A stretch of 64,000 nucleotides of DNA from an uncultured Acidobacteriota bacterium (GTDB lineage Bacteria > Actinomycetota > Acidimicrobiia > Spongiisociales > ZC4RG35), in contig CAWHEU010000022.1 in assembly GCA_963828465.1 (NCBI GenBank), forward strand, positions 32,001-96,000. Direction: 5' to 3'. The notes beneath the pieces are model-generated. The model was given only the letters and a program-made list of their open reading frames with translations, made no database searches and had not been told where the DNA came from. Positions 1 to 64,000 of the stretch are shown here, one piece after another (positions within the stretch are counted from its first letter, which is position 1; each line of letters opens with the position of its first letter). Position numbers and translations under genes: made by a program.

Positions 1-1
1 C

Positions 2-920
2 ATGAATCAGCCTTCGCCCGCACGTCTGCTCAGGGAGTGGAAGCGGGACTTGGCCGACGGTGGGGACGGAGTGGATCTCGATGTGTACGGCGTGACGTCA
101 TCGATGGTGTACTGGGCGGACGTCATGTATGCCGCCGCCACCGACGCCGGGGGCAGCCTCTCACGAGTCGATCGAGTACGAGGGCATCGAGTCGGGCGCC
201 CTCACCGAGGTCGACGAGTCGTACATCGCCGAAGCGAGCGGGGACGAGAAGGACTTCATCGAGTCGATGATCGCCAACTACGACCTCGACCATCCCGACG
301 TGCCGGCAGCCGAGGCCGCTCCGGACGCGGGGGCAGAGGCCAGGGTGGCGGCGGCGTCGGCGTTGGAGGCAATACCTCTGCCGTGGTTCGTCAAGCGGCC
401 GCTGATGCGGCTGCTGTTGCGTGACGTCCACCACTATCTCTTCAACACCAGTCATTCGCCTCGAACCGGGTCCAGCTACAAGGTCCGCGATGAGGTGAGG
501 AAGCGGTTCGGCGCCGACCTCGGGGCCGTCGACGGTGGGCCCCATGTCGTAGTTGCGCACAGCCTCGGCTCGGTGATCGCGTATGACTGTCTCAAACGGG
601 TTGCCGGCACCAAGAAAGTGGACCTGCTGATCACGATCGGCACGCCGCTCGGCATGTCCGAGGTCCAGCACAACTTGAAGCCAGAGTGGTCGAAGGACGA
701 CGGCTACCCCGGAGAACTGCCGCGCTGGGTGAACGTGGTCGATCGTCTCGACCCGGTTTGTGTGGCCGACCCGATCATCGCCAACGACTACATGCGGAAG
801 AAGGCAGGCGTGGTGGTCGACGAGGTCGTGTCCAACGGCGGGGTGATGCGCCATCCGTCCGGCAAGTACTTCCGACAGGCGGTCGTTCAGGATGCGGTGC
901 GCAATGGATTGGGTGTCTGA
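2..920 (+). CDS. alpha/beta-hydrolase (lipase-like), probably 5'-partial, frame break near 130
   Basis: N-terminus in frame +2 (MNQPSPARLLREWKRDL...MVYWADVMY), continuing in frame +3 (ORF 129..920). Nucleophile motif VVAHSLGSVIAYD, LITIGTPLG, WVNVVDRLDPV and a C-terminal His (MRHPSGKY). Confidence 0.8.
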
Positions 921-929
921 GGGAGCCGG

Positions 930-2495
930 ATGTCGTTCTTCGACTCGCCACTTGGTGAGCAGCTCCGCTCCAGCCTCGATGCGGGGAAACCAGAGGACAT
1001 CGCCGCCGCGGTAGGGGTGGTCAAGGGGAAGGTGTGGTCGGGGACAGTGCAGCCCGATCAGGTCGACGAGGTCCTCGCAGAACTGCAGCGACAACGACAG
1101 GTTCAGCACGTCATCGACATCGCCGATGCGGCCACCGCGGTCGGCTCGATCACGACGTCGGGCCGTCGCCGCTACTGCCAGATGCTGATCGAGTCGGGAG
1201 CCCTCCATGCCGGCGAGCTCGCCTGCGCAGAGCTTCTCGATCTGGCCGAGGATGCGAAGGAGCGGGGGGAGGCACTGGGGCTGCTCGGGCGGATCCGCAA
1301 GCAGCGTTACGTGACCAGCCGCCGGCCCGAGGATTTGATCGGCGCAATTGCCGCCTATCAGTTCGCATACGCGGGAGGCGGCGACCCGCTCTGGCATGGC
1401 ATCAATCTCCTCGCACTCACCACCCGGGCCCATCGTGACGGAATCCTCGTTCCCCAACCGGTCGACACGGACGCTCTGACACGCACGCTCCTCGACGTAG
1501 TCAGGCAGACGGCACCCGAGTTGCAAGAGATCTGGGAGCGCACCACCGAGGTCGAGGCCCTGGTCGCCCTGGGCGACAAGGCGTCGGTGGACGAAGCGGT
1601 GTCGGTGGCACAGAAACTCGCCAGCAGCAAGAGTGTCCGGCCGTTTGAGCTGGAGAGCCTTCGCCGTCAGCTGGCCGACATCTGGGAACTCGAGCCGCAT
1701 CACCCGGTGCTGGTGGCCATCGCAGCGCAGAAGCTCCAACTCGGGGCCAGGGCCCATGTCGAGCTGCCCGATTCCGCGGGCCAGTTGGAGAAGATCTTCG
1801 GGACGGCCCTGCCTGTGGGGTACAAGCACCTGATGAGGGGTCTCGAGTGCGCAGAATCGGTGGGAAAGATCACCGACGCATCCGAAGAGCCGTGGGGCAC
1901 GGGATTCCTCCTACGCGGGAATCTGATCCATCCCGACTTCGGCGATGGACTGGTGCTGGCTACCAACGCCCACGTCTGTAGTCCAGAGCCCGGAGTGGGC
2001 AAGCTGCTGCCGAGCGAGGCGAAGGCTGTCTTCGACGTGACCAAGTCGGTCGATGGGGAGCAACTCGTCCTCACCGGCTTCGAGTGCCTGTGGAGCTCAC
2101 CACCCTCGGTATGCGATGTCACCATCCTTCGCTTCACCGGACCCGAGCCGGCGCTCAAAGGCCAGCTCGACGTCGCCGCGTTGCCCCAGCCAGTGACGGA
2201 GGGCGCATATGTCTATGTCATCGGCCATCCGGCGGGGGGTGGGATCAAGTTTTCGATCAGGGGCAACGACCTTCTCGCCTATGACGCCGACATGTTCAAA
2301 GTCCACTACACCGCCCCCACCGAAGGGGGCAGCTCCGGGAGCCCGGTCTTCAACCAGGCATGGCAGCTGATGGCTGTTCATCACGCTGGAGATTCGAAGA
2401 TGCACCGACTGGACGACCCTTCCGCTACGTATCAGGCCAACGAGGGGATCACGATCAAGGGGATCAGAGAGGAGTACTCCAAGAATGGAAAATGA
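930..2495 (+). CDS. TPR/DUF4071 (MAP3K TRAF-binding-like) domain fused to a trypsin-like serine protease
   Basis: Helical N-terminal region with EALGLLGRIRKQRY / AIAAYQFAY / WHGINLLAL. Catalytic triad motifs ATNAHV, DVTILRF and TEGGSSGSPVFN, plus VHHAG. Confidence 0.88.
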   Translation: MSFFDSPLGEQLRSSLDAGKPEDIAAAVGVVKGKVWSGTVQPDQVDEVLAELQRQRQVQHVIDIADAATAVGSITTSGRRRYCQMLIESGALHAGELACAELLDLAEDAKERGEALGLLGRIRKQRYVTSRRPEDLIGAIAAYQFAYAGGGDPLWHGINLLALTTRAHRDGILVPQPVDTDALTRTLLDVVRQTAPELQEIWERTTEVEALVALGDKASVDEAVSVAQKLASSKSVRPFELESLRRQLADIWELEPHHPVLVAIAAQKLQLGARAHVELPDSAGQLEKIFGTALPVGYKHLMRGLECAESVGKITDASEEPWGTGFLLRGNLIHPDFGDGLVLATNAHVCSPEPGVGKLLPSEAKAVFDVTKSVDGEQLVLTGFECLWSSPPSVCDVTILRFTGPEPALKGQLDVAALPQPVTEGAYVYVIGHPAGGGIKFSIRGNDLLAYDADMFKVHYTAPTEGGSSGSPVFNQAWQLMAVHHAGDSKMHRLDDPSATYQANEGITIKGIREEYSKNGK

Positions 2496-3297
2496 CGCAA
2501 TCCCTCCGGAGTTCCTGGAGCCCGAGGGCGACGCCGAGCGCCAGGATCCCGACCTCGTCTTCGAGACGACGTCAGCGACACTACGGGGGCTGTGGAATGA
2601 CTGGATGTGCAAACGAGGTGACGGGACTTTCGTCGACGTCGAATTCTTCGGCCGCCGGATCGGCGGAGTGCCGACCCCGGCGGTCGACGCCTATCGGGCG
2701 CTCGAGGTAGCCCTGCGCTCCGCCGGTTACAAGCCAGATTCGCGGTGGGCGTACAACTGCAGGCTCATCGAGGGGACGGACAAGCCCTCGCTGCACTCGG
2801 CCGGGATCGCAGTTGACATCGACCCGGACGAGAACCCGTTCTCGAAGGGTGACCCCTTCGCCGGGAAGATGGGTCCCGACCATGTCGCCGCGGCGCTGGC
2901 CATTCGCAACAGCGCCGGCGCCCGGGTGTGGTCCTGGGGCGGGCATTGGAACAAGCCCGATCGGATGCACTTCCAGCTCGACAGGGGGCCTGCGGCGGTG
3001 GATGTGGATTGGCGAACCGTCCCCGGTGGTGGCCCCGAAAGCGCCAGTTCGGGGTCAATGGACGTGAAGGAGGAAGAGATGGTTCTGTCCAAGAGCATGA
3101 AAGGCCCAGCAGTGGAGCGGTTCCAGCAGTGCCTGCTCGATTGGAATGCCAAGGCGCTGCCGAAGGACGGAGCCGATGGTGTTTTTGGGAGCGAGACCGT
3201 CGAATGGGTGGGGCGGTTCCAGGAGGCCCTTGGTCTGGAGAAGACCGGAGTGATCGACGGGGTGACCGCGGCCTTGCTGGTCGCCCACGGGAAGTAA
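2485..3297 (+). CDS. M15-family metallopeptidase with C-terminal peptidoglycan-binding domain
   Basis: Zn-binding motifs SLHSAGIAVDID and WGGHWNKPDRMHFQL. PG_binding_1-like tail (DGVFGSET...FQEALGLEKTGVIDGVT). Overlaps the upstream gene by 11 nt. Confidence 0.88.
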   Translation: MENDAIPPEFLEPEGDAERQDPDLVFETTSATLRGLWNDWMCKRGDGTFVDVEFFGRRIGGVPTPAVDAYRALEVALRSAGYKPDSRWAYNCRLIEGTDKPSLHSAGIAVDIDPDENPFSKGDPFAGKMGPDHVAAALAIRNSAGARVWSWGGHWNKPDRMHFQLDRGPAAVDVDWRTVPGGGPESASSGSMDVKEEEMVLSKSMKGPAVERFQQCLLDWNAKALPKDGADGVFGSETVEWVGRFQEALGLEKTGVIDGVTAALLVAHGK

Positions 3298-4291
3298 CAA
3301 GCCATCAAGGTCTTCCTGAGCTACCGGCGGGACGACACGGCGGGGCGCGCCGGAAGGCTCCACGACGCCCTGGCCTCGAGTTTCGGCACCCGCAACGTGT
3401 TCATGGACGTTTCCGCCATCGCGGTCGGCACCGACTTCGTCGACCAGGTGGAACGAGCGATCTCGACGAGCGACGCCTCGCTGGTGGTGATGGGGCCGAA
3501 TTGGCTCGGGGCCACTGACCCCGAAGGCCGTCGGCGGCTCGACGATCCCCAGGACCACGTGAGGTCTGAGGTGCGCTCCGCGCTGGCCTCACCCAACCCG
3601 GTGGTTCCGGTGCTGGTCGGGGATGCATCGTTGCCGACCGAGGACCAACTGCCTGACGATCTGAAAGCCCTGGCGCGCCGACAAGCCGTGGAATTGCGGG
3701 ACGAGACATGGTCTGAAGATGTCGAGATGCTGGTCCGGCGTCTCGAAGGCAAGGAGACGGTCCGGGAACCCCGCCGCTGGATTCTGCTGGCCATTGGCTT
3801 GATACTCCTGGGTGGCGTCGGCGCCGCTATCTGGATGGCTCAGGCAGGCGGCGAGGATGAGTTGACCCAATGCTCGGTGCCGGACGAGACATGGACCACG
3901 ATCGACGTGGAACCCGGCGCCACGGACGTCGAACAATTGGAGCGGGATCGGGCACTCCGCTACACGGTGGTGAGTACGGATTTCAGGGATGAACCCGGGG
4001 ACGAGTGGTACGTCGTGCTCCATGTGAGGCTGGAGAACGAGTCCACGGACGTGGCGGGAAACGACGACCACACCGGGTACGGACCGTCGATCTTCGACGC
4101 CCTGCACGTCGATGAGATCTCGGTCGGGGGCCCTTACTGCTTTGGCGAGAACAGTGGTGACAGCGATCTCGCCCCGGGGGAGGCGGCCAACGCACGGGTT
4201 GGATTCCTCTCCGTACCTGGACCCCACCGAGGCAAGTCTGATGCTCGAGACCGATGGGCCCCTCTTTATCGAGATCACCCCGGGCGCGTGA
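3298..4291 (+). CDS. TIR-domain membrane protein (TIR-TM-extracytoplasmic domain); start codon not visible, frame break near 4215
   Basis: IKVFLSYRRDDTAGRAGRLHDAL...VFMDV...DHVRSEVRSAL (catalytic-position Glu present). TM segment WILLAIGLILLGGVGAAIW. Alternative-frame tail LDPTEASLMLETDGPLFIEITPGA ends at TGA 4289-4291, overlapping the next ATG. Confidence 0.8.
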
Positions 4292-4821
4292 TGCCGACGG
4301 TCCTGTTCTCGGGCCACATGGTCGATGCACCAGACCGGCCGTCTCCACGCTTCCCACCCGAGCGTGTTCCCCTGGTGCGGCGGGCGATCGCGGAAGCCGT
4401 CTGGCTCATCGATGACACCGACGCGGAGGCGATCTCGGGACTCGCCTGCGGGGGCGATCTCCTCTTCGCCGAGGAATGGCTGAAGACCGGGCGGCCCTTG
4501 CACGCCTATCTGCCACGTGAAGAGGCGGATTTTCTCGACGAGTCGGTTCGTTTTGCCGGCTCGGAGTGGGTGGACTCGTTCCGTGAAGTGACCGCTGATC
4601 CGAACCTGGTCCTGATCGGTCCGGACCAAGAGATGCTTGGTTTGAACGAACCGCACACCGCGAACAACCTCCGCATGCTCGAAGCTGCGTTGCTGCGGCC
4701 CGGCGCCCTCAACGGTCTGTTCCTTTGGGACGGCAAGGGAGGCGACGGTCCGGGAGGCACCGAGCACCTGGCCTCTGAGGTGGTCGAGCAGGGCGGGAGT
4801 GTCACCGTTCTCCGTCCGTAG
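4291..4821 (+). CDS. SLOG-superfamily (YpsA-like) predicted nucleotide-binding protein
   Basis: MPTVLFSGHMVDAPDRPSPRFP, ISGLACGGDLLFAE and LFLWDGKGGDGPGGTEH motifs. Starts at a TGATG overlap, so its fusion to TIR in the ORF track is probably an indel artefact. Confidence 0.7.
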   Translation: MPTVLFSGHMVDAPDRPSPRFPPERVPLVRRAIAEAVWLIDDTDAEAISGLACGGDLLFAEEWLKTGRPLHAYLPREEADFLDESVRFAGSEWVDSFREVTADPNLVLIGPDQEMLGLNEPHTANNLRMLEAALLRPGALNGLFLWDGKGGDGPGGTEHLASEVVEQGGSVTVLRP

Positions 4822-4861
4822 GTTTCGACGAGGAAGCTGTCCTTCCGCATAAGGTTGAAGG

Positions 4862-5704
4862 ATGGGATTTCGCCTGGCCCTCGTCCAGCCGGTCGCCCAT
4901 CGTCCGCCGGACGACGAGCGGAATGTGATGGATGCACTGGGGCAGATCTCTTACGCCGGCTCACAGGGTGCGGAAGTCGTGGCGTTTCCCGAGACCTACC
5001 CGGGCCCGTGGCGCACACCGATGACATTCGATCCCACGGAGGCGATGGCGGCTGCAGCGAGAGAGCACGGCGTTACGATCCAGTTCGGAACGCTGGAAGC
5101 AATCCCAGGTGAACCCGAGGCGGCGTACAACGTCCTCAAGCTGATCGGCCCTGACGGAAGCATCAGCGGTGTCTACCGCCGCACTCACCCGCCCGGGCCA
5201 TGGATCTACGCCGGTGGGGTCTGGGATTTCGACTATCGGGTCGGCAACGAGTACCCGGTGTTCGAGAGTGAACATGGGACCGTCGGGCTGGCGATGTGCA
5301 GCGAAGCGTTCATGCCCGAGGTGACCCGTGCCCTGGCGCTGCGCGGGGCTGAGATCATCTTCATGCCCGCCGGAATCGACAAGAAGAAACTGTGGGCCGC
5401 CTGGCGAAACCTGATCTGGGCCCGGGCCACAGAGAACCTGGCCGTGGTTATCACGACTCAGAACCTCTTCGACAGATCCGAGCGAGGTCTGGCCATGGTT
5501 GCGCAACCCGAAGAGGTGATTTTCGAGGATGACGGCCCCGGCACCTTTCTGATCGACCTCGACCTCACGAGGATCCGCGAGATGCGGGAGCAAGTGGACG
5601 GCCCGAAGTCATCGGAGGAATACGGCGCCAAGCCTGGTGTGCTCACCCAGTGGCAAAGACCCGAGATGCGGGACAAGGTCTATCCCGCGGTAACCCGCAC
5701 ATAG
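4862..5704 (+). CDS. carbon-nitrogen hydrolase (nitrilase superfamily)
   Basis: RLALVQ, VAFPET (Glu), VYRRTHP (Lys position is Arg), AMCSEAFMPE (Cys), ARATEN. Confidence 0.9.
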   Translation: MGFRLALVQPVAHRPPDDERNVMDALGQISYAGSQGAEVVAFPETYPGPWRTPMTFDPTEAMAAAAREHGVTIQFGTLEAIPGEPEAAYNVLKLIGPDGSISGVYRRTHPPGPWIYAGGVWDFDYRVGNEYPVFESEHGTVGLAMCSEAFMPEVTRALALRGAEIIFMPAGIDKKKLWAAWRNLIWARATENLAVVITTQNLFDRSERGLAMVAQPEEVIFEDDGPGTFLIDLDLTRIREMREQVDGPKSSEEYGAKPGVLTQWQRPEMRDKVYPAVTRT

Positions 5705-5721
5705 AGAGCGGTGACCCGCAT

Positions 5722-8557
5722 CTAGGACCGGTCCTCGATGGCCTCCGGGGGCTCGATCCACTGCAATACCGTTCGGTAGTCGGCGGCGGCCCCTTCGGCG
5801 ATCAGGCGGTCCCGCTCCGGTGGAAGGAGACCACCCTCGACCTCTTCACGGAATCGGGCCATTTCGTCCGGACTGGCCCCGACCCGGTTCCGCTCGACGC
5901 TGCCGAGAAACCGGGCGGCTGCAGACAGGTCACCTTCCGCCAGAGCAAGACGGAGGGCCTGTGCCGGGATCCCGGCCTGGACCTCTCGATCGAAGAGGAG
6001 GAGACGGTGGGCGGCCGATGTGAGCTCGACCCTGGCCGCCGCGAGACGTCCTTCATCGATGTGGCTGCGGATCGCACGGGCGCCCGATCGGGCGGAGCAG
6101 GGCAGATCACCCACTTCGGCCAAGATCCCGGCTGCCTCGGCCAGATCGTCGGTTGAGGCCCCCAGTCCGAGATCCTGGGTCACCGCCCCGTGGTAGTAGA
6201 GGGCATGGCCCAACCCGTGACGGGATCCCAGATCACTCAGGATCTCGATGCTCTGGCGCAAGTTGGCCAGGACCCACTCATCGTGACCGGATCCGATGTG
6301 GCTGGCCGAGGTCATCATCGATGCCGCGGCCAGATATCCGTCGCCGACCGTCAGCGCCTTCGAGATCGCGGCTTCGACATGCTCCCGCCGCTGTTCCGGA
6401 GGACCGGCCTGCCCGAAGGCGAGCATGAACTCGATGATCGCCTGATCCCATTCCGGGTCCCACATCGGCGGGTGCCGGACATTCGCCAGAATCTGACGAC
6501 CCTCCTCCATCCAGCCGCCCGCGTCCTGATGACCGACGAGGTTGGAATAGGCCATCCCGCGGGTCAGCGTGAGCCACCCGACGAGCGCGTCGTCCCCGGC
6601 GCTCCGGGCACATTCGAGACCCAGATCTGCATAGTTCACCGCGGCCGGGTCGGTGAGGAAGGTCGCCAGCAGAGAAGCGGCCAGCCACGCCCTGGCGGCC
6701 ATGGCGGGCGAGGCTTCGTCGCCATGTGATCGGAGCGCTCCCACCAACAGGTCCCGGCCTTCGACCTGGAGACTGGATTGGGCCCAGAACCAGGTCAGAT
6801 CGAATCCGATGTCGAGGAATCGGTCGATCTCCCCACGGCCGAGCAACGTGGACATGGCAACGCGGATGTTGTCGTTCTCCAAACAGGAGACTGCGGTTGG
6901 CCTGACGCTGGTCGGGACCGCGCAAGCTCGGGGCGATCTGCGCCACTGCGTTGGCGTAGTGAATGGCGTGGAGGAGCCGTACTTCGTCTTCCTCTCCTTC
7001 ATCGGCCAGACGGGCCTGTCCGTATTGGCGGATCGGCTCGAGGAGTCGGAAGCGAGAAAAGCGAGCTTGCTGGATAGGCACCACGAGCGACTTGTCCACC
7101 AGCTGATCGAGCAAACCGAAGACATCGGTGGTGTCTCCGACGTTCTCAGCAGCAGGGAGATCGAACCCGCCGGCGAAGACCGAAAGACGTCGGAAAAGCG
7201 CCGACTCTTCCTCGCTGAGCAGGTCGTAGGACCAGCCGATCGTGTTCTCGAGGGTTCGCTGCCGGCGCACCGTCGTCTTCGAGGCTGCGGTGAGGACCCG
7301 GAACGACGTCTCGAGCTGGTCGGCGAGGTCGAGGAGGGTGAGAGTGCGGACCCGTGCCGCGGCCAGCTCGATGCCGAGAGGAATCCCGTCGAGACGACGG
7401 CAGATCCTGGCGATGGCTTCCAGGTCGGCGTGCGAAGGGGCGAGATCCGGCTTCATCCTGGCGGCCCGGTCGAGGAAGAGACGCACCGACTCCGATCGCG
7501 CCAGGTCCGATCCCTCTCCGGGCAGGCCAAGCGACGAGACCCGGAACACGATCTCGGCGGAGGTCCCGAGCGTCTCCCGTGATGTGGCCAGGATCGACAG
7601 GCCGGGGCTGGATCCGAGCATTTCTACCGCGATCGCCGCAGCCTCTTCGAGGAGGTGCTCACAGTTGTCCAGCAGCAATAGGAGCTTTCTTCGGGCTAGG
7701 TGAGCCTTGATCACCTGGATCAGGCCCATCCCGTCGCCGGCGCGCAGGCCCCAGACGTCGGCCACCTCATTCACGACCAGGGCCGGATCTGCGATGTCGG
7801 CCAGCCCGGCCATCCAAACGCCATCAGGGAAGTCGTCTCCGAGGGCTCCGGCTACTTCCATGGCGAGACGGGTCTTGCCGGTCCCACCAACCCCGGTGAG
7901 GGTTACCAGCCTGTTGGACTGGAGCAGGGCCTTTACTTCCTCGAGGTCCTCGCGCCTCCCTACAAACGAGGTGAGTTGCGCCGGGAGATGAACCAGGTCG
8001 ACCGGCTCGGTGCGCAGTGGCTCGGTTACCTCGGGCAGATCGGGATGGAGCAGCTCGAAGAGGCGCTCCGGGCGTTCCAGGTCCCTGAGAGGATGGACCC
8101 CTCGGTCCTGCAACTCCATGGGGGCTTCAACCAATTCTGCGGTCAGCTCAGCAGTGGCTCCCGACACCAGAATTTGCCCACCGTTCGCCGCTGCCATCAC
8201 GCGGGCCGCCCTGTTCACATCGGGCCCGAAGTAATCGCCGGCCCGTTCGTACGAAGTGCCGGTATGGACCCCAATCCTGACGCGGATCGCCGGCCCTTCC
8301 CAAGCTTCGTCCAGAAGACCGAGCTGGGCCCGCATTGCGGCGCCAAGCGCGGCCAACGGCGTGGTGAAGGCGGCGGCAAAAGAATCCCCGGCGCTGGAGA
8401 AGACGTACCCATCGAGGTCAGCGATGGCGGATTCGAGAATGCGGTCGTGGGCGATCAGGCTCGCCGCCATGCCGTCACGGTCCGCTTCCCAAAGACGGGT
8501 CGAACCGGCCACGTCGCTGAACAGGAACGAGACCGTGCCGGTGGGCCTGGAGTCCAC
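5722..8557 (-). CDS. adenylate/guanylate cyclase + STAND ATPase + helical repeats; frame break near 6885
   Basis: FLFSDVAGST, AGDSF, YFGPDVNRAAR, P-loop GVGGTGKT, LLLDNCEH, GIPLGIELAAAR. Joins ORFs 6278..8641 and 5722..7125. Probable GTG start at 8557. Confidence 0.88.
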
Positions 8558-8675
8558 CGTCGGAGGGTATCGGGGTCCCACGCGGGCCGCTAAGACGTCG
8601 GGTTCTACCGCGTCGGCAGGAACCAGTAGACGTAGCCGCACTCGGCAGCTCTCGTGAATGCACCCATCGCCGGGG

Positions 8676-10073
8676 TCAGTCGCCGGTTGTCAGCCAGCCC
8701 GGCTCGGGGTCGCCGAACATCTCGAGCAAGTAGTCGCGTGAGGCCTCGACCGCTCGGCGGGGCGCATCGAGCGAGGCCTTGAGCTTGAAGTCCTCCTTGA
8801 GCACCTCGCCGTCGACGAGGACGGTTTTCACATTGGAGATGTCGGCCGCGCAGACGACCGCACCCACCGGGTCGATGATCGGGGCGATATTCACAGCCGA
8901 CCCGTCGATGATCACGACGTCCGCCTTCTTCCCGGGTGTCAGCGACCCGGTGCGATCGGCGATTCCCGCCACATCGGCACCACCGATCGTGGCCCAGGCG
9001 AGTGCATCACGGGCGGTGATGAGGCCAGGCGATGCTTCCAAGCCGTCGAGGTCATCGTCCCAGGCCTCCTGGTGCTTGCGCCCCCGCTCGGACCCGAAGA
9101 CGGCATGCATCTGGGTGAACTGGTCGGCCGACGCGGTAGTTGCAACGTCCGACGAGAGCCCGATCGGGATGTTGTACTCGACAGCCGTGACCGCCGGCGC
9201 CCACCCGTGTCCCATCTGGATCTCTATCTGCGGGGCGAAGCTGACGTTCCCGCCCGAATCGCTGACGAGCTGCCACTCCTCGTCGGTGAAATGCGAGGCG
9301 TGGACATACGTCGTGCCCGGATAGAGGAGGTCCATGTCCCGTAGCGCCGTGATCTGGCCCTTCGTGTAGCCGAACCGGTCCATGGCGACGTGCACGGTGA
9401 TGTCGATGCCGAGCTCGTTGGCCAGCTCCCAGTCGTGACGCACGACTTCGGGCTTGCAAAAGCCGGGTCCTCGGGTGGCCAGGCCCATGGTGACCCGGCC
9501 CTCGTCGCTGCTGAAGTACTGCGACCGCAAGCGGCGTGCCTCGTCACCGTCCGACGTCAGGACGCTTCCGGTGTAGTCGGGGCCGAACCACCAGTCCACC
9601 AGCGATGTGTTCGGGAAGCCGTATGCGAAGACCGATCGGATGCCCGTCTCTTCGAGCGCGGCGACCGAGGCGTCGGCATGCTCGGGCGTGTTCATGATGT
9701 GGGCCCAGTCGACCAGCGTTGTGATGCCGGCGTTGATGCACTCGAGCGCTCCCCACTGTGTCGCCGAGTGGACATCCTCAGGCCGGTAGTGCGGGGCGAA
9801 CTTGTCGAGGATCGCGCTGAAGTATGTGATCAGAGCGAAGTCGGGGGCACATGTCCGGATGCACGTCTCCCAGGTGTGCCGATGGGTGTCTATGAAGCCG
9901 GGGATGACAATGTCGCCGGTCGCATCGATGACCCGGGCATCGTCGGCCGACAGGTCGGTGCCGATGGCGGCGATCTTGTCGTCCTCGATCAGCACGTCAG
10001 CCTTCGGCAGCTCGCCGAGCTCAGGGTCCTGGGTCAGGACGATCCCGCCGCTCAAGAGGATTCGATCAGTCAC
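8676..10073 (-). CDS. amidohydrolase family protein (TRZ/ATZ-like)
   Basis: IPGFIDTHRH, GITTLVDW, TVHV, GLSSD, GSLTPGKKADVV. Confidence 0.92.
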   Translation of the reverse strand: MTDRILLSGGIVLTQDPELGELPKADVLIEDDKIAAIGTDLSADDARVIDATGDIVIPGFIDTHRHTWETCIRTCAPDFALITYFSAILDKFAPHYRPEDVHSATQWGALECINAGITTLVDWAHIMNTPEHADASVAALEETGIRSVFAYGFPNTSLVDWWFGPDYTGSVLTSDGDEARRLRSQYFSSDEGRVTMGLATRGPGFCKPEVVRHDWELANELGIDITVHVAMDRFGYTKGQITALRDMDLLYPGTTYVHASHFTDEEWQLVSDSGGNVSFAPQIEIQMGHGWAPAVTAVEYNIPIGLSSDVATTASADQFTQMHAVFGSERGRKHQEAWDDDLDGLEASPGLITARDALAWATIGGADVAGIADRTGSLTPGKKADVVIIDGSAVNIAPIIDPVGAVVCAADISNVKTVLVDGEVLKEDFKLKASLDAPRRAVEASRDYLLEMFGDPEPGWLTTGD

Positions 10074-10192
10074 ACCTAATGCCTTTCTCCTTGGCCTCGG
10101 TCAGGATCGTAACCCCTCCAAGCAAGAGGTTTCCGAGCAGCATGCCTCGTTCGGAAAGGAGCGGATTCAGACCGACTAACCAGTGAACCGGC

Positions 10193-11777
10193 CTAGTTCT
10201 CGCGTCGGGTGGAGAGAGCTTTTTCCGTCAGGGCGAACACCTTGACCGGTCTCTGTACACCCTTCATCACCAGGTCTTCGACCGGAACCCCATCGACCCG
10301 GTCCTGTACCGCTGCCATGGTCCGCTCAGAGACCAGGACCTGACGCGGCTCGGCAGCCGTGGCAAGTCGAGCCGCCACGTTCACGTGGTTTCCCACCACC
10401 GTGTAGTCGGTCCTCGTCGACGAACCGATGTTGCCCACCGTGACATATCCGGTGCTGATCCCGACGCCGACGGAGAGCTCCTCCTCAGAACGCATCCACG
10501 TGGCCCGCAGCTCCTCCACCTTGGCCAACATCTCGAATGCGGTAGCCACGGCCCGTTCGGCATGATCCTCGAACGGGATGGGATCACCGAAGAAAGCAAG
10601 CACTCCGTCCCCCAGGTACTTGTCCAGCGTGCCCCCGTTGGAGAAAACGATGTCGGTCATGGCGCTGAAGTACTCGTTCAGGGCATCGACGAGCTCCTCT
10701 GGCTCCATTCGCTCCGCGATCTGTGTGAAACCCCGGATGTCCGAGTAGAGGATCGTCAGATTGCGTCGGACCGAGGCGAAGGCCACCGGCTCGTCCCCGG
10801 CGAGTATCGCGTCCGCCACTTGCGGAGAGACGTATCGCCTCAGCTGCTCGGTCCGCTGCAGCTGGGTGACCTGTTCTTCGATGGTCTGCTCCAGATTGGC
10901 ATTGAGCTGGCTCAATCCCTCGTACAAGGTGGAGAGCTGCCTGCTCGTCCGGTTCAGGTTGACCGTCAGCCTCCCGAACTCGTCACGGTTGGGGACTTCT
11001 ACTTCCTGGCCGAAGTCGCCGTCGGCGATCCTTCCCAGTGCCAGATCGATCTTTCGCACCGGGCGCACCAGCGACCACGACAGGATGGCTCCCATCGCCA
11101 GAGCGGTGAGCAGGCTGACCCCGGCGAACGCGGCAACAGTCACCGTGAGGAAGCGGCGATTCCCCCGGAAGTTCTCGAGCTCGGACGCAATGTCTTCCCT
11201 CCAGCGAGCCGATCATCAGGTTGAGATCGTCTTCCAGCTCATGTGAGATCTCGTGCTCGGCCGAGATGTGAACATCGGAGGCTCGGGTCATGTCGCCGGC
11301 CTCGTAGAAAGCCAAGACTTCTTCAGCTGCCTCGGCGTACCGGAGGTCGGTTGCGTCGATTCGGTCGACGATGGCGACCAGCTCTTCGTCTGCCACATCT
11401 CTGATCGCCTGCATGTCGTTCGTGAAGTTCTCTTTGGCCTGGGCGATCTTGTCGTTCCACGAGTCGACCTGGGTGATCAGGGCCATAGCCCGGTAATGGC
11501 TCTGCGCTGTCACTGCATAGATGCCCTGCTGGGCGAGCTCCAGCTGATCTTGGAGCTCGATCACCTGGTCCATCTGCCGGTTCATCGCGTTGATCACGAC
11601 GATGCTGAAGACCCCCATGGCAAGAAGGAGCAGCGCACTCAACAGGAAGCCGGCGAGCAGCTTGGTGTGGATCGTCGCCGGCGCACGCGCCACCATGTCG
11701 ATGAGCGGGCGCACCCAACGGACGGGGAGTGGATCTGGATTTGGTTCCGGCGCGCCCTGATTGACCGCGTCTGTCAT
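10193..11777 (-). CDS. membrane adenylate cyclase (TM-sensor-TM-HAMP-cyclase); frame break near 11195
   Basis: Joins ORFs 10983..11777 and 10193..11143. HAMP (VPNRDEFGRL), ILYSDIRGFT, DKYLGDG, YTVVGNHVNVAARL. Confidence 0.88.
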
Positions 11778-11898
11778 GTGCCTCCCACCTGACCGATGCC
11801 CGGCTTTAGAGCGATGAAGCCTATTCCCTCGAGCTGATCGTCGTAGGGGTGTTTATCCCCATGCCAGCGGCGTGCCAGATCGGAGACAGCGCTACCGG

Positions 11899-12363
11899 TT
11901 AGGCCAGCCGATGCTCGTAGTGAATCAAAGTGATGTCGGGGAACACGGTCTCACCGACTCTCACAAAGCCAAGCCTCTCGTAGAAATGTTGATTGCGGGT
12001 GGCGTACGCCGGTGTGTCCAGTGTCCAGACGGTGGCCGGAAACGTCCGCTCGATGAATCCCATCGCCTGAGTGCCGATGCCTTGGTTGTGGTGGGCGGGA
12101 TCGATGGCGAGGACGCCGAGATGGAAATGCCCCGCACCTTGATCGATGACAGTCATCCCTCCGATGATCTCGCCATTCAATGAGACCTTGTAGCCCTCGC
12201 CGCGGGCAATCGTGGCCAGAGTCTCCTCCACCGAGTCGTAGCCGGGAGGGCCGCCGATCTCGACCCCTGGATAAAGGCGAGCATCATCGTGGAAAGCCGC
12301 GATCTGCACTTTGACCAGGTCCTCGGCGTCAGCGGGAGTCGCCAGCTCGAAATCGATGTTCAT
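11899..12363 (-). CDS. GNAT N-acetyltransferase
   Basis: LAIDPAHHNQGIGTQAM and NQHFYERLGF. Confidence 0.88.
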   Translation of the reverse strand: MNIDFELATPADAEDLVKVQIAAFHDDARLYPGVEIGGPPGYDSVEETLATIARGEGYKVSLNGEIIGGMTVIDQGAGHFHLGVLAIDPAHHNQGIGTQAMGFIERTFPATVWTLDTPAYATRNQHFYERLGFVRVGETVFPDITLIHYEHRLA

Positions 12364-13563
12364 CGACGTTCCGCCCGGAAGATCGTCACCGGGTCGGCGA
12401 TACCCTTCAGCTCGAATTCACCGATCTCGGTGAGCCTGAAAGCCGTCCCCCGAGACGATCCCCACCACCGGCTCACCGACGTACACCTCGGCTGCGTCAG
12501 CCTGGGAAGCGATCCGGGCCGCGAGATTGACGGTCCGCCCGAAGTAGTCACCTTCGTCGTAGAGCATTGGGCCGGCATTGACCCCGATATGGGTGTCGGG
12601 GAGCCCGCGGCTGGGTGCGCTGTCGACCATCTCCAGGGATGCCATCACGGCATCGTCGGGATCGCGGAACTGGAGGAACACGCCGTCGCCCAGCAACTTG
12701 ATCACGTTGCCCCGATAATCGGCGGCCACCTCGGTCGCCAGCTGAGCAAAGGTGAGGGCGACCTCTGCCGCCACATCGTCACCGGATTCCTCGGTCAGTT
12801 CCGTGAAGCCGCTGAGATCGGCAAACACCGCGGTCTCCAACTGGTGCGGCTGGCGTTGCCGAACACCGGCCTGCTCGAGGGCGGTCTCGACGTGCCCGAA
12901 CTGATGCTCGGTGGAGAATGTCTCCGAGTGTCGACGGAACAGCCAGCTCAACAGGTCCTCGCCCGAGCGGCCAACCCGGAGGCCGACTTCACGCAGTGCC
13001 GCCTCGTACGCGTCATTGTCGTTGAGTCCTCTTCGCCGAAACTGTTCCTCGACTGTCTGATGGAAGTAATGGGGCAGGTACTGGGCAACGCGACGCGTGC
13101 TGTCTCCCCAGACCCGCGCCATCCGGATCACGTCCCGTTCATCCAGACCCGCGGCGAAGAGGATCCGGACCTCCCGCAGGGCTTCGAGGTCCTCTTGGCG
13201 GACGAACTCGTCCGCCTCGGGCCGGGGCAAGCCAAAGGCCATGTAGATGCTGTCGAGCGTGGCAAATGGGATCCCGATCGCTTCGGCCTCTTCGGCAAAG
13301 GTGACATCCGACCGAGGGAATCGCCGGCCCGCGCTCTCGAGGTAGCCGAGCGACAGATGACCTGATGCCAGCGCAGTGGCCAGCGACTCCTCCTCGATTC
13401 CCATCTCATCGAGCTGACGGACCACCCGCACCTGCATGACGTCCCGACGCTCGAACGCGCCGTCCTCGGATTGAAGGATTCCCAGGTCTACGAGCCTCCT
13501 GATGTGCGCAGGGCTCGTGCCGGACCGATCGGCGAGCTCCTCTTCGGAGAGGCGGTCGGCCAT
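12360..13563 (-). CDS. adenylate cyclase with N-terminal regulatory domain (Rv2212-like); frame break near 12437
   Basis: VFADLSGFT, IKLLGDGV, DYFGRTVNLAARI. The C-terminus FELKGIADPVTIF lies in ORF 12360..12578. Confidence 0.88.
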
Positions 13564-13574
13564 CCGACCGCCTC

Positions 13575-13724
13575 TCAGTCGGCGTAGGCGAGTGGGTCGG
13601 TCATGAAGACGTCGTGACAGACCTGGGAGCAGAAGTAGTAGGTCTTGCCTTCATATTCAGCCGTCGCCGCGGCGTCATCCGTGTCGATCTTCATCCCGCA
13701 TACGGGGTCCGTGACCATCGCCAT
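13575..13724 (-). CDS. YHS-domain protein
   Basis: MAMVTDPVCGMKI...YYFCSQVC...F, with an AGGAGG RBS upstream of 13724. Confidence 0.9.
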   Translation of the reverse strand: MAMVTDPVCGMKIDTDDAAATAEYEGKTYYFCSQVCHDVFMTDPLAYAD

Positions 13725-13825
13725 CGACAACCTCCTGGAGCCAATCCGTTCGTCATACCCGAGCGTATTCACGCGGAAACCAGGATGCATGGGCCCGGAA
13801 TGTCCCATCTACGCTCCGGAACCGT

Positions 13826-14776
13826 GTGAGGGCAGTTGTCTACGACCGGTACGGGACCCCCGATGTGCTGCGAATCGAGGAGGTGCCGACGCCGACCCCG
13901 GGACCAGGTCAGGTGCTCGTCGACGTCATGGCGACATCGGTCAACCTCTCCGACTGGGAGTGCTTGGTTGGCTCACCCTTCTACGCCCGCTTCGGTGGCC
14001 TGCGCAAGCCGCGACGCCGGACGCTGGGCTCTGACATCGCCGGCCGGATCCGGGAAGTCGGGTCTGGAGTCACCCGCTTCCGACCCGGTGACGAGGTGTA
14101 CGGCGAGATTCCGATGGGGGGCTTCGCCGAGTACGCCGTGGCTCCTGAGTCGGCGCTGGCCCACAAGCCGGAGGCGCTCACCTTCGCCCACGCCTCGACG
14201 ATTCCACAACCTGGGCCCATCGCCTTGCAGGGCACGGCCACGGTCAAACCCGGACAGCGAGTCGCGATCAACGGCGCCGGTGGTGGGTCGGGTTCCTTCG
14301 CCATCCAGCTCGCCAAGCGAGCCGGTGCACATGTGACCGGAGTCGACAATGCCCAAAAGCTCGACCACATGCGGACGATGGGGGCTGATGAGGTGGTCGA
14401 TCATGGAACTCAGGACTTCACCAGGCTCGAGCCATTCGACCTGATCCTGGACATGGTTGCCCACCGCTCCGTGTTCGCTTATCGACGGGCATTGGCCCCG
14501 GGTGGCCGATACCGGTGTGTCGGCGGATCGGTCCGGGCCTTGCTGCGCGTCCTGACGGTGGGTGTGGTCATCGGCCGGCTCACCGGTCGCCGGCTCGGGG
14601 TGCTCGCTGTGAGACCGGGCCCGGCCCACTTCCGGCCCCTCGCCGACCTCTGTGTCTCAGGTGACGTCCGCATCCACATCGACAGGACGTTTTCGATGGA
14701 TGAGGTGCCCGAGGCGCTGGCTCGCGTCGGTGAAGGGCGTGCCCTAGGCAAGGTGGTCGTCCAGAACGCCCGATGA
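13826..14776 (+). CDS. NAD(P)-dependent MDR oxidoreductase / alcohol dehydrogenase-like
   Basis: MRAVVYDRYG, LGSDIAG, INGAGGGSG, GKVVV. Confidence 0.92.
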   Translation: MRAVVYDRYGTPDVLRIEEVPTPTPGPGQVLVDVMATSVNLSDWECLVGSPFYARFGGLRKPRRRTLGSDIAGRIREVGSGVTRFRPGDEVYGEIPMGGFAEYAVAPESALAHKPEALTFAHASTIPQPGPIALQGTATVKPGQRVAINGAGGGSGSFAIQLAKRAGAHVTGVDNAQKLDHMRTMGADEVVDHGTQDFTRLEPFDLILDMVAHRSVFAYRRALAPGGRYRCVGGSVRALLRVLTVGVVIGRLTGRRLGVLAVRPGPAHFRPLADLCVSGDVRIHIDRTFSMDEVPEALARVGEGRALGKVVVQNAR

Positions 14777-14798
14777 CAACCCGCGTAGCCTGGCCGGC

Positions 14799-15266
14799 AT
14801 GAGCTACGGCTGGTGGAAATTCATCCATCTCGCCGGTGTCGTGGGCTTCGTTGCCGCTCACGGCACCTCCATGGCGGCCACCGTCTTGATGAGGCGGATC
14901 CGTGAGCCGCAGCAGGTGGCGGGAGTCCTCCAGCTCAGCGCAGCCACGGTGAGCACTTTCTATGTCTCGACGTTGGTTCTGCTGGTGGGAGGGATCGGCG
15001 CCGGGGTGGTCGGTCAATGGTTCGATCAGGGGTGGATCTGGTTGTCACTGGGCCTGCTGATCGGGGTCGGGGTCCTCATGTTCCCCATGGCCCGACGCCA
15101 CTTCCGTCGGATCCGCATGATCCTCGAGCTGATGGAAACCGGGACAGCCGTTTCCCAAGACGATTTCGCTCGGGTCGTCAACTCGGGTAGCCCGGTCCTC
15201 ACCGCAGGCACCGGGTTCGTGGCGCTTCTGTTCATCCTCTATCTGATGGTCCTGAAGCCGTTTTGA
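14799..15266 (+). CDS. DUF2269-like membrane protein
   Basis: WKFIHL N-terminus, four hydrophobic segments, C-terminal LMVLKPF. Confidence 0.75.
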   Translation: MSYGWWKFIHLAGVVGFVAAHGTSMAATVLMRRIREPQQVAGVLQLSAATVSTFYVSTLVLLVGGIGAGVVGQWFDQGWIWLSLGLLIGVGVLMFPMARRHFRRIRMILELMETGTAVSQDDFARVVNSGSPVLTAGTGFVALLFILYLMVLKPF

Positions 15267-16267
15267 GCGCCTACCGCCGGATCATCGTCGGGGCTCACGG
15301 CTCACCCACCTCGGCAGTGGCCGAGGAGGCCGCCGCCCGGCTCGCCAACCAACTCGGAGCGGAGCTGGTCCTGATCAATGTCGACGAAACGGGGAGCGGC
15401 GAGGACATTCTCCGAGCCGCGGCCGACCGGGCCCGCACCTTCGGCATCGAGGCGCAGACCCTGCATCGCGAAGGTGAGGTCGCCGAGTCGATAGTTGCCG
15501 CCGCGGCCGAGCTCCGTGCCGATCTGTTGGTCATCGGGGACCACGGGATGGGACCGGACAGCCGGTTCAGCCTCGGCGGCATCCCTAGCCAGGTGGCACA
15601 TCACTCACCAGTCGACATCCTGGTGGTGAGAACCTCCGACCCCACCCGGGAGCACGACTACCGCAGAGCCCTGCTCGCCACCGATGGTTCCCTTACTGCC
15701 CACCAGGCGACCCGCCACGGTGACGCCCTGGCCCAGGCACTCGGGGCCGAGATCACCCTGATCTACGTCGGTGACGAGCTCATTGGCGACATCGTGCTCC
15801 GGGACACCGCCGCCCGACTCGATCGTGACGGAATCGAGCGGATCGTCACCAAGGGAAATCCGGCGGTGCAGATCTCGAGACATGCCGGCGACTATGACCT
15901 GGTCGTTGTGGGGAACAAGGGGATGACCGGCTCCCGGCGATACATTCAGCGGGCAGTGCCCAGCAGGGTTGCGCACGAAGCCGGGTCGGATGTCCTTATC
16001 GTTCGGACGGTGAGTAGGTCATTCTTCGATCTCCGCCCCGGGGAAGGCGCCGTCGTCGAGGTCGATGGGGAGAAGGTCGCGGCATACCTCCACGAAGACG
16101 GGACGACCTTTGCCCTCTCCGCTCGGTGCCAGCACATGGGGTGCATCGTCGACTGGAACAGTCGGGCCAAGACCTGGGATTGTCCCTGCCACGGCTCCCG
16201 CTACGAGTACAGCGGCGCCATCATCAACGGTCCCACCACCAAGCCGCTGCCCCCGGTCCAGGCCTGA
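15263..16267 (+). CDS. tandem universal stress protein domains fused to a Rieske [2Fe-2S] domain
   Basis: Two USP domains (YRRIIVGAHGS; YRRALLATDGS...VVGNKG). Rieske motifs CQHMGC and CPCHGS. Confidence 0.9.
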   Translation: MSAYRRIIVGAHGSPTSAVAEEAAARLANQLGAELVLINVDETGSGEDILRAAADRARTFGIEAQTLHREGEVAESIVAAAAELRADLLVIGDHGMGPDSRFSLGGIPSQVAHHSPVDILVVRTSDPTREHDYRRALLATDGSLTAHQATRHGDALAQALGAEITLIYVGDELIGDIVLRDTAARLDRDGIERIVTKGNPAVQISRHAGDYDLVVVGNKGMTGSRRYIQRAVPSRVAHEAGSDVLIVRTVSRSFFDLRPGEGAVVEVDGEKVAAYLHEDGTTFALSARCQHMGCIVDWNSRAKTWDCPCHGSRYEYSGAIINGPTTKPLPPVQA

Positions 16268-16282
16268 GGGCTCCGACCGAAA

Positions 16283-19200
16283 GTGCTGCCTTCCGGTCTC
16301 GTCACCTTCGTCCTGACCGACATCGAGGGTTCGACACGACTCTTCCGCGAGCTCGGTGATGAGTACCCCAGACTGCTGGCAGACCATTACGAGCTGCTCC
16401 GCGCCGCGGTGACCGGCCATGGAGGCGCTGAGGTCGGGACCGAGGGCGACTCGCTGCTGATCGCATTTCCTGATGCGGCCGAGGCGGTCGCCGCTTGCCT
16501 CGAAGGTCAACTCGCACTGTCCGCCCATGTCTGGCCCCTCGGTGTAAAAGTCCAGGTGCGGATGGGAGTGCACACGGGAGAGGCGACACCGGTTGATGGC
16601 AACTACGTAGCCCTTCCGCTTCATCAAGTTGCCCGCATCTCTGCCGGAGCCCACGGTGGCCAGATCCTGGTCTCTCAGACCACTGCCACCAACATCGAAG
16701 GGAGGCTCCCGCCAGGCACACACCTGGCCGCCCTCGGGTCTTTCCAACTGCGAGGCTTCGCTACTCCGGAGCCCTTGTATCAGCTGCGGCACCCTGACCT
16801 CCAGGACGATTTTCCGCCGCTGCGCGCCATCGGGGTCCTTGCCCACAACCTGCCCTTCCGCCGCGCCAGCTTCGTCGGACGGGCCCAGGATCGGGCGACG
16901 CTGGCCGGGATGCTCGGCACGACGGGCCTGGTCACGGTCGTTGGCCCTGGTGGCGTCGGGAAGACACGGCTCGCCCTCCAGGTGGCCTTCGACGTGCTCG
17001 ACGAGTTCGACGACGGAGTCTGGCTGGTCGAGCTGGCACCCTTAGCCGATCCTGTCTCTGTGCCCAGGGCAGTCGCCTCTGCCATGGGCATTGCCGAGGT
17101 TCCCGGCCAGAGCACTGAAGAGGCTCTGACTTCGGCTCTTGGGGGCAAGGCTGCCCTGCTCGTCCTGGACAACTGCGAACACCTCCTCGACGCCGTCGCC
17201 GGCCTCGCCCAGATGCTTTCAGAGCGCTGCCCCAACCTGGTGATTCTCTCCACGAGCAGAGAGCCGCTCGACATCGACGGGGAGGTTGTCTGGCGGGTAG
17301 AGCCACTTCTCACCCTCGACCCCGATCAGACGGTCGGCATCGCCGAGCTGAAGGCGTCGGACGCCGTGCAGCTGTTCACCGAAAGAGCCGCCTCGGTTCG
17401 ACCCGGATTCGAGCTCACCGAGGACAACGCCGGCGATGTCGCGAGGATCGTCTTTCATCTGAGCGGCATGCCGCTGGCGATCGAGTTGGCCGCAGCCGCC
17501 CTGGCCGATCGGTCGTTGAGCGGTGTGCTCAGCGGGCTCGAAGACCGGTTCTCGCTGTTGGTCCGGGGACGGCGGACCGCCCCCACCCGTCATCAGACGC
17601 TTCGCGCCGCGATCGAGTGGAGCCTCGACCTGTTGGAGCCATCCGAGCGACTCCTGTTCGACCGGCTTTCGGTATTCGCCGGCAGCGGGACCAATGCTGC
17701 CGCCGGTGAGGTCTGCGCCGGTGGCGCAGTGGAGGGCAGCGAAGTCTCCGAGATCATGGGTCGTCTGGTCAGGGCATCGCTGGTCTCGATCGAGTCGGAA
17801 TCACCCGATCGTTGGACCATGCTCGAGTCGATTCGCGAATTGGGTGTGCTGGAGCTGGCCGAGTCGGGTGGAACGGAAGAGTTCTCCCGTCGACACCGGA
17901 CCTGGGCTGTAGGGCGCGTCGAGGCGGTCGAGGATCGAATCGGCCGAAAAGGGCAGGAGGCCGTCTTGGCCGAGCTGGCCGACGAACGCGACAACATCCG
18001 GCGGGCCATCGAAAACGCGCTCTCGGCCCACGACACGGAGATCGGGTTGCGGATATGCACCGCCATGACCCGCTATTGGACGTCGCACGGAGACTGGACC
18101 GAGGGATCAGAGCAGCTCGGCAACGTGCTGGCTCTGAGCGGGGGCGACCCGGGACTTCGTGGTCGTGCGCTGGTCGCTCTGGGCAGCCTCCTTCAACTCA
18201 GGGGGGAGCTCGAGGAGGCCGACAAGCGGTTTGGGGAGGCAAGAGAGTTGGCCACCGCTACGGGCGACGACGTCAACCTGGCTCGTGCTCTTTTGTATGC
18301 GGGTTATGTCGCATTCCGACACTCCCACCTATCGGAGGCCCAGGGTCTTTGGGAGGAGGCTCTAGCCCGCGCTCGCAGCGGCGGAGACCAGCGCGTGGAG
18401 GCCAGTGTCCTCAGAAGTCTCGCCATCGTCGCCGGCACCGAAGGGCGCCAGGACCTCGCAGGCGAACTGTTGGACCAGGCCATCGGGTTGGCCCAAGCTT
18501 CAGGAGACGACCAGCTGCTCCGCCTCCTGCTCGGCTCCTCGGCCGAGATGAACATCTGGCTGGGTCGTTATCAGGTGGCAGAAAGGGCCTACGGAGACGC
18601 TCTATCCCTTGCCGCAGAGATCGGCGATTTCTCGGCCCGCCCACTTTTGCTCGCTGAGTTGGGCTGGGTGGCGATCCTGCGTGGGGATCCACTCACAGCG
18701 CAGCGCCTCTCCATCGAAGCGGTCGAGTTCGCCGAAGACCTGGGAACACCCAGGGTGCTCACCCATGCCCTTCGTCTGGGCGGAGAGGCCATGATGCGTC
18801 TCGGAGACCTGGCCGCCGCGTCCGAGACTCTCGACCGTGCCCTCGCCGTCGCCGAGAGCCTCAACGCTCCCGCCGAGTTGGCCGGCGTGCGCTGCTCACA
18901 GGCGTGCCTGGCCTTGGAGCTCCAGGATTGGGAACTGGCTCGAGTCCACGCCGGAGAGGCGATCGAGACTTCGGGCTTGGCCCACACGATGCGCCGGACC
19001 ACCCCGCAGTGGGTTTTGGGGATGGTCAGCCTGCTCGAAGGCGACCTCGGGTCCGCGGGACGACAGTTCCAGGAGGCCCTCGCCGCGGCGGTAGAGCGGG
19101 GCGCACTCCGTCACGAGGCCACCTTCAGCTTGGGTCTGGCCGCGGTAAACACTGCACAGGGGCGAACCACCGAGGCGGCGAGCCTCTGCAGGCGCGCCCT

Positions 19201-19504
19201 CGACCTGTGGCAAAGCCTCGGCGACCCGCTTGGCGTGGTCGAGTGCCTGGTCGTGTTGGCGCAGCTCGCGGCGACAACAGAGCCCGAAGGTGCTGCGGAG
19301 TTGCTTGATGCGGCCGGGTCGCTTCGGGATCATGCCGGGGCCAAGGCGACACCTCGTGAAGCGGCGCAGGTGGCAGCCATATCAGGCTCGCTTGGGCAGG
19401 TTCTCGCCTCCGAGGGCCTCGAGGCGGCAGCGAAGATGGGTCAAGCAGATGCGGTCGCCGCAGCCGGACGGATCATCTCGATGATCGAGACCGGAAATCA
19501 ATAG
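16283..19504 (+). CDS. adenylate/guanylate cyclase + STAND ATPase + TPR
   Basis: VLTDIEGST, EGDS, GPGGVGKT, LVLDNCEH, long TPR-like tail. Confidence 0.92.
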   Translation: MLPSGLVTFVLTDIEGSTRLFRELGDEYPRLLADHYELLRAAVTGHGGAEVGTEGDSLLIAFPDAAEAVAACLEGQLALSAHVWPLGVKVQVRMGVHTGEATPVDGNYVALPLHQVARISAGAHGGQILVSQTTATNIEGRLPPGTHLAALGSFQLRGFATPEPLYQLRHPDLQDDFPPLRAIGVLAHNLPFRRASFVGRAQDRATLAGMLGTTGLVTVVGPGGVGKTRLALQVAFDVLDEFDDGVWLVELAPLADPVSVPRAVASAMGIAEVPGQSTEEALTSALGGKAALLVLDNCEHLLDAVAGLAQMLSERCPNLVILSTSREPLDIDGEVVWRVEPLLTLDPDQTVGIAELKASDAVQLFTERAASVRPGFELTEDNAGDVARIVFHLSGMPLAIELAAAALADRSLSGVLSGLEDRFSLLVRGRRTAPTRHQTLRAAIEWSLDLLEPSERLLFDRLSVFAGSGTNAAAGEVCAGGAVEGSEVSEIMGRLVRASLVSIESESPDRWTMLESIRELGVLELAESGGTEEFSRRHRTWAVGRVEAVEDRIGRKGQEAVLAELADERDNIRRAIENALSAHDTEIGLRICTAMTRYWTSHGDWTEGSEQLGNVLALSGGDPGLRGRALVALGSLLQLRGELEEADKRFGEARELATATGDDVNLARALLYAGYVAFRHSHLSEAQGLWEEALARARSGGDQRVEASVLRSLAIVAGTEGRQDLAGELLDQAIGLAQASGDDQLLRLLLGSSAEMNIWLGRYQVAERAYGDALSLAAEIGDFSARPLLLAELGWVAILRGDPLTAQRLSIEAVEFAEDLGTPRVLTHALRLGGEAMMRLGDLAAASETLDRALAVAESLNAPAELAGVRCSQACLALELQDWELARVHAGEAIETSGLAHTMRRTTPQWVLGMVSLLEGDLGSAGRQFQEALAAAVERGALRHEATFSLGLAAVNTAQGRTTEAASLCRRALDLWQSLGDPLGVVECLVVLAQLAATTEPEGAAELLDAAGSLRDHAGAKATPREAAQVAAISGSLGQVLASEGLEAAAKMGQADAVAAAGRIISMIETGNQ

Positions 19505-19518
19505 GAAAGGAACACAGC

Positions 19519-20325
19519 ATGGGATGGCTCGATGGTGAGGTGGCAGTGATCACCGGCGCCGGGTCGGGGCTGGGACGGGCCCTGGTGGATCGTTTCGTTG
19601 CAGAAGGAGCCCGGGTCGTCGCCGTCGACCGCGCCGAGGACCGGGTGGCCGAGGTCGAGAAAGCCCACGGGGAAGAGGTTGCAGGAGTCGTTGCCGACGT
19701 GACCAGCGCCGAGGACAACGAACGTGCCGTGGCCCAGGGCCTGGCCCGCTTTGGCCAGATCGATGTCTTCATCGGGAACGCTGGGATGTTCGACTTTGGT
19801 GCCAGCTTCGTCGACACTCCCATCGATCGACTGGAAGAGGGCTTCGACGAGTTGTTCGCCCTCAACGTCAAGGGTTACCTGCTCGGAGTGAAAGCGTCGG
19901 TCAATGCCCTGTTGGAGAGCGGTGGCTCGGTCCTGCTCACCGCGTCGATGTCCTCATGGCACGCCGGGGTGGGAGGTGTGGTCTATACGGCCTCGAAGCA
20001 CGCCGTCGTCGGGTTGGTCCGCCAACTGGCCCACGAGCTGGCGCCAAAAGTGCGGGTCAACGGTGTGGCGCCCGGCTTCATGCGCACCGACATCCGTGGC
20101 CCCAAGGCACTGGGCCTCGGTGATGTCACCCCCTCATCCCTTCCCGATCTGGAACAGATCGCCGTCGCCACCACGCCTCTCAGATTCCTGCCCCGGCCGG
20201 AGGACTACACCGGTCATTTCGTTCAGCTCGCGTCGCGCAGCAACGCCCCAGCCACCACCGGAACCGTTGTCGCATGCGACGGCGGGCTCGACGTGCGGGG
20301 AATCGGGCTGCCCCAACCTGGGTGA
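19519..20325 (+). CDS. hcaB: SDR, cis-dihydrodiol dehydrogenase (HcaB/BphB-like)
   Basis: MGWLDGEVAVITGAGSGLG, FDELFALNVKGYLLGVKA, YTASKHAVVGLVRQLAHELAPKVRVNGVAPG. Confidence 0.75.
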   Translation: MGWLDGEVAVITGAGSGLGRALVDRFVAEGARVVAVDRAEDRVAEVEKAHGEEVAGVVADVTSAEDNERAVAQGLARFGQIDVFIGNAGMFDFGASFVDTPIDRLEEGFDELFALNVKGYLLGVKASVNALLESGGSVLLTASMSSWHAGVGGVVYTASKHAVVGLVRQLAHELAPKVRVNGVAPGFMRTDIRGPKALGLGDVTPSSLPDLEQIAVATTPLRFLPRPEDYTGHFVQLASRSNAPATTGTVVACDGGLDVRGIGLPQPG

Positions 20326-20391
20326 CCCAGCCCGCGGCTTCAAAAGTGAGTCCACCTACGCTTCGGGCATTCCGGCGCGAGGGAGTGATAG

Positions 20392-21352
20392 ATGGATCAC
20401 CCGACGACCCTGGGTCGCAGCAGCCTGAGAGTTCCCCGCCTCGGCGTCGGGGCTATGACGTGGGGCGAGCCACGAGGGCTGGCACGTTTCCACCCGGCGC
20501 AGATGGCCTATGGGGGCGCCCACGGGTACGAGGAGGAGGAACGCGCCCTCGAGGCGAGTCTGGAGGCGGGTGTCGACTTGGTCGATACCGCTGCCTTCTA
20601 CAGCGGGGGAGCCTCGGAGCTGCGAGTTGGCAAGCTGGCGCAGGGCAAAGACGTGCTGATCGCCAGCAAATTCCCGTCCGGGATCCGGTTCAAGGCCGAT
20701 GACTTCCCGGGAGAGTTGGAGGCGAGCCTGACCAGGCTGGGGCGCACAAACCTCGACCTGTACCAGCATCACTTCCCGGGACGGGTGTCGATACCGGATT
20801 TGATGAACCACATGGCGGATGCTGTTGAAGCAGGGAAGGTGACGGCGGTAGGAGTCAGCAACTACTCGGCGGACCAGATGCGCCAGGCCCACGCCGCGCT
20901 CGCCGATCGGGGAGTACCGCTTGCATCCAATCAGGTCGAGTACTCACTTTTGCATCGACAACCGGAGACCAACGGTGTTCTCGACGCCTGCCGTGAGTTG
21001 GGTGTCACTCTCATCGCCTATACCCCACTCGCTGGGGGAATGCTGACAGGGAAGTACTCGGCCGAGAATCGTCCCACCGGGTTCTACCGACGTGTCCTGC
21101 CCCGGTATCGCCGCAAAGCGCTGGACGCCATACAACCCGTGGTTTCCGCTCCTCCGCGAGATCGGTGATCGACATTCGAAGACCCCGAGTCAGGTGGCCA
21201 TTCGCTGGCTCATCGAGGACCCGATCGTGCTGCCCATACCTGGCGCCAAGAACGGCAAGCAGGCAACAGATAACGCGGCCGCCCTCGGCTTCTCGTTGGC
21301 GGCCGACGAAGTCGCCGCCTTGAGCGATGCAACCCGAGCATGGAGGGCCTGA
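20392..21352 (+). CDS. aldo/keto reductase; frame break near 21145
   Basis: LGVGAMTWG, DTAAFY, IASK, DLYQHH, GVSNY, AYTPL. C-terminus PIPGAKN is in ORF 21092..21352. Confidence 0.9.
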
Positions 21353-21435
21353 GTCCCCGCTGGAAGCCGGAGATGTAGCTTCCGTCGGTGTCGAGGACTC
21401 GTCTGTGGGAGCGTCTCAGTGGTGTGGGCGACGAG

Positions 21436-23058
21436 ATGGTCTCTTCCATCCGTCACCTTGTCGAGGCGCTCCGTGTCAGGGACATGCGGCGGGTGCTCGC
21501 TGCGTACCTCGGCTTCAGCGTGGCCGAGATGGCGAACTTCATCGCCATCCTCATCTACGCCTACGAAGTGGGTGGCGCCTCGGCTCTCGGCCTGGTCGCG
21601 TTCCTCCAGCTCGCCCCGGCCACCGTGTTCGCCCCCGTTGGCGCCACCCTCGGAGACCGCTACCGCCGCGAGCTCATGCTCATCGTGGCGTACGCGGTCT
21701 TTGCCGCCTCCTCGGCCTCGATGGCGATCGCGCTCTACGCCGATTGGCCAGTGGGCGTGATCTACTTCCTCGCCGCGGTCAACGGCACGGTTCTGACCCT
21801 GGTGCGACCGTTTCACGAGTCCCTCCTCCCCGCCCTCGCCCGGAGCACGGAGCAACTGACGGCGGGGTATGTCGCCGGCGGAACAATCGAAAACCTGGGC
21901 TGGATCGCCGGGCCTCTTCTGGCCGGCGTCACCGCGGCTGCCTGGGGAATAGGCACCACCTTCGTCATCACGACGGCGCTTCTACTCGTCGGCACGATCT
22001 TGGTCTGGAGTGTTCAGACCACCACGGCAGCCGACCGTGGCACCGGCCAGAGCGCAATTCAGATGACATTGGAGGGGTTCGGCGCCTTCCGCGGCCCCCG
22101 CCCCAGGGTCATCCTCCTCTCCTCGACCAGCGTCTTCTTCCTAGCCGGTGTTCTCGAGGTCGCCACCATCGTCCTCGCCTTCGAAGTGTTCGCCACGGAA
22201 GATTCCGGGGCTGCCTGGCTCAATGCCGCTATCGGTATTGGTGCCGCAGCAGGCTCGGTCCTTGCGATCGTTCTGATCGGAAAGAGACACCTCGCTCCAT
22301 CGATGCGGCGGGGACTGCTACTCATCGCTGTATCCGTGTCTTTGATCCCGATCTTTGGATCGCAGGCAGTCGCCCTTGTCGCTTTGGCCGTCATGGGCGC
22401 CGGCTGGACCTTCGTCGATGTGTCGGGTCGGATCATGCTGCAACGGGTCATCCCGCTCGGCGGTCTCTCCCGGGCGTTTGGGGTCGTGGAAGGAACCTCC
22501 ACCGCCGCCGAGGCGTTCGGCTCGGTAGCGGGGGCGATCCTCATCGGCTGGTTGGGCGTCGGGTGGACGCTGGTCGTCGCCAGTCTGCTCATCATCCTTG
22601 TCGTCCTGGTCAACCGCGGGGCGCTCCAGGAGGCGGACGTTGGGGTGATAGTCCCCATCGAGCACCTCCACTTGTTGAGGTCGACGCCGATGTTCGCCGC
22701 ATTAGGCCCGGCCGAGTTGGAGCGCCTGGCATTGACCATCGATGAGGAATCGGTCGGCCCGGGCTCTGCCGTCTGTGTGCAGGGGGAGCCGGGGGAACAC
22801 TTCTACTTCGTGGAGCGGGGGACGGCCCGGGTCGTACGTGACGGCACAGATGTCGCAACCCTGGCGACCGGGGACTTCTTCGGGGAGATTGCCTTGTTGC
22901 GGGACATCCCCCGAACCGCCACCGTCGAGGCCGTGAGCGACCTGGATCTATTGGTCCTCGAAAGGGGGCCGTTCCTAGACGCGATCAAGTCGTCGGCGTG
23001 CCAGATCGAAGCCGCCCAAGCGGTATCCCAGACTCGCATGGACGAGTTGGGAATGTGA
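21436..23058 (+). CDS. MFS transporter with C-terminal cNMP-binding domain
   Basis: About 12 TM segments, GATLGDRYRR motif, cNMP motif GDFFGEIALLRDIPRTATV. Start could be 21388. Confidence 0.9.
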   Translation: MVSSIRHLVEALRVRDMRRVLAAYLGFSVAEMANFIAILIYAYEVGGASALGLVAFLQLAPATVFAPVGATLGDRYRRELMLIVAYAVFAASSASMAIALYADWPVGVIYFLAAVNGTVLTLVRPFHESLLPALARSTEQLTAGYVAGGTIENLGWIAGPLLAGVTAAAWGIGTTFVITTALLLVGTILVWSVQTTTAADRGTGQSAIQMTLEGFGAFRGPRPRVILLSSTSVFFLAGVLEVATIVLAFEVFATEDSGAAWLNAAIGIGAAAGSVLAIVLIGKRHLAPSMRRGLLLIAVSVSLIPIFGSQAVALVALAVMGAGWTFVDVSGRIMLQRVIPLGGLSRAFGVVEGTSTAAEAFGSVAGAILIGWLGVGWTLVVASLLIILVVLVNRGALQEADVGVIVPIEHLHLLRSTPMFAALGPAELERLALTIDEESVGPGSAVCVQGEPGEHFYFVERGTARVVRDGTDVATLATGDFFGEIALLRDIPRTATVEAVSDLDLLVLERGPFLDAIKSSACQIEAAQAVSQTRMDELGM

Positions 23059-23146
23059 AGAATCCTCGATGGACGACGCCAACAGCATGGCGGGTCCGTT
23101 CTTCGCTATGTTCCGGCATGCACCCGGAGCGAGGAGGAGAAGAACA

Positions 23147-23398
23147 GTGCCCACATTCATGGACGTCCACAATATGGACGGGGGAGTATCCGCGGCAGAT
23201 GTTGCCGGGGCTCACCAGGCGGATCTGGCCCACCAGGATCAGTACGGCGTCAATTACAAGAGCTACTGGGTGGACGAGTCCAACGGCAAGATCTTCTGCC
23301 TCGTCGACGCTCCAGACTCCGAGACTGCGGTGAAGGTGCACCGGGAGGCGCACGGTCTGGTCGCCGACGAGATCTACGAGGTCGTCGAAGGGTCTTGA
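23147..23398 (+). CDS. DUF4242 / SCO4226-family nickel-binding protein
   Basis: PTFMDVH, AHQADL, YWVDE...FCLVDAP, VHREAHGLVADEI. GTG start after GAGGAGG. Confidence 0.9.
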   Translation: MPTFMDVHNMDGGVSAADVAGAHQADLAHQDQYGVNYKSYWVDESNGKIFCLVDAPDSETAVKVHREAHGLVADEIYEVVEGS

Positions 23399-23456
23399 TG
23401 CGGCGCCTGACAGTGCGCAGGCCCGTCTGAAAGCAGCTCCCACGTAGGGTCTTGGG

Positions 23457-25034
23457 ATGGCGGATGTCGCCCTCCCAAACTCGAGCGGGGTTCGAACCGC
23501 TGAGATCATCGCCGCGATCTCGATGGCGACAGACCTGGCCGTCGGCTTCCCGCTGGAGCATGGTTTACGAAGCTCCGTGATCGCTACGCGCCTATGCGAT
23601 CGTCTGGGGGTCGACCGGGAGACCGCGTCGCAGGCGTACTTCCTCAGCCTCCTCTTCTACGTTGGCTGCAATGCCCCGGCCGAGGTGGGCTGGGACGTGT
23701 TTGGCGACGACGACTCGCTCACCACATACGCCAGTCCATTCCGATTTGGCAGCCGGGCGGAGATGGCCAAAGGAATGATGCGGGCGGTGGCACCGCCAAC
23801 CGCACCGGCTCATGTCCGTGTCTGGCGTGTCAGTCGCCACCTGCCGGAGTTGGCCATCGGGTTTGCCGGGGTGGTCGACGCCACCTGCGAGGTCGCGCGG
23901 ATGCTCACGGACGAGCTGGGCCTGGGGTCACCTGTCTCCAACCTCGTGGCTTTCGAGTCGGCGCGTTGGGATGGCAAGGGGTTTCCGGGCGGGGTCGGCG
24001 GAGACGAGATCCCACTTGCGGTGCGGATAGCCCACGTCGCCCGGGACGCCGCATTTCAGCTCATTCTGGGTGACGTCGAGTTCGTTTCCGATGTGATCGG
24101 CCAGCGGTCCGCCCAGGCGTTCGACCCGATAGTCGCCAGGACTTTCATACAGGACGCGGCCGAGATCGTCGAGATCGAATCAGAGCTCCCGCTCTGGGAC
24201 CTGGCGCTCGGCTGCGAGCCCAAACCCTGGTCGTTGCTCGACGGAGAGGCGATCGACCGAGCGCTGGCCGCGATGGGTCACTTCACCGATATGGCCATTC
24301 CCGAATTCGTGGGGCACTCCTCTGGAGTGGCGACTGCGTGCCTGGCTGCGGCCCAGGTGCTTTCGTTCGACTCAGCGGACACTCTGACCGTTCATCGTGC
24401 GGCGTTGGTGCACGACCTGGGACGGGCCGCGGTTCCGGTCCGCATCTGGAGCAAGAGAAAGTCGTTGACGCTGGACGACTGGGAGCGAATACGGCTGCAC
24501 GCCTACCACACCGAGCGGATCCTGACCCAGTCTCCTTTCCTCTCAGACCTGGTTCCGGTCGCCGGGTTTCACCATGAACGCGTCGACGGAACGGGTTATC
24601 ACCGTGGTGTCGGGGCGTCGTCCATGGAGCGACCGGCCCGTGTCCTTGCCGCTGCCGACGCCTATCACGCCATGACCGAGCCCCGACCGCATCGGCCTGC
24701 CCTTTCGCGCGGAGCGGCGGCGGAGGTGCTCACTGGAGAGGCCAAAGCCGGGCGCCTCGATCCGGAAGCGGTCGCCGCTGTGCTGGAGGGCGGCGGGCAT
24801 AGCGCTGCTTCGGTGCCCTGGCCTGCCGGCTTGACCGAGCGCGAGATCCAGGTGGTGAGGCACCTCGCACGGGGTCTTCAGACCAAGCAGATCGCCCGGG
24901 CCCTCGAGATATCGCCGAAGACCGTCGACTTTCACATTCAAAGCGCCTATCGCAAGATGGGCGTATCGACCCGGGCCGGCGCCACCCTGTTCGCCATGCA
25001 GCACGGACTCACCACCTGGGAGAACTCCCGATAG
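23457..25034 (+). CDS. HD-GYP-like domain + LuxR HTH regulator
   Basis: AALVHDLG, HHERVDGTGY, AADAYHAMTEPRPHR, and GLTEREIQV...TVDFHI. Confidence 0.92.
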   Translation: MADVALPNSSGVRTAEIIAAISMATDLAVGFPLEHGLRSSVIATRLCDRLGVDRETASQAYFLSLLFYVGCNAPAEVGWDVFGDDDSLTTYASPFRFGSRAEMAKGMMRAVAPPTAPAHVRVWRVSRHLPELAIGFAGVVDATCEVARMLTDELGLGSPVSNLVAFESARWDGKGFPGGVGGDEIPLAVRIAHVARDAAFQLILGDVEFVSDVIGQRSAQAFDPIVARTFIQDAAEIVEIESELPLWDLALGCEPKPWSLLDGEAIDRALAAMGHFTDMAIPEFVGHSSGVATACLAAAQVLSFDSADTLTVHRAALVHDLGRAAVPVRIWSKRKSLTLDDWERIRLHAYHTERILTQSPFLSDLVPVAGFHHERVDGTGYHRGVGASSMERPARVLAAADAYHAMTEPRPHRPALSRGAAAEVLTGEAKAGRLDPEAVAAVLEGGGHSAASVPWPAGLTEREIQVVRHLARGLQTKQIARALEISPKTVDFHIQSAYRKMGVSTRAGATLFAMQHGLTTWENSR

Positions 25035-25075
25035 GCGACGATCGCCGATTCTCATACCTTGGTCACGAGACCGAG

Positions 25076-26182
25076 ATGAGCGAGCACATCGACACAATCG
25101 TCATCGGTGGCGGTCAGGCGGGTCTAGCCGTCGGCTATCACCTCCACCGCAATGGCATGCCGTTCCTGATCCTGGATGAGAACCCCCGAATAGGGGACGT
25201 CTGGCGGAACAGGTGGGACTCCCTCCGGCTATTCACCCCCGCCGCATATAGCGGGCTGCCGGGCATGCCCTTCCCAGGCCCCCGATCTGCTTACCCCACC
25301 AAGGATGAGACCGCCGCCTATTTCGAGGCGTACGCCGAAAGATTCGGGCTCCCGGTTCGAACAGGGGTCAGGGTGGACCGGCTCTCTGGGAGCGGCGATG
25401 GCTTCGTGGTGTCTGCCGGAACTGACCAACTTCATGCCCAAAACGTCGTGGTGGCGACCGGTGCCTATCAGCAACCGCACATCCCATCCTTCTCGACGCA
25501 GCTCGACAACACCATCCTCCAGCTCCATTCGACCGAGTACCACAATCCCGACCAGCTGCGTGAGGGTGGAGTCCTCGTCGTCGGAGCCGGCAACTCGGGT
25601 GCCGAGATTGCTCTCGATATCGCCAGTCACCACCGGGTTTGGCTCTCCGGCCCGGATCCCGGACAGGAGCCCACCCGCGCCGGGACCATCCCCGACCGGT
25701 TGTTGACCCCGATTCTGTGGTTGGCCGCAACCCGGCTGACGGTGAGGACCGCACCCGGACGAAAGCTCCGCGACCGCTTCATCGATCCCCCCCGTGGCAT
25801 TCCGCTGGGGCGGGTACGACGGAAGGACATCATCGCCGCCGGGATCGAACGAGTGCCCCGGACCGTCGGAGTGAGCAATGGCCACCCCGTGCTCGAGGAT
25901 GGAACGGTGCTCGAAGTATCGAACGTCATCTGGTGCACCGGATTCACACATGACTACGGCTGGATCGACCCCCCAATCGCGACGGACAAGGGCTTCCCGA
26001 TTCACAACCGGGGTATCGTCGAGTCCCGTCCCGGTCTGTACTTCATCGGGCTCCGCTTCCTCTACTCGCTGAGCTCGGCTCTCCTGGGCGGTGTGGGACG
26101 GGACGCTGAATACATCGTCGATCACATCGTTGCCACGCGGCAGGGGAGAAAGGATTTGAGTGACCAGCGAGCGCAGCGGTGA
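25076..26182 (+). CDS. flavin-dependent monooxygenase-like oxidoreductase (CzcO/ArsO family)
   Basis: GGGQAGLA, RWDSLRLFTP, LHSTEY, VVGAGNSG, WCTGF. Confidence 0.9.
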   Translation: MSEHIDTIVIGGGQAGLAVGYHLHRNGMPFLILDENPRIGDVWRNRWDSLRLFTPAAYSGLPGMPFPGPRSAYPTKDETAAYFEAYAERFGLPVRTGVRVDRLSGSGDGFVVSAGTDQLHAQNVVVATGAYQQPHIPSFSTQLDNTILQLHSTEYHNPDQLREGGVLVVGAGNSGAEIALDIASHHRVWLSGPDPGQEPTRAGTIPDRLLTPILWLAATRLTVRTAPGRKLRDRFIDPPRGIPLGRVRRKDIIAAGIERVPRTVGVSNGHPVLEDGTVLEVSNVIWCTGFTHDYGWIDPPIATDKGFPIHNRGIVESRPGLYFIGLRFLYSLSSALLGGVGRDAEYIVDHIVATRQGRKDLSDQRAQR

Positions 26183-26828
26183 GAGCTCTCTGCCGCCAGC
26201 ACGGAAGCGAGCGAAAGACATCGAGCGCAAACGTCGCATCTACGCCGACGAAGCCCCCACCTATGACGATGAGATGGATTTCTTCGAGAGGCGGATCACG
26301 GGGACGGAGCATCGCGGTTGGGCATGCTCACGAGCGAACGGAGCCACGCTCGAGGTTGCCATTGGCACCGGTCTAAATCTTCCCCACTATCCGACTGGTC
26401 TGAACCTGACAGGAATCGATCTGAGCCCCGAAATGCTCGACGTGGCACGCGCCAGAGCCCAACACTTGGGTCGAGCAGTCGAGTTGCTCGAGGCAGACGC
26501 TCAGAACCTGCCATTTCCGAACAACTCAGTCGACACCGTGGTGTGCACTTACGCGCTGTGCAGCGTCCCCGACGACGCCCGGGTCGTCAGCGAGATGAGG
26601 CGCGTCCTCAAACGAGGTGGCCGTCTCATCCTCGTGGACCATGTCCGCAGCACATCCCCACCACTGTTCTGGCTGCAGTGGTTGTACGAATTCATCCCGA
26701 GGCGGACAAAGGGCGAGTTCATGACACGTCAACCAGCCCAACATGTCATAACGACGGATTTCGAGATCGTGGACCACGATCGTCTTCGAGTTGGAATTGT
26801 CGAGCGACTGATGGCGGTCAAGCGGTAG
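26160..26828 (+). CDS. class I SAM-dependent methyltransferase
   Basis: LEVAIGTG, GIDLSPEML, ADAQNLPF, RVLKRGG. Confidence 0.9.
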   Translation: MTSERSGESSLPPARKRAKDIERKRRIYADEAPTYDDEMDFFERRITGTEHRGWACSRANGATLEVAIGTGLNLPHYPTGLNLTGIDLSPEMLDVARARAQHLGRAVELLEADAQNLPFPNNSVDTVVCTYALCSVPDDARVVSEMRRVLKRGGRLILVDHVRSTSPPLFWLQWLYEFIPRRTKGEFMTRQPAQHVITTDFEIVDHDRLRVGIVERLMAVKR

Positions 26829-26918
26829 TCGGTAGCGGCCCGTGCGACTTTGCTCGCGAACTATCTGCACGTGTGGCCGACCCTCCCCATCAGGCTTCGG
26901 TGTTTCCCAAGTGGATGC

Positions 26919-28409
26919 CTAGGCGCCGAATCGTTCCCGAAGCAGACCGTGACGCAGCCCCCGATCGCTCACCGTGAGACTCTCCTGACCGAGCTTTCCC
27001 ATCACAGTGCGGACGATGCAGCACCCGGCCAGGATCACGTCGGCGCGTTTGGGTTGGAGCCCGACGATCGAACGGCGGGCCTCGGCGTCCTGTGTCCGGT
27101 ACATCTCGATCTGGCGGTCGATCTCGTCACGTTCCAGGATGGTTCCCTGGACCACGTCGGGGTCATAAGTCGCCAACCGGTGAAAGACCGCTGTGATATT
27201 GGTCACTGCGCCTCCCATGGCCACCAGGGCGTCGGGCCGGGGGCGGCCGTCGAGAGCGGAGAGATCACGGGAGATCGCCTCGAGTGCCGAGGCGAGCACA
27301 TCCGCCTCCACCGCATTGTCCAGCCCGAAAGTCTCGGTGTATCGCACCGCGCCGACAGGGACGCTGAAGCGCTCCACTACCTCGTCACCATCGCCGAAGG
27401 TGAACTGAGAGCTTCCCCCTCCGGTGTCGAACACCACCAACGAGCCAGGATCCAGTCCGAGCTCGGCCTTGACCGCCAGATAGGCGAGTCGAGCCTCCTC
27501 CTCACCGGAGATGGCCTCGACGGTGAACCCGGTTCGTCTCCGGATGAGGTCGATCACCTGGTCACGATTGGAGGCGGTCCGCAATGCCGCAGTCCCGACC
27601 ATGACGATGGCCCTGGCCCGATTCTGTCTCGCATCGTCGACCATCTCTGCGATCGCCTTTGCGGTGCGCTCCATCGCCTCGTCGGATATTGGGCCGTTCG
27701 GCTCCTGCCCCTCGCCGAGGCGGGTCAGTTCGGCCCGGTCGACGACGGCTCTCCATCCATCGGCGGTCTGCTCGGCCACGTGGAACTTGACCGAGTTCGT
27801 GCCGACGTCGACGACCGCGTACCTCACTCCTCCGTCGACGAGGATGATGGTCATGCCCCGGACGAAGTTGTGGTTCAGCAGCGTCTGCATACCGGTTGTG
27901 TTGACAGCATCGATCACTTTGTCGGGGTCTTCGGACTCGATGGCGATCGTCCTCATCGGGACGCTGTCCACCACCAAATCGGTCAGCTCGGCCATGCAGC
28001 CGTCCAACGTGTAACGCACCCGTCTCTTGTGGATCGGCACCGCGCTCACCTGAGGATGGGACGCCAACACCTCGGAGTGGAATTGGTCGAGCGTGTATGA
28101 GTCACGGTTCAGTGGCGGTGGGTCGATCGCCAGCATCGCAAAGACCTTTGCCACATCCGTCGCCGCCAGCGGGAAGCCCTCCTTCATGACGGGGACCCAC
28201 TGTTCGAGACCTTCTGGGCTCACCTCCTGGAGGACCTTCACGTCCATCAGTTCGTCGCGGATCTTGACGATCGGGCCCGATCCTGTGCGCAGATAGACCT
28301 CATCGGACTCCTGGATCCCCGTCGGTTCGAGGGCGGCGAACACCGCTTCGGCGGCATCGAAATCGGTGCCGAAGGTGCGCCACTCCCAGCGAGGGACGAT
28401 TGTCGTCAT
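26919..28409 (-). CDS. Ppx/GppA exopolyphosphatase with N-terminal CYTH-like domain
   Basis: Start MTTIVPRWEWRTF. AVVDVGTNS, GTAALRTASN, EEARL, DTGGGSS, GLRHGLL. Confidence 0.88.
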   Translation of the reverse strand: MTTIVPRWEWRTFGTDFDAAEAVFAALEPTGIQESDEVYLRTGSGPIVKIRDELMDVKVLQEVSPEGLEQWVPVMKEGFPLAATDVAKVFAMLAIDPPPLNRDSYTLDQFHSEVLASHPQVSAVPIHKRRVRYTLDGCMAELTDLVVDSVPMRTIAIESEDPDKVIDAVNTTGMQTLLNHNFVRGMTIILVDGGVRYAVVDVGTNSVKFHVAEQTADGWRAVVDRAELTRLGEGQEPNGPISDEAMERTAKAIAEMVDDARQNRARAIVMVGTAALRTASNRDQVIDLIRRRTGFTVEAISGEEEARLAYLAVKAELGLDPGSLVVFDTGGGSSQFTFGDGDEVVERFSVPVGAVRYTETFGLDNAVEADVLASALEAISRDLSALDGRPRPDALVAMGGAVTNITAVFHRLATYDPDVVQGTILERDEIDRQIEMYRTQDAEARRSIVGLQPKRADVILAGCCIVRTVMGKLGQESLTVSDRGLRHGLLRERFGA

Positions 28410-28473
28410 GCGCAGGTCGGTCCAATCTGGTTGGATTCGGGACCGTCCGACCCTAGACGACCCGAAGGAGACC

Positions 28474-31215
28474 ATGACCACCCAAGTAACTGAGCGCGCC
28501 GATTGGTACGCCATGGAAGCGGCCGATGCGGCTCTCACGCTCGAGGTGGACCCGAATCTCGGGCTGAAAGCACCCGAGGTCGAAGAGCGCGTGGCGAAGT
28601 ACGGGACGAATCGGCTTGCCGAGGGGGAGAAGGAGTCTGGGTTCCGGGCCTTCATCCGCCAATACGAGGACTTCATGCAGATCGTGCTGTTGGCGGCAGC
28701 GGTCGTCAATCAGCTGGTGACCGGGGATACGCCGACCACGGTCCTTCTCGCCGGTCTCACCGTCTTCAACGCGGTGATCGGTCTCCGGCAGGAGGCGAAG
28801 GCCGAGGAGAGCGTCGCCGCCCTGGCTTCGATGATGAAGACCATTGCCCGTGTCCGCCGGGATGGTCAGGTACTCGAAGTGGACGCGGTCGAGCTGGTGC
28901 CGGGGGATGTCGTCCTGGTGGAGGCGGGGAACCTGGTTCCTGCCGATGGCCGGATCACCGTCGCCGCGACGTTGGAGATCGAAGAGGCAGCCCTTACCGG
29001 GGAGAGTCTTCCGGTCAGCAAGGCCACTGCCCCGGTCACGGGTGCGGACGTACCGCTGGGAGACCGCACCTGCATGGCCTACATGAACACCTCCGTGACC
29101 CGAGGGCGCGGGGAGATGGTGATCACCGCCACCGGGATGGAGACCGAGATCGGGCATATCGCCGGGATGCTGGCCAGCACCGAGTCGGAGAAGACCCCGC
29201 TGCAAAAGCAACTGGACGCGCTGTCCAAGATCATCGCCTCGATCGCTGCGGTGGCCCTGGTCGTGGTGGTCTTGTTGGGGCTGTCCCAGGGCCAGACCTT
29301 CGACACCCTGTTCATCACCGGGGTGGCGTTGGCCGTGGCCGCCATCCCGACCGGGCTTCCGGCGGTCGTGACCGCGCTGCTGTCGATCGGCACCCGGGAG
29401 ATCGCCCGGCGGAATGCGATTGTGAAACGTCTCCCCGCCGTCGAAACCCTGGGCTCGACTTCGGCGATCTGCTCCGACAAGACCGGGACCTTGACCCTGA
29501 ACAAGATGACCGCTCGGGAGATGGTCATTCCCGGCCAGAACGTCTTCCAGGTCTCCGGCGAGGGATATTCGACGGTCGGTGACATCACACATGTTGGCGG
29601 GGCCAACATCGATCTCGACGCATGTCTCCTACCGATGGTCCTCTGCGCCGACGCGGTCCTCGACGGAGAGAGCCTCATCGGTGACCCCACGGAAGGCGCT
29701 CTGATCGTTCTCGGTGCCAAAGGCGGGCTGGATATCGAACGCACCCGATCGACCTATCCGAGAGTCGCCGAGGTCCCGTTCGACTCGGAATACAAGTTCA
29801 TGGCCACCTTCCACGAGATGACGGACCGTGACGGCGATCCGGTCATCCGCTGTTTTGTGAAGGGCGCGCCCGACGTACTCATCGGCAGGGGTGGCTCCTA
29901 CCTCAGCCCCGATGGGGAGGAAGTGCCGGTCACCGACGAGAACAAGCATCTCGCCCTCGAGGCAAACGACCGCATGGCGGCTTCGGGGGAGCGGGTGATG
30001 GTCGTCGCCCGGAGGGACTTTGACCCGGATTCCTTCGATCCGAACGGGAATTTGCTCGATCTCGTCCAGGACCTGACCTTGCTGGCAATGGTGGGGATCG
30101 TCGATCCGCCCCGGTCTGAAGCCAAGGCTGCCATCGCCAAGTGTCACGACGCAGGGATCCGGGTGCGGATGATCACCGGGGACCATGCCACTACCGCTGC
30201 TGCCATCGCCGGAGAGCTCGGGATCGAAGGCAGGGCGATCACCGGCGCCCAGTTCGCGGCGATGCCCGACGACCAGCTCATCGAAGAGCTACCGGAGATC
30301 GGGGTGATTGCCCGGGTCGCCCCCGAAGACAAGGTGCGTCTGGTCCGGATGCTCCAGCAGTCCGAAAACGTCGTGGCGATGACCGGGGACGGGGTCAACG
30401 ACGCCCCGGCGTTGAAGGCCGCCGACATCGGTGTGGCCATGGGGATCACAGGCACCGAGGTCTCCAAAGAGGCGGCGGTGATGATCCTCACCGACGACAA
30501 CTTCGCCACCATCGTCGGCGCCGTCGAGTACGGGCGCGCCCTCTACGACAACCTGCTCAAGTATCTCCGCTTCCAGATGTCGACGCTTGTGGCCTATATC
30601 GCGGTGTTCATCGGCGCCGGCATCTTCGGCATCGCCGGCGGTGTCCCCCTCAACCCGCTCCAGATCCTGTGGCTGAACATGGTGATCGACATTCCCATCG
30701 CCATCGCCCTCGGCTTCGACGAGCCCACCCCCGGCCTCATGCAACGTGCACCACGGCCGGTGGGTGCCCCGGTCCTCTCCGCCCGGGATTGGGTCCGGTT
30801 GTGTGTGCAGGGCTTTGTCATGACCGTTGGCACTCTTGCCGTCTATCTGCTGGCAGAACCCGAATACGGAGCCGCGGTCGCCTCGACCATGCTGTTGACC
30901 ACGCTGTCGCTGTTCCACCTGATCGCCGGTTACATGGCCCGAGACCCGGACAGCACCGTGTTCGACCGGGCCGCACTGCCCGGATCCACTCAGCTGAAGC
31001 GCTATGGGCTCGCTCTCCTGGCCATGATCCTGGTGACCACACTGGGGATCCTCCAGCGCATCTTTTCGACGGTCGAGCTGGGCTTCAACCAGTGGGTGAT
31101 TTGTGGCGGGATCGCGTTGAGCCTGCTCGTGGTCGAAGAGCTCATCAAATTGTTCCTCCGTCGAAGGAAGTCCGTGCCCGAGAAGACCCCGGCCCAGCCG
31201 GCTCTGGCGGCGTGA
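28474..31215 (+). CDS. P-type cation-transporting ATPase (type IIA-like)
   Basis: LTGES, CSDKTGTLT, KGAP, MITGDH, TGDGVNDAPALK. AAGGAG RBS before 28474. Confidence 0.95.
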   Translation: MTTQVTERADWYAMEAADAALTLEVDPNLGLKAPEVEERVAKYGTNRLAEGEKESGFRAFIRQYEDFMQIVLLAAAVVNQLVTGDTPTTVLLAGLTVFNAVIGLRQEAKAEESVAALASMMKTIARVRRDGQVLEVDAVELVPGDVVLVEAGNLVPADGRITVAATLEIEEAALTGESLPVSKATAPVTGADVPLGDRTCMAYMNTSVTRGRGEMVITATGMETEIGHIAGMLASTESEKTPLQKQLDALSKIIASIAAVALVVVVLLGLSQGQTFDTLFITGVALAVAAIPTGLPAVVTALLSIGTREIARRNAIVKRLPAVETLGSTSAICSDKTGTLTLNKMTAREMVIPGQNVFQVSGEGYSTVGDITHVGGANIDLDACLLPMVLCADAVLDGESLIGDPTEGALIVLGAKGGLDIERTRSTYPRVAEVPFDSEYKFMATFHEMTDRDGDPVIRCFVKGAPDVLIGRGGSYLSPDGEEVPVTDENKHLALEANDRMAASGERVMVVARRDFDPDSFDPNGNLLDLVQDLTLLAMVGIVDPPRSEAKAAIAKCHDAGIRVRMITGDHATTAAAIAGELGIEGRAITGAQFAAMPDDQLIEELPEIGVIARVAPEDKVRLVRMLQQSENVVAMTGDGVNDAPALKAADIGVAMGITGTEVSKEAAVMILTDDNFATIVGAVEYGRALYDNLLKYLRFQMSTLVAYIAVFIGAGIFGIAGGVPLNPLQILWLNMVIDIPIAIALGFDEPTPGLMQRAPRPVGAPVLSARDWVRLCVQGFVMTVGTLAVYLLAEPEYGAAVASTMLLTTLSLFHLIAGYMARDPDSTVFDRAALPGSTQLKRYGLALLAMILVTTLGILQRIFSTVELGFNQWVICGGIALSLLVVEELIKLFLRRRKSVPEKTPAQPALAA

Positions 31216-31275
31216 ACGGGTCCCACGCTCTGCAGGATGACGGGTCTTTGGAATCCTCGGGCATAGCCTGGGTGG

Positions 31276-31686
31276 ATGGCGGTCGACCGAAGTCGTAAGG
31301 CGAGGAGCGCCCGCAAACGCAAGCGCCGAATGGGTCGCCTCGAACACGACCTCAGCGAAGAGCAGTGGGCGACCCTCAAGGCGGCCTGGGGTGGCTGCGC
31401 ATATTGCGGGGCCGTCGACAAGCCGCTCCAGCGCGATTGCGTGCTGGCTATCTCGCGGGGCGGGCGATACACCCTCAACAACATCGCTCCCGCCTGCCAG
31501 TCCTGCAATGCCAGCAAGGGCAATCACGAGGTGACCGGCTGGCTGCGACGCAGGCGGCTCGACGAGAGCGCCTTTTTGCTGCGTCATTTCGAGATCAACG
31601 CCGAGCTGGCAGAGCGGTTCCCTGGCGAATTGGCCGCCGAGCTCGATTCCACCACCGCCCAGACTCGGCCTGACCGGGCTCGCTGA
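31276..31686 (+). CDS. HNH endonuclease-fold protein
   Basis: CAYC...RDCVLAISRGG...NIAPACQSCNASK. Confidence 0.85.
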   Translation: MAVDRSRKARSARKRKRRMGRLEHDLSEEQWATLKAAWGGCAYCGAVDKPLQRDCVLAISRGGRYTLNNIAPACQSCNASKGNHEVTGWLRRRRLDESAFLLRHFEINAELAERFPGELAAELDSTTAQTRPDRAR

Positions 31687-31851
31687 ATCACGGAGACAAC
31701 CTTGCGCTATTCGCGCGCTCCCCTCCCGCGCTCCGCCGACGCCATCGGCAGCGGCGGCGAAGTTTCCAGGCTCGGGGGCAGATCAGGATTGGCCATGGGG
31801 AGCGAGCCGGTATCGGGATTCACTCCGATAGGTCGTGATGTCACGGCCCAT

Positions 31852-31892
31852 ATAGATGTCGCCCCGCTCGATCGAGCGGGGCGACTGTCTAT
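31852..31892. terminator. strong hairpin (28-bp perfect palindrome core) between convergent genes
   Basis: GTCGCCCCGCTCGATCGAGCGGGGCGAC at 31858-31885 is its own reverse complement. It is flanked by ATAGA/TCTAT and lies just after the galM stop. Confidence 0.65.
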
Positions 31893-31908
31893 GGCGAGTC
31901 TCCGCGTG

Positions 31909-33126
31909 TCAGCGGTCGGTGCTGAAGGCGTAGACGGTGGTGGTCTCGTACACCTCGCCGGGGGACAGAACCGTCGATGGGAAATTGTCATGGTTGGGTG
32001 AGTCCGGGAAGTGTTGGGTCTCGAGGGCAAAGCCGGCGCTCTGCCGGTACATCTTCCCGCTGGTCCCGATCAAAGTCCCGTCGAGGAAGTTGCCGGCATA
32101 GAACTGGATCCCGGGCTCGGTGGTCAGCACCTTCAGCGTGCGGCCACTCTCCGGATCCGTGGCCTTGGCGGCCAGCTCGAGCCGATCGTCGGTCTTGCGG
32201 TCGAGGACCCAGTTGTGGTCATAACCACGACCGATCACCAGCTGCTCGAAGGTGCCGTCATTGATCCGCTCCCCGATGGCGGTGGACTTGTTGAAGTCCA
32301 TCGGCGTTCCTTCCACCGGATCGATAGGCCCGGTGGGGATCAGGGTGTCGTTGACCGGCGTGTACTCATCGGCGTTGATGAAGAGCTTGTGGTCGTAGAT
32401 ATCGCCGTTGCCCTCACCCGCCAGGTTGAAATAGGCATGGTTGGTGAGGTTGACGATCGTCTCCAAACCCTCGCCCTCCTCCAGTTCTGCCCGATAATCC
32501 ATCCTGATCTCGTTCTTCGGGGTGAGCAGATAGGTGACGGTGACGTGCAGGGTCCCCGGATAGTTCTCCTCGCCGTCCGGGCTCGTGTAGGTGAGCCGGA
32601 GACCGACGTTCTTCCCGTCGTCGATCGGCTCGGCAGCCCAGATCCGCTTGTCGAACCCGAAGTCGCCGCCATGGAGATGGTTGGGATCGTTGTTGGTGGC
32701 CAGCTGGTACGTCTCGCCGTTCAACTCGAACTGTCCCAGCGCGATCCGATTGGCGTAGCGACCGGTGATGTTCCCGAAGTAGGGGTTCTCGTTCACGTAC
32801 TGGTCCAGGTTGTTGAAACCCAGGGTGACGTTGGTAAGCCGCCCCCTGCGCCCCGGGATCTCGATGGATTGGAGGATCCCCCCATAGGTGAGGATGTTCA
32901 CCTTCATCCCCTTGCGGTTGGTGAGGGTCCATATCTCGACCGGGTTGCCCTGTTCCGGGTGTTCCGGGTTGGTCGAGTTGACCTCACCGAATGGCTGGCT
33001 GGTGATACTCGCTCCTTGCGTGGTGGCGGCCTGATTGGCGGCCGCGGCGGGCACAACCGCGAGGGCTGTGAGCAGGAGAACGAGAGTCGTGGCGAAGACT
33101 CTGCTTCGCTTGATTGCTCTCCGCAT
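31909..33126 (-). CDS. galM: aldose 1-epimerase (mutarotase) with signal peptide
   Basis: GRYANRI, NHLHGG, NLTNHAYFNL, GYDHN, ALETQHFPDSPN. N-terminal signal sequence. Confidence 0.93.
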   Translation of the reverse strand: MRRAIKRSRVFATTLVLLLTALAVVPAAAANQAATTQGASITSQPFGEVNSTNPEHPEQGNPVEIWTLTNRKGMKVNILTYGGILQSIEIPGRRGRLTNVTLGFNNLDQYVNENPYFGNITGRYANRIALGQFELNGETYQLATNNDPNHLHGGDFGFDKRIWAAEPIDDGKNVGLRLTYTSPDGEENYPGTLHVTVTYLLTPKNEIRMDYRAELEEGEGLETIVNLTNHAYFNLAGEGNGDIYDHKLFINADEYTPVNDTLIPTGPIDPVEGTPMDFNKSTAIGERINDGTFEQLVIGRGYDHNWVLDRKTDDRLELAAKATDPESGRTLKVLTTEPGIQFYAGNFLDGTLIGTSGKMYRQSAGFALETQHFPDSPNHDNFPSTVLSPGEVYETTTVYAFSTDR

Positions 33127-33204
33127 GACCTTCTCCTTTGGTCGCGGATGAGCAACCCTAGGTCTGAATTGCTAAAGCCGCAAGCGTGTGCCTGCATACG
33201 TAAT

Positions 33205-36200
33205 TCAGGATGTTGTCGCCAGTACCTCCCGCGCCGCGACCAGGTCGTGTTCCTCGAGGCCTTCGGTGAATGTGGCGTAGAGCGATGCCAGCTCCTCGCT
33301 GCCGTCGGGGGTCTTGCCCATCTCCCGATGGAGGTCGACCAGCCGGGTCAGTGCCTGCAACTCGACGAGGTGGAACCCTCCCGCCCCTCCTCCTAGAGCC
33401 GCGATCAGATAGGCCTGTTCGGCGGCCTCCAGATCGGGGTCGGGGAATGTCCTCAGAATGTCACCTCTGACGATGAGGAACTCAGGATTGGTCAAGACGT
33501 CGGGCCCGCCGGTCGTGACGGCCTCATCGATCAGCTCCAGGGCTCGCTCGGAAAGACCCGCGATGTTGTGCACCAAAGCTCGCAGACGGAGCAGATCGGG
33601 CCAGAACACCGGGGGCGCGGTCAGCCCGTGGTACAGCTCGATTCCCTTCTCGGTCATTGTGAGACCGGTCTCGGGGTCCCCCAGATAGGACGTCGCCACC
33701 CCATCGCAGACGGTGGAGAGGGTTCGCCATACCGGATAGTCGTTCTGCTCGGATACCACGTCCAGCTCCCTGGCCCGATCCCGCGCCTCCTCGTACCGCC
33801 CGCGATAGAGGGCGAGAAGACCGTTGTGATGGAGTCCATAGGCGATGCTGTAGGGGTGGCCGATCTGCCGTGCCACATCGAGGGCGTCCTCGACGCGGTC
33901 TACGGCCTGCTCCAACTTCCCGCACTGCCAGAGGAGGATTCCCGAGGCGGTTCGGGCCACCACACCGGTGTTGGGGCCGAGCCGAAATCGGCCAGAGTCA
34001 TGGACCTGAGGGTCGTGAAGCTCGATAGCCCGGTCGAGGCTGGGGAGCCCCACCTCGAGGTTCCCGGTGAAGGCGGTTGCGGCCCCGTAGACATAGTGGC
34101 CCTCGATCAGCATCGAGTCGTCGCCGGCCTGCTCACCGAGCTCGAGCAGCTGCTGGCCGAGTTCGGCGACCGCGGCGAATTGAGCGATACCCATGTAGTA
34201 GGTAGCCAGGGCACGGAGCACCGGAAACCGTTGGGTCGGAGTCCCGACCGTCTCCGAGGCCTCCATGGCTTTCTTGTACGCCGCCTCGGTTTCTGGTCCG
34301 TAGCCGCGGACGGCCATCATCGCCCGCGCCAGACTCATCCGGAGTGCCAGCTGCTCGGCGGCGACCTTCGGTGACGGCTCGACCCCATCCAGCATTTCGA
34401 TCCCGTCGTTGGCCAATTCGATTGCGGCCCGGTACCAACCCCTCGACTCGTGGAGAGCCCACATCCCCTCGATCATCCCGAATATCTGCTCGACTCCGCC
34501 TTGGGCGATCCAGTAGTCCCAGGCGGTCCTCAGGTTGCCCAACTCCCGCTCCAGATCGTCCAGCGCTGCCTGCCGGTCCGCAGCGTGCAGGCGCCCGCCT
34601 ATGCCGTCGACCAACCTGCAGAAATAGTCGGCGTGGGAGTGCCGGCCCGCCGCTTCCCGGTCCGGCGACTCGGCCAGCTTCGACTCGGCGAATTCCTTGA
34701 TCATGAGCAGCATCGAGAACCGCTGGGTCAGCCCCGTGTCTGCACGTCGCACAAGGCTCTTGTCCACCAGCGAGCCGAGAGTGTCGAGGGCGTCGACCCC
34801 ACCGAGGACTTCGGCGGCCACGGCCTCTAGCGCGCGAAGGTCGGTGGCGGAGAACACCGACAGCAGTTCGAAAACTTCACGCTCGTTCTGGTCGAGTAGC
34901 TCGTAGCTCCATCCGATCGCCCCCCAAAGGGTGCGTTGACGATCGGGCAAGTCTCGGCCACCCGCACCGAGGACGTCGAGCCGCTCCCGGAGCCGTTCCA
35001 ACAGATCCGACGGGGTGAACACGTTGAGCCGAGCCGCGGCTAGCTCGATTGCGAGCGGGAGCCCGTCGAGTCGGAGACAGATCTCGGCGATCGTGGAAGC
35101 GTTGTCATCCGTCACCGTGAACTCGGGGCGCACTGCCCGGGCTCGGTCGGCAAACAGAGCCACCGCCTCCGACTCGGCGATGACGGAGGCCTCGTCGTCA
35201 GGATGAGGGAGGCCGAGCGGGGGCACCGGGAACACCTTCTCCGCCCGGACCCGAAGTGTCTCCCGGCTGGTAACGAGGACCTTGATCCCTGGTGCGTGTT
35301 GGAGGAGCTCAGACAGCCCCACGGCGGCGGGTGCCACCTGTTCGAAGTTGTCGAGGACGAGGAGCATCCGGGAATCGCGCAGTCGGGTCTTCAGCACTTC
35401 GAGAGCATCGCTACCGCCCGACACAGGGATGGCGAGCGTCGCTGCGACCGCATCGAACACGTTGTCCGGTTCTCGTTCGGAGGAGAGATCGACGAAGAAG
35501 ACACCGTCCAGGTAGTGGTCCAACTCATCGGCGGCGACCTGGAGACCGATCCGTGTCTTGCCCGCACCGCCTGGGCCGGTGATAGTGAGCAGCCTTGTGG
35601 TCGGGGATTCCAGCATGAGGTGGATGGCCGCCAGCTCGTCCTCACGACCCAGGAACTCGGTGGCCTGCTGGGGGAGGTTGTTCGGTCTTCCGTCCAGGGT
35701 CCGTGGCGCCGGGAATTCGGAACGGAGGGCGTCGTGGATCACCTGATAGAGATGCTCGGGCTCGGTGAGGTCCTTGAGCCGGTGGATCCCGAGATCTCGC
35801 AGCTCTACACCTGGCGGCAGATATCCGGACGCGGAAGACGTGCCAGAAACCAAGCACTTGGCCTCCGTGCCCGGCGGCCATGATCCGGGCGGCGCGGTTC
35901 ATCGCCGGCCCGAAGTAGTCGCCCTCACGGCTCTCGGTGTCTCCGCTGTGGATCCCCATTCGGACCCGGAGAGGGCCCGTCGGTCCCCACTGCTCCTCAT
36001 CCAGTGAGCGTTGGCTGTCGACGGCTGCGGAGACGCCATCCGAGACCGAGTCGAACATGGCGATCATTCCATCACCCGTGGTCTTCAACACCGAGCCCCC
36101 GGCTTGGGCTATCGCCTGGTTGAGTATCTGGTCGTGACGAGCGAGTGCGGCTGCCATCTCGTCGCCGTGTTCCTCCCAGAGACGTGTGCTTCCTTCGATG

Positions 36201-36223
36201 TCGGTGAAGAGGAACGTCTGCAT
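33205..36223 (-). CDS. adenylate/guanylate cyclase + STAND ATPase + TPR; frame break near 35852
   Basis: MQTFLFTDIEGST...YFGPAMNRAARIM (end of ORF 35642..36541) joins ORF 33205..35853 (GPGGAGKT, LVLDNFEQ). Confidence 0.88.
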
Positions 36224-36263
36224 CGACGGGGGAATATACGAAATGGCGGGCCACCGCCGCGTC

Positions 36264-37133
36264 TCAGCTGTCGTCGAGCACTTTTCGCAAGGCGCCGGCG
36301 AAAGCCTCTGGGTCGCCCGTCTGGCCATATTCGCCGCCCAGGAAGCCTCCATGGTCACTGGGGAACGTGGTGACTTTCGTCCCGAGGTGTTCGGCCGCTG
36401 CCTCCGCTCCGCGATGGGCCAGTTCGCCATCCGATTCGACGCCGGCGGCGAGGATGATGCGCGTGGAAGCGGCTCCCAGCGCATCGAAGTCGGGTTGGTA
36501 GTGGGTGTTCGTGATGAGGTTCTGCCCGAGCAGCACGTCATCCCGGGAGCCGTCGTCTCCCGTCGGCAGTCCGAACATTGCCGGATCCGGTGCGGGCTGC
36601 TCGGAGAAGTCAGCGGGGACGGGTCCCTTGTGCATCACGATGGCGATGAACTTCGCCATCCCCGGCCCGAGCCCGTCCCGCTGGTAGGTCTCATCGATGT
36701 CCCGGATTGCGGCAAGCGCCTCTTCACGATCAGGGAGCAGTTGCGCCAGTGGCGGCTCGTGGGCAACGAGGGTTCGCACCTGCTCAGGGTGTTGGGCAAC
36801 GAGGGCCAGCGCGTTGATGGCACCACCACTACTGGCGAATAGGTCGACTGGACCGGCGTCGAGCGAGGCAATGAGCCGGTGCAGGTCGTCGGCGTGGACA
36901 TCCGGCGTCGACTGGGTGGCGTCGTCGGTCAGTCTGCTGCGCTCGGCACCGCGGGGGTCGTAGGTCACGACGGTGCGGTCGGTGAAGTAACCCGAAAGGG
37001 TGTCGAATCCAGCCGCACCCATCGGTGATGCGATCATGAGCAACACCGGCTCGGTGCTCGAGTCGTTGCTCCGGACGTCGAAAGTCAGCACGGCGCCCGG
37101 CACCTCGAGCGTGTCCGTTTTGGGCTCGGTCAT
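36264..37133 (-). CDS. alpha/beta hydrolase
   Basis: TYDPRG, FASSGGA nucleophile elbow, HEPP, FPSDHGGF. Confidence 0.9.
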   Translation of the reverse strand: MTEPKTDTLEVPGAVLTFDVRSNDSSTEPVLLMIASPMGAAGFDTLSGYFTDRTVVTYDPRGAERSRLTDDATQSTPDVHADDLHRLIASLDAGPVDLFASSGGAINALALVAQHPEQVRTLVAHEPPLAQLLPDREEALAAIRDIDETYQRDGLGPGMAKFIAIVMHKGPVPADFSEQPAPDPAMFGLPTGDDGSRDDVLLGQNLITNTHYQPDFDALGAASTRIILAAGVESDGELAHRGAEAAAEHLGTKVTTFPSDHGGFLGGEYGQTGDPEAFAGALRKVLDDS

Positions 37134-37227
37134 GATCTCTCCTTCGGCTCTTGGCACTCTGACTTACCGACTCCCCGGGAGGACCAAACTCATCGGTGGG
37201 CAGTGGTTGGCGGCGTAGCCTCCGATC

Positions 37228-38034
37228 ATGGACGTTGCACACAAAGTTGTTGTAGTGACCGGTGGCGGGAATGGGATCGGGCAGCAGGTCGTCCTCGAGC
37301 TGCTTCGACGCGGGGCCCGGGTCGCGGCCGTTGATATCCGTGAGGAAAGCCTGAACGAGACGACGAAGCTGGCCGGGGCCGCTGACCGACTGGCCACGTT
37401 CGCGGTGGACATCACCGACCGGGCCGCCACCGAGGCTCTGCCGGAGAAAGTGGTCGCCGCCCACGGGGCGGTAGACGGACTGATCAACGTTGCCGGGATC
37501 ATCCAGCCGTTCGTGAAGCTCAACGAGCTCGAATACGAAGTCATCGAGCGGGTCATCAACGTCAACCTCTACGGGACGATCCACATGGTCAAGGCCTTCC
37601 TCCCCCATCTGTTGGAACGCCCGGTTGCCCACATCGCCAACGTTTCCAGCATGGGAGGATTTCTCCCCGTCCCGGGACAGACGATCTACGGGGCGTCCAA
37701 GGCAGCGGTCAAGCTGATGACCGAGGGCCTCTATGCCGAACTCCTCGACACCAACGTTGGCGTGTCGGTGGTCTTCCCCGGCGCGGTCGCCACCGAGATC
37801 ACCTCCAACTCGGGGGTGGACATGCCCATGGAGATCCCGAACGAAGAAGAGATGCGGGCCCGCACCACGTCGCCCGAAGACGCGGCCACGATCATCCTCG
37901 ATGGCATCTCGGAGGACCAACTCCAGATCTTCGTCGGCCGTGACTCCAGGATGATGAACGTGTTCAACCGGGTTTCGCCCAAGCGGTCGACCCATCTGAT
38001 CTACAAGCAGATGAAGAGCTTGCTCTCCTCCTGA
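37228..38034 (+). CDS. SDR family oxidoreductase
   Basis: TGGGNGIG, INVAG, NVSS, YGASK. Confidence 0.93.
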   Translation: MDVAHKVVVVTGGGNGIGQQVVLELLRRGARVAAVDIREESLNETTKLAGAADRLATFAVDITDRAATEALPEKVVAAHGAVDGLINVAGIIQPFVKLNELEYEVIERVINVNLYGTIHMVKAFLPHLLERPVAHIANVSSMGGFLPVPGQTIYGASKAAVKLMTEGLYAELLDTNVGVSVVFPGAVATEITSNSGVDMPMEIPNEEEMRARTTSPEDAATIILDGISEDQLQIFVGRDSRMMNVFNRVSPKRSTHLIYKQMKSLLSS

Positions 38035-38039
38035 GCGCC

Positions 38040-38705
38040 ATGAACATCGTCGATCTGACCGTCCCGATCGGGAGGGACACCTACAGCCCGCCGTCGGTGA
38101 ACCAGCCGATCCGGATCGAGGAGTACCACAAGGAGCCCGGGTTCTGGATGGTCTCCGAGATCACGATGATGCTCCATGCCGGCTCGCATGTGGACTTCAC
38201 CAAGCACTACACCGCCGACGGGGAGACGGCGGAACAAGTGCTCCTCGACCGCACCTGTGGCGAGGCGGTGCTGATCGACCTCACCTCGATCGAGCCGGAC
38301 CATGACATCACCCCCGAGGATCTGGCCTCCGCCGCTCCGGAGATCCGACCCGGGGACATCGTGCTGGTCAGGACCGGATGGTCGGATGAGGCGTGGGGCG
38401 ATTTCCCCCGCTACTACGTGGGATCACCGGCCTGCACTCCGGAAGCGGCACGGTGGCTTGTGAGCAGCCGAGCTAAGGCGATTGGATTCGACTGTTTCCC
38501 GGAGCGGGCGGCGAAGAAGCAGAACTACCTGCCCAGCGAGTTCGTCGTTCACGAGATCGTCGGCGACTCGGGGGCGATCCTCATGCAGACGCTCACCAAC
38601 CTCGGGTCATTGCCTGCCGATCGGCGGTTCATGTTCTACGCCGCGTTCCTCAAGGTCAGCGGTGGGGAAGGCGCCCCGGCCCGTTTCTTCGCCGTCCTCG
38701 ACTGA
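38040..38705 (+). CDS. cyclase family (kynurenine formamidase-like) metal hydrolase
   Basis: IVDLT, HAGSHVDFTKH, VLVRTGW, GGEGAPARF. Confidence 0.88.
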   Translation: MNIVDLTVPIGRDTYSPPSVNQPIRIEEYHKEPGFWMVSEITMMLHAGSHVDFTKHYTADGETAEQVLLDRTCGEAVLIDLTSIEPDHDITPEDLASAAPEIRPGDIVLVRTGWSDEAWGDFPRYYVGSPACTPEAARWLVSSRAKAIGFDCFPERAAKKQNYLPSEFVVHEIVGDSGAILMQTLTNLGSLPADRRFMFYAAFLKVSGGEGAPARFFAVLD

Positions 38706-38744
38706 AGTCGGTGACGGCACCCACGCCGACCGCCGACCCCTCGG

Positions 38745-39287
38745 CTAGACGGGGGCTGGCACCGGCTCGGGCATCAGCTCGAGCAAGTGGGTGTTCAACT
38801 GATAGAACAGGGAGGTCGGCAGCGAGCCCTCGCCGAGACGCCGGTTGATCTCCTTGAGCAACCTCAGCCACCGGGCGAAAACGTCCGCGGGCGGCACCGC
38901 ATCCGCGGCTAGATCCCGGGCGAAATCGGATATCCGACGTCGAAGATCCTCGAGCTCTGGGTCGCTCGGCTGAGCAAAAGCGGTTGGACGGAGCGACGTG
39001 CTCGTCTGGCCCACACCGGCGGTGACCGGGCGAACTGGTGAGGCTTCGATGCCCAGCGCGGCGGCGAAGGCCTTCGAGTCGGTCACGTTGAGCACCATCT
39101 CCTCGCCGTCGACCCTGATGTGAAAACCATCTGCTTGGACGACGATGTCCAGTTGCTCGAGTGGCCAGTTCGCGACGGTTCGCTCACCGGCGGTCAAGGT
39201 CATCCGCTCGTTGAGAATGTCGACCTCCACACCGAGCGGAAGACGGGTATGGCCCGGCAGGCGGAGCCTGGCGTTGAACGACGACAA
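38745..39287 (-). CDS. hypothetical protein
   Basis: Open frame with coding-like composition, a beta-rich N-terminal domain and a helical C-terminus. TTG start after GGAGGG is assumed. Confidence 0.65.
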   Translation of the reverse strand: MSSFNARLRLPGHTRLPLGVEVDILNERMTLTAGERTVANWPLEQLDIVVQADGFHIRVDGEEMVLNVTDSKAFAAALGIEASPVRPVTAGVGQTSTSLRPTAFAQPSDPELEDLRRRISDFARDLAADAVPPADVFARWLRLLKEINRRLGEGSLPTSLFYQLNTHLLELMPEPVPAPV

Positions 39288-39440
39288 TTCATCCCTCCAC
39301 ATCGTCTCGGAGGGGCGGAGGCCCCAATCAGCTTGCCTCACGTAATCGCCCGGAGCGGGTGGATGGATACTCTTCGCAGCGAATTCCTAAGGATTTTGGC
39401 CCCAAGAGGCCATCAGACCGTCGAATACACTCGTCGGGTG

Positions 39441-40400
39441 ATGCCGCCCACTCGATCGCCGGAGATCGAGTCCGTGACGCGCAGGGTGCTGCTCGCCTTC
39501 GAGACGGGCGACATGGCTGCCATGGCCAACCTGGTTTCAGCGGATCCCAGTCTGCGTGTTCTCGGATTCGCAGTCGACGAATGGTGGGCCGGTCCAGAGG
39601 AGTTCCTCACCATCCGGGAAACGCAGATCGCTGAGATCCCCGCCCTTCACATCCAGATCGAACGGGTCGATGCCTTCGAAGATGGTGCCTTCGGGTGGGC
39701 GGCGATCGCCACGACGGTGATCACACCCGAGTTGAAGACACCTATGAAGCACGCCGCCGTGCTGAGACTCGAGGCCGGGGCGTGGAAGGTGATCCTCTGG
39801 ACCAACTCGGTTCCGGTGCCAAACATCCAGATCTTTGGCGTTGAGTTGACCACCACCCTCGACGACCTGGTCACCTCGGTTCTGGACGAGCACAGCCGGT
39901 CCTCCACGGCTCTCGAGGGCACCATGACCCTGGTGTTCACCGACATCGTCGACTCGACGAGCCTCGCCGAGACCCTCGGAGATACCGCCTGGGCCGAGCT
40001 GATCAGCCGGCACGAATCCACTATCAGGCAGGTGACCGCATCACAGGGCGGGACGGTGGTCAAGCTGCTCGGTGACGGCTCGATGCTTGCCTTCGAGTCG
40101 GCCCGCGCCGCAGTACGTGCGGCAGTGGACATTCAGCGGGCCTCGGCTAGTGGCCCGTTCGGGGTCCGAATCGGTGTCCACACCGGAGAGGTGATCCGCA
40201 CCGCCGACGATCTACTGGGTCTGACGGTCAACAAAGCGGCCCGGGTTGCTGCTGCCGCCGATTCCGGGAGCATCATGCTCTCCTCGACAACCAGGGACCT
40301 GGTCGGCTCACTGGAAGGGATCAGAATGGGCGAGCCGAGGATCGTGGCGCTGAAAGGTCTCTCGGACACCCACCAAATCGTCCCCATCGGGTGGGAATGA
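39441..40400 (+). CDS. SnoaL/NTF2-like domain + adenylate/guanylate cyclase
   Basis: N-terminal NTF2-like region (EWWAG...GAWKVI). VFTDIVDST, VKLLGDG, GLTVNKAARV. Confidence 0.9.
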   Translation: MPPTRSPEIESVTRRVLLAFETGDMAAMANLVSADPSLRVLGFAVDEWWAGPEEFLTIRETQIAEIPALHIQIERVDAFEDGAFGWAAIATTVITPELKTPMKHAAVLRLEAGAWKVILWTNSVPVPNIQIFGVELTTTLDDLVTSVLDEHSRSSTALEGTMTLVFTDIVDSTSLAETLGDTAWAELISRHESTIRQVTASQGGTVVKLLGDGSMLAFESARAAVRAAVDIQRASASGPFGVRIGVHTGEVIRTADDLLGLTVNKAARVAAAADSGSIMLSSTTRDLVGSLEGIRMGEPRIVALKGLSDTHQIVPIGWE

Positions 40401-41809
40401 CGGCCGGCGATCTTCTCGAACCCGACGTCGACCCGCTGACCGCACCGGTCGGGACCGAGTTCGTAATCCAGCAGCATCATGCCACCCGCCTCCATCACGA
40501 TGTCCGATTGGAGATGATGAGCGGTGACGGCCCGGTCCTGGTCTCGTGGGCCGTTCCAAAGGGTCTGCCCCGACGCCGGGGTGACCGTCATCTCGCCATC
40601 CGCACTCCGGACCATGAGATGGAATGGGGCAGCTTCTCCGGGTCGATCGGGGAGGGGGAGTACGGGGGTGGGGATGTGCGAATCTTCGACCACGGCGAGT
40701 ACGAGCTCGTTGGCCGGACCGAGGACCGTCTCACCTTCCAGCTGAAAGGCGAGCGGCTCGCCGGTGTCTGGCATTTGGTGCACACCGGGCCTAAGGATGG
40801 AAAGGATCAGTGGCTGGCGTTGATGTCCAAGGACCTGCGACCGAAAGAGGAAGGACGACCGCCGGCGAAGCCCATGCTCGCCACTCTCACGGCTGAGGCT
40901 TTCGACGACGCGCAGTGGGGCTTCGAGCCGAAGTGGGACGGGATTCGTGCCATCGCCATGTGTGACGAGGAGACCCATCTCGTCACCCGCAATGACAAGG
41001 ACGTCACGATTGCCTACCCGGAACTACGCCGATTGCACGAGCAGACGGTCGCCCTCGAGGCGATGCTCGACGGAGAGATCGTCGCCTTCGACCACGGGGT
41101 GCCGTCGTTCCAGCGCCTCCAACAGCGGATGCATCTGAGGGACGAGCGGAAGATAGAGGAGATGGCCCGCCAGATACCAGTGGTCTACATCGTCTTCGAC
41201 CTCCTCTACGTCGACGGTGAGGACCTGACTGACCAGCCGCTGGAGGAGCGTCGCCGGATACTCGACGAATCGATCGTCCCCTCCGAGCAGATCCAGGTGT
41301 CACCGGTCACTCAGGGGAACGGAAAGGCGCTCTACAAAGCGGCGGAGAAGCAGGGCCTGGAGGGGATCATGGCCAAACGCTTTTCCTCGGTCTATCAGCC
41401 GGGGGAGCGATCCAAGGATTGGCTCAAGGTGAAGGTCACCTTCGACGCCGACGTGGTGATCGTGGGATGGACCGAAGGGGAGGGGAGCCGCGTCGGAAGT
41501 CTTGGTTCGCTGATGATGGCGGTGTACGACGACGGTGTGTTGCGTTACGTGGGCAATGTCGGGACCGGGTTCAAGACTCGTTCCCTCCCGGACATCTTCG
41601 ATCAGCTCAAAGCGCTCACGGAGACAAAGCCACCGTTTCCCTCCCGTCCCGAGCTGCGCCGTGCCCATTGGGTCAAGCCTTCGCTGGTGGCCGTGGTCGA
41701 GCATCGTGGTGTGACGTCGGCGGGGCGTCTCAGGTCGCCGTCGTTCCAGAGGTTCCGCGACGACAAGAAACCCAAGGAGTGCACCTTCGACTTGTTGTCG
41801 CCCGGCTGA
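40391..41809 (+). CDS. ligD: NHEJ DNA ligase D (phosphoesterase + ligase domains, no polymerase domain)
   Basis: FVIQQHHATRLHHDVRLE, SWAVPKG, EPKWDGIR, LDGEI, EGIMAK, VGNVGTGF. Confidence 0.92.
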   Translation: MGMTAGDLLEPDVDPLTAPVGTEFVIQQHHATRLHHDVRLEMMSGDGPVLVSWAVPKGLPRRRGDRHLAIRTPDHEMEWGSFSGSIGEGEYGGGDVRIFDHGEYELVGRTEDRLTFQLKGERLAGVWHLVHTGPKDGKDQWLALMSKDLRPKEEGRPPAKPMLATLTAEAFDDAQWGFEPKWDGIRAIAMCDEETHLVTRNDKDVTIAYPELRRLHEQTVALEAMLDGEIVAFDHGVPSFQRLQQRMHLRDERKIEEMARQIPVVYIVFDLLYVDGEDLTDQPLEERRRILDESIVPSEQIQVSPVTQGNGKALYKAAEKQGLEGIMAKRFSSVYQPGERSKDWLKVKVTFDADVVIVGWTEGEGSRVGSLGSLMMAVYDDGVLRYVGNVGTGFKTRSLPDIFDQLKALTETKPPFPSRPELRRAHWVKPSLVAVVEHRGVTSAGRLRSPSFQRFRDDKKPKECTFDLLSPG

Positions 41810-41831
41810 TCACTACTGGCATACTCGGGCG

Positions 41832-44007
41832 ATGTCGGGCGATCACCACGACGCCGGCGACCGCTGGACGAATCTCCTGGGCGATTTCAAACTCGGTCGG
41901 CTTCCGGCAACAGTCGGCACAGGGCTGGTGTTGGCATTGGTCAATTCTCTGCTGAGCATCGCCCTGATGTCCCTGATCTTCGACGGGGCGCTCGACGAGC
42001 GCGTTTCCGATCGGGATTGGCTTGGGATTGGTTGCGTCGGCATTGGTCGCCGTGATAGCTGCCCTCGGCAGCAGCTTCCCCGGCATGTACGCAGGCGTTC
42101 AGGACGCGAGCGCGGCGATTCTCGGGCTCAGCGCAGCGTCGATCGCAGCCACGCTCGTGGGGCCCGCTGCAATCGACACAGTGCTCGTCATGTTGGCCGT
42201 GACGTCCCTGGCCACCGGGCTGGTGTTCTTGCTCATGGGCTACTTCGCCCTCGGTGACGTCGCCAGATTCGTGCCCTTTCCAGTGATCGGGGGCCTGCTC
42301 GCCGGCACCGGCTACCTCATCCTGGTCGGGGGGATCGAGATCATGGGAGTGGAGTCTGTGAGCGATCTGATGGCCGGGAATGCTCTGGGTCTGTTCTGGC
42401 CCGGCGTTGTGCTCGCTGTCATGTTCTTCATCGCCTCCCGTCGGAGGTGGCCATCATGGGCCTACCTGGTGTTCCTGGCCGCTGGTGTCATCGGCTTTCA
42501 CGCAATCACCCGAGCTCTGGGGATCGACAAGGCCGAATCCCTCGAGAGGGGCTGGCTGCTCGGCCCTTTCCCGGAAGGCAGCATGTGGCCAGGACTCGTC
42601 GTGGACGCCCTCGGCGGCGCCGACTGGGGGGCACTCGCCGGTGAGGCTGCGGGCCTCGTCACCATCCTGCTCATCGTTCCGATAACTCTCCTTCTCTACA
42701 TCGGTGCGCTCGAGATCGAGACCAAGTCCGATGTCGACATGAACGCCGAGCTGCGGGCGACCGGCTGGGCGAATGTCGCCGCCGGCGCAGTGGGCGGTCC
42801 GCCCGGCTACATGTACCTGGCCGACACATTGATCACCCAGCGACTTGTGGGCAGACGACGGGGTCCTGCGGTTGTCGCCGCCGTCGGGATCCTGAGCGTG
42901 TTGGTGGTCGGGGGCGTCGTCCTGGAGTTCGTGCCCGAATTCGTCATCGGCGGCCTGCTCTTGTTCGTCGGAGCCGACTTTGTGGTGGAGTGGTTGTGGT
43001 CTTCCCGCCGACGGATGACACGCCTGGATTACGCCCTCATGTGGGGAATTGTGCTGGTGATCGCCACTGTCGGGTTCCTTCCCGGTGTCGCCGCCGGTCT
43101 GGTGGCGGCGATCGCCCTTTTCGTCGTCAGATACAGCCGAATCGATGTCGTCAAGCACTCCCTGACTGCCAGAGACCACCGAAGCAACATGGAGCGTTCC
43201 GAGATAGACGCCGACTATCTCCAGGAAGCGGGTGATTCGGTTCTGATCCTCCAGCTCCAGGGATTCATCTTCTTTGGCACGGCGAGCCGGATCACCCGGC
43301 ATGTCCGGACCCGCCGGGAAAGCACCGAGACGCTGCGGTTCGTCATCTTCGACTTTCGACAGGTGACCGGAATCGACTCCTCGGCGGTGGTGCTGTTCGA
43401 GAGGATCGCCCTGCTCGCCCGAGAACACGGATTGATCCTGGTGTTCACCGGGCTGAGCCCGACCCACCGGGCCCAGTTCTCCGAGCTCATGAGTGATTAT
43501 GAAGACGTGATCCGGGACGAGACCGACCTCGATCACGGGATGGCCTGGGCGGAAGACCGTCTCCTCGCCGCCGCCGGAGTGGGTGACGGGCAGCAACGGG
43601 CCCTTCCGGCCCGGCTAGCCGATGAGCTCGCCCCCTACCTCGCCAGGCGCTCGATCCCTGCCGGGAGTCAGCTAATGCGGCAGGGGGAGCCCACATCTGG
43701 CATCTTTCTCATCGTGTCCGGGCGCGTGACTGTTCTTCTCGAAGGGCGCGACGGAGAGCAGGTTCGGCTTCGTACCCTTCTCGAGGGGACCGTATTGGGC
43801 GAGATCAGCCTGTATAGAGACGAGCCGCACACCGCCACGGCGGTCACCGACACCGAGTGTGAGGTGCTGCACCTCACGCCTGAGCGATTCAATGATCTCT
43901 GTCGGGACGCGCCGGCGGTGGCTGCCGACTTCCATGCCTTCGTGGCTCGGACCCTTGCCGGTCGGGTGAGCCACGCCAACCGCGCCATCAGGGCGCTCCA
44001 GAGTTGA
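41832..44007 (+). CDS. SulP-family anion transporter with STAS and cNMP-binding domains; frame break near 42005
   Basis: RFVPFPVIGG, LQLQGFIFFGTA, DFRQVTGIDSS, VLGEISLY...HTATA. N-terminus is in ORF 41832..42257. Confidence 0.88.
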
Positions 44008-44032
44008 CTCGACGACCGAGGATTCGCCTGCC

Positions 44033-45172
44033 TTGACCACCATCCGCGGGACCGAGGAGCAGGGTGCGACCTTCGTCGAGCTCTTCTTCGATCTCGTCTT
44101 CGTATTCGCGGTGACCCAGGTGACCGCGGTCCTCGCTCATGACCTCACCGGGGCGGGTCTGACGCGCGCTCTGATCCTCTTCTGGCTGGTGTGGTGGGCG
44201 TGGACCCAATACACCTGGTCGCTCAACGAGGCCGACACGGAGCATGTCTCGATCCGGTTCATCACCCTCGTGGCGACGGCAGTCGCCTTTCTCATGGCGG
44301 TGACAATCCCTTTGATCACGAGCCCGTTTGGCTGGTTGTTCCCTCTCTCCTATCTGGTGCTCCGCACAGTGGGTATCTCCCTGCAGTGGAGACTGGCCGC
44401 AGGCGACCCGGTATGGGTTCGATCGGTGAAGACGTGGACCGTCCTGTCGAGTCTTGGCCTGCTGGCGATCATCGCTGCTGTCTTCCTCCCGCCGGATCGC
44501 CGGTTTCTCGCCTTGGGTATCGCCGCTCTCCTCGATGTGGTCGCGGCTCTAGGAGCCGGTCGAGGCGAGTGGAGGCTGTTCCCGGGTCATTTCGCCGAAC
44601 GGCACGGGCTGTTTGTCATCATCGTGCTCGGCGAATCTCTCATTGCGGCCGGTTTGACCCTCGCCGATCAATCGCTGACCGTTGGTCTCCTGTCGGTAGC
44701 AGTCACCGCCGTTGCCGGAAGCTGCGCCCTTTGGTGGACGTATTTTGGATGGGCGAGGGAGGCGCTCGAAGACAGGATGAAGGCACAGCCTCCGAAGAGG
44801 CTGGGGAGGTATGCCCGGGACGTGTACTCCTTTGCCCACTTCCCCCTCATCTTCGGAGTCATTGGCTTCGCAGTCGGCATCGAGGAGGCCATCGCCCATC
44901 CCAAGGACCCATTTTCGTTTCCCGGGGCCTTGGCGTTGTGCCTCGGAGTCGCCTTGATCCTGGGCGGGACGGGACTGGCTCTGACGCTGGCTCGCGTTCG
45001 CGTGCCTCCGATCCGCTGGTGGGCGGTAGTCGTGCTGATCGTCGCTGTCCCGTTGGTGCGGCTCATGCCGGCTTGGGTCGCAATGACCTTCGTGTCAGTC
45101 GTGGTGGCGGGTCTGGCCATGGCCGAGGAGTCCTCGCAACACGATCGCGGGACATCGGAGGCATCTGTCTAA
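44033..45172 (+). CDS. ltrA: low temperature requirement protein A family membrane protein
   Basis: ATFVELFFDLVFVFAV, HFAERHGLFVIIVLGES, LWWTYF. Confidence 0.92.
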   Translation: MTTIRGTEEQGATFVELFFDLVFVFAVTQVTAVLAHDLTGAGLTRALILFWLVWWAWTQYTWSLNEADTEHVSIRFITLVATAVAFLMAVTIPLITSPFGWLFPLSYLVLRTVGISLQWRLAAGDPVWVRSVKTWTVLSSLGLLAIIAAVFLPPDRRFLALGIAALLDVVAALGAGRGEWRLFPGHFAERHGLFVIIVLGESLIAAGLTLADQSLTVGLLSVAVTAVAGSCALWWTYFGWAREALEDRMKAQPPKRLGRYARDVYSFAHFPLIFGVIGFAVGIEEAIAHPKDPFSFPGALALCLGVALILGGTGLALTLARVRVPPIRWWAVVVLIVAVPLVRLMPAWVAMTFVSVVVAGLAMAEESSQHDRGTSEASV

Positions 45173-45195
45173 AGCACCAGCTGGGTTTCTGCCGA

Positions 45196-45408
45196 TCATC
45201 TCTTTGTGAACTGAGGAGAGCCCAGATGGACATGGCACCGGCAGTGAGGACCAAGCGAGTGCGCCTCCCCGAGATAGTCGGGCAGTGGTCGACGCGAGAG
45301 ACTGCGCTCCTCAGGGTCGACGCCGATGGGGACGGCCTCGGGGATAGGTTCATAGCGGTCAGGGTGACGAGCGAACCCACCGGACACGGGCTGGTTGGCG
45401 CCCTGCAC
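45196..45408 (-). CDS. possible small hypothetical protein
   Basis: 70-aa ORF filling the gap downstream of the aminotransferase. No motif recognised. Confidence 0.3.
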   Translation of the reverse strand: MQGANQPVSGGFARHPDRYEPIPEAVPIGVDPEERSLSRRPLPDYLGEAHSLGPHCRCHVHLGSPQFTKR

Positions 45409-45453
45409 AGGCTGTTGTATCCCCGATAGCGGGCGGCACGACCCTCGCTCTGG

Positions 45454-46623
45454 TCAGCTCGCCGTACTCGAGATAGCCGTTTGGAACACCGGGAGACCTC
45501 GCTCGATCATCTCCATGGTCCCGGTGAGCGAAATCCGGAAGTGTCCTGGCGAGGCGCACGTGGACCCCGGCAAGACCAGGACTCCGCGCTCGGCGAGCCT
45601 CTCCACGAAAGCCCCGTCATCAGGATCGGGAGATCGGACCCAGAGGTAGAAGGTTCCTTCCGGCGACTGGAGCTCGTAACCGGCGTGTAGGAGCTCGGTG
45701 ACAAGGAGGTCACGCTTTCGCTCCAGCTCGACGAGGTCGATCGAGAGCTTGTCCAATTCGGCCAGTGAGTACTGCATGATTGCGCTGGGGAACAACCAGC
45801 CGCCTGCGATCTGGGCCATGAAGATGGCGGAACGCAGCGCCTCCCGGTCCGGCATCCTTGGCGTCCAGGCGAGCCACCCCACCCGTTGACCAGGTGTGAG
45901 CAGGATCTTGCCGTAGCTGTAAGAGATGAGAGTGTGCGGGTAGTACTCCGCAGGGCTGGAGAACTTGGCGTCGCTGAACACCAGCTTGGAATAGGGCTCA
46001 TCGGAGAGCAGGTAGATCGGCTTTCCGAACCGCTCGGAAGCGTCGGTCAGGAGATCGGCAAGGCCCTCGAGGGTGGAGGGCGGGTAGATGCGACCCGTGG
46101 GGTTGTGTGGTGTGTTCACGATCAGCAAGCGTGTCTTCTCGGTGATTGCCTGGCCAAGGCGTTCCAGGTCGAGGTCGTAGTCGTCGCTCCGGACGGGGAC
46201 GTTGACCGGGATCGCGCCGGACGCCAGGATCATCGATCGGTAGAAGAACCACGGGGGATCGAAGTAGACGACCTCGTCACCGACATCCACTAGCGCCCCG
46301 AGGGCGATGGCGATGGCGCCGAAAGCGCCCGGTGTCATCGCGATGTCCTCAGGGTCGAAGGTCTGACCACGCCATTCGAGGAGATGATTCGCCACAGTGC
46401 GCTGCGACTCCACCTCGGAGAACTTGTAGGCGTAGTGGTTCTTGCTACGCGGAGTGGTGGACGAAGTAAGGGCCGAGGCAAATCCGTCCACAACCATCTC
46501 CTGAGGATTCCCGAAGGCGAAATCAGCGATGTCGGGCTTGTGGCGATGCTCCTCCCAGAGAGGCAGGAAAGAGAGCAACGCGTGGTTGGCTGCCGTGATT
46601 CGTTGGATCCGCTCGGTCACCAT
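45454..46623 (-). CDS. class I/II PLP aminotransferase (aspartate aminotransferase-like)
   Basis: FAFGNP, NTPHNPTG, SDEPY, SYGKILLTPGQRVG, EGTFY. Confidence 0.93.
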   Translation of the reverse strand: MVTERIQRITAANHALLSFLPLWEEHRHKPDIADFAFGNPQEMVVDGFASALTSSTTPRSKNHYAYKFSEVESQRTVANHLLEWRGQTFDPEDIAMTPGAFGAIAIALGALVDVGDEVVYFDPPWFFYRSMILASGAIPVNVPVRSDDYDLDLERLGQAITEKTRLLIVNTPHNPTGRIYPPSTLEGLADLLTDASERFGKPIYLLSDEPYSKLVFSDAKFSSPAEYYPHTLISYSYGKILLTPGQRVGWLAWTPRMPDREALRSAIFMAQIAGGWLFPSAIMQYSLAELDKLSIDLVELERKRDLLVTELLHAGYELQSPEGTFYLWVRSPDPDDGAFVERLAERGVLVLPGSTCASPGHFRISLTGTMEMIERGLPVFQTAISSTAS

Positions 46624-46716
46624 GCAGGTAGCTGACGATAACCGCGACTACGCGCTCGACCATGGGGGGTTTGCCCCAGCTGACCCGGTTCTCCGCCATA
46701 TTCTCCCGGGCAAGAC

Positions 46717-47319
46717 ATGTTGATCCGTCCGGTCGAGCCAGCAGATCTCGATGCCCTCTACGAGGTCTGTCTCCGCACCGGTGACGCCGGGGAGGACGCG
46801 AGCGCCCGGTTCGTCGACGGCCGTCTCCTCGGTGAGGTCTACGTCGGGCCCTACTTGATGATGCCTAGCGGGATCGGTTTCACCGCAGTAGCGGAAGGCT
46901 TCCCGTCCGGGTATGTCCTGGCCGCCGTCGACACCCGGCGATTCGAGGCCGAATGCGAGGCGGAGTGGTGGCCTCCGTTGCGCGATCGATACCCACAACC
47001 GGTGGTCGACGATCCGTCGACCGACGACGCCGAGATCATCGCCCTGATCCACGATCCGGAGAGCCCACCCGACGAGATCGTGGCCCGATATCCGGCCCAT
47101 CTCCACATCGATCTGCTCCCCGTCTTGCAGGGTAGAGGGGTGGGTCGAGAGATGATGAGCCGTCTCCTCGATGAGCTGCGGGCCAGGGGAGCGCCCGGTG
47201 TCCACCTCGGAGTCGACGCACGCAACCAGCGCGCCGTCGGCTTCTACGAGCACCTCGGTTTCGAACATCTCGATGACAGCGATGCTGTCGTGATGGGGGT
47301 GCGGCTCGACGAGAGCTGA
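46717..47319 (+). CDS. GNAT N-acetyltransferase
   Basis: YEVCLRTGDAG, YPAHLHIDLLP..QGRGVG, NQRAVGFYEHLGF. Confidence 0.92.
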   Translation: MLIRPVEPADLDALYEVCLRTGDAGEDASARFVDGRLLGEVYVGPYLMMPSGIGFTAVAEGFPSGYVLAAVDTRRFEAECEAEWWPPLRDRYPQPVVDDPSTDDAEIIALIHDPESPPDEIVARYPAHLHIDLLPVLQGRGVGREMMSRLLDELRARGAPGVHLGVDARNQRAVGFYEHLGFEHLDDSDAVVMGVRLDES

Positions 47320-47355
47320 GGTCGAGGGGCCGAGAGTCCGGGGTGAATGGCATCT

Positions 47356-47383
47356 GGCGCCCTGTCAGGATCTGACGGGCGTC
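47356..47383 (+). terminator. hairpin downstream of the GNAT gene
   Basis: GGCGCCC(T)GTCAG-gat-CTGACGGGCGTC. The G-U pair is valid on the + strand. No long U tract. Confidence 0.45.
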
Positions 47384-47474
47384 TTGCGGGTGCCACGTGG
47401 CGGACGGCCGGGCCGGGAGGAGCCCAAATTGACCATCCACCACGCGACCTCTGGTCTGTCGTGGCGACAGAGCC

Positions 47475-47542
47475 GATGCCGTGGGCCCAATCGGCCGCAC
47501 GAGCCAGAGCCAGGCCGTTTCGGCTGAAGGGCCCACAGCATC
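47475..47542 (-). terminator. long stem-loop at the 3' end of the repeat-protein transcript
   Basis: Minus-strand arms GATGCTGTGGGCCC and GGGCCCACGGCATC pair over 14 bp with one U-G. There is an additional inner stem. Confidence 0.5.
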
Positions 47543-47585
47543 ACTCATCGCCGCGTATCACCTCCTCTCTGACATCCACCCACCG

Positions 47586-49178
47586 TCAGCTGGAGAGATG
47601 TTGCGACTGACCGATCGACTGACCAGTGCCGTTCCGGTTGGCGGCTATCGCCTTGGTCCCGGCTTCGTTGGACTGATCGAGGTCCTTCTGGCCGCGGTCG
47701 GACATGTTGGACTGATCGGTTTCAGCGTTCGGCTGTGCGTTCTGGTTGGTGGTGTTGTTGTTCCCAGCCGTCTGTGACTGAGTCCTGACACACCGGTCGC
47801 AGTCCGCCCCGAGGCAGTCCTTGTCCTTGTGGTCGCGGTCGTCCTTGTCCTTGTGGTCGCGGTCGTCCTTGTCCTTGTGGTCGCGGTCGTCCTTGTCCTT
47901 GTGGTCGCGGTCGTCCTTGTCCTTGTGGTCGCGGTCGTCCTTGTCCTGGTGGTCGCGGTCGTCCTTGTCCTGGTGGTCGCGGTCGTCCTTGTCCCGGGCA
48001 GTCTGATCCTGGTCGATCGACTGCTCGGTGCCGTTCTCGTTGACGGCTAAGACGGTGGTCTCAGCCTCGTTGGACTGCTCGGCGCCATCGCGTTCGCGCT
48101 CCGACTCGTAGCCCTTGTTCCAGGTCGGATTCGGGGCCTGAGCCTGGTCGGATCCGGTCTGATTGGACTGGTTGGTCGTCGCGCTGGGAGTGGCGTCTTG
48201 GTTGGTGGTGTTGTTGTTCTCAGCTGTTTGCGTCTGAGATCCGCCACTTTCCGAACCGCACTTGCCGCAGCTATCACGGTCGTCACCGGCGGTCTGATCC
48301 TGGTCGATCGACTGCTCGGTGCCGTTCTCGTTGACGGCTACGACGGTGGTCTCAGCCTCGTTGGCTTGTTCGGCGCCACCGTTTTCACGATGCGAGTCAT
48401 CACTTTTCCACTCCTTCGGGGCCCAGGACTGACCCTTGTCAGACCCGATCTCGTTGGACTGGTTGGTCGTCGCGCTGGGAGTGGCGTTTTGGTTGGTGGT
48501 GTTGTTGTTCTCTGCGTATTGCTCGAGATAACCGTCACCTTCCGAACCGCACTTGCCACAGCCACCAAAGTCGTCACCGGCGGTCTGATCCTGGTCGATC
48601 GACTGCTCGGTGCCGTTCTGATTAACCCCAACGACAGTGGTCTCAGCCTCGTTTGACTGATCGACTTTGCCGTTGTTGCTGTCCTTGCTGAGGACGGCCA
48701 CCGGGGCATACACGTTGACCTGATTGGTCTCCGCGCTCGGCTCTGCGTTCTGGTTGGTCGTGTTGTTGTTCTCAGCTGTTTGCGTCTGAGATCCGCCACT
48801 TTCCGAACCGCACTTGCCGCAGCTATCACGGTCGTCACCGGCAGTCTGATCCTGGTCGATCGACTGCTCGGTGCCGTTCTCGTTGACGGCGACCACCTTC
48901 GTATCAGCCTCGTTCGACTGATCCACTTTGCCGTTGTTGCTACCGGTGCTGAGGACAGCTATCGGTGCATACACGTTGACCTGATTGGTCTCGGCGCTCG
49001 GCTCGGCGGTCTGGTTGGTCTCGTTTGTGTTGGTTGCTTCTTGGGTCAGGCTGATGATCGCCTCGGGGTCCACAGGGAGTGGACTCTCCGAACTGGCACT
49101 CGCCATTCCGGCGGTTGCGATCATTGCCCCACTGGCGAGCGCGGCCGTTGTCAGCGCTCTCTTGAGCCAGTGCTTCAT
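47586..49178 (-). CDS. secreted N/Q/T-rich repeat protein (curli-like / beta-solenoid candidate)
   Basis: Sec signal MKHWLKRALTTAALASGAMIATAGMASA. Four near-identical modules QSNEAETTVVAVNENGTEQSIDQDQTA...ENNNTTNQ plus a diverged fifth. CGKC three times. Confidence 0.85.
   Translation of the reverse strand: MKHWLKRALTTAALASGAMIATAGMASASSESPLPVDPEAIISLTQEATNTNETNQTAEPSAETNQVNVYAPIAVLSTGSNNGKVDQSNEADTKVVAVNENGTEQSIDQDQTAGDDRDSCGKCGSESGGSQTQTAENNNTTNQNAEPSAETNQVNVYAPVAVLSKDSNNGKVDQSNEAETTVVGVNQNGTEQSIDQDQTAGDDFGGCGKCGSEGDGYLEQYAENNNTTNQNATPSATTNQSNEIGSDKGQSWAPKEWKSDDSHRENGGAEQANEAETTVVAVNENGTEQSIDQDQTAGDDRDSCGKCGSESGGSQTQTAENNNTTNQDATPSATTNQSNQTGSDQAQAPNPTWNKGYESERERDGAEQSNEAETTVLAVNENGTEQSIDQDQTARDKDDRDHQDKDDRDHQDKDDRDHKDKDDRDHKDKDDRDHKDKDDRDHKDKDDRDHKDKDCLGADCDRCVRTQSQTAGNNNTTNQNAQPNAETDQSNMSDRGQKDLDQSNEAGTKAIAANRNGTGQSIGQSQHLSS
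47817..47993 (-). repeat. 24-nt tandem repeat x7.4 encoding DKDDRDH(K/Q)
   Basis: Directly visible unit GTCCTTGTCCT(T/G)GTGGTCGCGGTC, contiguous with no spacers. Confidence 0.97.
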
Positions 49179-49182
49179 GATT

Positions 49183-49255
49183 CACCTCCATTGGGTGTCT
49201 GAGAAAACGCGCGACGGGCAGTCAGTCCTCGCTCGCGCGTTGCGAAATGGAGGTG
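49183..49255 (-). promoter_or_regulatory. SD-sequestering hairpin (translational attenuator/coupler)
   Basis: CACCTCCATT (49183-49192) and AATGGAGGTG (49246-49255) form a perfect 10-bp inverted repeat. Inner 9-bp stem 49206-49214/49233-49241. The 3' arm on the mRNA is the SD of the 49178 gene. Confidence 0.8.
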
Positions 49256-49256
49256 G

Positions 49257-50552
49257 TTAGCCGGGTAGCTCTAGTGCCTCTGCCAGGGCGAATGGGCGCC
49301 AGACAACCGGTCGAGGCCGGAGCCAGCGGCTCAACCGGGGCGCGATCAACCCGAGCAGAACGAGTACAGCTAGAAGACCTGATGTCGAGCCGGAGCTCGA
49401 GGAGGATGATGAGACAACGACCCCTGGTCGAGCTCGAAGCCCGGCACCCTCAAAGTCATACGGTGGGGGTTCAGGGCGGTTGGCGGCAGCTCTCGCGTCG
49501 GCTGCGCCGCCGGCCGCACTAGGAGTCGGCGACGCAGCAGCCACGACGGAATCCGAACCGTCGTCGACGATTACAGGCCGAGCCGTGAGCGGCGGTGGCA
49601 GCGGGCTACCGATTGTTGGCGGCTGTGGCCTCGTGGTGGGTCTCGTGGACCCCTGGTCCGGAGTGGGGATGGCTGTCTCCGGGTCATCGGAAGGGGGATT
49701 GGGCGCTGCCGGATCAGGATCCGTAGCAGAACCTCTGTCTGGGACGTCGTCGACTCCTCCGAGCAGATCTTCTGGCGAGGGGACCAAAGGGAGGGTGACA
49801 CCGACTAGATCATCGACCCCGTCGAGAATCGGGCCCGATACGTCATCGACGAGCCCGGTCGTTTCTTCGACCGTGGTCGTAACCACACCGAGAACGGGTT
49901 GCAGCGGCTCCGCGATCTGTTCGAGTGTCGGCGGAACAGTCCGGACAATTCGAGTCACCGGCTCTTCGATGGTGCCGGCGACGGAATCCACGACTTTCGG
50001 CACCGTATCGGTGACCGGTTCGGCGGCTTCGGTGACCGGTTCGACGACCCTGGTGACAGGTTCCACGGCTTCGGTGACCGGTTCGACGGCTTTGGCTACC
50101 GGTTCGACGACCCTGGTGACAGGTTCCACGGCTTTGGTGACCGGTTCGACGACTTGGGCTACCGGCTCGACGACCCTGGTGACCGGTTCCACGACTGCGT
50201 TCACGGGATTCTGCGGGGCGGGTTGCTGCGTGGGAGCGACGTCGCGCGAGGCTGGCTCAGGGACGATTTCGGTCACATCTTCGACGACTTCGGCAACACC
50301 AGTCTCCGACTGCTCGGGCTCCGGCTCGGGCGTAGATCCGGTTCCGGTTCCGAGGTCAATCTCCACTGGAAGCTCTTCGACGACCTCACCGATGCCGAGG
50401 GCCTGTGCGGTCCCGGCAGAGAGCGAGATCATGAATGCAGCCAGAGCGAGTGCGCCAGCGATCCTGGCGAGGGGATGTGCCTGACGCCGGTCTGCTGTTC
50501 CGGCCCGTGGAGCCTCTGTTACCGAATGCCTATCCATACCCAGCCCATGCAT
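49257..50552 (-). CDS. secreted/anchored Pro-Val-Glu-Thr-rich protein with C-terminal TM and LELPG end
   Basis: Signal-like ALALAAFMISLSAGTAQA, VEPV repeats, Pro-rich linker, Ser run, TM LLAVLVLLGLIA, basic tail. ATG at 50552 follows GGGAGGT. Confidence 0.8.
   Translation of the reverse strand: MHGLGMDRHSVTEAPRAGTADRRQAHPLARIAGALALAAFMISLSAGTAQALGIGEVVEELPVEIDLGTGTGSTPEPEPEQSETGVAEVVEDVTEIVPEPASRDVAPTQQPAPQNPVNAVVEPVTRVVEPVAQVVEPVTKAVEPVTRVVEPVAKAVEPVTEAVEPVTRVVEPVTEAAEPVTDTVPKVVDSVAGTIEEPVTRIVRTVPPTLEQIAEPLQPVLGVVTTTVEETTGLVDDVSGPILDGVDDLVGVTLPLVPSPEDLLGGVDDVPDRGSATDPDPAAPNPPSDDPETAIPTPDQGSTRPTTRPQPPTIGSPLPPPLTARPVIVDDGSDSVVAAASPTPSAAGGAADARAAANRPEPPPYDFEGAGLRARPGVVVSSSSSSSGSTSGLLAVLVLLGLIAPRLSRWLRPRPVVWRPFALAEALELPG
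50004..50192 (-). repeat. 21-nt degenerate tandem repeat x9 encoding (V/A)EPVxxx
   Basis: VEPVTRV VEPVAQV VEPVTKA VEPVTRV VEPVAKA VEPVTEA VEPVTRV VEPVTEA AEPVTDT. Confidence 0.95.
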
Positions 50553-50669
50553 ACCGTCGGACCTCCCGCGAGGGAGGTGCCTGGCTCCGGCGACGAGCAC
50601 CATACCCGACTCATGGGATCTCGAAACCACAACGGTTAGAAGCGCGAAAAGAAACCTTGCCGTGGCTCG

Positions 50670-50777
50670 TCATCCATCCGAGGCCGCGAGCGCCAGAGGT
50701 CGCGACCCCTCATCGGGTCCACCGGGACCCTGCATGATGCCGTCCAGGGTGACGAATGTGGTCGCGGTCAGGTTCAT
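50670..50777 (-). pseudogene. N-terminal remnant of a dihydrofolate-reductase/RibD_C family gene
   Basis: MNLTATTFVTLDGIMQGPGGPDE follows a strong AAGGAGAAGG RBS. It stops after 35 codons, with no room for the rest of the domain. Confidence 0.75.
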
Positions 50778-50897
50778 GACCTTCTCCTTCCTGACCGGTT
50801 TTCGGCCTTCATGACTAACGAATCGGTCCGGCCCGGATCGGCAAGTCCGAGAGTTCAATCCCAGGATGCCGACCACGCCCTGGTTAACGTTTTTCGC

Positions 50898-52289
50898 ATG
50901 GGAGCGAAGGTGGCGGGTCGAAACAGGGCTGGGCCCGCGTCCAAGCAATGGAGTATCCCCTCCAAGCTGACCTTGGCCACTGTGCCGATCGTGGTGGTTG
51001 CTGGCCTGCTCGGGGTGTTCCTGGTGTGGTCGCTGTCGGCTTCAGGAGATGTCTGGCTTGCGGTGATAGTCGGGATCGTTGTCGGGCTCGTGGCTGTCGG
51101 ATCGCTTGTCGTCTCTTACCGGATCGGCCGAGCGATCGGCACCCGAATCGGTGCTGTCACCCACGCAGCGAGGCGTGTCGCCCATAAGGATCTGGTCGAG
51201 CTGCTCGACGCACTGCGCACATCCGATCCTGGCTCCGACGCCATCTCACCACTGGGTCTCGACATCGACTCGGGCGATGAGATCGGTGATCTGTCCCGAT
51301 CATTCGAAAACATGCACCGGGCCTTGATCGATACTTCGACCCGACAGATGGAGTCTTTGCGTGTAGGGGTGTCGGGCATCCTGGTAACTCTCGCTCGGCG
51401 CAACAGCTCGCTGGTCGATCGACAGCTGGCGCTGCTCGACGAACTCGAGTCCCGCGAGGAGGATCCTGAGACCCTCGGAGGGTATTACCAGGTCGACCAT
51501 CTGGCGGCACGGATGCGCCGGAATGCCGAAAGCCTCCTCGTGCTCGCCGGGTCCGAGTCACCCCGTGTATGGGCTAAGCCCACGGAGATCTCCGATGTGG
51601 TTCGAGCTGCGCTGAGCGAGGTGGATGAGTACCAGCGCGTCGAGCTGCTCGCCTTGGAGCCGGCTCGCCTGTCTGCCGGAGCCGTTACCGATGTCGCACA
51701 TCTCCTCGCCGAGCTCTTCGAGAACTCCCTGCAGTTCTCTCCGCCGACCGAGCCCGTGCGCGTCACCGGGCTATTCGACGTCGGTGGGTATGAGCTCTCG
51801 ATCTCGGACCACGGGGTCGGGATATCCGACCCGAGGCTGGCCGAGATGAACCGGATCCTCGAGCGCCCGCCCGCCCTCGGCCTATCGGTCGAGCCCACGA
51901 TGGGGATATATGTCGTAGCGAAGCTCGCCCATCGGCACGGGCTCGATGTCCAGCTGATCCCCAGTGTCCCCGGAATCACTGTCAAGGTGACCATTCCCCG
52001 CGATCGTCTGGAGATGGCGAGGGTAGAGCCGGACTACGACGTCATCGATCTGACACAGCCAGAGATGATCGAAACCGCCGACCCTGAGCCGGTCGCGGTG
52101 GCGCCGGTGCCTGTCGCCGAGGTGGAAGCCGGAGATCTGCCGGTGCGCATCCCGGGCCGAGCGTTCCGCGAGGAGGAGCCGGCAACAACCATCGCTGCCG
52201 GAGAGGGCGGCGGCACCCTCAGATCGGCGCTGGTCGATTACAACCGGGGCAGGGCCGAGGCCGAGGCACAGGGGGAGAGCGATGACTGA
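50898..52289 (+). CDS. cvnA: conservon sensor kinase-like membrane ATPase
   Basis: Two TM segments, HAMP (DEIGDLSRSF), LARRNSSLVDRQL, DHLAARMRRNAESLLVLAG, AELFEN, SDHGVG. Confidence 0.9.
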   Translation: MGAKVAGRNRAGPASKQWSIPSKLTLATVPIVVVAGLLGVFLVWSLSASGDVWLAVIVGIVVGLVAVGSLVVSYRIGRAIGTRIGAVTHAARRVAHKDLVELLDALRTSDPGSDAISPLGLDIDSGDEIGDLSRSFENMHRALIDTSTRQMESLRVGVSGILVTLARRNSSLVDRQLALLDELESREEDPETLGGYYQVDHLAARMRRNAESLLVLAGSESPRVWAKPTEISDVVRAALSEVDEYQRVELLALEPARLSAGAVTDVAHLLAELFENSLQFSPPTEPVRVTGLFDVGGYELSISDHGVGISDPRLAEMNRILERPPALGLSVEPTMGIYVVAKLAHRHGLDVQLIPSVPGITVKVTIPRDRLEMARVEPDYDVIDLTQPEMIETADPEPVAVAPVPVAEVEAGDLPVRIPGRAFREEEPATTIAAGEGGGTLRSALVDYNRGRAEAEAQGESDD

Positions 52290-52707
52290 CGCTGCCACCA
52301 ATCTCAACTGGCTGATCGAGCGTCTCTGCGCGACAGTGCCCGCCATCAAACAGGCGGTCGTGGTCTCATCCGATGGGCTCGCCATGGCCAAGTCACAGGA
52401 CGTCGACCGCGAGACGGCGGAGAGATTGGCTGCCGTGTCATCAGGCATGATCGGCCTGGCCTACGGGTCCGCCGGCCGGTTTGGGGCCGGTGCGGTGTCG
52501 AACATCATCGTCGAGATGCAGCAGGGTTGGCTCTTCGTCACCGGCATCCGTCACGGCTCCCTCCTCTGCTGTCTCACCAGCAAAGAGATCGACCTTGGGG
52601 CGGTCGCCTTCGAAATGTCCATCTTCGTGCAGCGGGTCGGCGACAGTCTCACTCCCGACGTTCGGGAGGAGCTCAAGGCACGGCTGGTCGAACCCGAGCC
52701 GGCATGA
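52282..52707 (+). CDS. cvnB: roadblock/LC7 domain protein
   Basis: LNWLI, VVVSSDGL, LAAVSSG, VAFEM. Confidence 0.92.
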   Translation: MTDAATNLNWLIERLCATVPAIKQAVVVSSDGLAMAKSQDVDRETAERLAAVSSGMIGLAYGSAGRFGAGAVSNIIVEMQQGWLFVTGIRHGSLLCCLTSKEIDLGAVAFEMSIFVQRVGDSLTPDVREELKARLVEPEPA

Positions 52708-53084
52708 GCACCGAGCCCGGAACCCCTCTCGGCGGCCGGATCGTCCGCCCATACACCATGACCGGTGGGCGGAGCGGTGTGGGACTCCCCAATATCGCCC
52801 TCGAAGCCCTGGTCGCCGTGACCCCTGCTGGGATGCGAATGCGGGGTCGTTTCCGCTGGGAAGCCGCTGAGATCATCGCCCAGAGCCGCAAGGAGATCGC
52901 CATCGTCGAGCTGGCGGCGAATCTCGAGGTCCCGGTCGGCGTGATCCGTGTTCTCGCCGCTGACCTGCGCGACCAAGGAGCGATCACCATCACCGAGCCG
53001 CTGTCCGAAGCCACGGTCGATTCAGGTGACACCGAATATGCCGAACTCCTCCACAAGGTGCTCGATGGGATCCGGGCTCTCTGA
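52704..53084 (+). CDS. cvnC: DUF742 protein
   Basis: VRPYTMTGGRS, ELAANLEVPVGVIRVLAADL, LLHKVLDGIRAL. ATGA overlap with cvnB. Confidence 0.92.
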   Translation: MSTEPGTPLGGRIVRPYTMTGGRSGVGLPNIALEALVAVTPAGMRMRGRFRWEAAEIIAQSRKEIAIVELAANLEVPVGVIRVLAADLRDQGAITITEPLSEATVDSGDTEYAELLHKVLDGIRAL

Positions 53085-53652
53085 GCGCACCGGGCTGACC
53101 CCGGTCAAGATCGTCATCGCCGGCGGCTTCGGCGTGGGCAAAACGACCTTCGTTGGCGCCATCTCCGAGATCGAGCCATTGCGAAGCGAGGCGATCATCA
53201 CCGACGCCAGCGCGGGGATCGATGAGCTCTACCCCGACGGCACTAAGACCGAAACGACGGTGGCCATGGATTTCGGCCGCATCAGCCTCAAGCATCGTCT
53301 CGTCCTCTATCTGTTCGGCACCCCCGGTCAGGACCGCTTCCATTTCATGTGGGACGAGCTGGCCCGGGGCGCCATTGGGGCAGTGGTCCTGGTCGACACC
53401 CGCCGAATCGAGGCGTGTTTTGCCGCCATCGACTTCTTCGAGAAGCGGGGAACACCGTTCGTAGTGGCGGTGAACACCTTCCACGGGCGTCGAATCCACG
53501 AGCCCGAACTGGTTCGGGAAGCACTGCGCATTGGCCCCGACATCCCGATTGTCTATTGCGATGCCAGGGTCCGTGTGGATGTCCAACGAGCGCTACAGGC
53601 GGTGGTCGAACACACCTTGGAACGGGTGATGTCCGAGTCTGCGGCCAGCTGA
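53065..53652 (+). CDS. cvnD: small Ras-like GTPase
   Basis: KIVIAGGFGVGKTT, TTVAMDFG, LFGTPGQDRF, VVAVN, CDAR. Confidence 0.93.
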   Translation: MGSGLSERTGLTPVKIVIAGGFGVGKTTFVGAISEIEPLRSEAIITDASAGIDELYPDGTKTETTVAMDFGRISLKHRLVLYLFGTPGQDRFHFMWDELARGAIGAVVLVDTRRIEACFAAIDFFEKRGTPFVVAVNTFHGRRIHEPELVREALRIGPDIPIVYCDARVRVDVQRALQAVVEHTLERVMSESAAS

Positions 53653-53653
53653 C

Positions 53654-55282
53654 TCAGGCCGGAATGCCGACGGGCTCCGCCTCCCAAAGGCCCTGATTGA
53701 CCCTCAGCGATTCGGAGGGAAGCCGCAATTCGAAGACATTGTGCCCGTCTCCGGTGCGTCGGTAGGTGATGTCACCGTCCATCTGCCGGGCGAGACGTCG
53801 GGCCACCGTGAGGCTGAGACCCACAGCGGCCGGCCGGGTCACCGGGCCGCCGGCTCGAAGGTCGCCGTTGAAAATCTTCTCCCGATCAGGGACCGGTATG
53901 GCAGGCCCGTCATCGATGACGGATACGACGGTATCGGGTCCGGAGCCAGCCGTCTCCAGGCTGACGACCGATCCGCCGTATCGAACGGAATTGGCGATGA
54001 GGCTGTCGAGGATCCTGATGGTGATCCCTGGATCGGCCCACAACGAAGTCGCATCGATGTCGACCGCGATGTTCTCGGCACCAGGAATGTCGGACAGGGC
54101 CTCCCGGCATAGAACGGCGGCGTCGACGGAGCGCGCCAGATGATGTGACGGGGCCTTGCTAGCGGAGACGATGAGATCGTCGACGATCGAGGCCATCTCC
54201 TTGACTAGGGAATCGATGCGGCGAACGCTGCGATGCAGGTCGACCGGATCCCCCTCGGCCCGAGCAGTCAGATCGAGAACAGCGCCAATCGATACCCGGA
54301 GATCCTCGGCTATCGCCGCGACGAACTCGTCTCTGCCCTGGATCAAGCGCTCCAGGCGGAGTTCGTCGTGATGCGCTCGGGTCGAATCCTCAAGTTGGAG
54401 GAAGATTGTGGCCGGCCGATGCCTACCGGCGCGCAGGAAAGAGAGCGACAGCTGGCCCCAGATGGCCCGTCCGTTGGAGGCTCGCCAGCGCATCCAGGTG
54501 GTGGCGCTCTGTGTTTCGCCGTTGCCCATGTCCTCCCAGACCTGTCCCAACTCGGTGAGGTCGTCGGTGTGCACGACGCCCCTGATGTTTGTGCCGGCCA
54601 CCGGCCCGAGCACGCCGGTCAGAGCCTCATTGGCGTCGAGGAATTCACCGGAAGGTGTGAGCACGGCCATACCGATGTTCGCCTTTTCGAAGCCAAACCT
54701 GTACCCGTCCTCGCCAATTGCCCGCTTGGATTCCCCCCGCGCCGCCAGGCGCCAGCCGGCGATCAGGAGCGCCACCAGGACGAGCGTCAACGTAAGAAAC
54801 ACAACTGGCATCGCGACATGGCCCACGCCATAGCGTTGGATATACGCCTCTCGATACATCACGACGAAATTGAATATCTGGAACCCGACTACATAGACGA
54901 ACCCGGCGAGGACCAACCGCCACTCCTGATAGAACGAGATGGCGACGAGGGCGAGCAGGAAAGCGAATTGCGATTCGGCCGAACCCTCGAGGTAGCGGAC
55001 GACGATCCCCGCCGCGGTTACGAGGCCTAGCGAGACTGCTCCGGCGGCCATGCCCTGCGTCCTCGAGGTCATGCCGATCACGGCCATCACCACGAGGATC
55101 AGCGATGCGATCACGATCTCGTAGATAGGCACCTCCCTGACCAAGCCAACCACGGCGAGAACGGGCACCTGGACGAGGAGCAGAACGAGCAAGAAGCGAT
55201 GCCGGGTGGCGAAGACCTTCGCGTCCGTTTCCTCGCGGACTCGAAGCGGCCTTCTCTTCCCCGGAAAGAGACGCCTGAGCAT
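53654..55282 (-). CDS. multi-TM PAS histidine-kinase-like protein with degenerate catalytic motifs
   Basis: About 5-6 TM segments and a PAS domain. H-box reads FVAAIAEDLRVSI, N-box LIANSVRYG, G1 DDGPAI, G2 AVGLSL. Confidence 0.85.
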   Translation of the reverse strand: MLRRLFPGKRRPLRVREETDAKVFATRHRFLLVLLLVQVPVLAVVGLVREVPIYEIVIASLILVVMAVIGMTSRTQGMAAGAVSLGLVTAAGIVVRYLEGSAESQFAFLLALVAISFYQEWRLVLAGFVYVVGFQIFNFVVMYREAYIQRYGVGHVAMPVVFLTLTLVLVALLIAGWRLAARGESKRAIGEDGYRFGFEKANIGMAVLTPSGEFLDANEALTGVLGPVAGTNIRGVVHTDDLTELGQVWEDMGNGETQSATTWMRWRASNGRAIWGQLSLSFLRAGRHRPATIFLQLEDSTRAHHDELRLERLIQGRDEFVAAIAEDLRVSIGAVLDLTARAEGDPVDLHRSVRRIDSLVKEMASIVDDLIVSASKAPSHHLARSVDAAVLCREALSDIPGAENIAVDIDATSLWADPGITIRILDSLIANSVRYGGSVVSLETAGSGPDTVVSVIDDGPAIPVPDREKIFNGDLRAGGPVTRPAAVGLSLTVARRLARQMDGDITYRRTGDGHNVFELRLPSESLRVNQGLWEAEPVGIPA

Positions 55283-55376
55283 CGGTACACGATATCGCCA
55301 CGGAGTCTCGAGGCCTGGCACCTCCAAATCCCGAGGTCCTTGGTTGGGCGGGCGCCGCGGAATACCGTTTGTGGCC

Positions 55377-56108
55377 ATGGACATCGCCCAATTGATCGAT
55401 ATCTCATTGGCCAACGGTGACGAGCGACGTGTTGAGGTGATGTCGCTGGAGCCGGCCGAGGTCCCCGCCCGAGCTGTTGGGTCATTGGTTGGCCTGCTCA
55501 CTGAGGTGACGGGTGTCCTGCGGGCTGCCAGGGCGGCCGAGAGGATCAGGGCCAGCGGTTCCTGGGCAGGCGACACCTATCGGATTTCGATCTCCACACC
55601 GGTTGGAGACTTCGGTGACGGGGTGTCGGCCATCAACCGGTTGTTGGGAGAGCCGGCGTTGGCTATGGGCGTCGCCTCAGCTGCTCGCCTGGCCGAAGGT
55701 CAGGATCTCTCGGTCCGTCTTGCCCCGGACGGCGCCGGCGCGGCATTCCATGTGCTGCTACCGGAGCATCTGGTGAAGAAAGTCGCACCATCTGAGCTGC
55801 CGACGATCGCTGAAGAGCCTCTTGCCGAATTCATCCCCCATGAGATGGATCGTCGGATCCTGGTGCCGGCGGATTCGGCCCGGGACGAAACCGAGGCGTT
55901 CCTGGAGAGTGTGTTCGGGATGCTGCGAGACCCGTGGCACGAGCCCGATCGCCCTGAGCCTGCGGTGCTAAAGGTGCGTGAGCCGGGGGAGAGCTTCTCG
56001 ATGACCGAAGACGATGCCCCGAGCACCTCTGCCGCGGAGGCTGCGGTGGACATCCGGTCGGCATTGTCCACCTTCGACCGTGGTCGTCGAGCCGCCGAAA
56101 TCGCATGA
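55377..56108 (+). CDS. stand-alone degenerate paralogue of the CvnA C-terminal half
   Basis: Colinear with CvnA by eye: RVEVMSLEPA~RVELLALEPA, AINRLL~EMNRIL, ARLAEGQDLSVRL~AKLAHRHGLDVQL, VREPGESF~VRIPGRAF, IRSALSTFDRGR~LRSALVDYNRGR. Confidence 0.8.
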   Translation: MDIAQLIDISLANGDERRVEVMSLEPAEVPARAVGSLVGLLTEVTGVLRAARAAERIRASGSWAGDTYRISISTPVGDFGDGVSAINRLLGEPALAMGVASAARLAEGQDLSVRLAPDGAGAAFHVLLPEHLVKKVAPSELPTIAEEPLAEFIPHEMDRRILVPADSARDETEAFLESVFGMLRDPWHEPDRPEPAVLKVREPGESFSMTEDDAPSTSAAEAAVDIRSALSTFDRGRRAAEIA

Positions 56109-56204
56109 GAGGCGGTCGAAGCCACGGCGTGAGCCCGCCCAGGCCCGGATTCGTTGTGTAGGTTGTGGCATCAGAATTCGTGGCCCCGGTGAAAGGACTC
56201 TGAT

Positions 56205-56513
56205 ATGTGCTGTGTCGCGACGGTCATGGTCCTGCTCGGGCCCCGTCTAGGGATCATTGTCTGGGGTCTGGCGCAGCCCGCCCGCTGGGATCTGGCCTTC
56301 TCCACGTTCGTGTGGCCGCTCCTCGGGTTCGTATTCCTTCCGTGGACCACCCTGATGTACGTGGCCGTCGCCCCAGGCGGGGTAACCGGCTTCGATTGGT
56401 TTGGGATCGTTCTTGCGGTCGTGGCCGATATCGCCTCCTACTCCGGCGGTGCCTACGGGAACCGGGAACGGATCAGGAGCTACACGCCGAGTGCTCCGCC
56501 GGTGCCCAGGTAG
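56205..56513 (+). CDS. small membrane protein
   Basis: MCC...GPR...WPLLGFVFLPWTTLMY, three hydrophobic segments, AAGGA RBS. Confidence 0.8.
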   Translation: MCCVATVMVLLGPRLGIIVWGLAQPARWDLAFSTFVWPLLGFVFLPWTTLMYVAVAPGGVTGFDWFGIVLAVVADIASYSGGAYGNRERIRSYTPSAPPVPR

Positions 56514-56566
56514 TCGGGCAAGTCTCGGCCCTTTGAGCGGCGCCGGTCACCTCAGGCAGGTGGCTC

Positions 56567-57738
56567 CTATACGGCCATGTCGGCTGTCAGCACGGCCGCC
56601 AGGACACCGGTAGCTCCGACGAGAACCCATAGAGGATCGGTCTGAACCAACAGACCGATGAGCGCCAGGAATGGGACTCCAGCCAGCCGGTTGATAGCTA
56701 TCGCTCGGTTCACCGCCCCGGGGGTGTGGCTGACGGACGCGATCTGGATGACCGCCATGCATACCAGGGCAAGGGCGACACCCCCACCAGGAGCCAGCGC
56801 TGGGCGGTGAGCATCGGCTCCTCACCCGCACTGAGAATGGCCTGGTCGAGTGCGACTCCGACGATCGCCAGCGATGCCGCTAGCGGTAGATGGGTGTAGA
56901 TCCAACCCGTCGGACGCCACGTCTTGCCCTCGATGTTCCGGCGCCTGACGACACTGCCCTCGGCGTTGTCGAAGTAGAGCCACCAGAGAAGCGTCGCCAA
57001 CAACACACCCAGGATCGTGGCGATCAGCGACGAAGACGACCATCCGATATGGCTGAGCCCGGACACGACGGCGGCGAGCGATTCGCCGAGCACGAGGATC
57101 ACGAACAGCCCGAAGCGCTCGGGGAGATGTGACTGGTCGAGAGGCACTGTGGCCTGTTGGCGTCTGACCACCCACGGTGTGGCGAGATCGATGGCCAGGG
57201 CCACCCCCCAAACGTAGAAGCGGGCCGGATCCGGTACGAGAACCGATGCCGTCCACACCACTGCCGCCGCGCCGAAGCCGATCAGGTAACCGGAGACCAG
57301 GCTGCGTGTCTCGGCGACATGCCGGTACACCCTGTAATAGAGGGCGAGGAGAACCAATCGGGCACTCGCATATCCGACTGCGAACACGGTGGTAGAGGCA
57401 GACGGGCCTTCGGCCAGAGAAGCGGCTATTACGAGGATGGCAACCATTTGTGCCGCCGACCACAACCGATAGATGAGATCGTCGGTGTCATAACGATCGG
57501 CGTAGAAAGTGTTGCTGGCCCAGAGCCACCAGAGCAGGGCGAAGTAACCGAAGAACGACCACAAGCCTGTCCACGACGTGTCGGCGAGGAGACGTGCTCC
57601 GAGAACTGCGATGGCCACCACAAAGGCGAGGTCATAGAAGAGCTCGAGCCAGGTGGCACTCCGATGCCCACCGTCTCCCATCGTCTGAAGACGGGGGGGA
57701 GCAATTCTTGCCATCCGCGCCGCTCTTGGCTCGCTCAC
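56567..57738 (-). CDS. ltrA: second LtrA-family membrane protein; frame break near 56785
   Basis: ATWLELFYDLAFV, HLPERFGLFVILVLGES, LWWLYF. The last TM segments are in ORF 56567..56758 and the break falls at a C run. Confidence 0.9.
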
Positions 57739-57844
57739 CTCGATTTGCTCCCTAGCTCGTCACCACATTCCAGCCATTGGACAATATCCGGCGTCGGGCC
57801 GGTGGCGGCGGGGGCGGGACCAATGTGGCTCTAATCTCCCTCAC

Positions 57845-60800
57845 ATGAGCGCCTCTCCTCAGCCCTACCTGCCGCGCATGGTGCGCGACTGGGACGAGGA
57901 GGCGCCCGGCCAATTGCACCAGTGTCTCGAAGGGTCGATGGTCTTCGTTGACATTTCGGGGTTCACCGCGATGTCCGAGCGACTGGCCAAGCACGGGAAG
58001 CTCGGGGCTGAGGAGCTCACCGCGGTGATCGCCGCCACCTTCCATGAGCTGCTCGCAGCCGCCTACTCCTTTGGATCCAGCCTCCTCAAATTCGGCGGAG
58101 ATGCCTTGTTGCTCTTTTTCGCCGGTGACCAGCACGCGCTTCGCAGCTGCGCCGCGGCCCGGGCTATGCAACAGCGGCTGGATGAGGTCGGCGTGTGTGT
58201 CACCAGTGCCGGCAAGGTCACGCTGCGGATGTCGGTCGGCATTCACAGCGGCATGTTCGACTTCTTCTTGGTGGGAGGGTCCCATCGAGAATTGATCGTC
58301 TCCGGCCCTGCAGCCTCTCGAACAGTTGAGATGGAGGGCGCAGCGCGAGCTGGCCAGGTCCTGATCAGCCCGGGGACCGCTTCCGCGATTCCGGCGGCGA
58401 ACAGGGGAAGGCCGTCGGGTCCCGGTGTCCTGCTCAGAGGGGCAGTGGACGTGGAGAGCAAGCCGCGAGAACACGTCGAATCGTCACCCGACGAGCTGGC
58501 TCAGTTCGTCCCGATCGGTCTTTGCCAGCTGTTGTTGAGTGGCGAGGTAGAGCCTGAACACCGACCGGCCACGGTGGCCTTTCTCCAGCATCACGGTCTC
58601 GATGATGTCATCGAGCGTGATGGTGCCGACGTGGCCGCCCAGAGGCTGGATTCCTTGATCCGTTCGGTCCAGGAGGCCGCAGACGCCCGTGCCATCACCT
58701 TCCTCGCGACTGACATCGCGACCAATGGCGGAAAGATCATCCTCACCGCCGGCGTTCCGTCGACGACCGGCCGGGATGAAGAGGAGATGTTGCTCGCACT
58801 TCGTCAGGTGATGTCGAGCGGACCTGACCTACCCACCTCGGTAGGTGTCAATTGGGGTCGGGTATTCGCCGGCGAGGTTGGCACGCCTTACCGCCGCACT
58901 TACACGGTGATGGGGGACACAGTGAACCTCGCTGCACGACTCATGGCGCGGGCGCCTGCAGGTGAGATATATGCCACATCCGAGGTGGTGACAGCTTCAC
59001 GAACCACCTTCGTGCTAAGCACCATCGAACCATTCATGGTCAAGGGGAAGAAACTCCCGGTCAACGCGGTGTCGGTTGGCGATCCGCAGGGGAGCAAGAG
59101 CCAGCGGGCAGCCGGTGGGCTCCCACTCATCGGGCGTGACCAGGAGCTGACGCTACTCACAGCCGCCTGGGAGAGGGCTCGGGCCGGCAACGGCCAAATG
59201 GTGGAGCTCGCCGCCGATGCCGGCATGGGAAAGAGTCGCCTCGTAGAGGAATTCCTGGCCACTACTCAACCGGACCGGGTGATTCACACCGAATGCCGTC
59301 TCTATCAATCGGCGACGCCGTACTTCCCATTCCGGGAGCTCCTGAGCGAGGTCTGGGGGCTCACGGGCCTCGATCCCGATGCCTCAGAGAAGGCGCTGTT
59401 TGAGCTGGTCGACACGCTGGCACCAGAGCTCGGCCCGTGGCTTTCCCTGATCGGGCTGGCGTTGGGCTTGGAGATCGCCGACTCTGTCGAGGTGTCGCAG
59501 CTAGAGGATCAGTTCCGTCCGGTGCGTGCCATGGCCGCTATCGGTTCTTTGCTCGAGGCGACGATGAAGGACCCGGTCGTGTTCGTCGTCGACGACACGC
59601 ATTGGATGGACGAGCCATCTAGGGACTTGCTGGCAAGCCTGGTCTTGGGAATGGACCGCTATCCATGGATGTTCGTGCTGACCCGGTCACTCGGTGCAGA
59701 GGGGTTTATGGCACCTGAGTCTCCGTCCGTGACCAGGGTCGAGCTCCATCCCTTGGGACTCGATGAAGCAAGAAATCTCATTTTCAGCGCCACAGAGGAA
59801 GCTCCGCTGCCCCCTCAGCAAGTGGAGCAGCTGGCCCGGCAGGCTGATGGGAACCCACTCTTCTTGGTCGAGTTGCTGCAAGCCCTACGCCATAGTGGGT
59901 CGCTCGAGGAGATCCCACAGTCCGTGGAAGCGATGATCGCGGCCCGGATCGACACCTTGCCGCTCTCTGACAGGAATCTTCTCCGCCGGCTCTCGGTCCT
60001 TGGCAATGGGTTCCAACTGGAGCAGGTGTCGGCTGTGCTCGGAATGGACGGGGAGATCCCGCAGGATCAGGGGCGCTCGGTGCGAAGGCTCTCCGCATTT
60101 CTCAACGTGGACAAGTCGGGATGGGTCGATTTCCAGCACTCGCTGATCCGGGACGTCGCCTACGACGGGCTTCCCTACAAGACTCGCGAACGGCTCCATG
60201 CCCAGGTGGGCGACGCGACCTTCGCCACTTGCCGGGGTCGGCCCGAGGAGTTTGCCGAGATCCTCTCGCTGCACTACTTCTATGCCAAAAAGTGGAGCCG
60301 CACCTGGCGTTTCTCCCGCATGGCGGGCGACCGCGCTCGGGAGATCTACGCCAATCACGAGGCGGCCGTCTTCTACGAGCGGGCCCTCACTTCCTCCCGG
60401 CATCTCGACTGGGTAACGCATGCCGACCGGGCCGACGTGCTCACGGCCATGGCCTCGGTCCTGTACGAGGCCGGCTCGTTCGACCGGACCATTACGTCCC
60501 TGCGCGAAGCCACCCGGCTCATCGACGACGATCCGGTTGCCCGGGCCGACCTGCATCTCTCATTGGCCCGTTCCTATCAACGCAAAGGCGCCCTATCGCG
60601 AGCCCTGCGTGAATCAGCCCTGGGATTGAAATTGGTGGAGAGGAGCGATCTTCCCGAGGCCCGGAGGGCAACCGCCAGACTTCGGGCAGTTCGCGCAGGC
60701 CTCTTCGCCGATCAGTTCCGACCCCGGATGGCACTTCAGGTTGGTCTGAAGGCGGTCGAGGAGGCAGAGGCCAGCGGGGAGATGGACGCCCTGGCGCGGG

Positions 60801-61639
60801 CCTACACCAAGATCGACGAGGCCTACCAGATCCTCGGTCTCCGCGACCAGGCCGTCCACGAGGAAAGGGCTCTTGAGATCTTCGAGGAGCTCGGCGATCT
60901 GTCCGGCATATTGCTCCTCGCCATCAACCTCGGGGTTCAGGCCTATGCCGATGGTCGCTGGGATGACGCCATCACCATGTACGCCAAGGCTCAGGAGGTG
61001 AGCCGGCGCAGCGGCAACAGCTCAGCCGAAGGTGCGGCCGCGGCCAATCTGGGCGAGGTCCTGATCAGTCGGGGAAGACTCAATGAGGCAGAGACGGTCC
61101 TGAACGAGGCGAGACGGGTGTTGCGCGGTCAGAAAGTGGTCGGGTTCGCCCTCTTCGCCGAGACCCAACTGGCGCGGCTCGTGATGGAGCGAGGCGAGAA
61201 TCAACTGGCGGCGGACGCCCTGAAACAGGTCATCGACGAGGCCAATCGCATAGGACAGCCGTTCTTCGCAGTCGATGCCGCGGTCCATCTCGCCGATGCG
61301 CTGACACGGTCAGGAGACCCAGGACGCGCTCTCGAGGTCATCGATGTCGCCAAAGATCTGGCCGGCGAGGATGCCGCCCTGTACGAAGTGCCCCTGGAAC
61401 GATTGCGGGCTGGGGCTCTAATCGCCATGGGCCGATCCGACGAGGCACTTGGTCATGTGGAGCCGGCCCTTGCGAGCGCTCGTGAGCAGCGACTCGTCTA
61501 CGAAGAAGCCCTGCTCTTATGCCTCAAGGCAGAGACAGGCACCGACAACGGCGCTGCCTTCGAGGAGGCGACCCGCCTCCTCGAAGACCTAGGAGCTTCT
61601 CCGCCTTACGTCCACCGTTTGCCATCGCCGACGTTGTAG
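57845..61639 (+). CDS. tandem-cyclase (soluble AC/ADCY10-like) + AAA ATPase + TPR
   Basis: First cyclase domain VFVDISGFT and KFGGDA; second YTVMGDTVNLAARL. P-loop ADAGMGKS, VVDDTHW, GNPLFL, TPR tail. Confidence 0.93.
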   Translation: MSASPQPYLPRMVRDWDEEAPGQLHQCLEGSMVFVDISGFTAMSERLAKHGKLGAEELTAVIAATFHELLAAAYSFGSSLLKFGGDALLLFFAGDQHALRSCAAARAMQQRLDEVGVCVTSAGKVTLRMSVGIHSGMFDFFLVGGSHRELIVSGPAASRTVEMEGAARAGQVLISPGTASAIPAANRGRPSGPGVLLRGAVDVESKPREHVESSPDELAQFVPIGLCQLLLSGEVEPEHRPATVAFLQHHGLDDVIERDGADVAAQRLDSLIRSVQEAADARAITFLATDIATNGGKIILTAGVPSTTGRDEEEMLLALRQVMSSGPDLPTSVGVNWGRVFAGEVGTPYRRTYTVMGDTVNLAARLMARAPAGEIYATSEVVTASRTTFVLSTIEPFMVKGKKLPVNAVSVGDPQGSKSQRAAGGLPLIGRDQELTLLTAAWERARAGNGQMVELAADAGMGKSRLVEEFLATTQPDRVIHTECRLYQSATPYFPFRELLSEVWGLTGLDPDASEKALFELVDTLAPELGPWLSLIGLALGLEIADSVEVSQLEDQFRPVRAMAAIGSLLEATMKDPVVFVVDDTHWMDEPSRDLLASLVLGMDRYPWMFVLTRSLGAEGFMAPESPSVTRVELHPLGLDEARNLIFSATEEAPLPPQQVEQLARQADGNPLFLVELLQALRHSGSLEEIPQSVEAMIAARIDTLPLSDRNLLRRLSVLGNGFQLEQVSAVLGMDGEIPQDQGRSVRRLSAFLNVDKSGWVDFQHSLIRDVAYDGLPYKTRERLHAQVGDATFATCRGRPEEFAEILSLHYFYAKKWSRTWRFSRMAGDRAREIYANHEAAVFYERALTSSRHLDWVTHADRADVLTAMASVLYEAGSFDRTITSLREATRLIDDDPVARADLHLSLARSYQRKGALSRALRESALGLKLVERSDLPEARRATARLRAVRAGLFADQFRPRMALQVGLKAVEEAEASGEMDALARAYTKIDEAYQILGLRDQAVHEERALEIFEELGDLSGILLLAINLGVQAYADGRWDDAITMYAKAQEVSRRSGNSSAEGAAAANLGEVLISRGRLNEAETVLNEARRVLRGQKVVGFALFAETQLARLVMERGENQLAADALKQVIDEANRIGQPFFAVDAAVHLADALTRSGDPGRALEVIDVAKDLAGEDAALYEVPLERLRAGALIAMGRSDEALGHVEPALASAREQRLVYEEALLLCLKAETGTDNGAAFEEATRLLEDLGASPPYVHRLPSPTL

Positions 61640-62934
61640 ACGATGTCGATCTTGAGGAATGTCCCCAAGGGGAAATTGGGGAGGTCGAGTAACCCGGTGA
61701 CCCGGCTGCTCGACTCGATCAGACACGAGGTGTGGCCCGTGGGCAGATAGAGGGATGTATTCACAGGAACCGATACCGTGCCGAGCGGAAGATCACCGGC
61801 TGCATTGGTTCGCGGATCCCTCTTGCACCAGGGCATGACCCTTTTACCGGCGTTGGTGTGGTCGTCGTAGCTGAGGGTGCGGTGTTGATCACTTCCCCCG
61901 GGGACGTTGGGTGGGCTGTCGAACTCCCAGGTGATCACCTCGAGGAACTGAGCCACTGATGCTCCACCGACCGGCTCGGTGATGAAATCGATGAAGAGCT
62001 CGTTGCTATCGGTGCCCGACTCGAAATTGAACAACAGACCGTCTGTGGGGCCTTTGCATCCGCCATTGGTGTCGAATCCGCGGGTGATGTTGAGTGTCGC
62101 GTCTTCACCACTTTGCGTTTCGTCCTCGCCGCAGTCGATTTCGCCATCGAAGGCGTCGACCACGCGGAAGTAGGTGTCGTCGAGGCCGCCCTTAGGCCCG
62201 GGAGGTGAGCCGTTGAAGCCGCCTTCGAGAGAAACGACGCCTTTTGCCGGCGGGACATTGGCACTCGGCTTGATGACGATCGTGTCGAAGACACCAGCAA
62301 TCTTGAACTCCTGCCAGTGTCCTGGGGGCGGATCATCAAGCGGGTCAAGCCAGAGGACCACTCGCTCGTTGTCGCTGGCGCCCGAGTCAGGCCCACAGTC
62401 GGAGGCGCCGCTGCATGGCACATTGATGGGATTGCCCACCGGTTGGCCGGAACGGAACAGCTGGAGGGTCGCTTCCCCGTTGAACTTGAAGCCGAGATCG
62501 ATCTCGGCGTAGTTCACTGCCCGGCCGTTCAATGCCCCGGTCAGGCTGAGCGTCAGGACCTGCCCAAGGTCCTTGTTGATCCGGGCGCAGGGTTCTCCGG
62601 CGCCCTCACCATTGGTCTGGCCGACACCGATTCGATGATTAAACAGGCCGGGGAACGGATTCCTGTTGGCTTGTGTGCCTGACGCGGCGAAGCTGACCAG
62701 GGAGGCGCCGGTGGATGTTAATTTGCAGCTGGGTGCGGTCAGCGTCTGGGTCTGATCCAATCCGGGCGCGGTGGGGTCGAAGACCAATCTGTCGCCGTCG
62801 GAGTCGAGATGGAGGCGCAGGACGCCAACCTCGGTTGTGATCGGACCATCTCCGAAGGCGGGCACCATGAGCAGCGAAACCGCCGCCACAACTCCCGCCG
62901 CACCAGCCAGCCACCAGCGTCGACGCCGTTTCAT
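61606..62934 (-). CDS. secreted hypothetical protein
   Basis: MKRRRRWWLAGAAGVVAAVSLLMVPAFG signal after GGGAGG. Beta/Gly-rich body with 8 Cys. Confidence 0.8.
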   Translation of the reverse strand: MKRRRRWWLAGAAGVVAAVSLLMVPAFGDGPITTEVGVLRLHLDSDGDRLVFDPTAPGLDQTQTLTAPSCKLTSTGASLVSFAASGTQANRNPFPGLFNHRIGVGQTNGEGAGEPCARINKDLGQVLTLSLTGALNGRAVNYAEIDLGFKFNGEATLQLFRSGQPVGNPINVPCSGASDCGPDSGASDNERVVLWLDPLDDPPPGHWQEFKIAGVFDTIVIKPSANVPPAKGVVSLEGGFNGSPPGPKGGLDDTYFRVVDAFDGEIDCGEDETQSGEDATLNITRGFDTNGGCKGPTDGLLFNFESGTDSNELFIDFITEPVGGASVAQFLEVITWEFDSPPNVPGGSDQHRTLSYDDHTNAGKRVMPWCKRDPRTNAAGDLPLGTVSVPVNTSLYLPTGHTSCLIESSSRVTGLLDLPNFPLGTFLKIDIVYNVGDGKRWT

Positions 62935-63065
62935 CTTGCCTCCCATTTGCTCATGCGTGCATTGAGGGCGAGTGCGCATGACAGCCCCTGCCCCTGAGCC
63001 TCCGCCCGTTCGCAAGACCTTACCCACCGACACGCGCTTGCGTGCAAGTTCGATGGCGAGGCGCG

Positions 63066-63776
63066 ATGATGAATGACATGACAGGAGCCGAGAGCCCTGC
63101 CGAGGCCGCCGACCTCTACATCCTCCCTCTAGACCAGTTCACCGCAGCTCGAGATGCGCTGGCAGAACGACTCAAAGCAGAGGGTGATCCCGATGAGGCG
63201 AAGCGGGTAGCCAAGCTGCGCAAGCCCTCAGTGGCGGCCTGGGCTCTGAACCGGGCGGCAAGGAGCCATCCCGAACTGGTCAGCCGGCTTGTCGACGGTC
63301 ACAAGATGTTGCGGCAGGCGGGATCGAGACAGGCGGTCGAGGAGGCCTCGGTGACGCGCCGGCAGGCGGTCGCGGCTCTGACTGATGCCGCCATGAACGA
63401 GCTGGACAATGGATCACTCCAGACGCGGGACCGCGTCAATCGGACGTTGCTGGCAGTCGCCACCGATGCCGAAGGTGAGGCCGATCTCGTCACAGGCACC
63501 CTGGTCCGGGAGCTGGAGCCGTCCGGGGGCGGTTGGGGTGAGATGGAGCTGCCGCCTGTGCCGGAGCCAGATCCCGCCGAACAAGATGCTCGGGTAGCAG
63601 AGGAAGCACGTGAGCGCGCCCGTGCGCTCGAGATCGAAGCCGCCGACGCCGAATCACAGGTCGAGACCGCCAAGCAGGCCCTCGCCGAGGCGAGACGTCG
63701 AGCCAAACAGGCTCGGTCGGCTGCCGACAAAGCAGCGGGTGAGGCCCGGCAGGCGGAGAAGAAAACGGCGAGCTGA
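63066..63776 (+). CDS. helical/coiled-coil hypothetical protein
   Basis: LYILPLDQFTAARDALA...KLRKPSVAAWALN, followed by an Ala/Glu-rich coiled coil. Confidence 0.8.
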   Translation: MMNDMTGAESPAEAADLYILPLDQFTAARDALAERLKAEGDPDEAKRVAKLRKPSVAAWALNRAARSHPELVSRLVDGHKMLRQAGSRQAVEEASVTRRQAVAALTDAAMNELDNGSLQTRDRVNRTLLAVATDAEGEADLVTGTLVRELEPSGGGWGEMELPPVPEPDPAEQDARVAEEARERARALEIEAADAESQVETAKQALAEARRRAKQARSAADKAAGEARQAEKKTAS

Positions 63777-63832
63777 GGCCTGGGGGTGTTCCCCGGTTGA
63801 CATTTCGGCCGGCGGTCGATACTCACATCCGG

Positions 63833-64000
63833 GTGGGACGCGTCTCCAATGAGAAGGACCTCGAGTTGGCACTCGAGGTGGTCACCGAGGGCCGTAGAGG
63901 GCTCCGCCGACTCGGGGGTGATTTCTCGCTTGAAACGGCGGGCGCCGGTGTGGCCGAGGAGGCCGAAACGGTCCGTACCCGGTCGCGTGACTGGGTGCAT
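63833..64000 (+). CDS. 3'-truncated hypothetical protein
   Basis: GTG-initiated frame open to the window edge (MGRVSNEKDLELALEVVTEGRRGLRRLGGDFSLETAGAG...) with GC-rich third positions. Not in the ORF track. Confidence 0.55.
   Translation, partial: MGRVSNEKDLELALEVVTEGRRGLRRLGGDFSLETAGAGVAEEAETVRTRSRDWVH

Follow-up and report, generated by a model that had tools for sequence, protein, structure and literature searches.

Our analysis suggests that the first 3,297 nucleotides of the window (the whole stretch of DNA analysed here, 64,000 nt in length), together with a short piece of gene running past its upstream edge, probably encode a cytoplasmic effector module gated by a protease, like those that bacteria use in anti-phage or suicide systems. 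The module would consist of a lipase-like hydrolase made as an inactive proenzyme, a V8/Spl-type serine protease in one chain with TPR-S as its sensor or adaptor, and an M15 metallopeptidase that carries an acidic N-terminal peptide (Table 1), and judging from its sequence it would be a Glu-site, trypsin-type version of a protease-gated effector module that is already known. The features observed directly are the domain content of the three proteins, the conserved pairing and fusion of hydrolase and protease, the conservation of the predicted cleavage sites, the predicted flexibility at these sites, and the intact catalytic residues. Gating of the hydrolase is well supported by these features, and self-cleavage of the protease and cleavage of the M15 enzyme are plausible.

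Table 1. Positions in the window of the genes, domains, and residues discussed in the text.
Feature	Position (nt)	Strand	Remarks
Alpha/beta-hydrolase effector gene	2..920	+	Stop 918-920; first 29 nt beyond the window's 5' edge
Predicted cleavage site 1 Glu (S-H-E|S)	165..167	+	E65 of the L001 orthologue; E in 150/152
Acidic variable insert, predicted excised plug	168..368	+	Ends A-L-E|A-I-P-L-P; 54-85 aa among homologues
Predicted cleavage site 2 Glu, E132	366..368	+	E in 151/152 homologues
Putative hydrolase nucleophile S197 (A-H-S-L-G)	561..563	+	152/152 homologues
Candidate hydrolase acids D257, D260	741-743, 750-752	+	151/152 for each
Candidate hydrolase His H294	852-854	+	150/152 homologues
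TPR-S domain fused to trypsin-fold serine protease, 521 aa	930..2495	+	Coding 930-2492
Flexible interdomain linker, residues 272-291	1743..1802	+	Ends G-Q-L-E287|K-I-F-G; predicted self-cleavage site
GQLEKIFG, residues 284-291	1779-1802	+	
E287 of the linker	1788-1790	+	
Protease triad H348, D396, S469	1971-1973, 2115-2117, 2334-2336	+	Invariant in alignment A1 (112 sequences)
S1-pocket-equivalent residues T464 (=190), H484 (=213), G487 (=216)	2319..2390	+	From SplB and V8 alignments
TEGGSSG, residues 464-470	2319-2339	+	
T464	2319-2321	+	113/113
VHHAG, residues 483-487	2376-2390	+	
H484	2379-2381	+	113/113
G487	2388-2390	+	108/113
M15_4 metallopeptidase with PG_binding_1, 270 aa	2485..3297	+	Start overlaps the protease gene end by 11 nt
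Acidic 27-residue M15 N-terminal peptide, predicted pro-peptide	2485..2565	+	Ends D-L-V-F-E27|T-T-S
E27 of the M15 enzyme	2563-2565	+	E in 68/78 sequences
Two context genes	3298..4821	+	TIR, membrane span, and middle domain at ~3298-4291; separate 176-aa domain gene at 4291-4821

The hydrolase is a single continuous gene of 315-323 aa in five related loci (L001-L005; 315 aa in L001). Compared with these, the copy in the window has one surplus C at nt 157/158, which splits its reading between frame 2 (nt 2-157) and frame 3 (nt 159-917). The first-pass annotation had placed the start at an ATG at position 129, which is wrong, as L001-L005 show that the gene begins off the window. The same shifted N-terminus occurs in two other long-contig assemblies (P0483 and P0484), and the gene reads through with no shift in the short-read relatives (P0473 and L001-L005). 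An assembly error is the likelier cause and a real pseudogene the less likely one, and the frameshift in the window as given counts against a proenzyme module. The protein scores 24.8 bits with the Pfam profile Abhydrolase_6, under the cut-off of 26.3, and its AF2 model (pTM 0.89) has lipases and prolyl oligopeptidases as its nearest folds in a fold search. Its putative catalytic triad is S197, D257 or D260, and H294.

The acidic insert of the hydrolase had been described from the sequence as bounded by SHE-S and ALE-AIPLP at about 160-370, and both bounds are present; the acidity was also borne out across homologues, with a median net charge of -15. In an alignment of 152 hydrolases, the two Glu residues are near-invariant at the borders of a variable insert, the kind of conservation on which the first-pass annotation had made its proposal depend: besides E65 and E132, no column between Y53 and P135 is conserved in more than 135 of the 152, the insert columns have 2-3 bits of entropy, and pairwise identity is 27% in the insert versus 58% in the rest of the protein. 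At site 1, P1' is occupied by S (122 sequences), G (17), or A (8), and the P2 residue is H, Q, Y, N, or F, so the motif is x-E-S and not the [LF]E that had been assigned there. Site 2 is preceded by L (106), F (37), or Y (5), giving the consensus [LFY]-E-[AR]-[VI]-P. In the AF2 model, site 1 falls within a segment (residues 61-67) with pLDDT below 50, and site 2 lies at the end of a helix (residues 122-132) behind a second low-confidence stretch. Cleavage of the hydrolase after E65 and E132 by the neighbouring TPR-S/trypsin-like protease is likely in our judgement, and would yield fragments of ~65, 67, and 183 residues.

A different reading of the same features is that no proteolytic gating takes place, and that the Glu-bounded acidic segments serve in binding or regulation, for instance as TPR-S docking peptides or electrostatic shields, with the Glu residues kept for binding or folding and the protease acting elsewhere, for example on phage or host proteins. 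Short acidic peptides are bound by TPR domains, and the TPR-S domain is found on several effectors per locus (with TIR in L043 and with the 176-aa domain in L012 and L016), which fits an adaptor role. The central insert helices (residues 83-102) are also confidently modelled, as though they belonged to the fold. However, E65 is near-invariant in a loop that is predicted to be disordered and whose neighbouring residues vary, a pattern typical of linear motifs rather than of fold elements. Distant homologues fused to a subtilisin (Peptidase_S8) bear on the same point, as the residue directly before [AV]-L-P is Arg in three of five and Glu in two, compared with Glu in all five fusions with TPR-S and Trypsin_2. 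Glu is thus not demanded by the hydrolase fold, and the switch of P1 residue with protease class is not a clean one, since two of the subtilisin fusions keep Glu. In addition, another protease-paired alpha/beta-hydrolase, discussed below, has been reported to be cut twice at internal fragment borders (PMC12642450). We regard the reading without gating as improbable.

The protease begins 9 nt past the hydrolase stop and combines a TPR-S domain (PF20308; residues 64-163, 48.0 bits against a cut-off of 27.6) with a Trypsin_2 domain (residues 323-483, 57.7 bits against 27.6). Its AF2 model has a mean pLDDT of 91.2. The TPR-S part has a fold match to the central regulatory region of ASK1, and MAP3K_TRAF_bd also matches some of the homologues; for the protease, FAM111A, Rv3671c, and DegS rank first among the fold matches, and V8, Esp, and exfoliative toxin A are matched at E values of ~3e-6 to 6.5e-6. 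The linker that separates the two domains is predicted to be flexible, with pLDDT below 50 at residues 272-280 and means of 47 and 55 for its 10-residue blocks. The GQLE-KIFG motif proposed in the first-pass annotation at about 1785 is found in this low-confidence loop. Among 113 family members, E287 is E in 108 and Q in the other five, the preceding residue is L, F, or Y in 110, and G291 is kept in 112, resulting in a consensus, [LFY]-E-[KAR]-[IV]-[FL]-G, that resembles that of hydrolase site 2. Counted by locus, the linker P1 is Gln in 6 of 79; in L009 and L033 the cognate hydrolases still have Glu, so the two P1 residues do not co-vary there. Because both sides of the Glu are conserved, a point that also speaks for the reading without gating, L-E-K-I-F-G could instead be the structural start of the protease domain. 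We place the odds of self-cleavage at E287 at about even.

Support for the putative specificity of the protease for Glu is indirect and comes from the conserved Glu at the predicted sites of its partner proteins. The Thr before the catalytic loop and the His after it, which the first-pass annotation had equated with those of V8-type glutamyl endopeptidases, align as proposed (query residues 458-487 to 158-187 of V8 chain 1qy6) and are as invariant in the family as the catalytic Ser (S469 in 113/113), but they are necessary rather than sufficient for Glu specificity. According to the sections of PMC5508998 drawn on here, His213 and Ser/Thr190 are mandatory in glutamyl endopeptidases, and His213 is common to Gln-specific proteases too. 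SplB, the best sequence match among solved structures (E = 0.0024, compared with 0.3 for V8), shares this Thr and this His but has WELQ as its preferred sequence, and the two residues are therefore no proof of Glu specificity. The same sections describe that the alpha-amino group of residue 1 serves in the S1 site of the Gly216 enzymes V8, BIGEP, and Esp, and that autoprocessing of Glu-SGP takes place at Glu(-1)-Val1 (PMC5508998). As few as four additional residues at the N-terminus are described as leaving SplB inactive (PMC13398530). From these accounts, activity in this group needs an exactly processed N-terminus. The protease in the window has the His-Asp-Ser triad, Thr190, His213, and Gly216 in common with them, and the free N-terminus for a Gly216-type S1 site would exist only after a cut at E287. 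Unlike these enzymes, which are secreted with short pro-peptides, it lacks an evident signal peptide and is preceded by a TPR-S domain of 271 residues, and its sequence similarity to SplB and V8 is weak.

We compared 79 loci. In 51 of them, across many phyla, the protease has a hydrolase homologue upstream on the same strand that ends no more than 700 nt away, and four of these 51 are fused hydrolase-protease single ORFs (L043, L050, L053, and L068). A further five fusions of the hydrolase with TPR-S and Trypsin_2 were found among library representatives, and 26 of the 79 loci are without a hydrolase homologue, a point against the proposed module. The genes could in principle be ordinary neighbours in a housekeeping or scavenging cluster of an esterase, a protease, and a wall peptidase that are uncoupled from one another, with coincidental motifs. 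In line with this, [LF]E shows no excess over chance within the three proteins of the window (1 observed against 1.5 expected in the hydrolase, 6 against 5.0 in the protease, and 4 against 2.0 in the M15 enzyme), and none of the three matched a PADLOC or NCBIfam model above cut-off. The matching [L/F]E sites of the first-pass annotation are thus in place and conserved, but at chance frequency and with a different motif at site 1, and the signal lies in conservation among homologues rather than in the window itself. The frequent pairing across phyla, the repeated fusions, and the conserved Glu sites within a variable insert all argue against coincidence, as do the TIR, NucA endonuclease, patatin, and PLD domains nearby, which are typical of conflict systems. 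We therefore consider the reading as ordinary neighbours very unlikely.

Downstream of the M15 gene, the two context genes read as one ORF in the window because of an extra base near 4212, a single-base insertion at 4211-4212 relative to L001, L002, and L003; the first of them has a TIR_2 match of 32.7 bits. NucA genes come after the protease in L043 and L050, whereas L053 has NucA in fused form. A search of nine proteins against the systems of PADLOC-DB v2.0.0 gave no match except for a weak one to the protease domain (RT-Protease_XI, E = 3e-4).

The M15 enzyme has a Peptidase_M15_4 domain (residues 97-165, 45.2 bits against a cut-off of 25) followed by PG_binding_1 (residues 207-265, 37.7 bits against 23), and H104, D111, and H162, which we take to be its metal ligands, are invariant in 65 sequences. 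The acidic start ending in DLVFE-TTS, noted from the sequence at about 2560, is present, and the peptide has a median net charge of -9 among homologues. Among 78 sequences, the position before E27 holds L (46), F (18), M (3), or Y (3), and [LFMY]E27 is kept in 68. Conservation of this [LF]E thus holds, but E27 does not stand out from the residues next to it, because the whole N-peptide is conserved in a narrow family (55% or more identical). Only two phage matches were found for the M15 enzyme, covering residues 62-164 and 65-164. Wall hydrolases lie beside the protease in 26 of the 79 loci and belong to three unrelated families: M15 (9 loci), GH108 with PG_binding_3 (13), and Amidase_2 (4). 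Of the 13 GH108 proteins, 12 contain L-P-G-[FY]-E and one contains L-V-T-L-E; in all 13 a tail of 24-31 residues comes next, and it is acidic in 12. Among 677 phage matches, the 25 best end at residues 164-178 of 206, short of this tail. Acidic tails after [FYL]E are also carried by Amidase_2 neighbours.

These wall hydrolases may be substrates of the protease as well, or the protease may gate the hydrolase only. In the latter case, the M15, GH108, and Amidase_2 proteins would be separate effectors or phage-derived neighbours that are left uncut, and their acidic ends would have another use, such as retention off the envelope or regulation of export. The M15 gene is near the pair in just nine loci, its conserved N-peptide gives E27 no special standing, the evidence for Amidase_2 comes from four sequences, and the closest relatives of the GH108 proteins are phage endolysins at 38-46% identity. 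However, M15, GH108, and Amidase_2 are unrelated families, and all three turn up repeatedly in compact arrays with the pair on the same strand (with gaps of 18 and 6 nt in L024). Each also has an added terminal extension, acidic in the majority of its proteins, with an [LFY]E inside it or ahead of it. The M15 gene also stays beside the pair across four different arrangements, and in L008 and L014 Amidase_2 fills the slot directly upstream of the protease that the hydrolase usually takes. On balance, restriction of cleavage to the hydrolase is rather unlikely, and for the M15 enzyme in particular the chance that it is a substrate is, in our estimate, slightly below even. Reading by eye, we found no obvious signal peptide in the hydrolase, the protease, or the M15 enzyme; the route of the wall hydrolase to the wall therefore lacks an explanation, which counts against the module.

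Several known systems resemble the proposed protease-gated module. In the preprint of Evans et al. (2025; PMC12642450), as far as its text is used here, LcHydrolase of Lysobacter capsici AZ78 is a zymogen that was found by experiment to be cut at two Arg sites by the caspase-like LcCaspase, into fragments of 8.1, 4.7, and 19.8 kDa, and its nearest folds by HHpred are lipases and prolyl oligopeptidases. In that description, which is the basis of the likeness rather than sequence, a predicted alpha/beta-hydrolase gene adjoins a sensor-linked protease in both cases, the nearest folds are the same, and two conserved sites bound an internal fragment, with an N-terminal piece of 8.1 kDa versus ~65 aa here, a middle piece of 4.7 kDa versus ~67 aa, and a C-terminal piece of ~20 kDa. 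The partner there is a caspase-like cysteine protease, whereas here it is a trypsin-fold serine protease with TPR-S, and the sites there are Arg|Gly, whereas here P1 is Glu at both and P1' is S/G/A or A/R. Among the best 150 of 4576 representative clusters of our hydrolase, no member has Arg-Gly at both sites. A trypsin-like protease also acts in the MBL-fold nuclease systems, where, according to the parts of PMC12642450 and of a 2025 Science paper (PMC12799240) drawn on here, the protease of Avs or other sensors cuts the proenzyme at two sites to give toxic activity. An immune-sensor-tied trypsin-like protease next to a two-site proenzyme would be common to both, but the effector described there is a DNase, P1 is Ile, all three fragments are needed, and the sensor is a STAND NTPase; the module here has TPR-S and no NTPase.

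Predicted conflict systems that combine an effector and a peptidase, along with TIR and further effector domains, have been described by Kaur et al. (2020; PMC7159879), who, in the passages considered, pair the alpha/beta-hydrolase with caspases and trypsin with Trypco1/2, propose a proteolytic cascade that releases NucA, and name no cleavage sites. The NucA genes and the NucA fusion in our loci are in keeping with this, and the hydrolase partner differs, being a caspase there and a trypsin-fold protease here. By analogy only, the combination of membrane damage with a signal-less wall hydrolase also recalls phage holin-endolysin cassettes, and the GH108 neighbours are closest to phage endolysins. 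In contrast to those cassettes, there is no holin here, an enzyme would carry out the membrane step, and proteolysis rather than timing would exert the control.

From these features we infer the following order of events. A signal received through TPR-S would activate the protease, likely through self-cleavage of the flexible linker behind Glu287 (L-E|K-I-F-G), which would create the new N-terminus that enzymes of the V8/Spl-type subfamily need. The protease would then cut the hydrolase after Glu65 and Glu132, removing an acidic plug of ~67 residues, and would probably also strip the 27-residue acidic peptide from the M15 enzyme by a cut behind Glu27. Once freed, the lipase-like enzyme and the wall hydrolase may then damage the envelope of the cell that produces them, with a putative role in defence. 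The hydrolase and the M15 enzyme therefore look like dormant suicide enzymes that would be switched on by cutting, a defence logic that has been demonstrated experimentally in bacteria only recently.

The first 5.7 kb of the window, in a region of about 65% G+C, holds five genes on the same strand (see table), of which the first three are tightly packed: the hydrolase and protease genes are separated by 9 nt, and the protease and M15 genes overlap by 11 nt. The closest genome loci are the Acidimicrobiia MAG contigs L001 and L002 (L handles denote the 79 genome loci with a protease homologue), with a protease identity of 97%. The motifs that the first-pass annotation had quoted from the hydrolase, the protease and the M15 enzyme were all found where it had placed them; the hydrolase gene itself had been mis-delimited, as the start read as 'MPPPP...' is an out-of-frame artefact. 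DNA alignment with L001-L005 placed the first 29 nt of this gene outside the window and revealed an extra C at nt 157/158 that splits it between frames 2 and 3, while the orthologues are uninterrupted at 315-323 aa. The frameshift may mark a real pseudogene. However, the shifted N-terminus is also present in two other long-contig assemblies (library representatives P0483 and P0484) and absent from short-read relatives, which read through, and we therefore suspect a systematic assembly error. Hydrolase residues are numbered here on the 315-aa L001 orthologue and protease residues on the 521-aa protein of the window.

Features of the window and of related genome loci (positions in nt of the sequence named in the first column)
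Sequence	Feature	Position	Remark
Window	alpha/beta-hydrolase	2-920	
Window	521-aa protein, TPR-S (48 bits) and Trypsin_2 (57.7 bits)	930-2495	
Window	Peptidase_M15_4 and PG_binding_1 enzyme	2485-3297	
Window	TIR-domain membrane protein		fourth of the five genes
Window	CN-hydrolase		fifth of the five genes
Window	176-aa domain	4291-4821	
Window	adenylate/guanylate cyclase-domain proteins (five)	10196-11143, 12421-13563, 16283-19501, 39120-40397, 57845-61636	two fused to NB-ARC or AAA_16 NTPase and TPR
Window	transporters with cNMP-binding domains (two)	21388-23055, 42022-44004	
Window	further NB-ARC protein	33208-35853	
Window	LtrA-family paralogues (two)	44033-45169, 56713-57738	opposite strands
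L001	TIR, Big_9 and TPR protein	1741-3675	5' of hydrolase
L001	327-aa protein	3722-4702	between the preceding gene and hydrolase
L012	TPR-S fused to 176-aa domain	4949-6949	
L016	TPR-S fused to 176-aa domain	4514-6550	
L074	TPR-S fused to 176-aa domain	4725-6899	
L043	TPR-S joined to effector domain	3446-4729	
L044	patatin-like phospholipase	4553-5728	near protease
L011	PLD-like protein	4567-6264	near protease

The protease family is large and spread across phyla, with 146 matches at identities down to about 30%, and the 79 protease loci come from a scan of species-representative genomes. By tblastn, 51 of these loci have, upstream of the protease and on its strand, a hydrolase homologue that ends at most 700 nt away, and in two it lies elsewhere in the locus; none was found by this search in the remaining 26, two of which are at a contig edge. 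The count is tblastn-based, and strict ORF adjacency, with its over-extended ORF starts, undercounts the hydrolases. In four of the 51 (L043, L050, L053 and L068), one ORF encodes hydrolase, TPR-S and protease as a fusion, and more such fusions are among the profile-search matches listed (P0324, P0330, P0334, P0346 and P0363). The hydrolase profile, searched against 1.84 billion representatives, matches 4576 clusters of representatives with E values no higher than 0.001. The frequent pairing and the repeated fusions are strong evidence that hydrolase and protease work together. Where the alpha/beta-hydrolase is absent, a patatin-like phospholipase (L044 and L063) or a PLD-like protein (L011 and L013) can be found near the protease, which suggests that the effectors are interchangeable.

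It had been proposed that acidic segments bounded by [LF]E are zymogen sites for a Glu-specific protease, which would activate itself and then both neighbours. Within the window the dipeptide is not in excess (observed vs expected 1 vs 1.5 in the hydrolase, 6 vs 5.0 in the protease and 4 vs 2.0 in the M15 enzyme), and at this chance level the window alone gives no statistical signal. Across 152 non-identical hydrolases (28-93% identity to L001), a variable segment of 54-85 residues, the insert, separates the conserved blocks Y-W-A-D-V-x-Y and L-P-W-F. Pairwise identity averages 0.27 in the insert vs 0.58 elsewhere in the hydrolase; the D+E content of the insert is 27% vs 13%, and its median net charge is -15. 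At the borders of the insert stand E65 (site 1), kept in 150 of 152 sequences, and E132 (site 2), kept in 151, and no other column between Y53 and P135 exceeds 135 of 152. E65 is preceded by H, Q, Y, N or F and followed by S, G or A, while E132 follows L (106 sequences), F (37) or Y (5) and precedes [AR]-[VI]-P. The expectation of conserved [LF]E in variable linkers thus holds for the two Glu residues of the hydrolase, but not for the residue before E65, which is not always L or F. In the AlphaFold2 model (mean pLDDT 88.4, pTM 0.89), residues 61-67 have pLDDT <50, and a second weak stretch (111-114) precedes helix 122-132, which ends at E132; the insert helices at 83-102 are confident. S197, D257, D260 and H294 are conserved, and in a fold search the nearest matches, though weak (best E 2.7e-3), were to lipases and prolyl oligopeptidases.

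Site 2 differs among fused homologues. Among five distant homologues fused to a subtilisin domain (Peptidase_S8), Arg stands directly before the conserved [AV]-L-P in three (P0462, P0459 and P0425), at the position matching Glu132, and Glu in two (P0461 and P0465), whereas all five TPR-S and Trypsin_2 fusions have Glu. By these counts, for which the registers were read off the listed segments, the hydrolase fold does not require Glu at site 2, and they point to a P1 residue that depends on the partner, though not cleanly. Among the best 150 of the 4576 clusters, a basic residue at site 2 occurs only in subtilisin-fused or unassigned distant members. Co-variation of P1 between linker and hydrolase was rejected, as L009 and L033 have Gln in the linker and their hydrolases keep Glu.

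In an alignment of 113 proteases, the interdomain linker has the consensus [LFY]-E-[KAR]-[IV]-[FL]-G, with Glu (E287) in 108 sequences, Gln in the other five, and Gly in 112. Positions one to four of this motif resemble hydrolase site 2, and a loop modelled with low confidence (pLDDT <50 at 272-280; 10-residue block means 47 and 55) ends in the motif. T464, S469 and H484 are each present in 113/113 sequences and G487 in 108/113. In SplB/V8 alignments, T464, H484 and G487 are positions 190, 213 and 216, the first two being Thr164 and His184 of V8 chain 1qy6. The review PMC5508998 describes His213 and Ser/Thr190 as mandatory elements of glutamyl endopeptidases and notes that His213 also occurs in Gln-specific proteases. 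SplB, which among solved structures matches best in sequence (E = 0.0024), shares this Thr and His and prefers WELQ (PMC13398530). The pocket residues thus allow Glu or Gln and are no proof of Glu specificity; what favours Glu is its conservation in the predicted substrates. Glu-SGP is reported to process itself at Glu(-1)-Val1, and the Gly216 enzymes V8, BIGEP and Esp to employ the alpha-amino group of their first residue within the S1 site (PMC5508998), while four extra N-terminal residues leave SplB inactive (PMC13398530). Because the subfamily needs an exact N-terminus, it is reasonable to infer that a cut between E287 and K288 would be an activation step.

M15 homologues lie near the hydrolase-protease pair in nine of the 79 loci. 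Four arrangements occur: L001-L005 have the gene downstream on the same strand, L006 has it upstream and divergent, in L007 it is upstream but set off by a gap, and in L032 and L051 it is downstream and convergent. The family is small and narrow, with 82 matches at E up to 0.001. In an alignment of 77 of these with the query (78 sequences), the 27-residue N-peptide is conserved as a whole; it has [LFMY]-E27 in 68 of 78 and a median net charge of -9. Only two phage proteins match the enzyme, covering residues 62-164 and 65-164. A complex prediction of full-length protease with M15 residues 1-200 scored 0.00 against a mark of 0.32 and counts neither way. In 13 loci a gene for a GH108 protein with PG_binding_3 immediately precedes the hydrolase gene in a closely packed array. 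In all 13 proteins a tail of 24-31 residues, with a net charge of 0 to -7, comes after L-P-G-[FY]-E, or after L-V-T-L-E in one of them; the best 25 of 677 phage GH108 matches stop at residues 164-178 of 206, before this tail. Amidase_2 proteins occur in four loci, in two of which (L008 and L014) they lie directly upstream of the protease, the usual slot of the hydrolase, and all four have acidic C-terminal tails containing [LF]E. NucA genes downstream of the protease encode N-terminal extensions with L-E motifs in 4/4 cases, three of them close relatives. One of the three wall-hydrolase families is present in 26 of the 79 loci, and this, with the mostly acidic termini of the three families, is moderate evidence, though no proof of cleavage, that the wall hydrolases belong to the system and carry removable acidic ends.

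Downstream of the M15 gene, the window has one base more than L001, L002 and L003 near 4211-4212. This alters the reading frame at the end of the TIR-membrane gene (region 4205-4295), and the window therefore shows a single 474-aa ORF. Relatives have two genes there, the first ending ...I-E-I-T-P-G-x and a 176-aa gene beginning M-P-T-V-L-F near 4291. The initial TIR strand (V-F-L-S-Y-R-R...) is encoded 5' of the first ATG/GTG/TTG of the ORF (window 3298-3396); no common start codon was found between the M15 stop and this strand, and translation may begin at a rare codon, for example ATC at about 3304. After the TIR domain and before the membrane span, an L-E dipeptide (R-R-L-E/G-K, window 3730-3760) is kept in four close relatives (L001, L002, L003 and L005), a sample too narrow to judge a cut site. 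The 176-aa domain matches no Pfam or NCBIfam model, and in other phyla it forms the C-terminal part of a second TPR-S protein encoded beside the protease. A single locus can join TPR-S to several effector domains (TIR, the 176-aa domain and the protease; L043, L012 and L016), and in P0330 also to a calcineurin-like phosphoesterase; TPR-S may be a shared adaptor, not a sensor alone. In the closest relatives, two genes that precede the hydrolase, just before the point where the window starts, are conserved (L001-L005), encoding the TIR, Big_9 and TPR protein and a 327-aa protein without a Pfam, PADLOC or NCBIfam match. Elsewhere the window encodes cyclase-domain, cNMP-binding, NB-ARC and LtrA-family proteins.

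Experimental demonstration of protease-gated death effectors in bacteria came only in 2025. As reported in a preprint by Evans et al. (PMC12642450), an alpha/beta-hydrolase of Lysobacter capsici, LcHydrolase, is cut by a caspase-like partner at Arg73 and Arg117 into fragments of 8.1, 4.7 and 19.8 kDa, the Arg-Gly junction is conserved in 161 homologues, and HHpred points to lipases and oligopeptidases. The present hydrolase resembles it in layout, with predicted fragments of about 65, 67 and 183 residues, and in its nearest, weakly matched folds, but the partner here has a trypsin fold and the sites are Glu. No clear Arg-Gly pair of the LcHydrolase type was seen among the best 150 clusters of the hydrolase profile. 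Kaur et al. (2020; PMC7159879) gave caspases as the partners of such a hydrolase and named other partners for trypsin; the trypsin-fold pairing with Glu sites is therefore a variant of the protease-paired hydrolase module. Literature searches returned no paper on TPR-S or PF20308, and 'TPR-S' is absent from both Kaur et al. papers. Neither a Glu-site TPR-S/trypsin hydrolase module nor protease-gated wall-hydrolase pro-enzymes were found described in the searched literature. The module proteins match no PADLOC model, and PADLOC and NCBIfam scans of them gave nothing useful.

We propose that a signal would act through TPR-S, upon which the protease would cut itself at E287 and then the hydrolase at E65 and E132, releasing the acidic plug, and would probably remove the M15 N-peptide. 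The envelope of the producing cell would be destroyed, the lipase-like enzyme opening the membrane so that a wall hydrolase lacking a signal could reach the wall, much as in phage lysis. Neighbouring TIR, NucA, patatin and PLD genes fit the setting of a conflict system. The locus represents a large sister group with a trypsin-fold partner and Glu sites; it gives exact cut-site predictions, predicts a self-processing step, and points to cell-wall hydrolases as further licensed effectors. If confirmed, it would allow protease substrates in defence islands to be found by a simple rule at the sequence level and would provide a set of orthogonal protease and pro-tag pairs. A bolder reading, which we consider rather doubtful, is that one TPR-S-coupled Glu-specific protease reads a portable pro-tag, an [LFY]-E-bounded acidic segment, which at least four unrelated effector families would have acquired independently (alpha/beta-hydrolase, M15, GH108 lysozyme-like and Amidase_2, and possibly NucA). 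Were the portable tag real, activation of one protease would free two enzymes at once, a lipase-like one to break the membrane and a hydrolase to attack the wall. The cell would thereby encode its own counterpart of the phage holin-endolysin pair, triggered by proteolysis, and pro-enzyme wall hydrolases would constitute a new class of protease-gated immune effector.

Follow-up and report, generated by a model that had tools for sequence, protein, structure and literature searches.

[quoted passage not shown] Related geometry is found in SecM-secA and MifM-yidC2, in which an SD stem is opened near the end of an upstream ORF whose product is itself a substrate of export or membrane insertion (PMC10987492). 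The actinobacterial peptide ApcA, encoded on the same mRNA as yidC2, stalls the ribosome when Pro occupies the P site and Gly the A site, and replacement of the A-site Gly by N, T, S, D, or A leaves arrest at the wild-type level (Sakiyama et al. 2021; PMC7897499). Arrest peptides acting at the stop codon, together with arrest-dependent opening of an SD stem, have also been established (PMC10987492), and the literature on termination stalling at Pro-Gly includes 2A/StopGo and PepNL. The monitoring substrates described in PMC7897499 and PMC10987492 all feed back on the protein-localisation machinery and were discovered by searches upstream of sec and yidC genes. Our searches of the coupling, anti-SD, and stop-codon literature returned nothing on the junction module described below, and a literature search found nothing joining arrest peptides with anti-sigma factor antagonists; the supplements of PMC7897499 and PMC10987492 may list related ORFs.

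The window analyzed here is a stretch of DNA of 64,000 nucleotides, in which 2 genes on the minus strand, gene A and gene B, are separated by a spacer of 78 nt. The features of the locus are as follows, in the order of transcription.

50561..50578, minus strand: further hairpin, ACCTCCC-TCGC-GGGAGGT, masking the SD of gene A, 8 nt upstream of its ATG
49257..50552, minus strand: gene A, 431 aa, ATG at 50552
49341..49379, minus strand: hydrophobic segment GLLAVLVLLGLIA, recognized by eye, predicted stop-transfer helix with basic residues after it
49260..49340, minus strand: 27-residue cytosolic tail PRLSRWLRPRPVVWRPFALAEALELPG, with Trp at -14, Pro at -2, and Gly at -1
49257..49259, minus strand: gene A stop TAA, preceded by CTA CCC GGC and followed by C at 49256
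49246..49255, minus strand: anti-SD (5') arm CACCTCCATT, beginning one base past the TAA
49206..49241, minus strand: inner clamp hairpin, a 9-bp stem plus a small apical stem
49241-49233 and 49214-49206, minus strand: inner stem arms AACGCGCGA and TCGCGCGTT
49183..49192, minus strand: SD (3') arm AATGGAGGTG, containing the SD core GGAGG of gene B
49178-49176, minus strand: gene B start ATG, preceded by AATC
47586..49178, minus strand: gene B, 530 aa, with signal peptide MKHWLKRALTTAALASGAMIATAGMASA

The arms CACCTCCATT and AATGGAGGTG pair perfectly and form an outer 10-bp stem around the inner 9-bp stem, and the SD lies within this outer stem in both the minimum free energy (MFE) and the centroid structures calculated with ViennaRNA. 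The fold energy is -36 kcal/mol, compared with -25.75 +/- 3.18 kcal/mol for 200 dinucleotide shuffles (z -3.22), none of which folded as stably (0/200). The preliminary description of this locus had placed an anti-SD arm one base after the upstream stop and had nearly the whole 78-nt spacer folded with the SD fully paired, and the calculations bear out both points on the minus strand. Such an arrangement is rare in the genome: of 849 sites with GGAGG and a start codon opening an ORF of 100 aa or more, 3 carry a perfect complement of at least 10 nt within 130 nt upstream, and when the sites are ranked by complement length, the A/B junction is the only one in the top 25 whose complement comes straight after the stop of a long ORF.

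The hairpin is kept at all 11 close junctions and is the MFE structure in 8 of the 8 relatives that were folded (z -2.5 to -4.6). Its arms change in a compensated manner: G046 carries a shifted arm at the same place, ACTTCACCT with AGGTGAAGT; inner stems are compensated in relatives (CACGCGCG/CGCGCGTG and TGCGAACGG/CCGTTCGCA); and apical stems vary between GGAA/TTCC, GGAG/CTCC, and GGAC/GTCC. The GC-rich inner stem of the window is followed by TTTTCTC, and T-rich tracts occur in several close relatives, as would be expected if this hairpin were an intrinsic terminator or attenuator cutting read-through into gene B, with SD pairing secondary. We consider that very improbable and rejected it as the main role, there being neither a short loop (18 nt in the inner stem) nor a conserved U tract: a consensus scan found no terminator on the minus strand, and the T tract is missing in G046, L045, L046, and the Solirubrobacterales spacers, in which the outer stem persists. 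Joining of A and B into one product by bypass or read-through was also rejected; an in-frame TGA stands just before the ATG, and across the family the spacers vary in length without regard to multiples of three.

The start of gene A was placed at 50552 because GGGAGGT lies 8 nt upstream and because of where its homologues begin. The protein has nothing above cut-off in Pfam or NCBIfam. By eye, its N-terminus, like those of the homologues, resembles a signal peptide (a basic region followed by the hydrophobic ARIAGALALAAFMISLSAGTAQA) and is followed by about 350 residues, with a body of low complexity that is rich in Pro, Val, and Glu and has VEPVT repeats. The segment GLLAVLVLLGLIA is predicted to have its N-side outside and its C-side in the cytoplasm. 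The signal peptide and the membrane segment about 25 residues from the end, both part of the preliminary description, are recognizable by eye, with a tail of 27 residues. Conservation per 20-residue window is 0.22 to 0.54 in the body of the protein and 0.76 to 0.91 in the last 46 residues. Of 10 comparisons of the tail codons with relatives, 9 show more synonymous than non-synonymous changes and only the distant G046 departs from this, and the conserved residues are encoded by several codons; these codon comparisons show peptide-level selection on the tail, which we regard as a candidate nascent-chain pause element. In sorting signals of the LPXTG and PEP-CTERM type, the signature motif precedes the membrane helix, which is followed by no more than a short basic tail. 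The A family differs, its conserved motif lying 23 to 27 residues past the helix, at the very end, with no conserved motif ahead of the helix and no NCBIfam match.

Across Acidimicrobiia and Thermoleophilia, a type-A gene ending in a membrane helix, 23 to 27 residues, and (E/D)RPG-stop lies upstream in 47 of 52 B-family loci, a count that, like those below, overstates the number of independent events because the carriers are related to one another. The distance from helix end to C-terminus is 23 to 27 aa in 50 of the 56 family junctions. The stop codons of these junctions are TAG (28), TAA (24), and TGA (4), with C as the next base in 48 of 56; the background in open frames of at least 300 codons in the genome is TGA 1848, TAG 558, and TAA 177. 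The invariance of PG-stop at loci found by pattern is by construction, because PG-stop was part of the search pattern, and independent support comes from the tails of nearest ORFs and from a tail profile search, which returned 554 protein clusters. In the best 150 of these 554, the motif ends at the last or last-but-one residue without exception (150/150), and the endings are PG (141), PD (8), and PS (1), with Pro at -2 in 150, Arg at -3 in 147, and E-R-P-G in 125. An alignment of 24 diverse tails is almost gap-free, and its only invariant residues are Pro -2 and Gly -1. The preliminary description had named conservation of the C-terminal LExPG as a check; a conserved end motif is present, and LExPG is merely the local form, the window ending in E-L-P-G as against the family consensus E-R-P-G or, more broadly, (E/D)RPG.

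We scored an arm as 6 nt or more of perfect complementarity between the stop codon plus the following 14 nt and the last 22 nt before the start. By this measure, an arm is present in 30 of 56 family junctions (20 of 46 without the CACCTCC clade), compared with 5.0% of shuffled windows, 2.0% of interior spacer windows, and 3.2% of coding windows. Extended to 146 distinct junctions, which contain at least 5 different arm sequences, the search finds a perfect anti-SD, 6 nt or longer, in 94 (controls, 2% to 8%); in 90 of these 94, it begins 0 to 4 nt from the stop codon's first base. In the window's close relatives and in this wider set, the conservation and covariation of the stem named as checks in the preliminary description are both seen, and, as far as can be judged from sequence, conserved pairing of the downstream SD is located within ribosome reach of the upstream stop, as in coupling by SD unmasking. 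The 52 of 146 junctions without a perfect stop-proximal 6-nt arm still keep the PG ending, and the SD is predicted to be free in 8 of 56 family junctions; the tail can therefore be conserved without this stem.

A hairpin of this kind could, in principle, regulate B independently of A translation, as an RNA thermometer, as the target of an RNA-binding protein, a helicase, or a small RNA, or as an RNase III-type processing or stability element, its position at the stop codon being incidental. In favor of this, the SD of gene A itself is closed by a hairpin of 7 bp although no ORF ends ahead of it, so at least one SD of the operon must be opened by means other than an upstream ribosome, and this hairpin is present in 4 of the 4 close relatives in which the region is covered (the window, G209, L039, and L042); the family spacers are also very stable (-30 to -72 kcal/mol). 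We nevertheless consider this explanation improbable for the A/B junction. The arm stays 0 to 4 nt from the stop despite spacers of 56 to 135 nt and differing arm sequences, interior spacer windows contain a complement in just 2% of cases, and, at -36 kcal/mol, the stem of the window is far more stable than is usual for known RNA thermometers.

In Solirubrobacterales, the same tail, stop, and hairpin stand mostly ahead of a gene for a cytoplasmic STAS-domain protein, and the module is not specific to a secreted protein, the type of target named in the preliminary description. The STAS assignment comes from Pfam PF01740, above the gathering score in 5 of 5 proteins tested, the other 71 STAS-type proteins being labelled STAS-like by a regular expression alone. 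An arm is present in 55 of 76 STAS-type junctions, and the MFE structure pairs at least 3 SD bases with the stop window in 47 of 55 junctions folded. When the structure was named explicitly on 69 STAS-type spacers, 86% of cells were paired, compared with 28% to 48% with a slid partner, a count that leans towards the named outer stem, RNAalifold on the MAFFT alignment of the same spacers having found the inner hairpin alone; 0 of 500 shuffles reached any of the 5 measures.

The module-bearing records among the matches listed are all metagenome-assembled genomes, none of them cultured. The ESM Atlas yielded unnamed actinobacterial clusters only, with scores below 0.9. Three non-actinobacterial matches, including 2 Pannonibacter isolates, were short open frames and were discarded as chance matches. 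Two metatranscriptome runs contain contigs 85% to 97% like the gene A tail and like the 5' end of gene B; no contig in these runs spans the A-B spacer, and DNA carry-over is possible, so that co-transcription is unsupported either way.

Gene B encodes a protein built of repeats, each about 95 aa long, in which Q, N, T, and D are abundant and CGKCG motifs occur; a tandem KDDRDH run is also present. The protein has nothing above the Pfam or NCBIfam cut-offs, and its homologues (66 proteins at E <= 0.001, query included) are all unnamed or annotated as hypothetical. Prediction with AlphaFold2 from 35 sequences gave long beta-strands at a pLDDT of 52.5; the prediction without an alignment was useless (pLDDT 40). 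Gene B is thus predicted to be a secreted Q/N/T-rich repeat protein, all-beta at low confidence, a level at which the earlier label of fibre protein is not established. Weak matches in G015, G094, and G155 are confined to the charged low-complexity part of gene B.

Taken together, we favor, at a probability of roughly 0.45, a junction module in which SD unmasking couples B to A, probably in combination with an ApcA-like nascent-chain pause. In free mRNA, the sequence abutting or overlapping the stop of A would pair with the SD of B, and the inner hairpin would clamp both arms, preventing initiation on B. The ribosome reaches 15 to 17 nt from the first P-site base (PMC7897499), and one whose P and A sites are occupied by the Pro-Gly or Gly-stop codons would cover about 6 to 11 nt past the stop. 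The covered anti-SD arm would melt, and the SD, spatially near, would be set free. The 23- to 27-residue tail of A, with Trp -14 and (E/D)RPG (ELPG in the window), would at that moment be inside the exit tunnel, where it would most likely slow peptide-bond formation or release, as does the R-A-P-G arrest of ApcA, and the length of the pause would determine how long the SD stays open. Insertion of the helix into the membrane just upstream could shorten the pause. Against this, with only 23 to 27 residues past it, the helix would still be partly within the tunnel at the stop codon, and only force-profile work makes force-dependent release plausible. We infer that B would depend on A, that a pause would exist, and that membrane insertion would release it, which would link the module to export or insertion.

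Coupling without any special pause is, of the alternatives, the one that we rate as most probable, below the proposal itself. A terminating ribosome would simply melt the stem and fix the B:A ratio, and the tail would serve protein A, for instance by anchoring it in the membrane with a contact motif on the cytosolic side. Geometry and conservation would be the same as for coupling plus pause, and a published reporter assumed that a normal ribosome transiently opens the SD stem (PMC10987492). Gene A is large, exported, of low complexity, and structural-looking, and type-A upstream proteins in general measure 330 to 760 aa; since they are not short leaders, the tail could serve protein A itself, and it is conserved at junctions lacking the stop-proximal arm too. 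An ordinary binding motif, however, need not sit at the last or last-but-one residue, as the motif does throughout the best 150 of 554 clusters, nor would it be expected that the variants at the final position are only G, D, and S, each of which is wild-type for arrest at the ApcA A-site position, or that the distance from helix to end is nearly fixed. The occurrence of one tail with both secreted and cytoplasmic partners argues against a partner-specific protein contact.

The A family resembles ApcA-yidC2 in several ways. Both are actinobacterial; both carry Arg ahead of Pro and Gly in a C-terminal motif, with Pro in the P site and Gly in the A site of ApcA, an invariant Pro -2 in the A family, and natural -1 variants (G, D, and S) that are all arrest-competent in ApcA; and both place an N-out/C-in membrane helix at a fixed distance from the motif, with the downstream gene on the same mRNA (PMC7897499). 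The ApcA motif is R-A-P-G, whereas that of the gene A family is E-R-P-G, which, with no residue between Arg and Pro, does not match the RAPP-like (RQH) pattern [R/Q/H]-[A/G]-P-[P/G] either. ApcA is small with N-terminal membrane segments, unlike the A proteins with their 330 to 760 aa, signal peptide, and C-terminal helix; the Gly of gene A is the last codon before the stop, and the target is a secreted repeat or STAS protein, not YidC. Arrest is demonstrated for ApcA, and the tail of gene A is a candidate.

The stop-codon arrest peptides described in 2024 likewise have a conserved extreme C-terminus and an N-terminal localisation signal, and stall with the stop in the A site; those in PMC10987492 come from Bacteroidota and Firmicutes, are encoded ahead of secA or secDF, and have Pro or Lys, not Pro-Gly, at their ends. 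Stop-codon arrest peptides have conserved residues at -1 and -3 and require the stop codon; the A family has Pro -2 (150/150), Arg -3 (147/150), and G, D, or S at -1 in the best 150 of 554 clusters, and TAG or TAA stops in 52 of 56 junctions. The search of Fujiwara et al. 2024 for monitoring substrates started from small unknown ORFs directly upstream of secA, secDF, or yidC (PMC10987492), which gene A, with 431 aa, is not. It further asked for an N-terminal secretion signal or membrane segment, which gene A has by eye; for more than 30 residues between localisation signal and conserved end, which here number about 350, the C-terminal helix being just 23 to 27 away; and for a downstream SD sequestered in a ribosome-disruptable stem, as predicted at the A/B junctions. 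SecM and MifM share no sequence similarity with gene A, regulate translocase components rather than other targets, and differ in the place of the stall, which here would fall at or one codon before the stop. The SecM/MifM-like switch of the preliminary description is partly supported, by its geometry, by the conserved stem and motif, and by the likeness of the tail to ApcA, and the module is not specific to a secreted protein. As in classical coupling, the SD of B has its pairing partner at the end of A; the arms 56 to 135 nt apart, the inner-hairpin clamp, the conserved nascent tail, and the unrelated downstream genes set the junction apart.

The hallmarks of monitoring substrates recur in the module: its leader is exported, the extreme C-terminus of that leader is conserved, and its SD stem is in ribosome reach. 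It differs in its targets, a secreted repeat protein here and a STAS-domain regulator in the sister cassettes. The conserved tail suggests a new family of ribosome-stalling leaders. In its strongest form, which we advance only tentatively and consider doubtful as a whole, this would be an undescribed family of type-I membrane leaders (at least 554 clusters at 50% identity, in Acidimicrobiia and Thermoleophilia) whose tail is an ApcA-like arrest peptide that responds to force, acts at the last 2 codons, and opens a stop-locked SD, such that the outcome of leader export or insertion would set how much is made of a STAS partner-switching regulator or a secreted surface protein. If so, no earlier monitoring substrates would have been connected to signalling and surface genes in place of Sec or YidC components. 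If the tail stalls the ribosome, nascent-chain sensing would extend past translocase homeostasis into envelope signalling, and a large, naturally varied family would be opened to toeprinting and cryo-EM. If it does not, the junction would still illustrate with unusual clarity, and with comparative support, how coupling can act at long range through a clamped structure. In both cases, a family of membrane proteins with an invariant Pro-Gly end needs explaining.

Gene A, which encodes a 431-aa membrane protein with a C-terminal helix and tail, lies directly upstream of gene B (47586–49178, minus strand), which encodes a 530-aa secreted repeat protein. The preliminary description had placed an anti-Shine–Dalgarno (anti-SD) hairpin one base after the gene A stop, hiding the ribosome-binding site (RBS) of gene B, and both the sequence and the predicted fold confirm this arrangement.

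Features of the A–B junction (window positions)
49257–50552, minus strand: gene A, with the 3′ end ...CTA CCC GGC TAA
49255–49246, minus strand: anti-SD arm CACCTCCATT, beginning one base past the gene A stop
49241–49233 paired with 49214–49206, minus strand: inner 9-bp stem
49192–49183, minus strand: SD arm AATGGAGGTG, followed by AATC and then the start of gene B
49178–49176, minus strand: ATG of gene B

The 106-nt junction stretch has a minimum free energy (MFE) of −36 kcal/mol, with the gene B SD wholly paired in both the MFE and centroid structures; the fold has a z of −3.22, and none of 200 shuffles folded equally well. Across the 3.07-Mb source genome, 849 sites have GGAGG together with a start codon and an ORF of ≥100 aa. 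At only 3 of these does a perfect complement of ≥10 nt lie in the preceding 130 nt, and among the 25 GGAGG sites with the longest complements, the A–B junction alone carries its complement immediately 3′ of a long-ORF stop. The module is present in a single copy in this genome, where no paralogue of gene B was found, and the scan called no terminator on the minus strand. Gene A likewise has its SD inside a 7-bp hairpin (ACCTCCC-TCGC-GGGAGGT; 50561–50578, minus strand), 8 nt 5′ of the ATG at 50552, and this hairpin is retained, with different loop letters, in genome G209 and loci L039 and L042; the RBS is therefore masked in both genes of the pair. Divergent from gene A is a conservon-like operon (50811–53652, plus strand) encoding a HAMP/HATPase sensor kinase, a Roadblock/LC7 protein, the product of one further gene, and an ATP_bind_1 GTPase-like protein.

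At the level of the order, 6 of the 301 genomes searched have gene B, and at that of the family 7 of 201, the window's own genome counted; the genome matches plus 5 metagenome contigs provided 11 distinct close junctions. All 11 keep the stop codon, an interval of 1–3 nt, and both the anti-SD and SD arms; conservation of the outer stem, proposed earlier as a check, thus holds throughout this set, and the stem appears in the MFE structure of all 8 singly folded relatives (z −2.5 to −4.6). In the most distant relative (genome G046; gene B 59% identical), the arms ACTTCACCT and AGGTGAAGT pair, and the inner stem, TGCGAACGG with CCGTTCGCA, is wholly unlike that of the window. Inner stems within the clade differ by a double change, from AACGCGCG/CGCGCGTT to CACGCGCG/CGCGCGTG, and the apical stem varies among GGAA/TTCC, GGAG/CTCC, and GGAC/GTCC. 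The T-rich tract 3′ of the inner stem showed no conservation among the relatives' spacers. In two genomes of the same genus (L014 in G389; L016 and L021 in G392), gene B is a short or frame-broken remnant next to an intact junction, which could reflect either true decay or repeat collapse in short-read assembly.

Gene B is a member of an unnamed family of secreted repeat proteins rich in Q, N, and T (66 members at E ≤ 0.001, query counted), and its earlier designation as a fibre gene is at most putative. The C-terminal third of the window's protein (47586–49178) carries seven tandem charged KDDRDH units between Q/N-rich repeats; in the equivalent place, the homologue from G046 carries another charged tandem, DSKDKP.H. 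With each species represented by one genome, 52 B-family loci were found in Acidimicrobiia, Solirubrobacterales, Conexibacter, and Gaiellaceae, the carriers observed being metagenome-assembled genomes throughout. At 47 of these loci, a same-strand upstream ORF ending at most 260 nt away has a hydrophobic helix, a basic stretch, and a ...PG-stop end, the last by construction, because the search pattern required Pro-Gly-stop; ...ERPG tails were already visible in an earlier pass requiring the nearest long ORF only. The remaining 5 loci fall at contig ends, are internal matches, or belong to a Bacillota record.

The tail of gene A is conserved far beyond the rest of the protein: among 18 homologues, pairwise identity is 0.22–0.54 in the body and 0.76–0.91 in the last 46 residues. 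Conserved tail positions use several codons, and synonymous differences exceed non-synonymous ones in 9 of the 10 relatives compared (e.g., 8 versus 3), the exception being the distant G046. An alignment of 24 diverse tails is nearly gapless from the helix to the end, with Pro at −2 and Gly at −1 the only invariant residues, and the helix lies 23–27 residues from the end in 50 of 56 distinct B-family junctions. These 56 junctions end in ERPG (35), ELPG (8), DRPG (5), or other residues (8); the LExPG-stop motif put forward in the preliminary description is a local variant of this end. Their stop codons are TAG (28), TAA (24), and TGA (4), against a source-genome background of 558, 177, and 1848, respectively, and a C directly follows the stop in 48. 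When a profile built from the 24 tails was run against 1.84 billion representative proteins, it yielded 554 matches at E ≤ 0.001; the best 150 of these all lie at the extreme C-terminus, ending in PG (141), PD (8), or PS (1), and 125 of the 150 have ERPG and 116 have Trp at −14. The nine of the best 150 ending in ...ERPD or ...ERPS are P0171, P0182, P0184, P0193, P0205, P0215, P0216, P0223, and P0224.

Stop-proximal pairing was assessed by comparing a stop window, made up of the stop codon and the 14 nt after it, with the 22 nt immediately 5′ of the start, an arm being a perfect complement of ≥6 nt. Such an arm is present in 30 of the 56 B-family junctions, and in 20 of 46 once the window's own CACCTCC clade is left out; the corresponding frequencies in controls were 5.0% (11,200 shuffled windows), 2.0% (398 interior-spacer windows), and 3.2% (280 coding windows). 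The MFE structure pairs at least 3 SD bases with the stop window in 29 of the 56, and the SD is paired somewhere in 45 and free in 8. Over all junction types, 94 of 146 distinct junctions bear an arm, with AGCTCC, GCTCCT, CACCTCC, CCGCTC, and CTTCACC among the arm types, and the arm starts 0–4 nt from the first stop-codon base in 90 of the 94. A variant spacer (L047:2424–2500) has a 10-bp hairpin, CGGAGGATCC/GGATCCTCCG, which begins 11 nt past the stop and pairs an SD-like GGAGG with CCTCC, leaving the real SD predicted free; it may be a three-part switch of opposite logic.

The same junction recurs in front of an unrelated type of gene. At least 120 stretches match a DNA pattern encoding V-L-[I/L]-P-E-R-P-G-stop. 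The matches listed comprise 99 junctions, of which 76 are STAS-like, 12 are of type B, and 11 are other; 3 chance matches with short open frames; and 18 in which no start was found, both the starts and the assignment to STAS-like or B resting on simple heuristics. In the Solirubrobacterales sister cassettes (loci L099–L218, e.g., L110:750–2618), the module lies 5′ of a cytoplasmic STAS-domain protein, and all 5 STAS-like proteins tested passed Pfam PF01740. The upstream proteins have signal-peptide-like starts and Pro/Val/Glu-rich bodies, in which no Pfam family was found. One STAS cassette is a two-gene unit flanked by unrelated genes, and B- and STAS-type cassettes co-occur, far apart, in the same genomes. 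Both types share ...FVLIPERPG, TAG, CTCCT(TCC), the inner hairpin GCGCTGGATC/GATCCAGCGC, and (GGA)AGGAGCT followed by ATG AAA CGC CAT. Among the matches listed, 55 of 76 STAS-like junctions have an arm of ≥6 nt, and the SD is paired with the stop window in 47 of 55 folded. In 69 aligned STAS-type spacers, 86% of cells are paired in the named structure versus 28–48% with the partner slid, and 0 of 500 shuffles matched any of five measures; double changes fall mostly in the inner hairpin and the SD core is invariant. The STAS protein N-terminus, MKRH..A.A.SV, resembles the start of the B signal peptide, which suggests that the junction was duplicated along with the opening codons of the gene that follows it.

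Published arrest peptides of the localisation machinery carry a signal at the N-terminus and conserved residues at the C-terminus, and the ribosome that stalls on them opens a stem holding the SD; in some, the stall occurs with a stop codon in the A site (PMC10987492). The geometry of the A–B module works like that of these systems, but it falls outside them as published, because its motif differs from [R/Q/H]-[A/G]-P-[P/G], its leader is large, and its downstream targets are not sec or yidC. In the actinobacterial arrest peptide ApcA, the stall falls at R-A-P|G, Pro occupying the P site, and arrest remained wild-type when Gly was changed to N, T, S, D, or A (PMC7897499); the natural variants at the last A-tail position (G, D, and S) fall within this tolerated set. 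Because the ribosome is described there as reaching 15–17 nt from the first P-site base (PMC7897499), one with the Pro or Gly codon in its P site would cover approximately 6–11 nt beyond the gene A stop, and hence most of the anti-SD arm. Comparative sequence evidence provides good support for coupling of gene B to gene A through ribosome-dependent unmasking of the SD, and a putative nascent-chain pause at the A tail is plausible. A link of the module to membrane insertion is inferred: as force-profile studies suggest, a helix 23–27 residues from the peptidyl-transferase centre could feel an insertion force.
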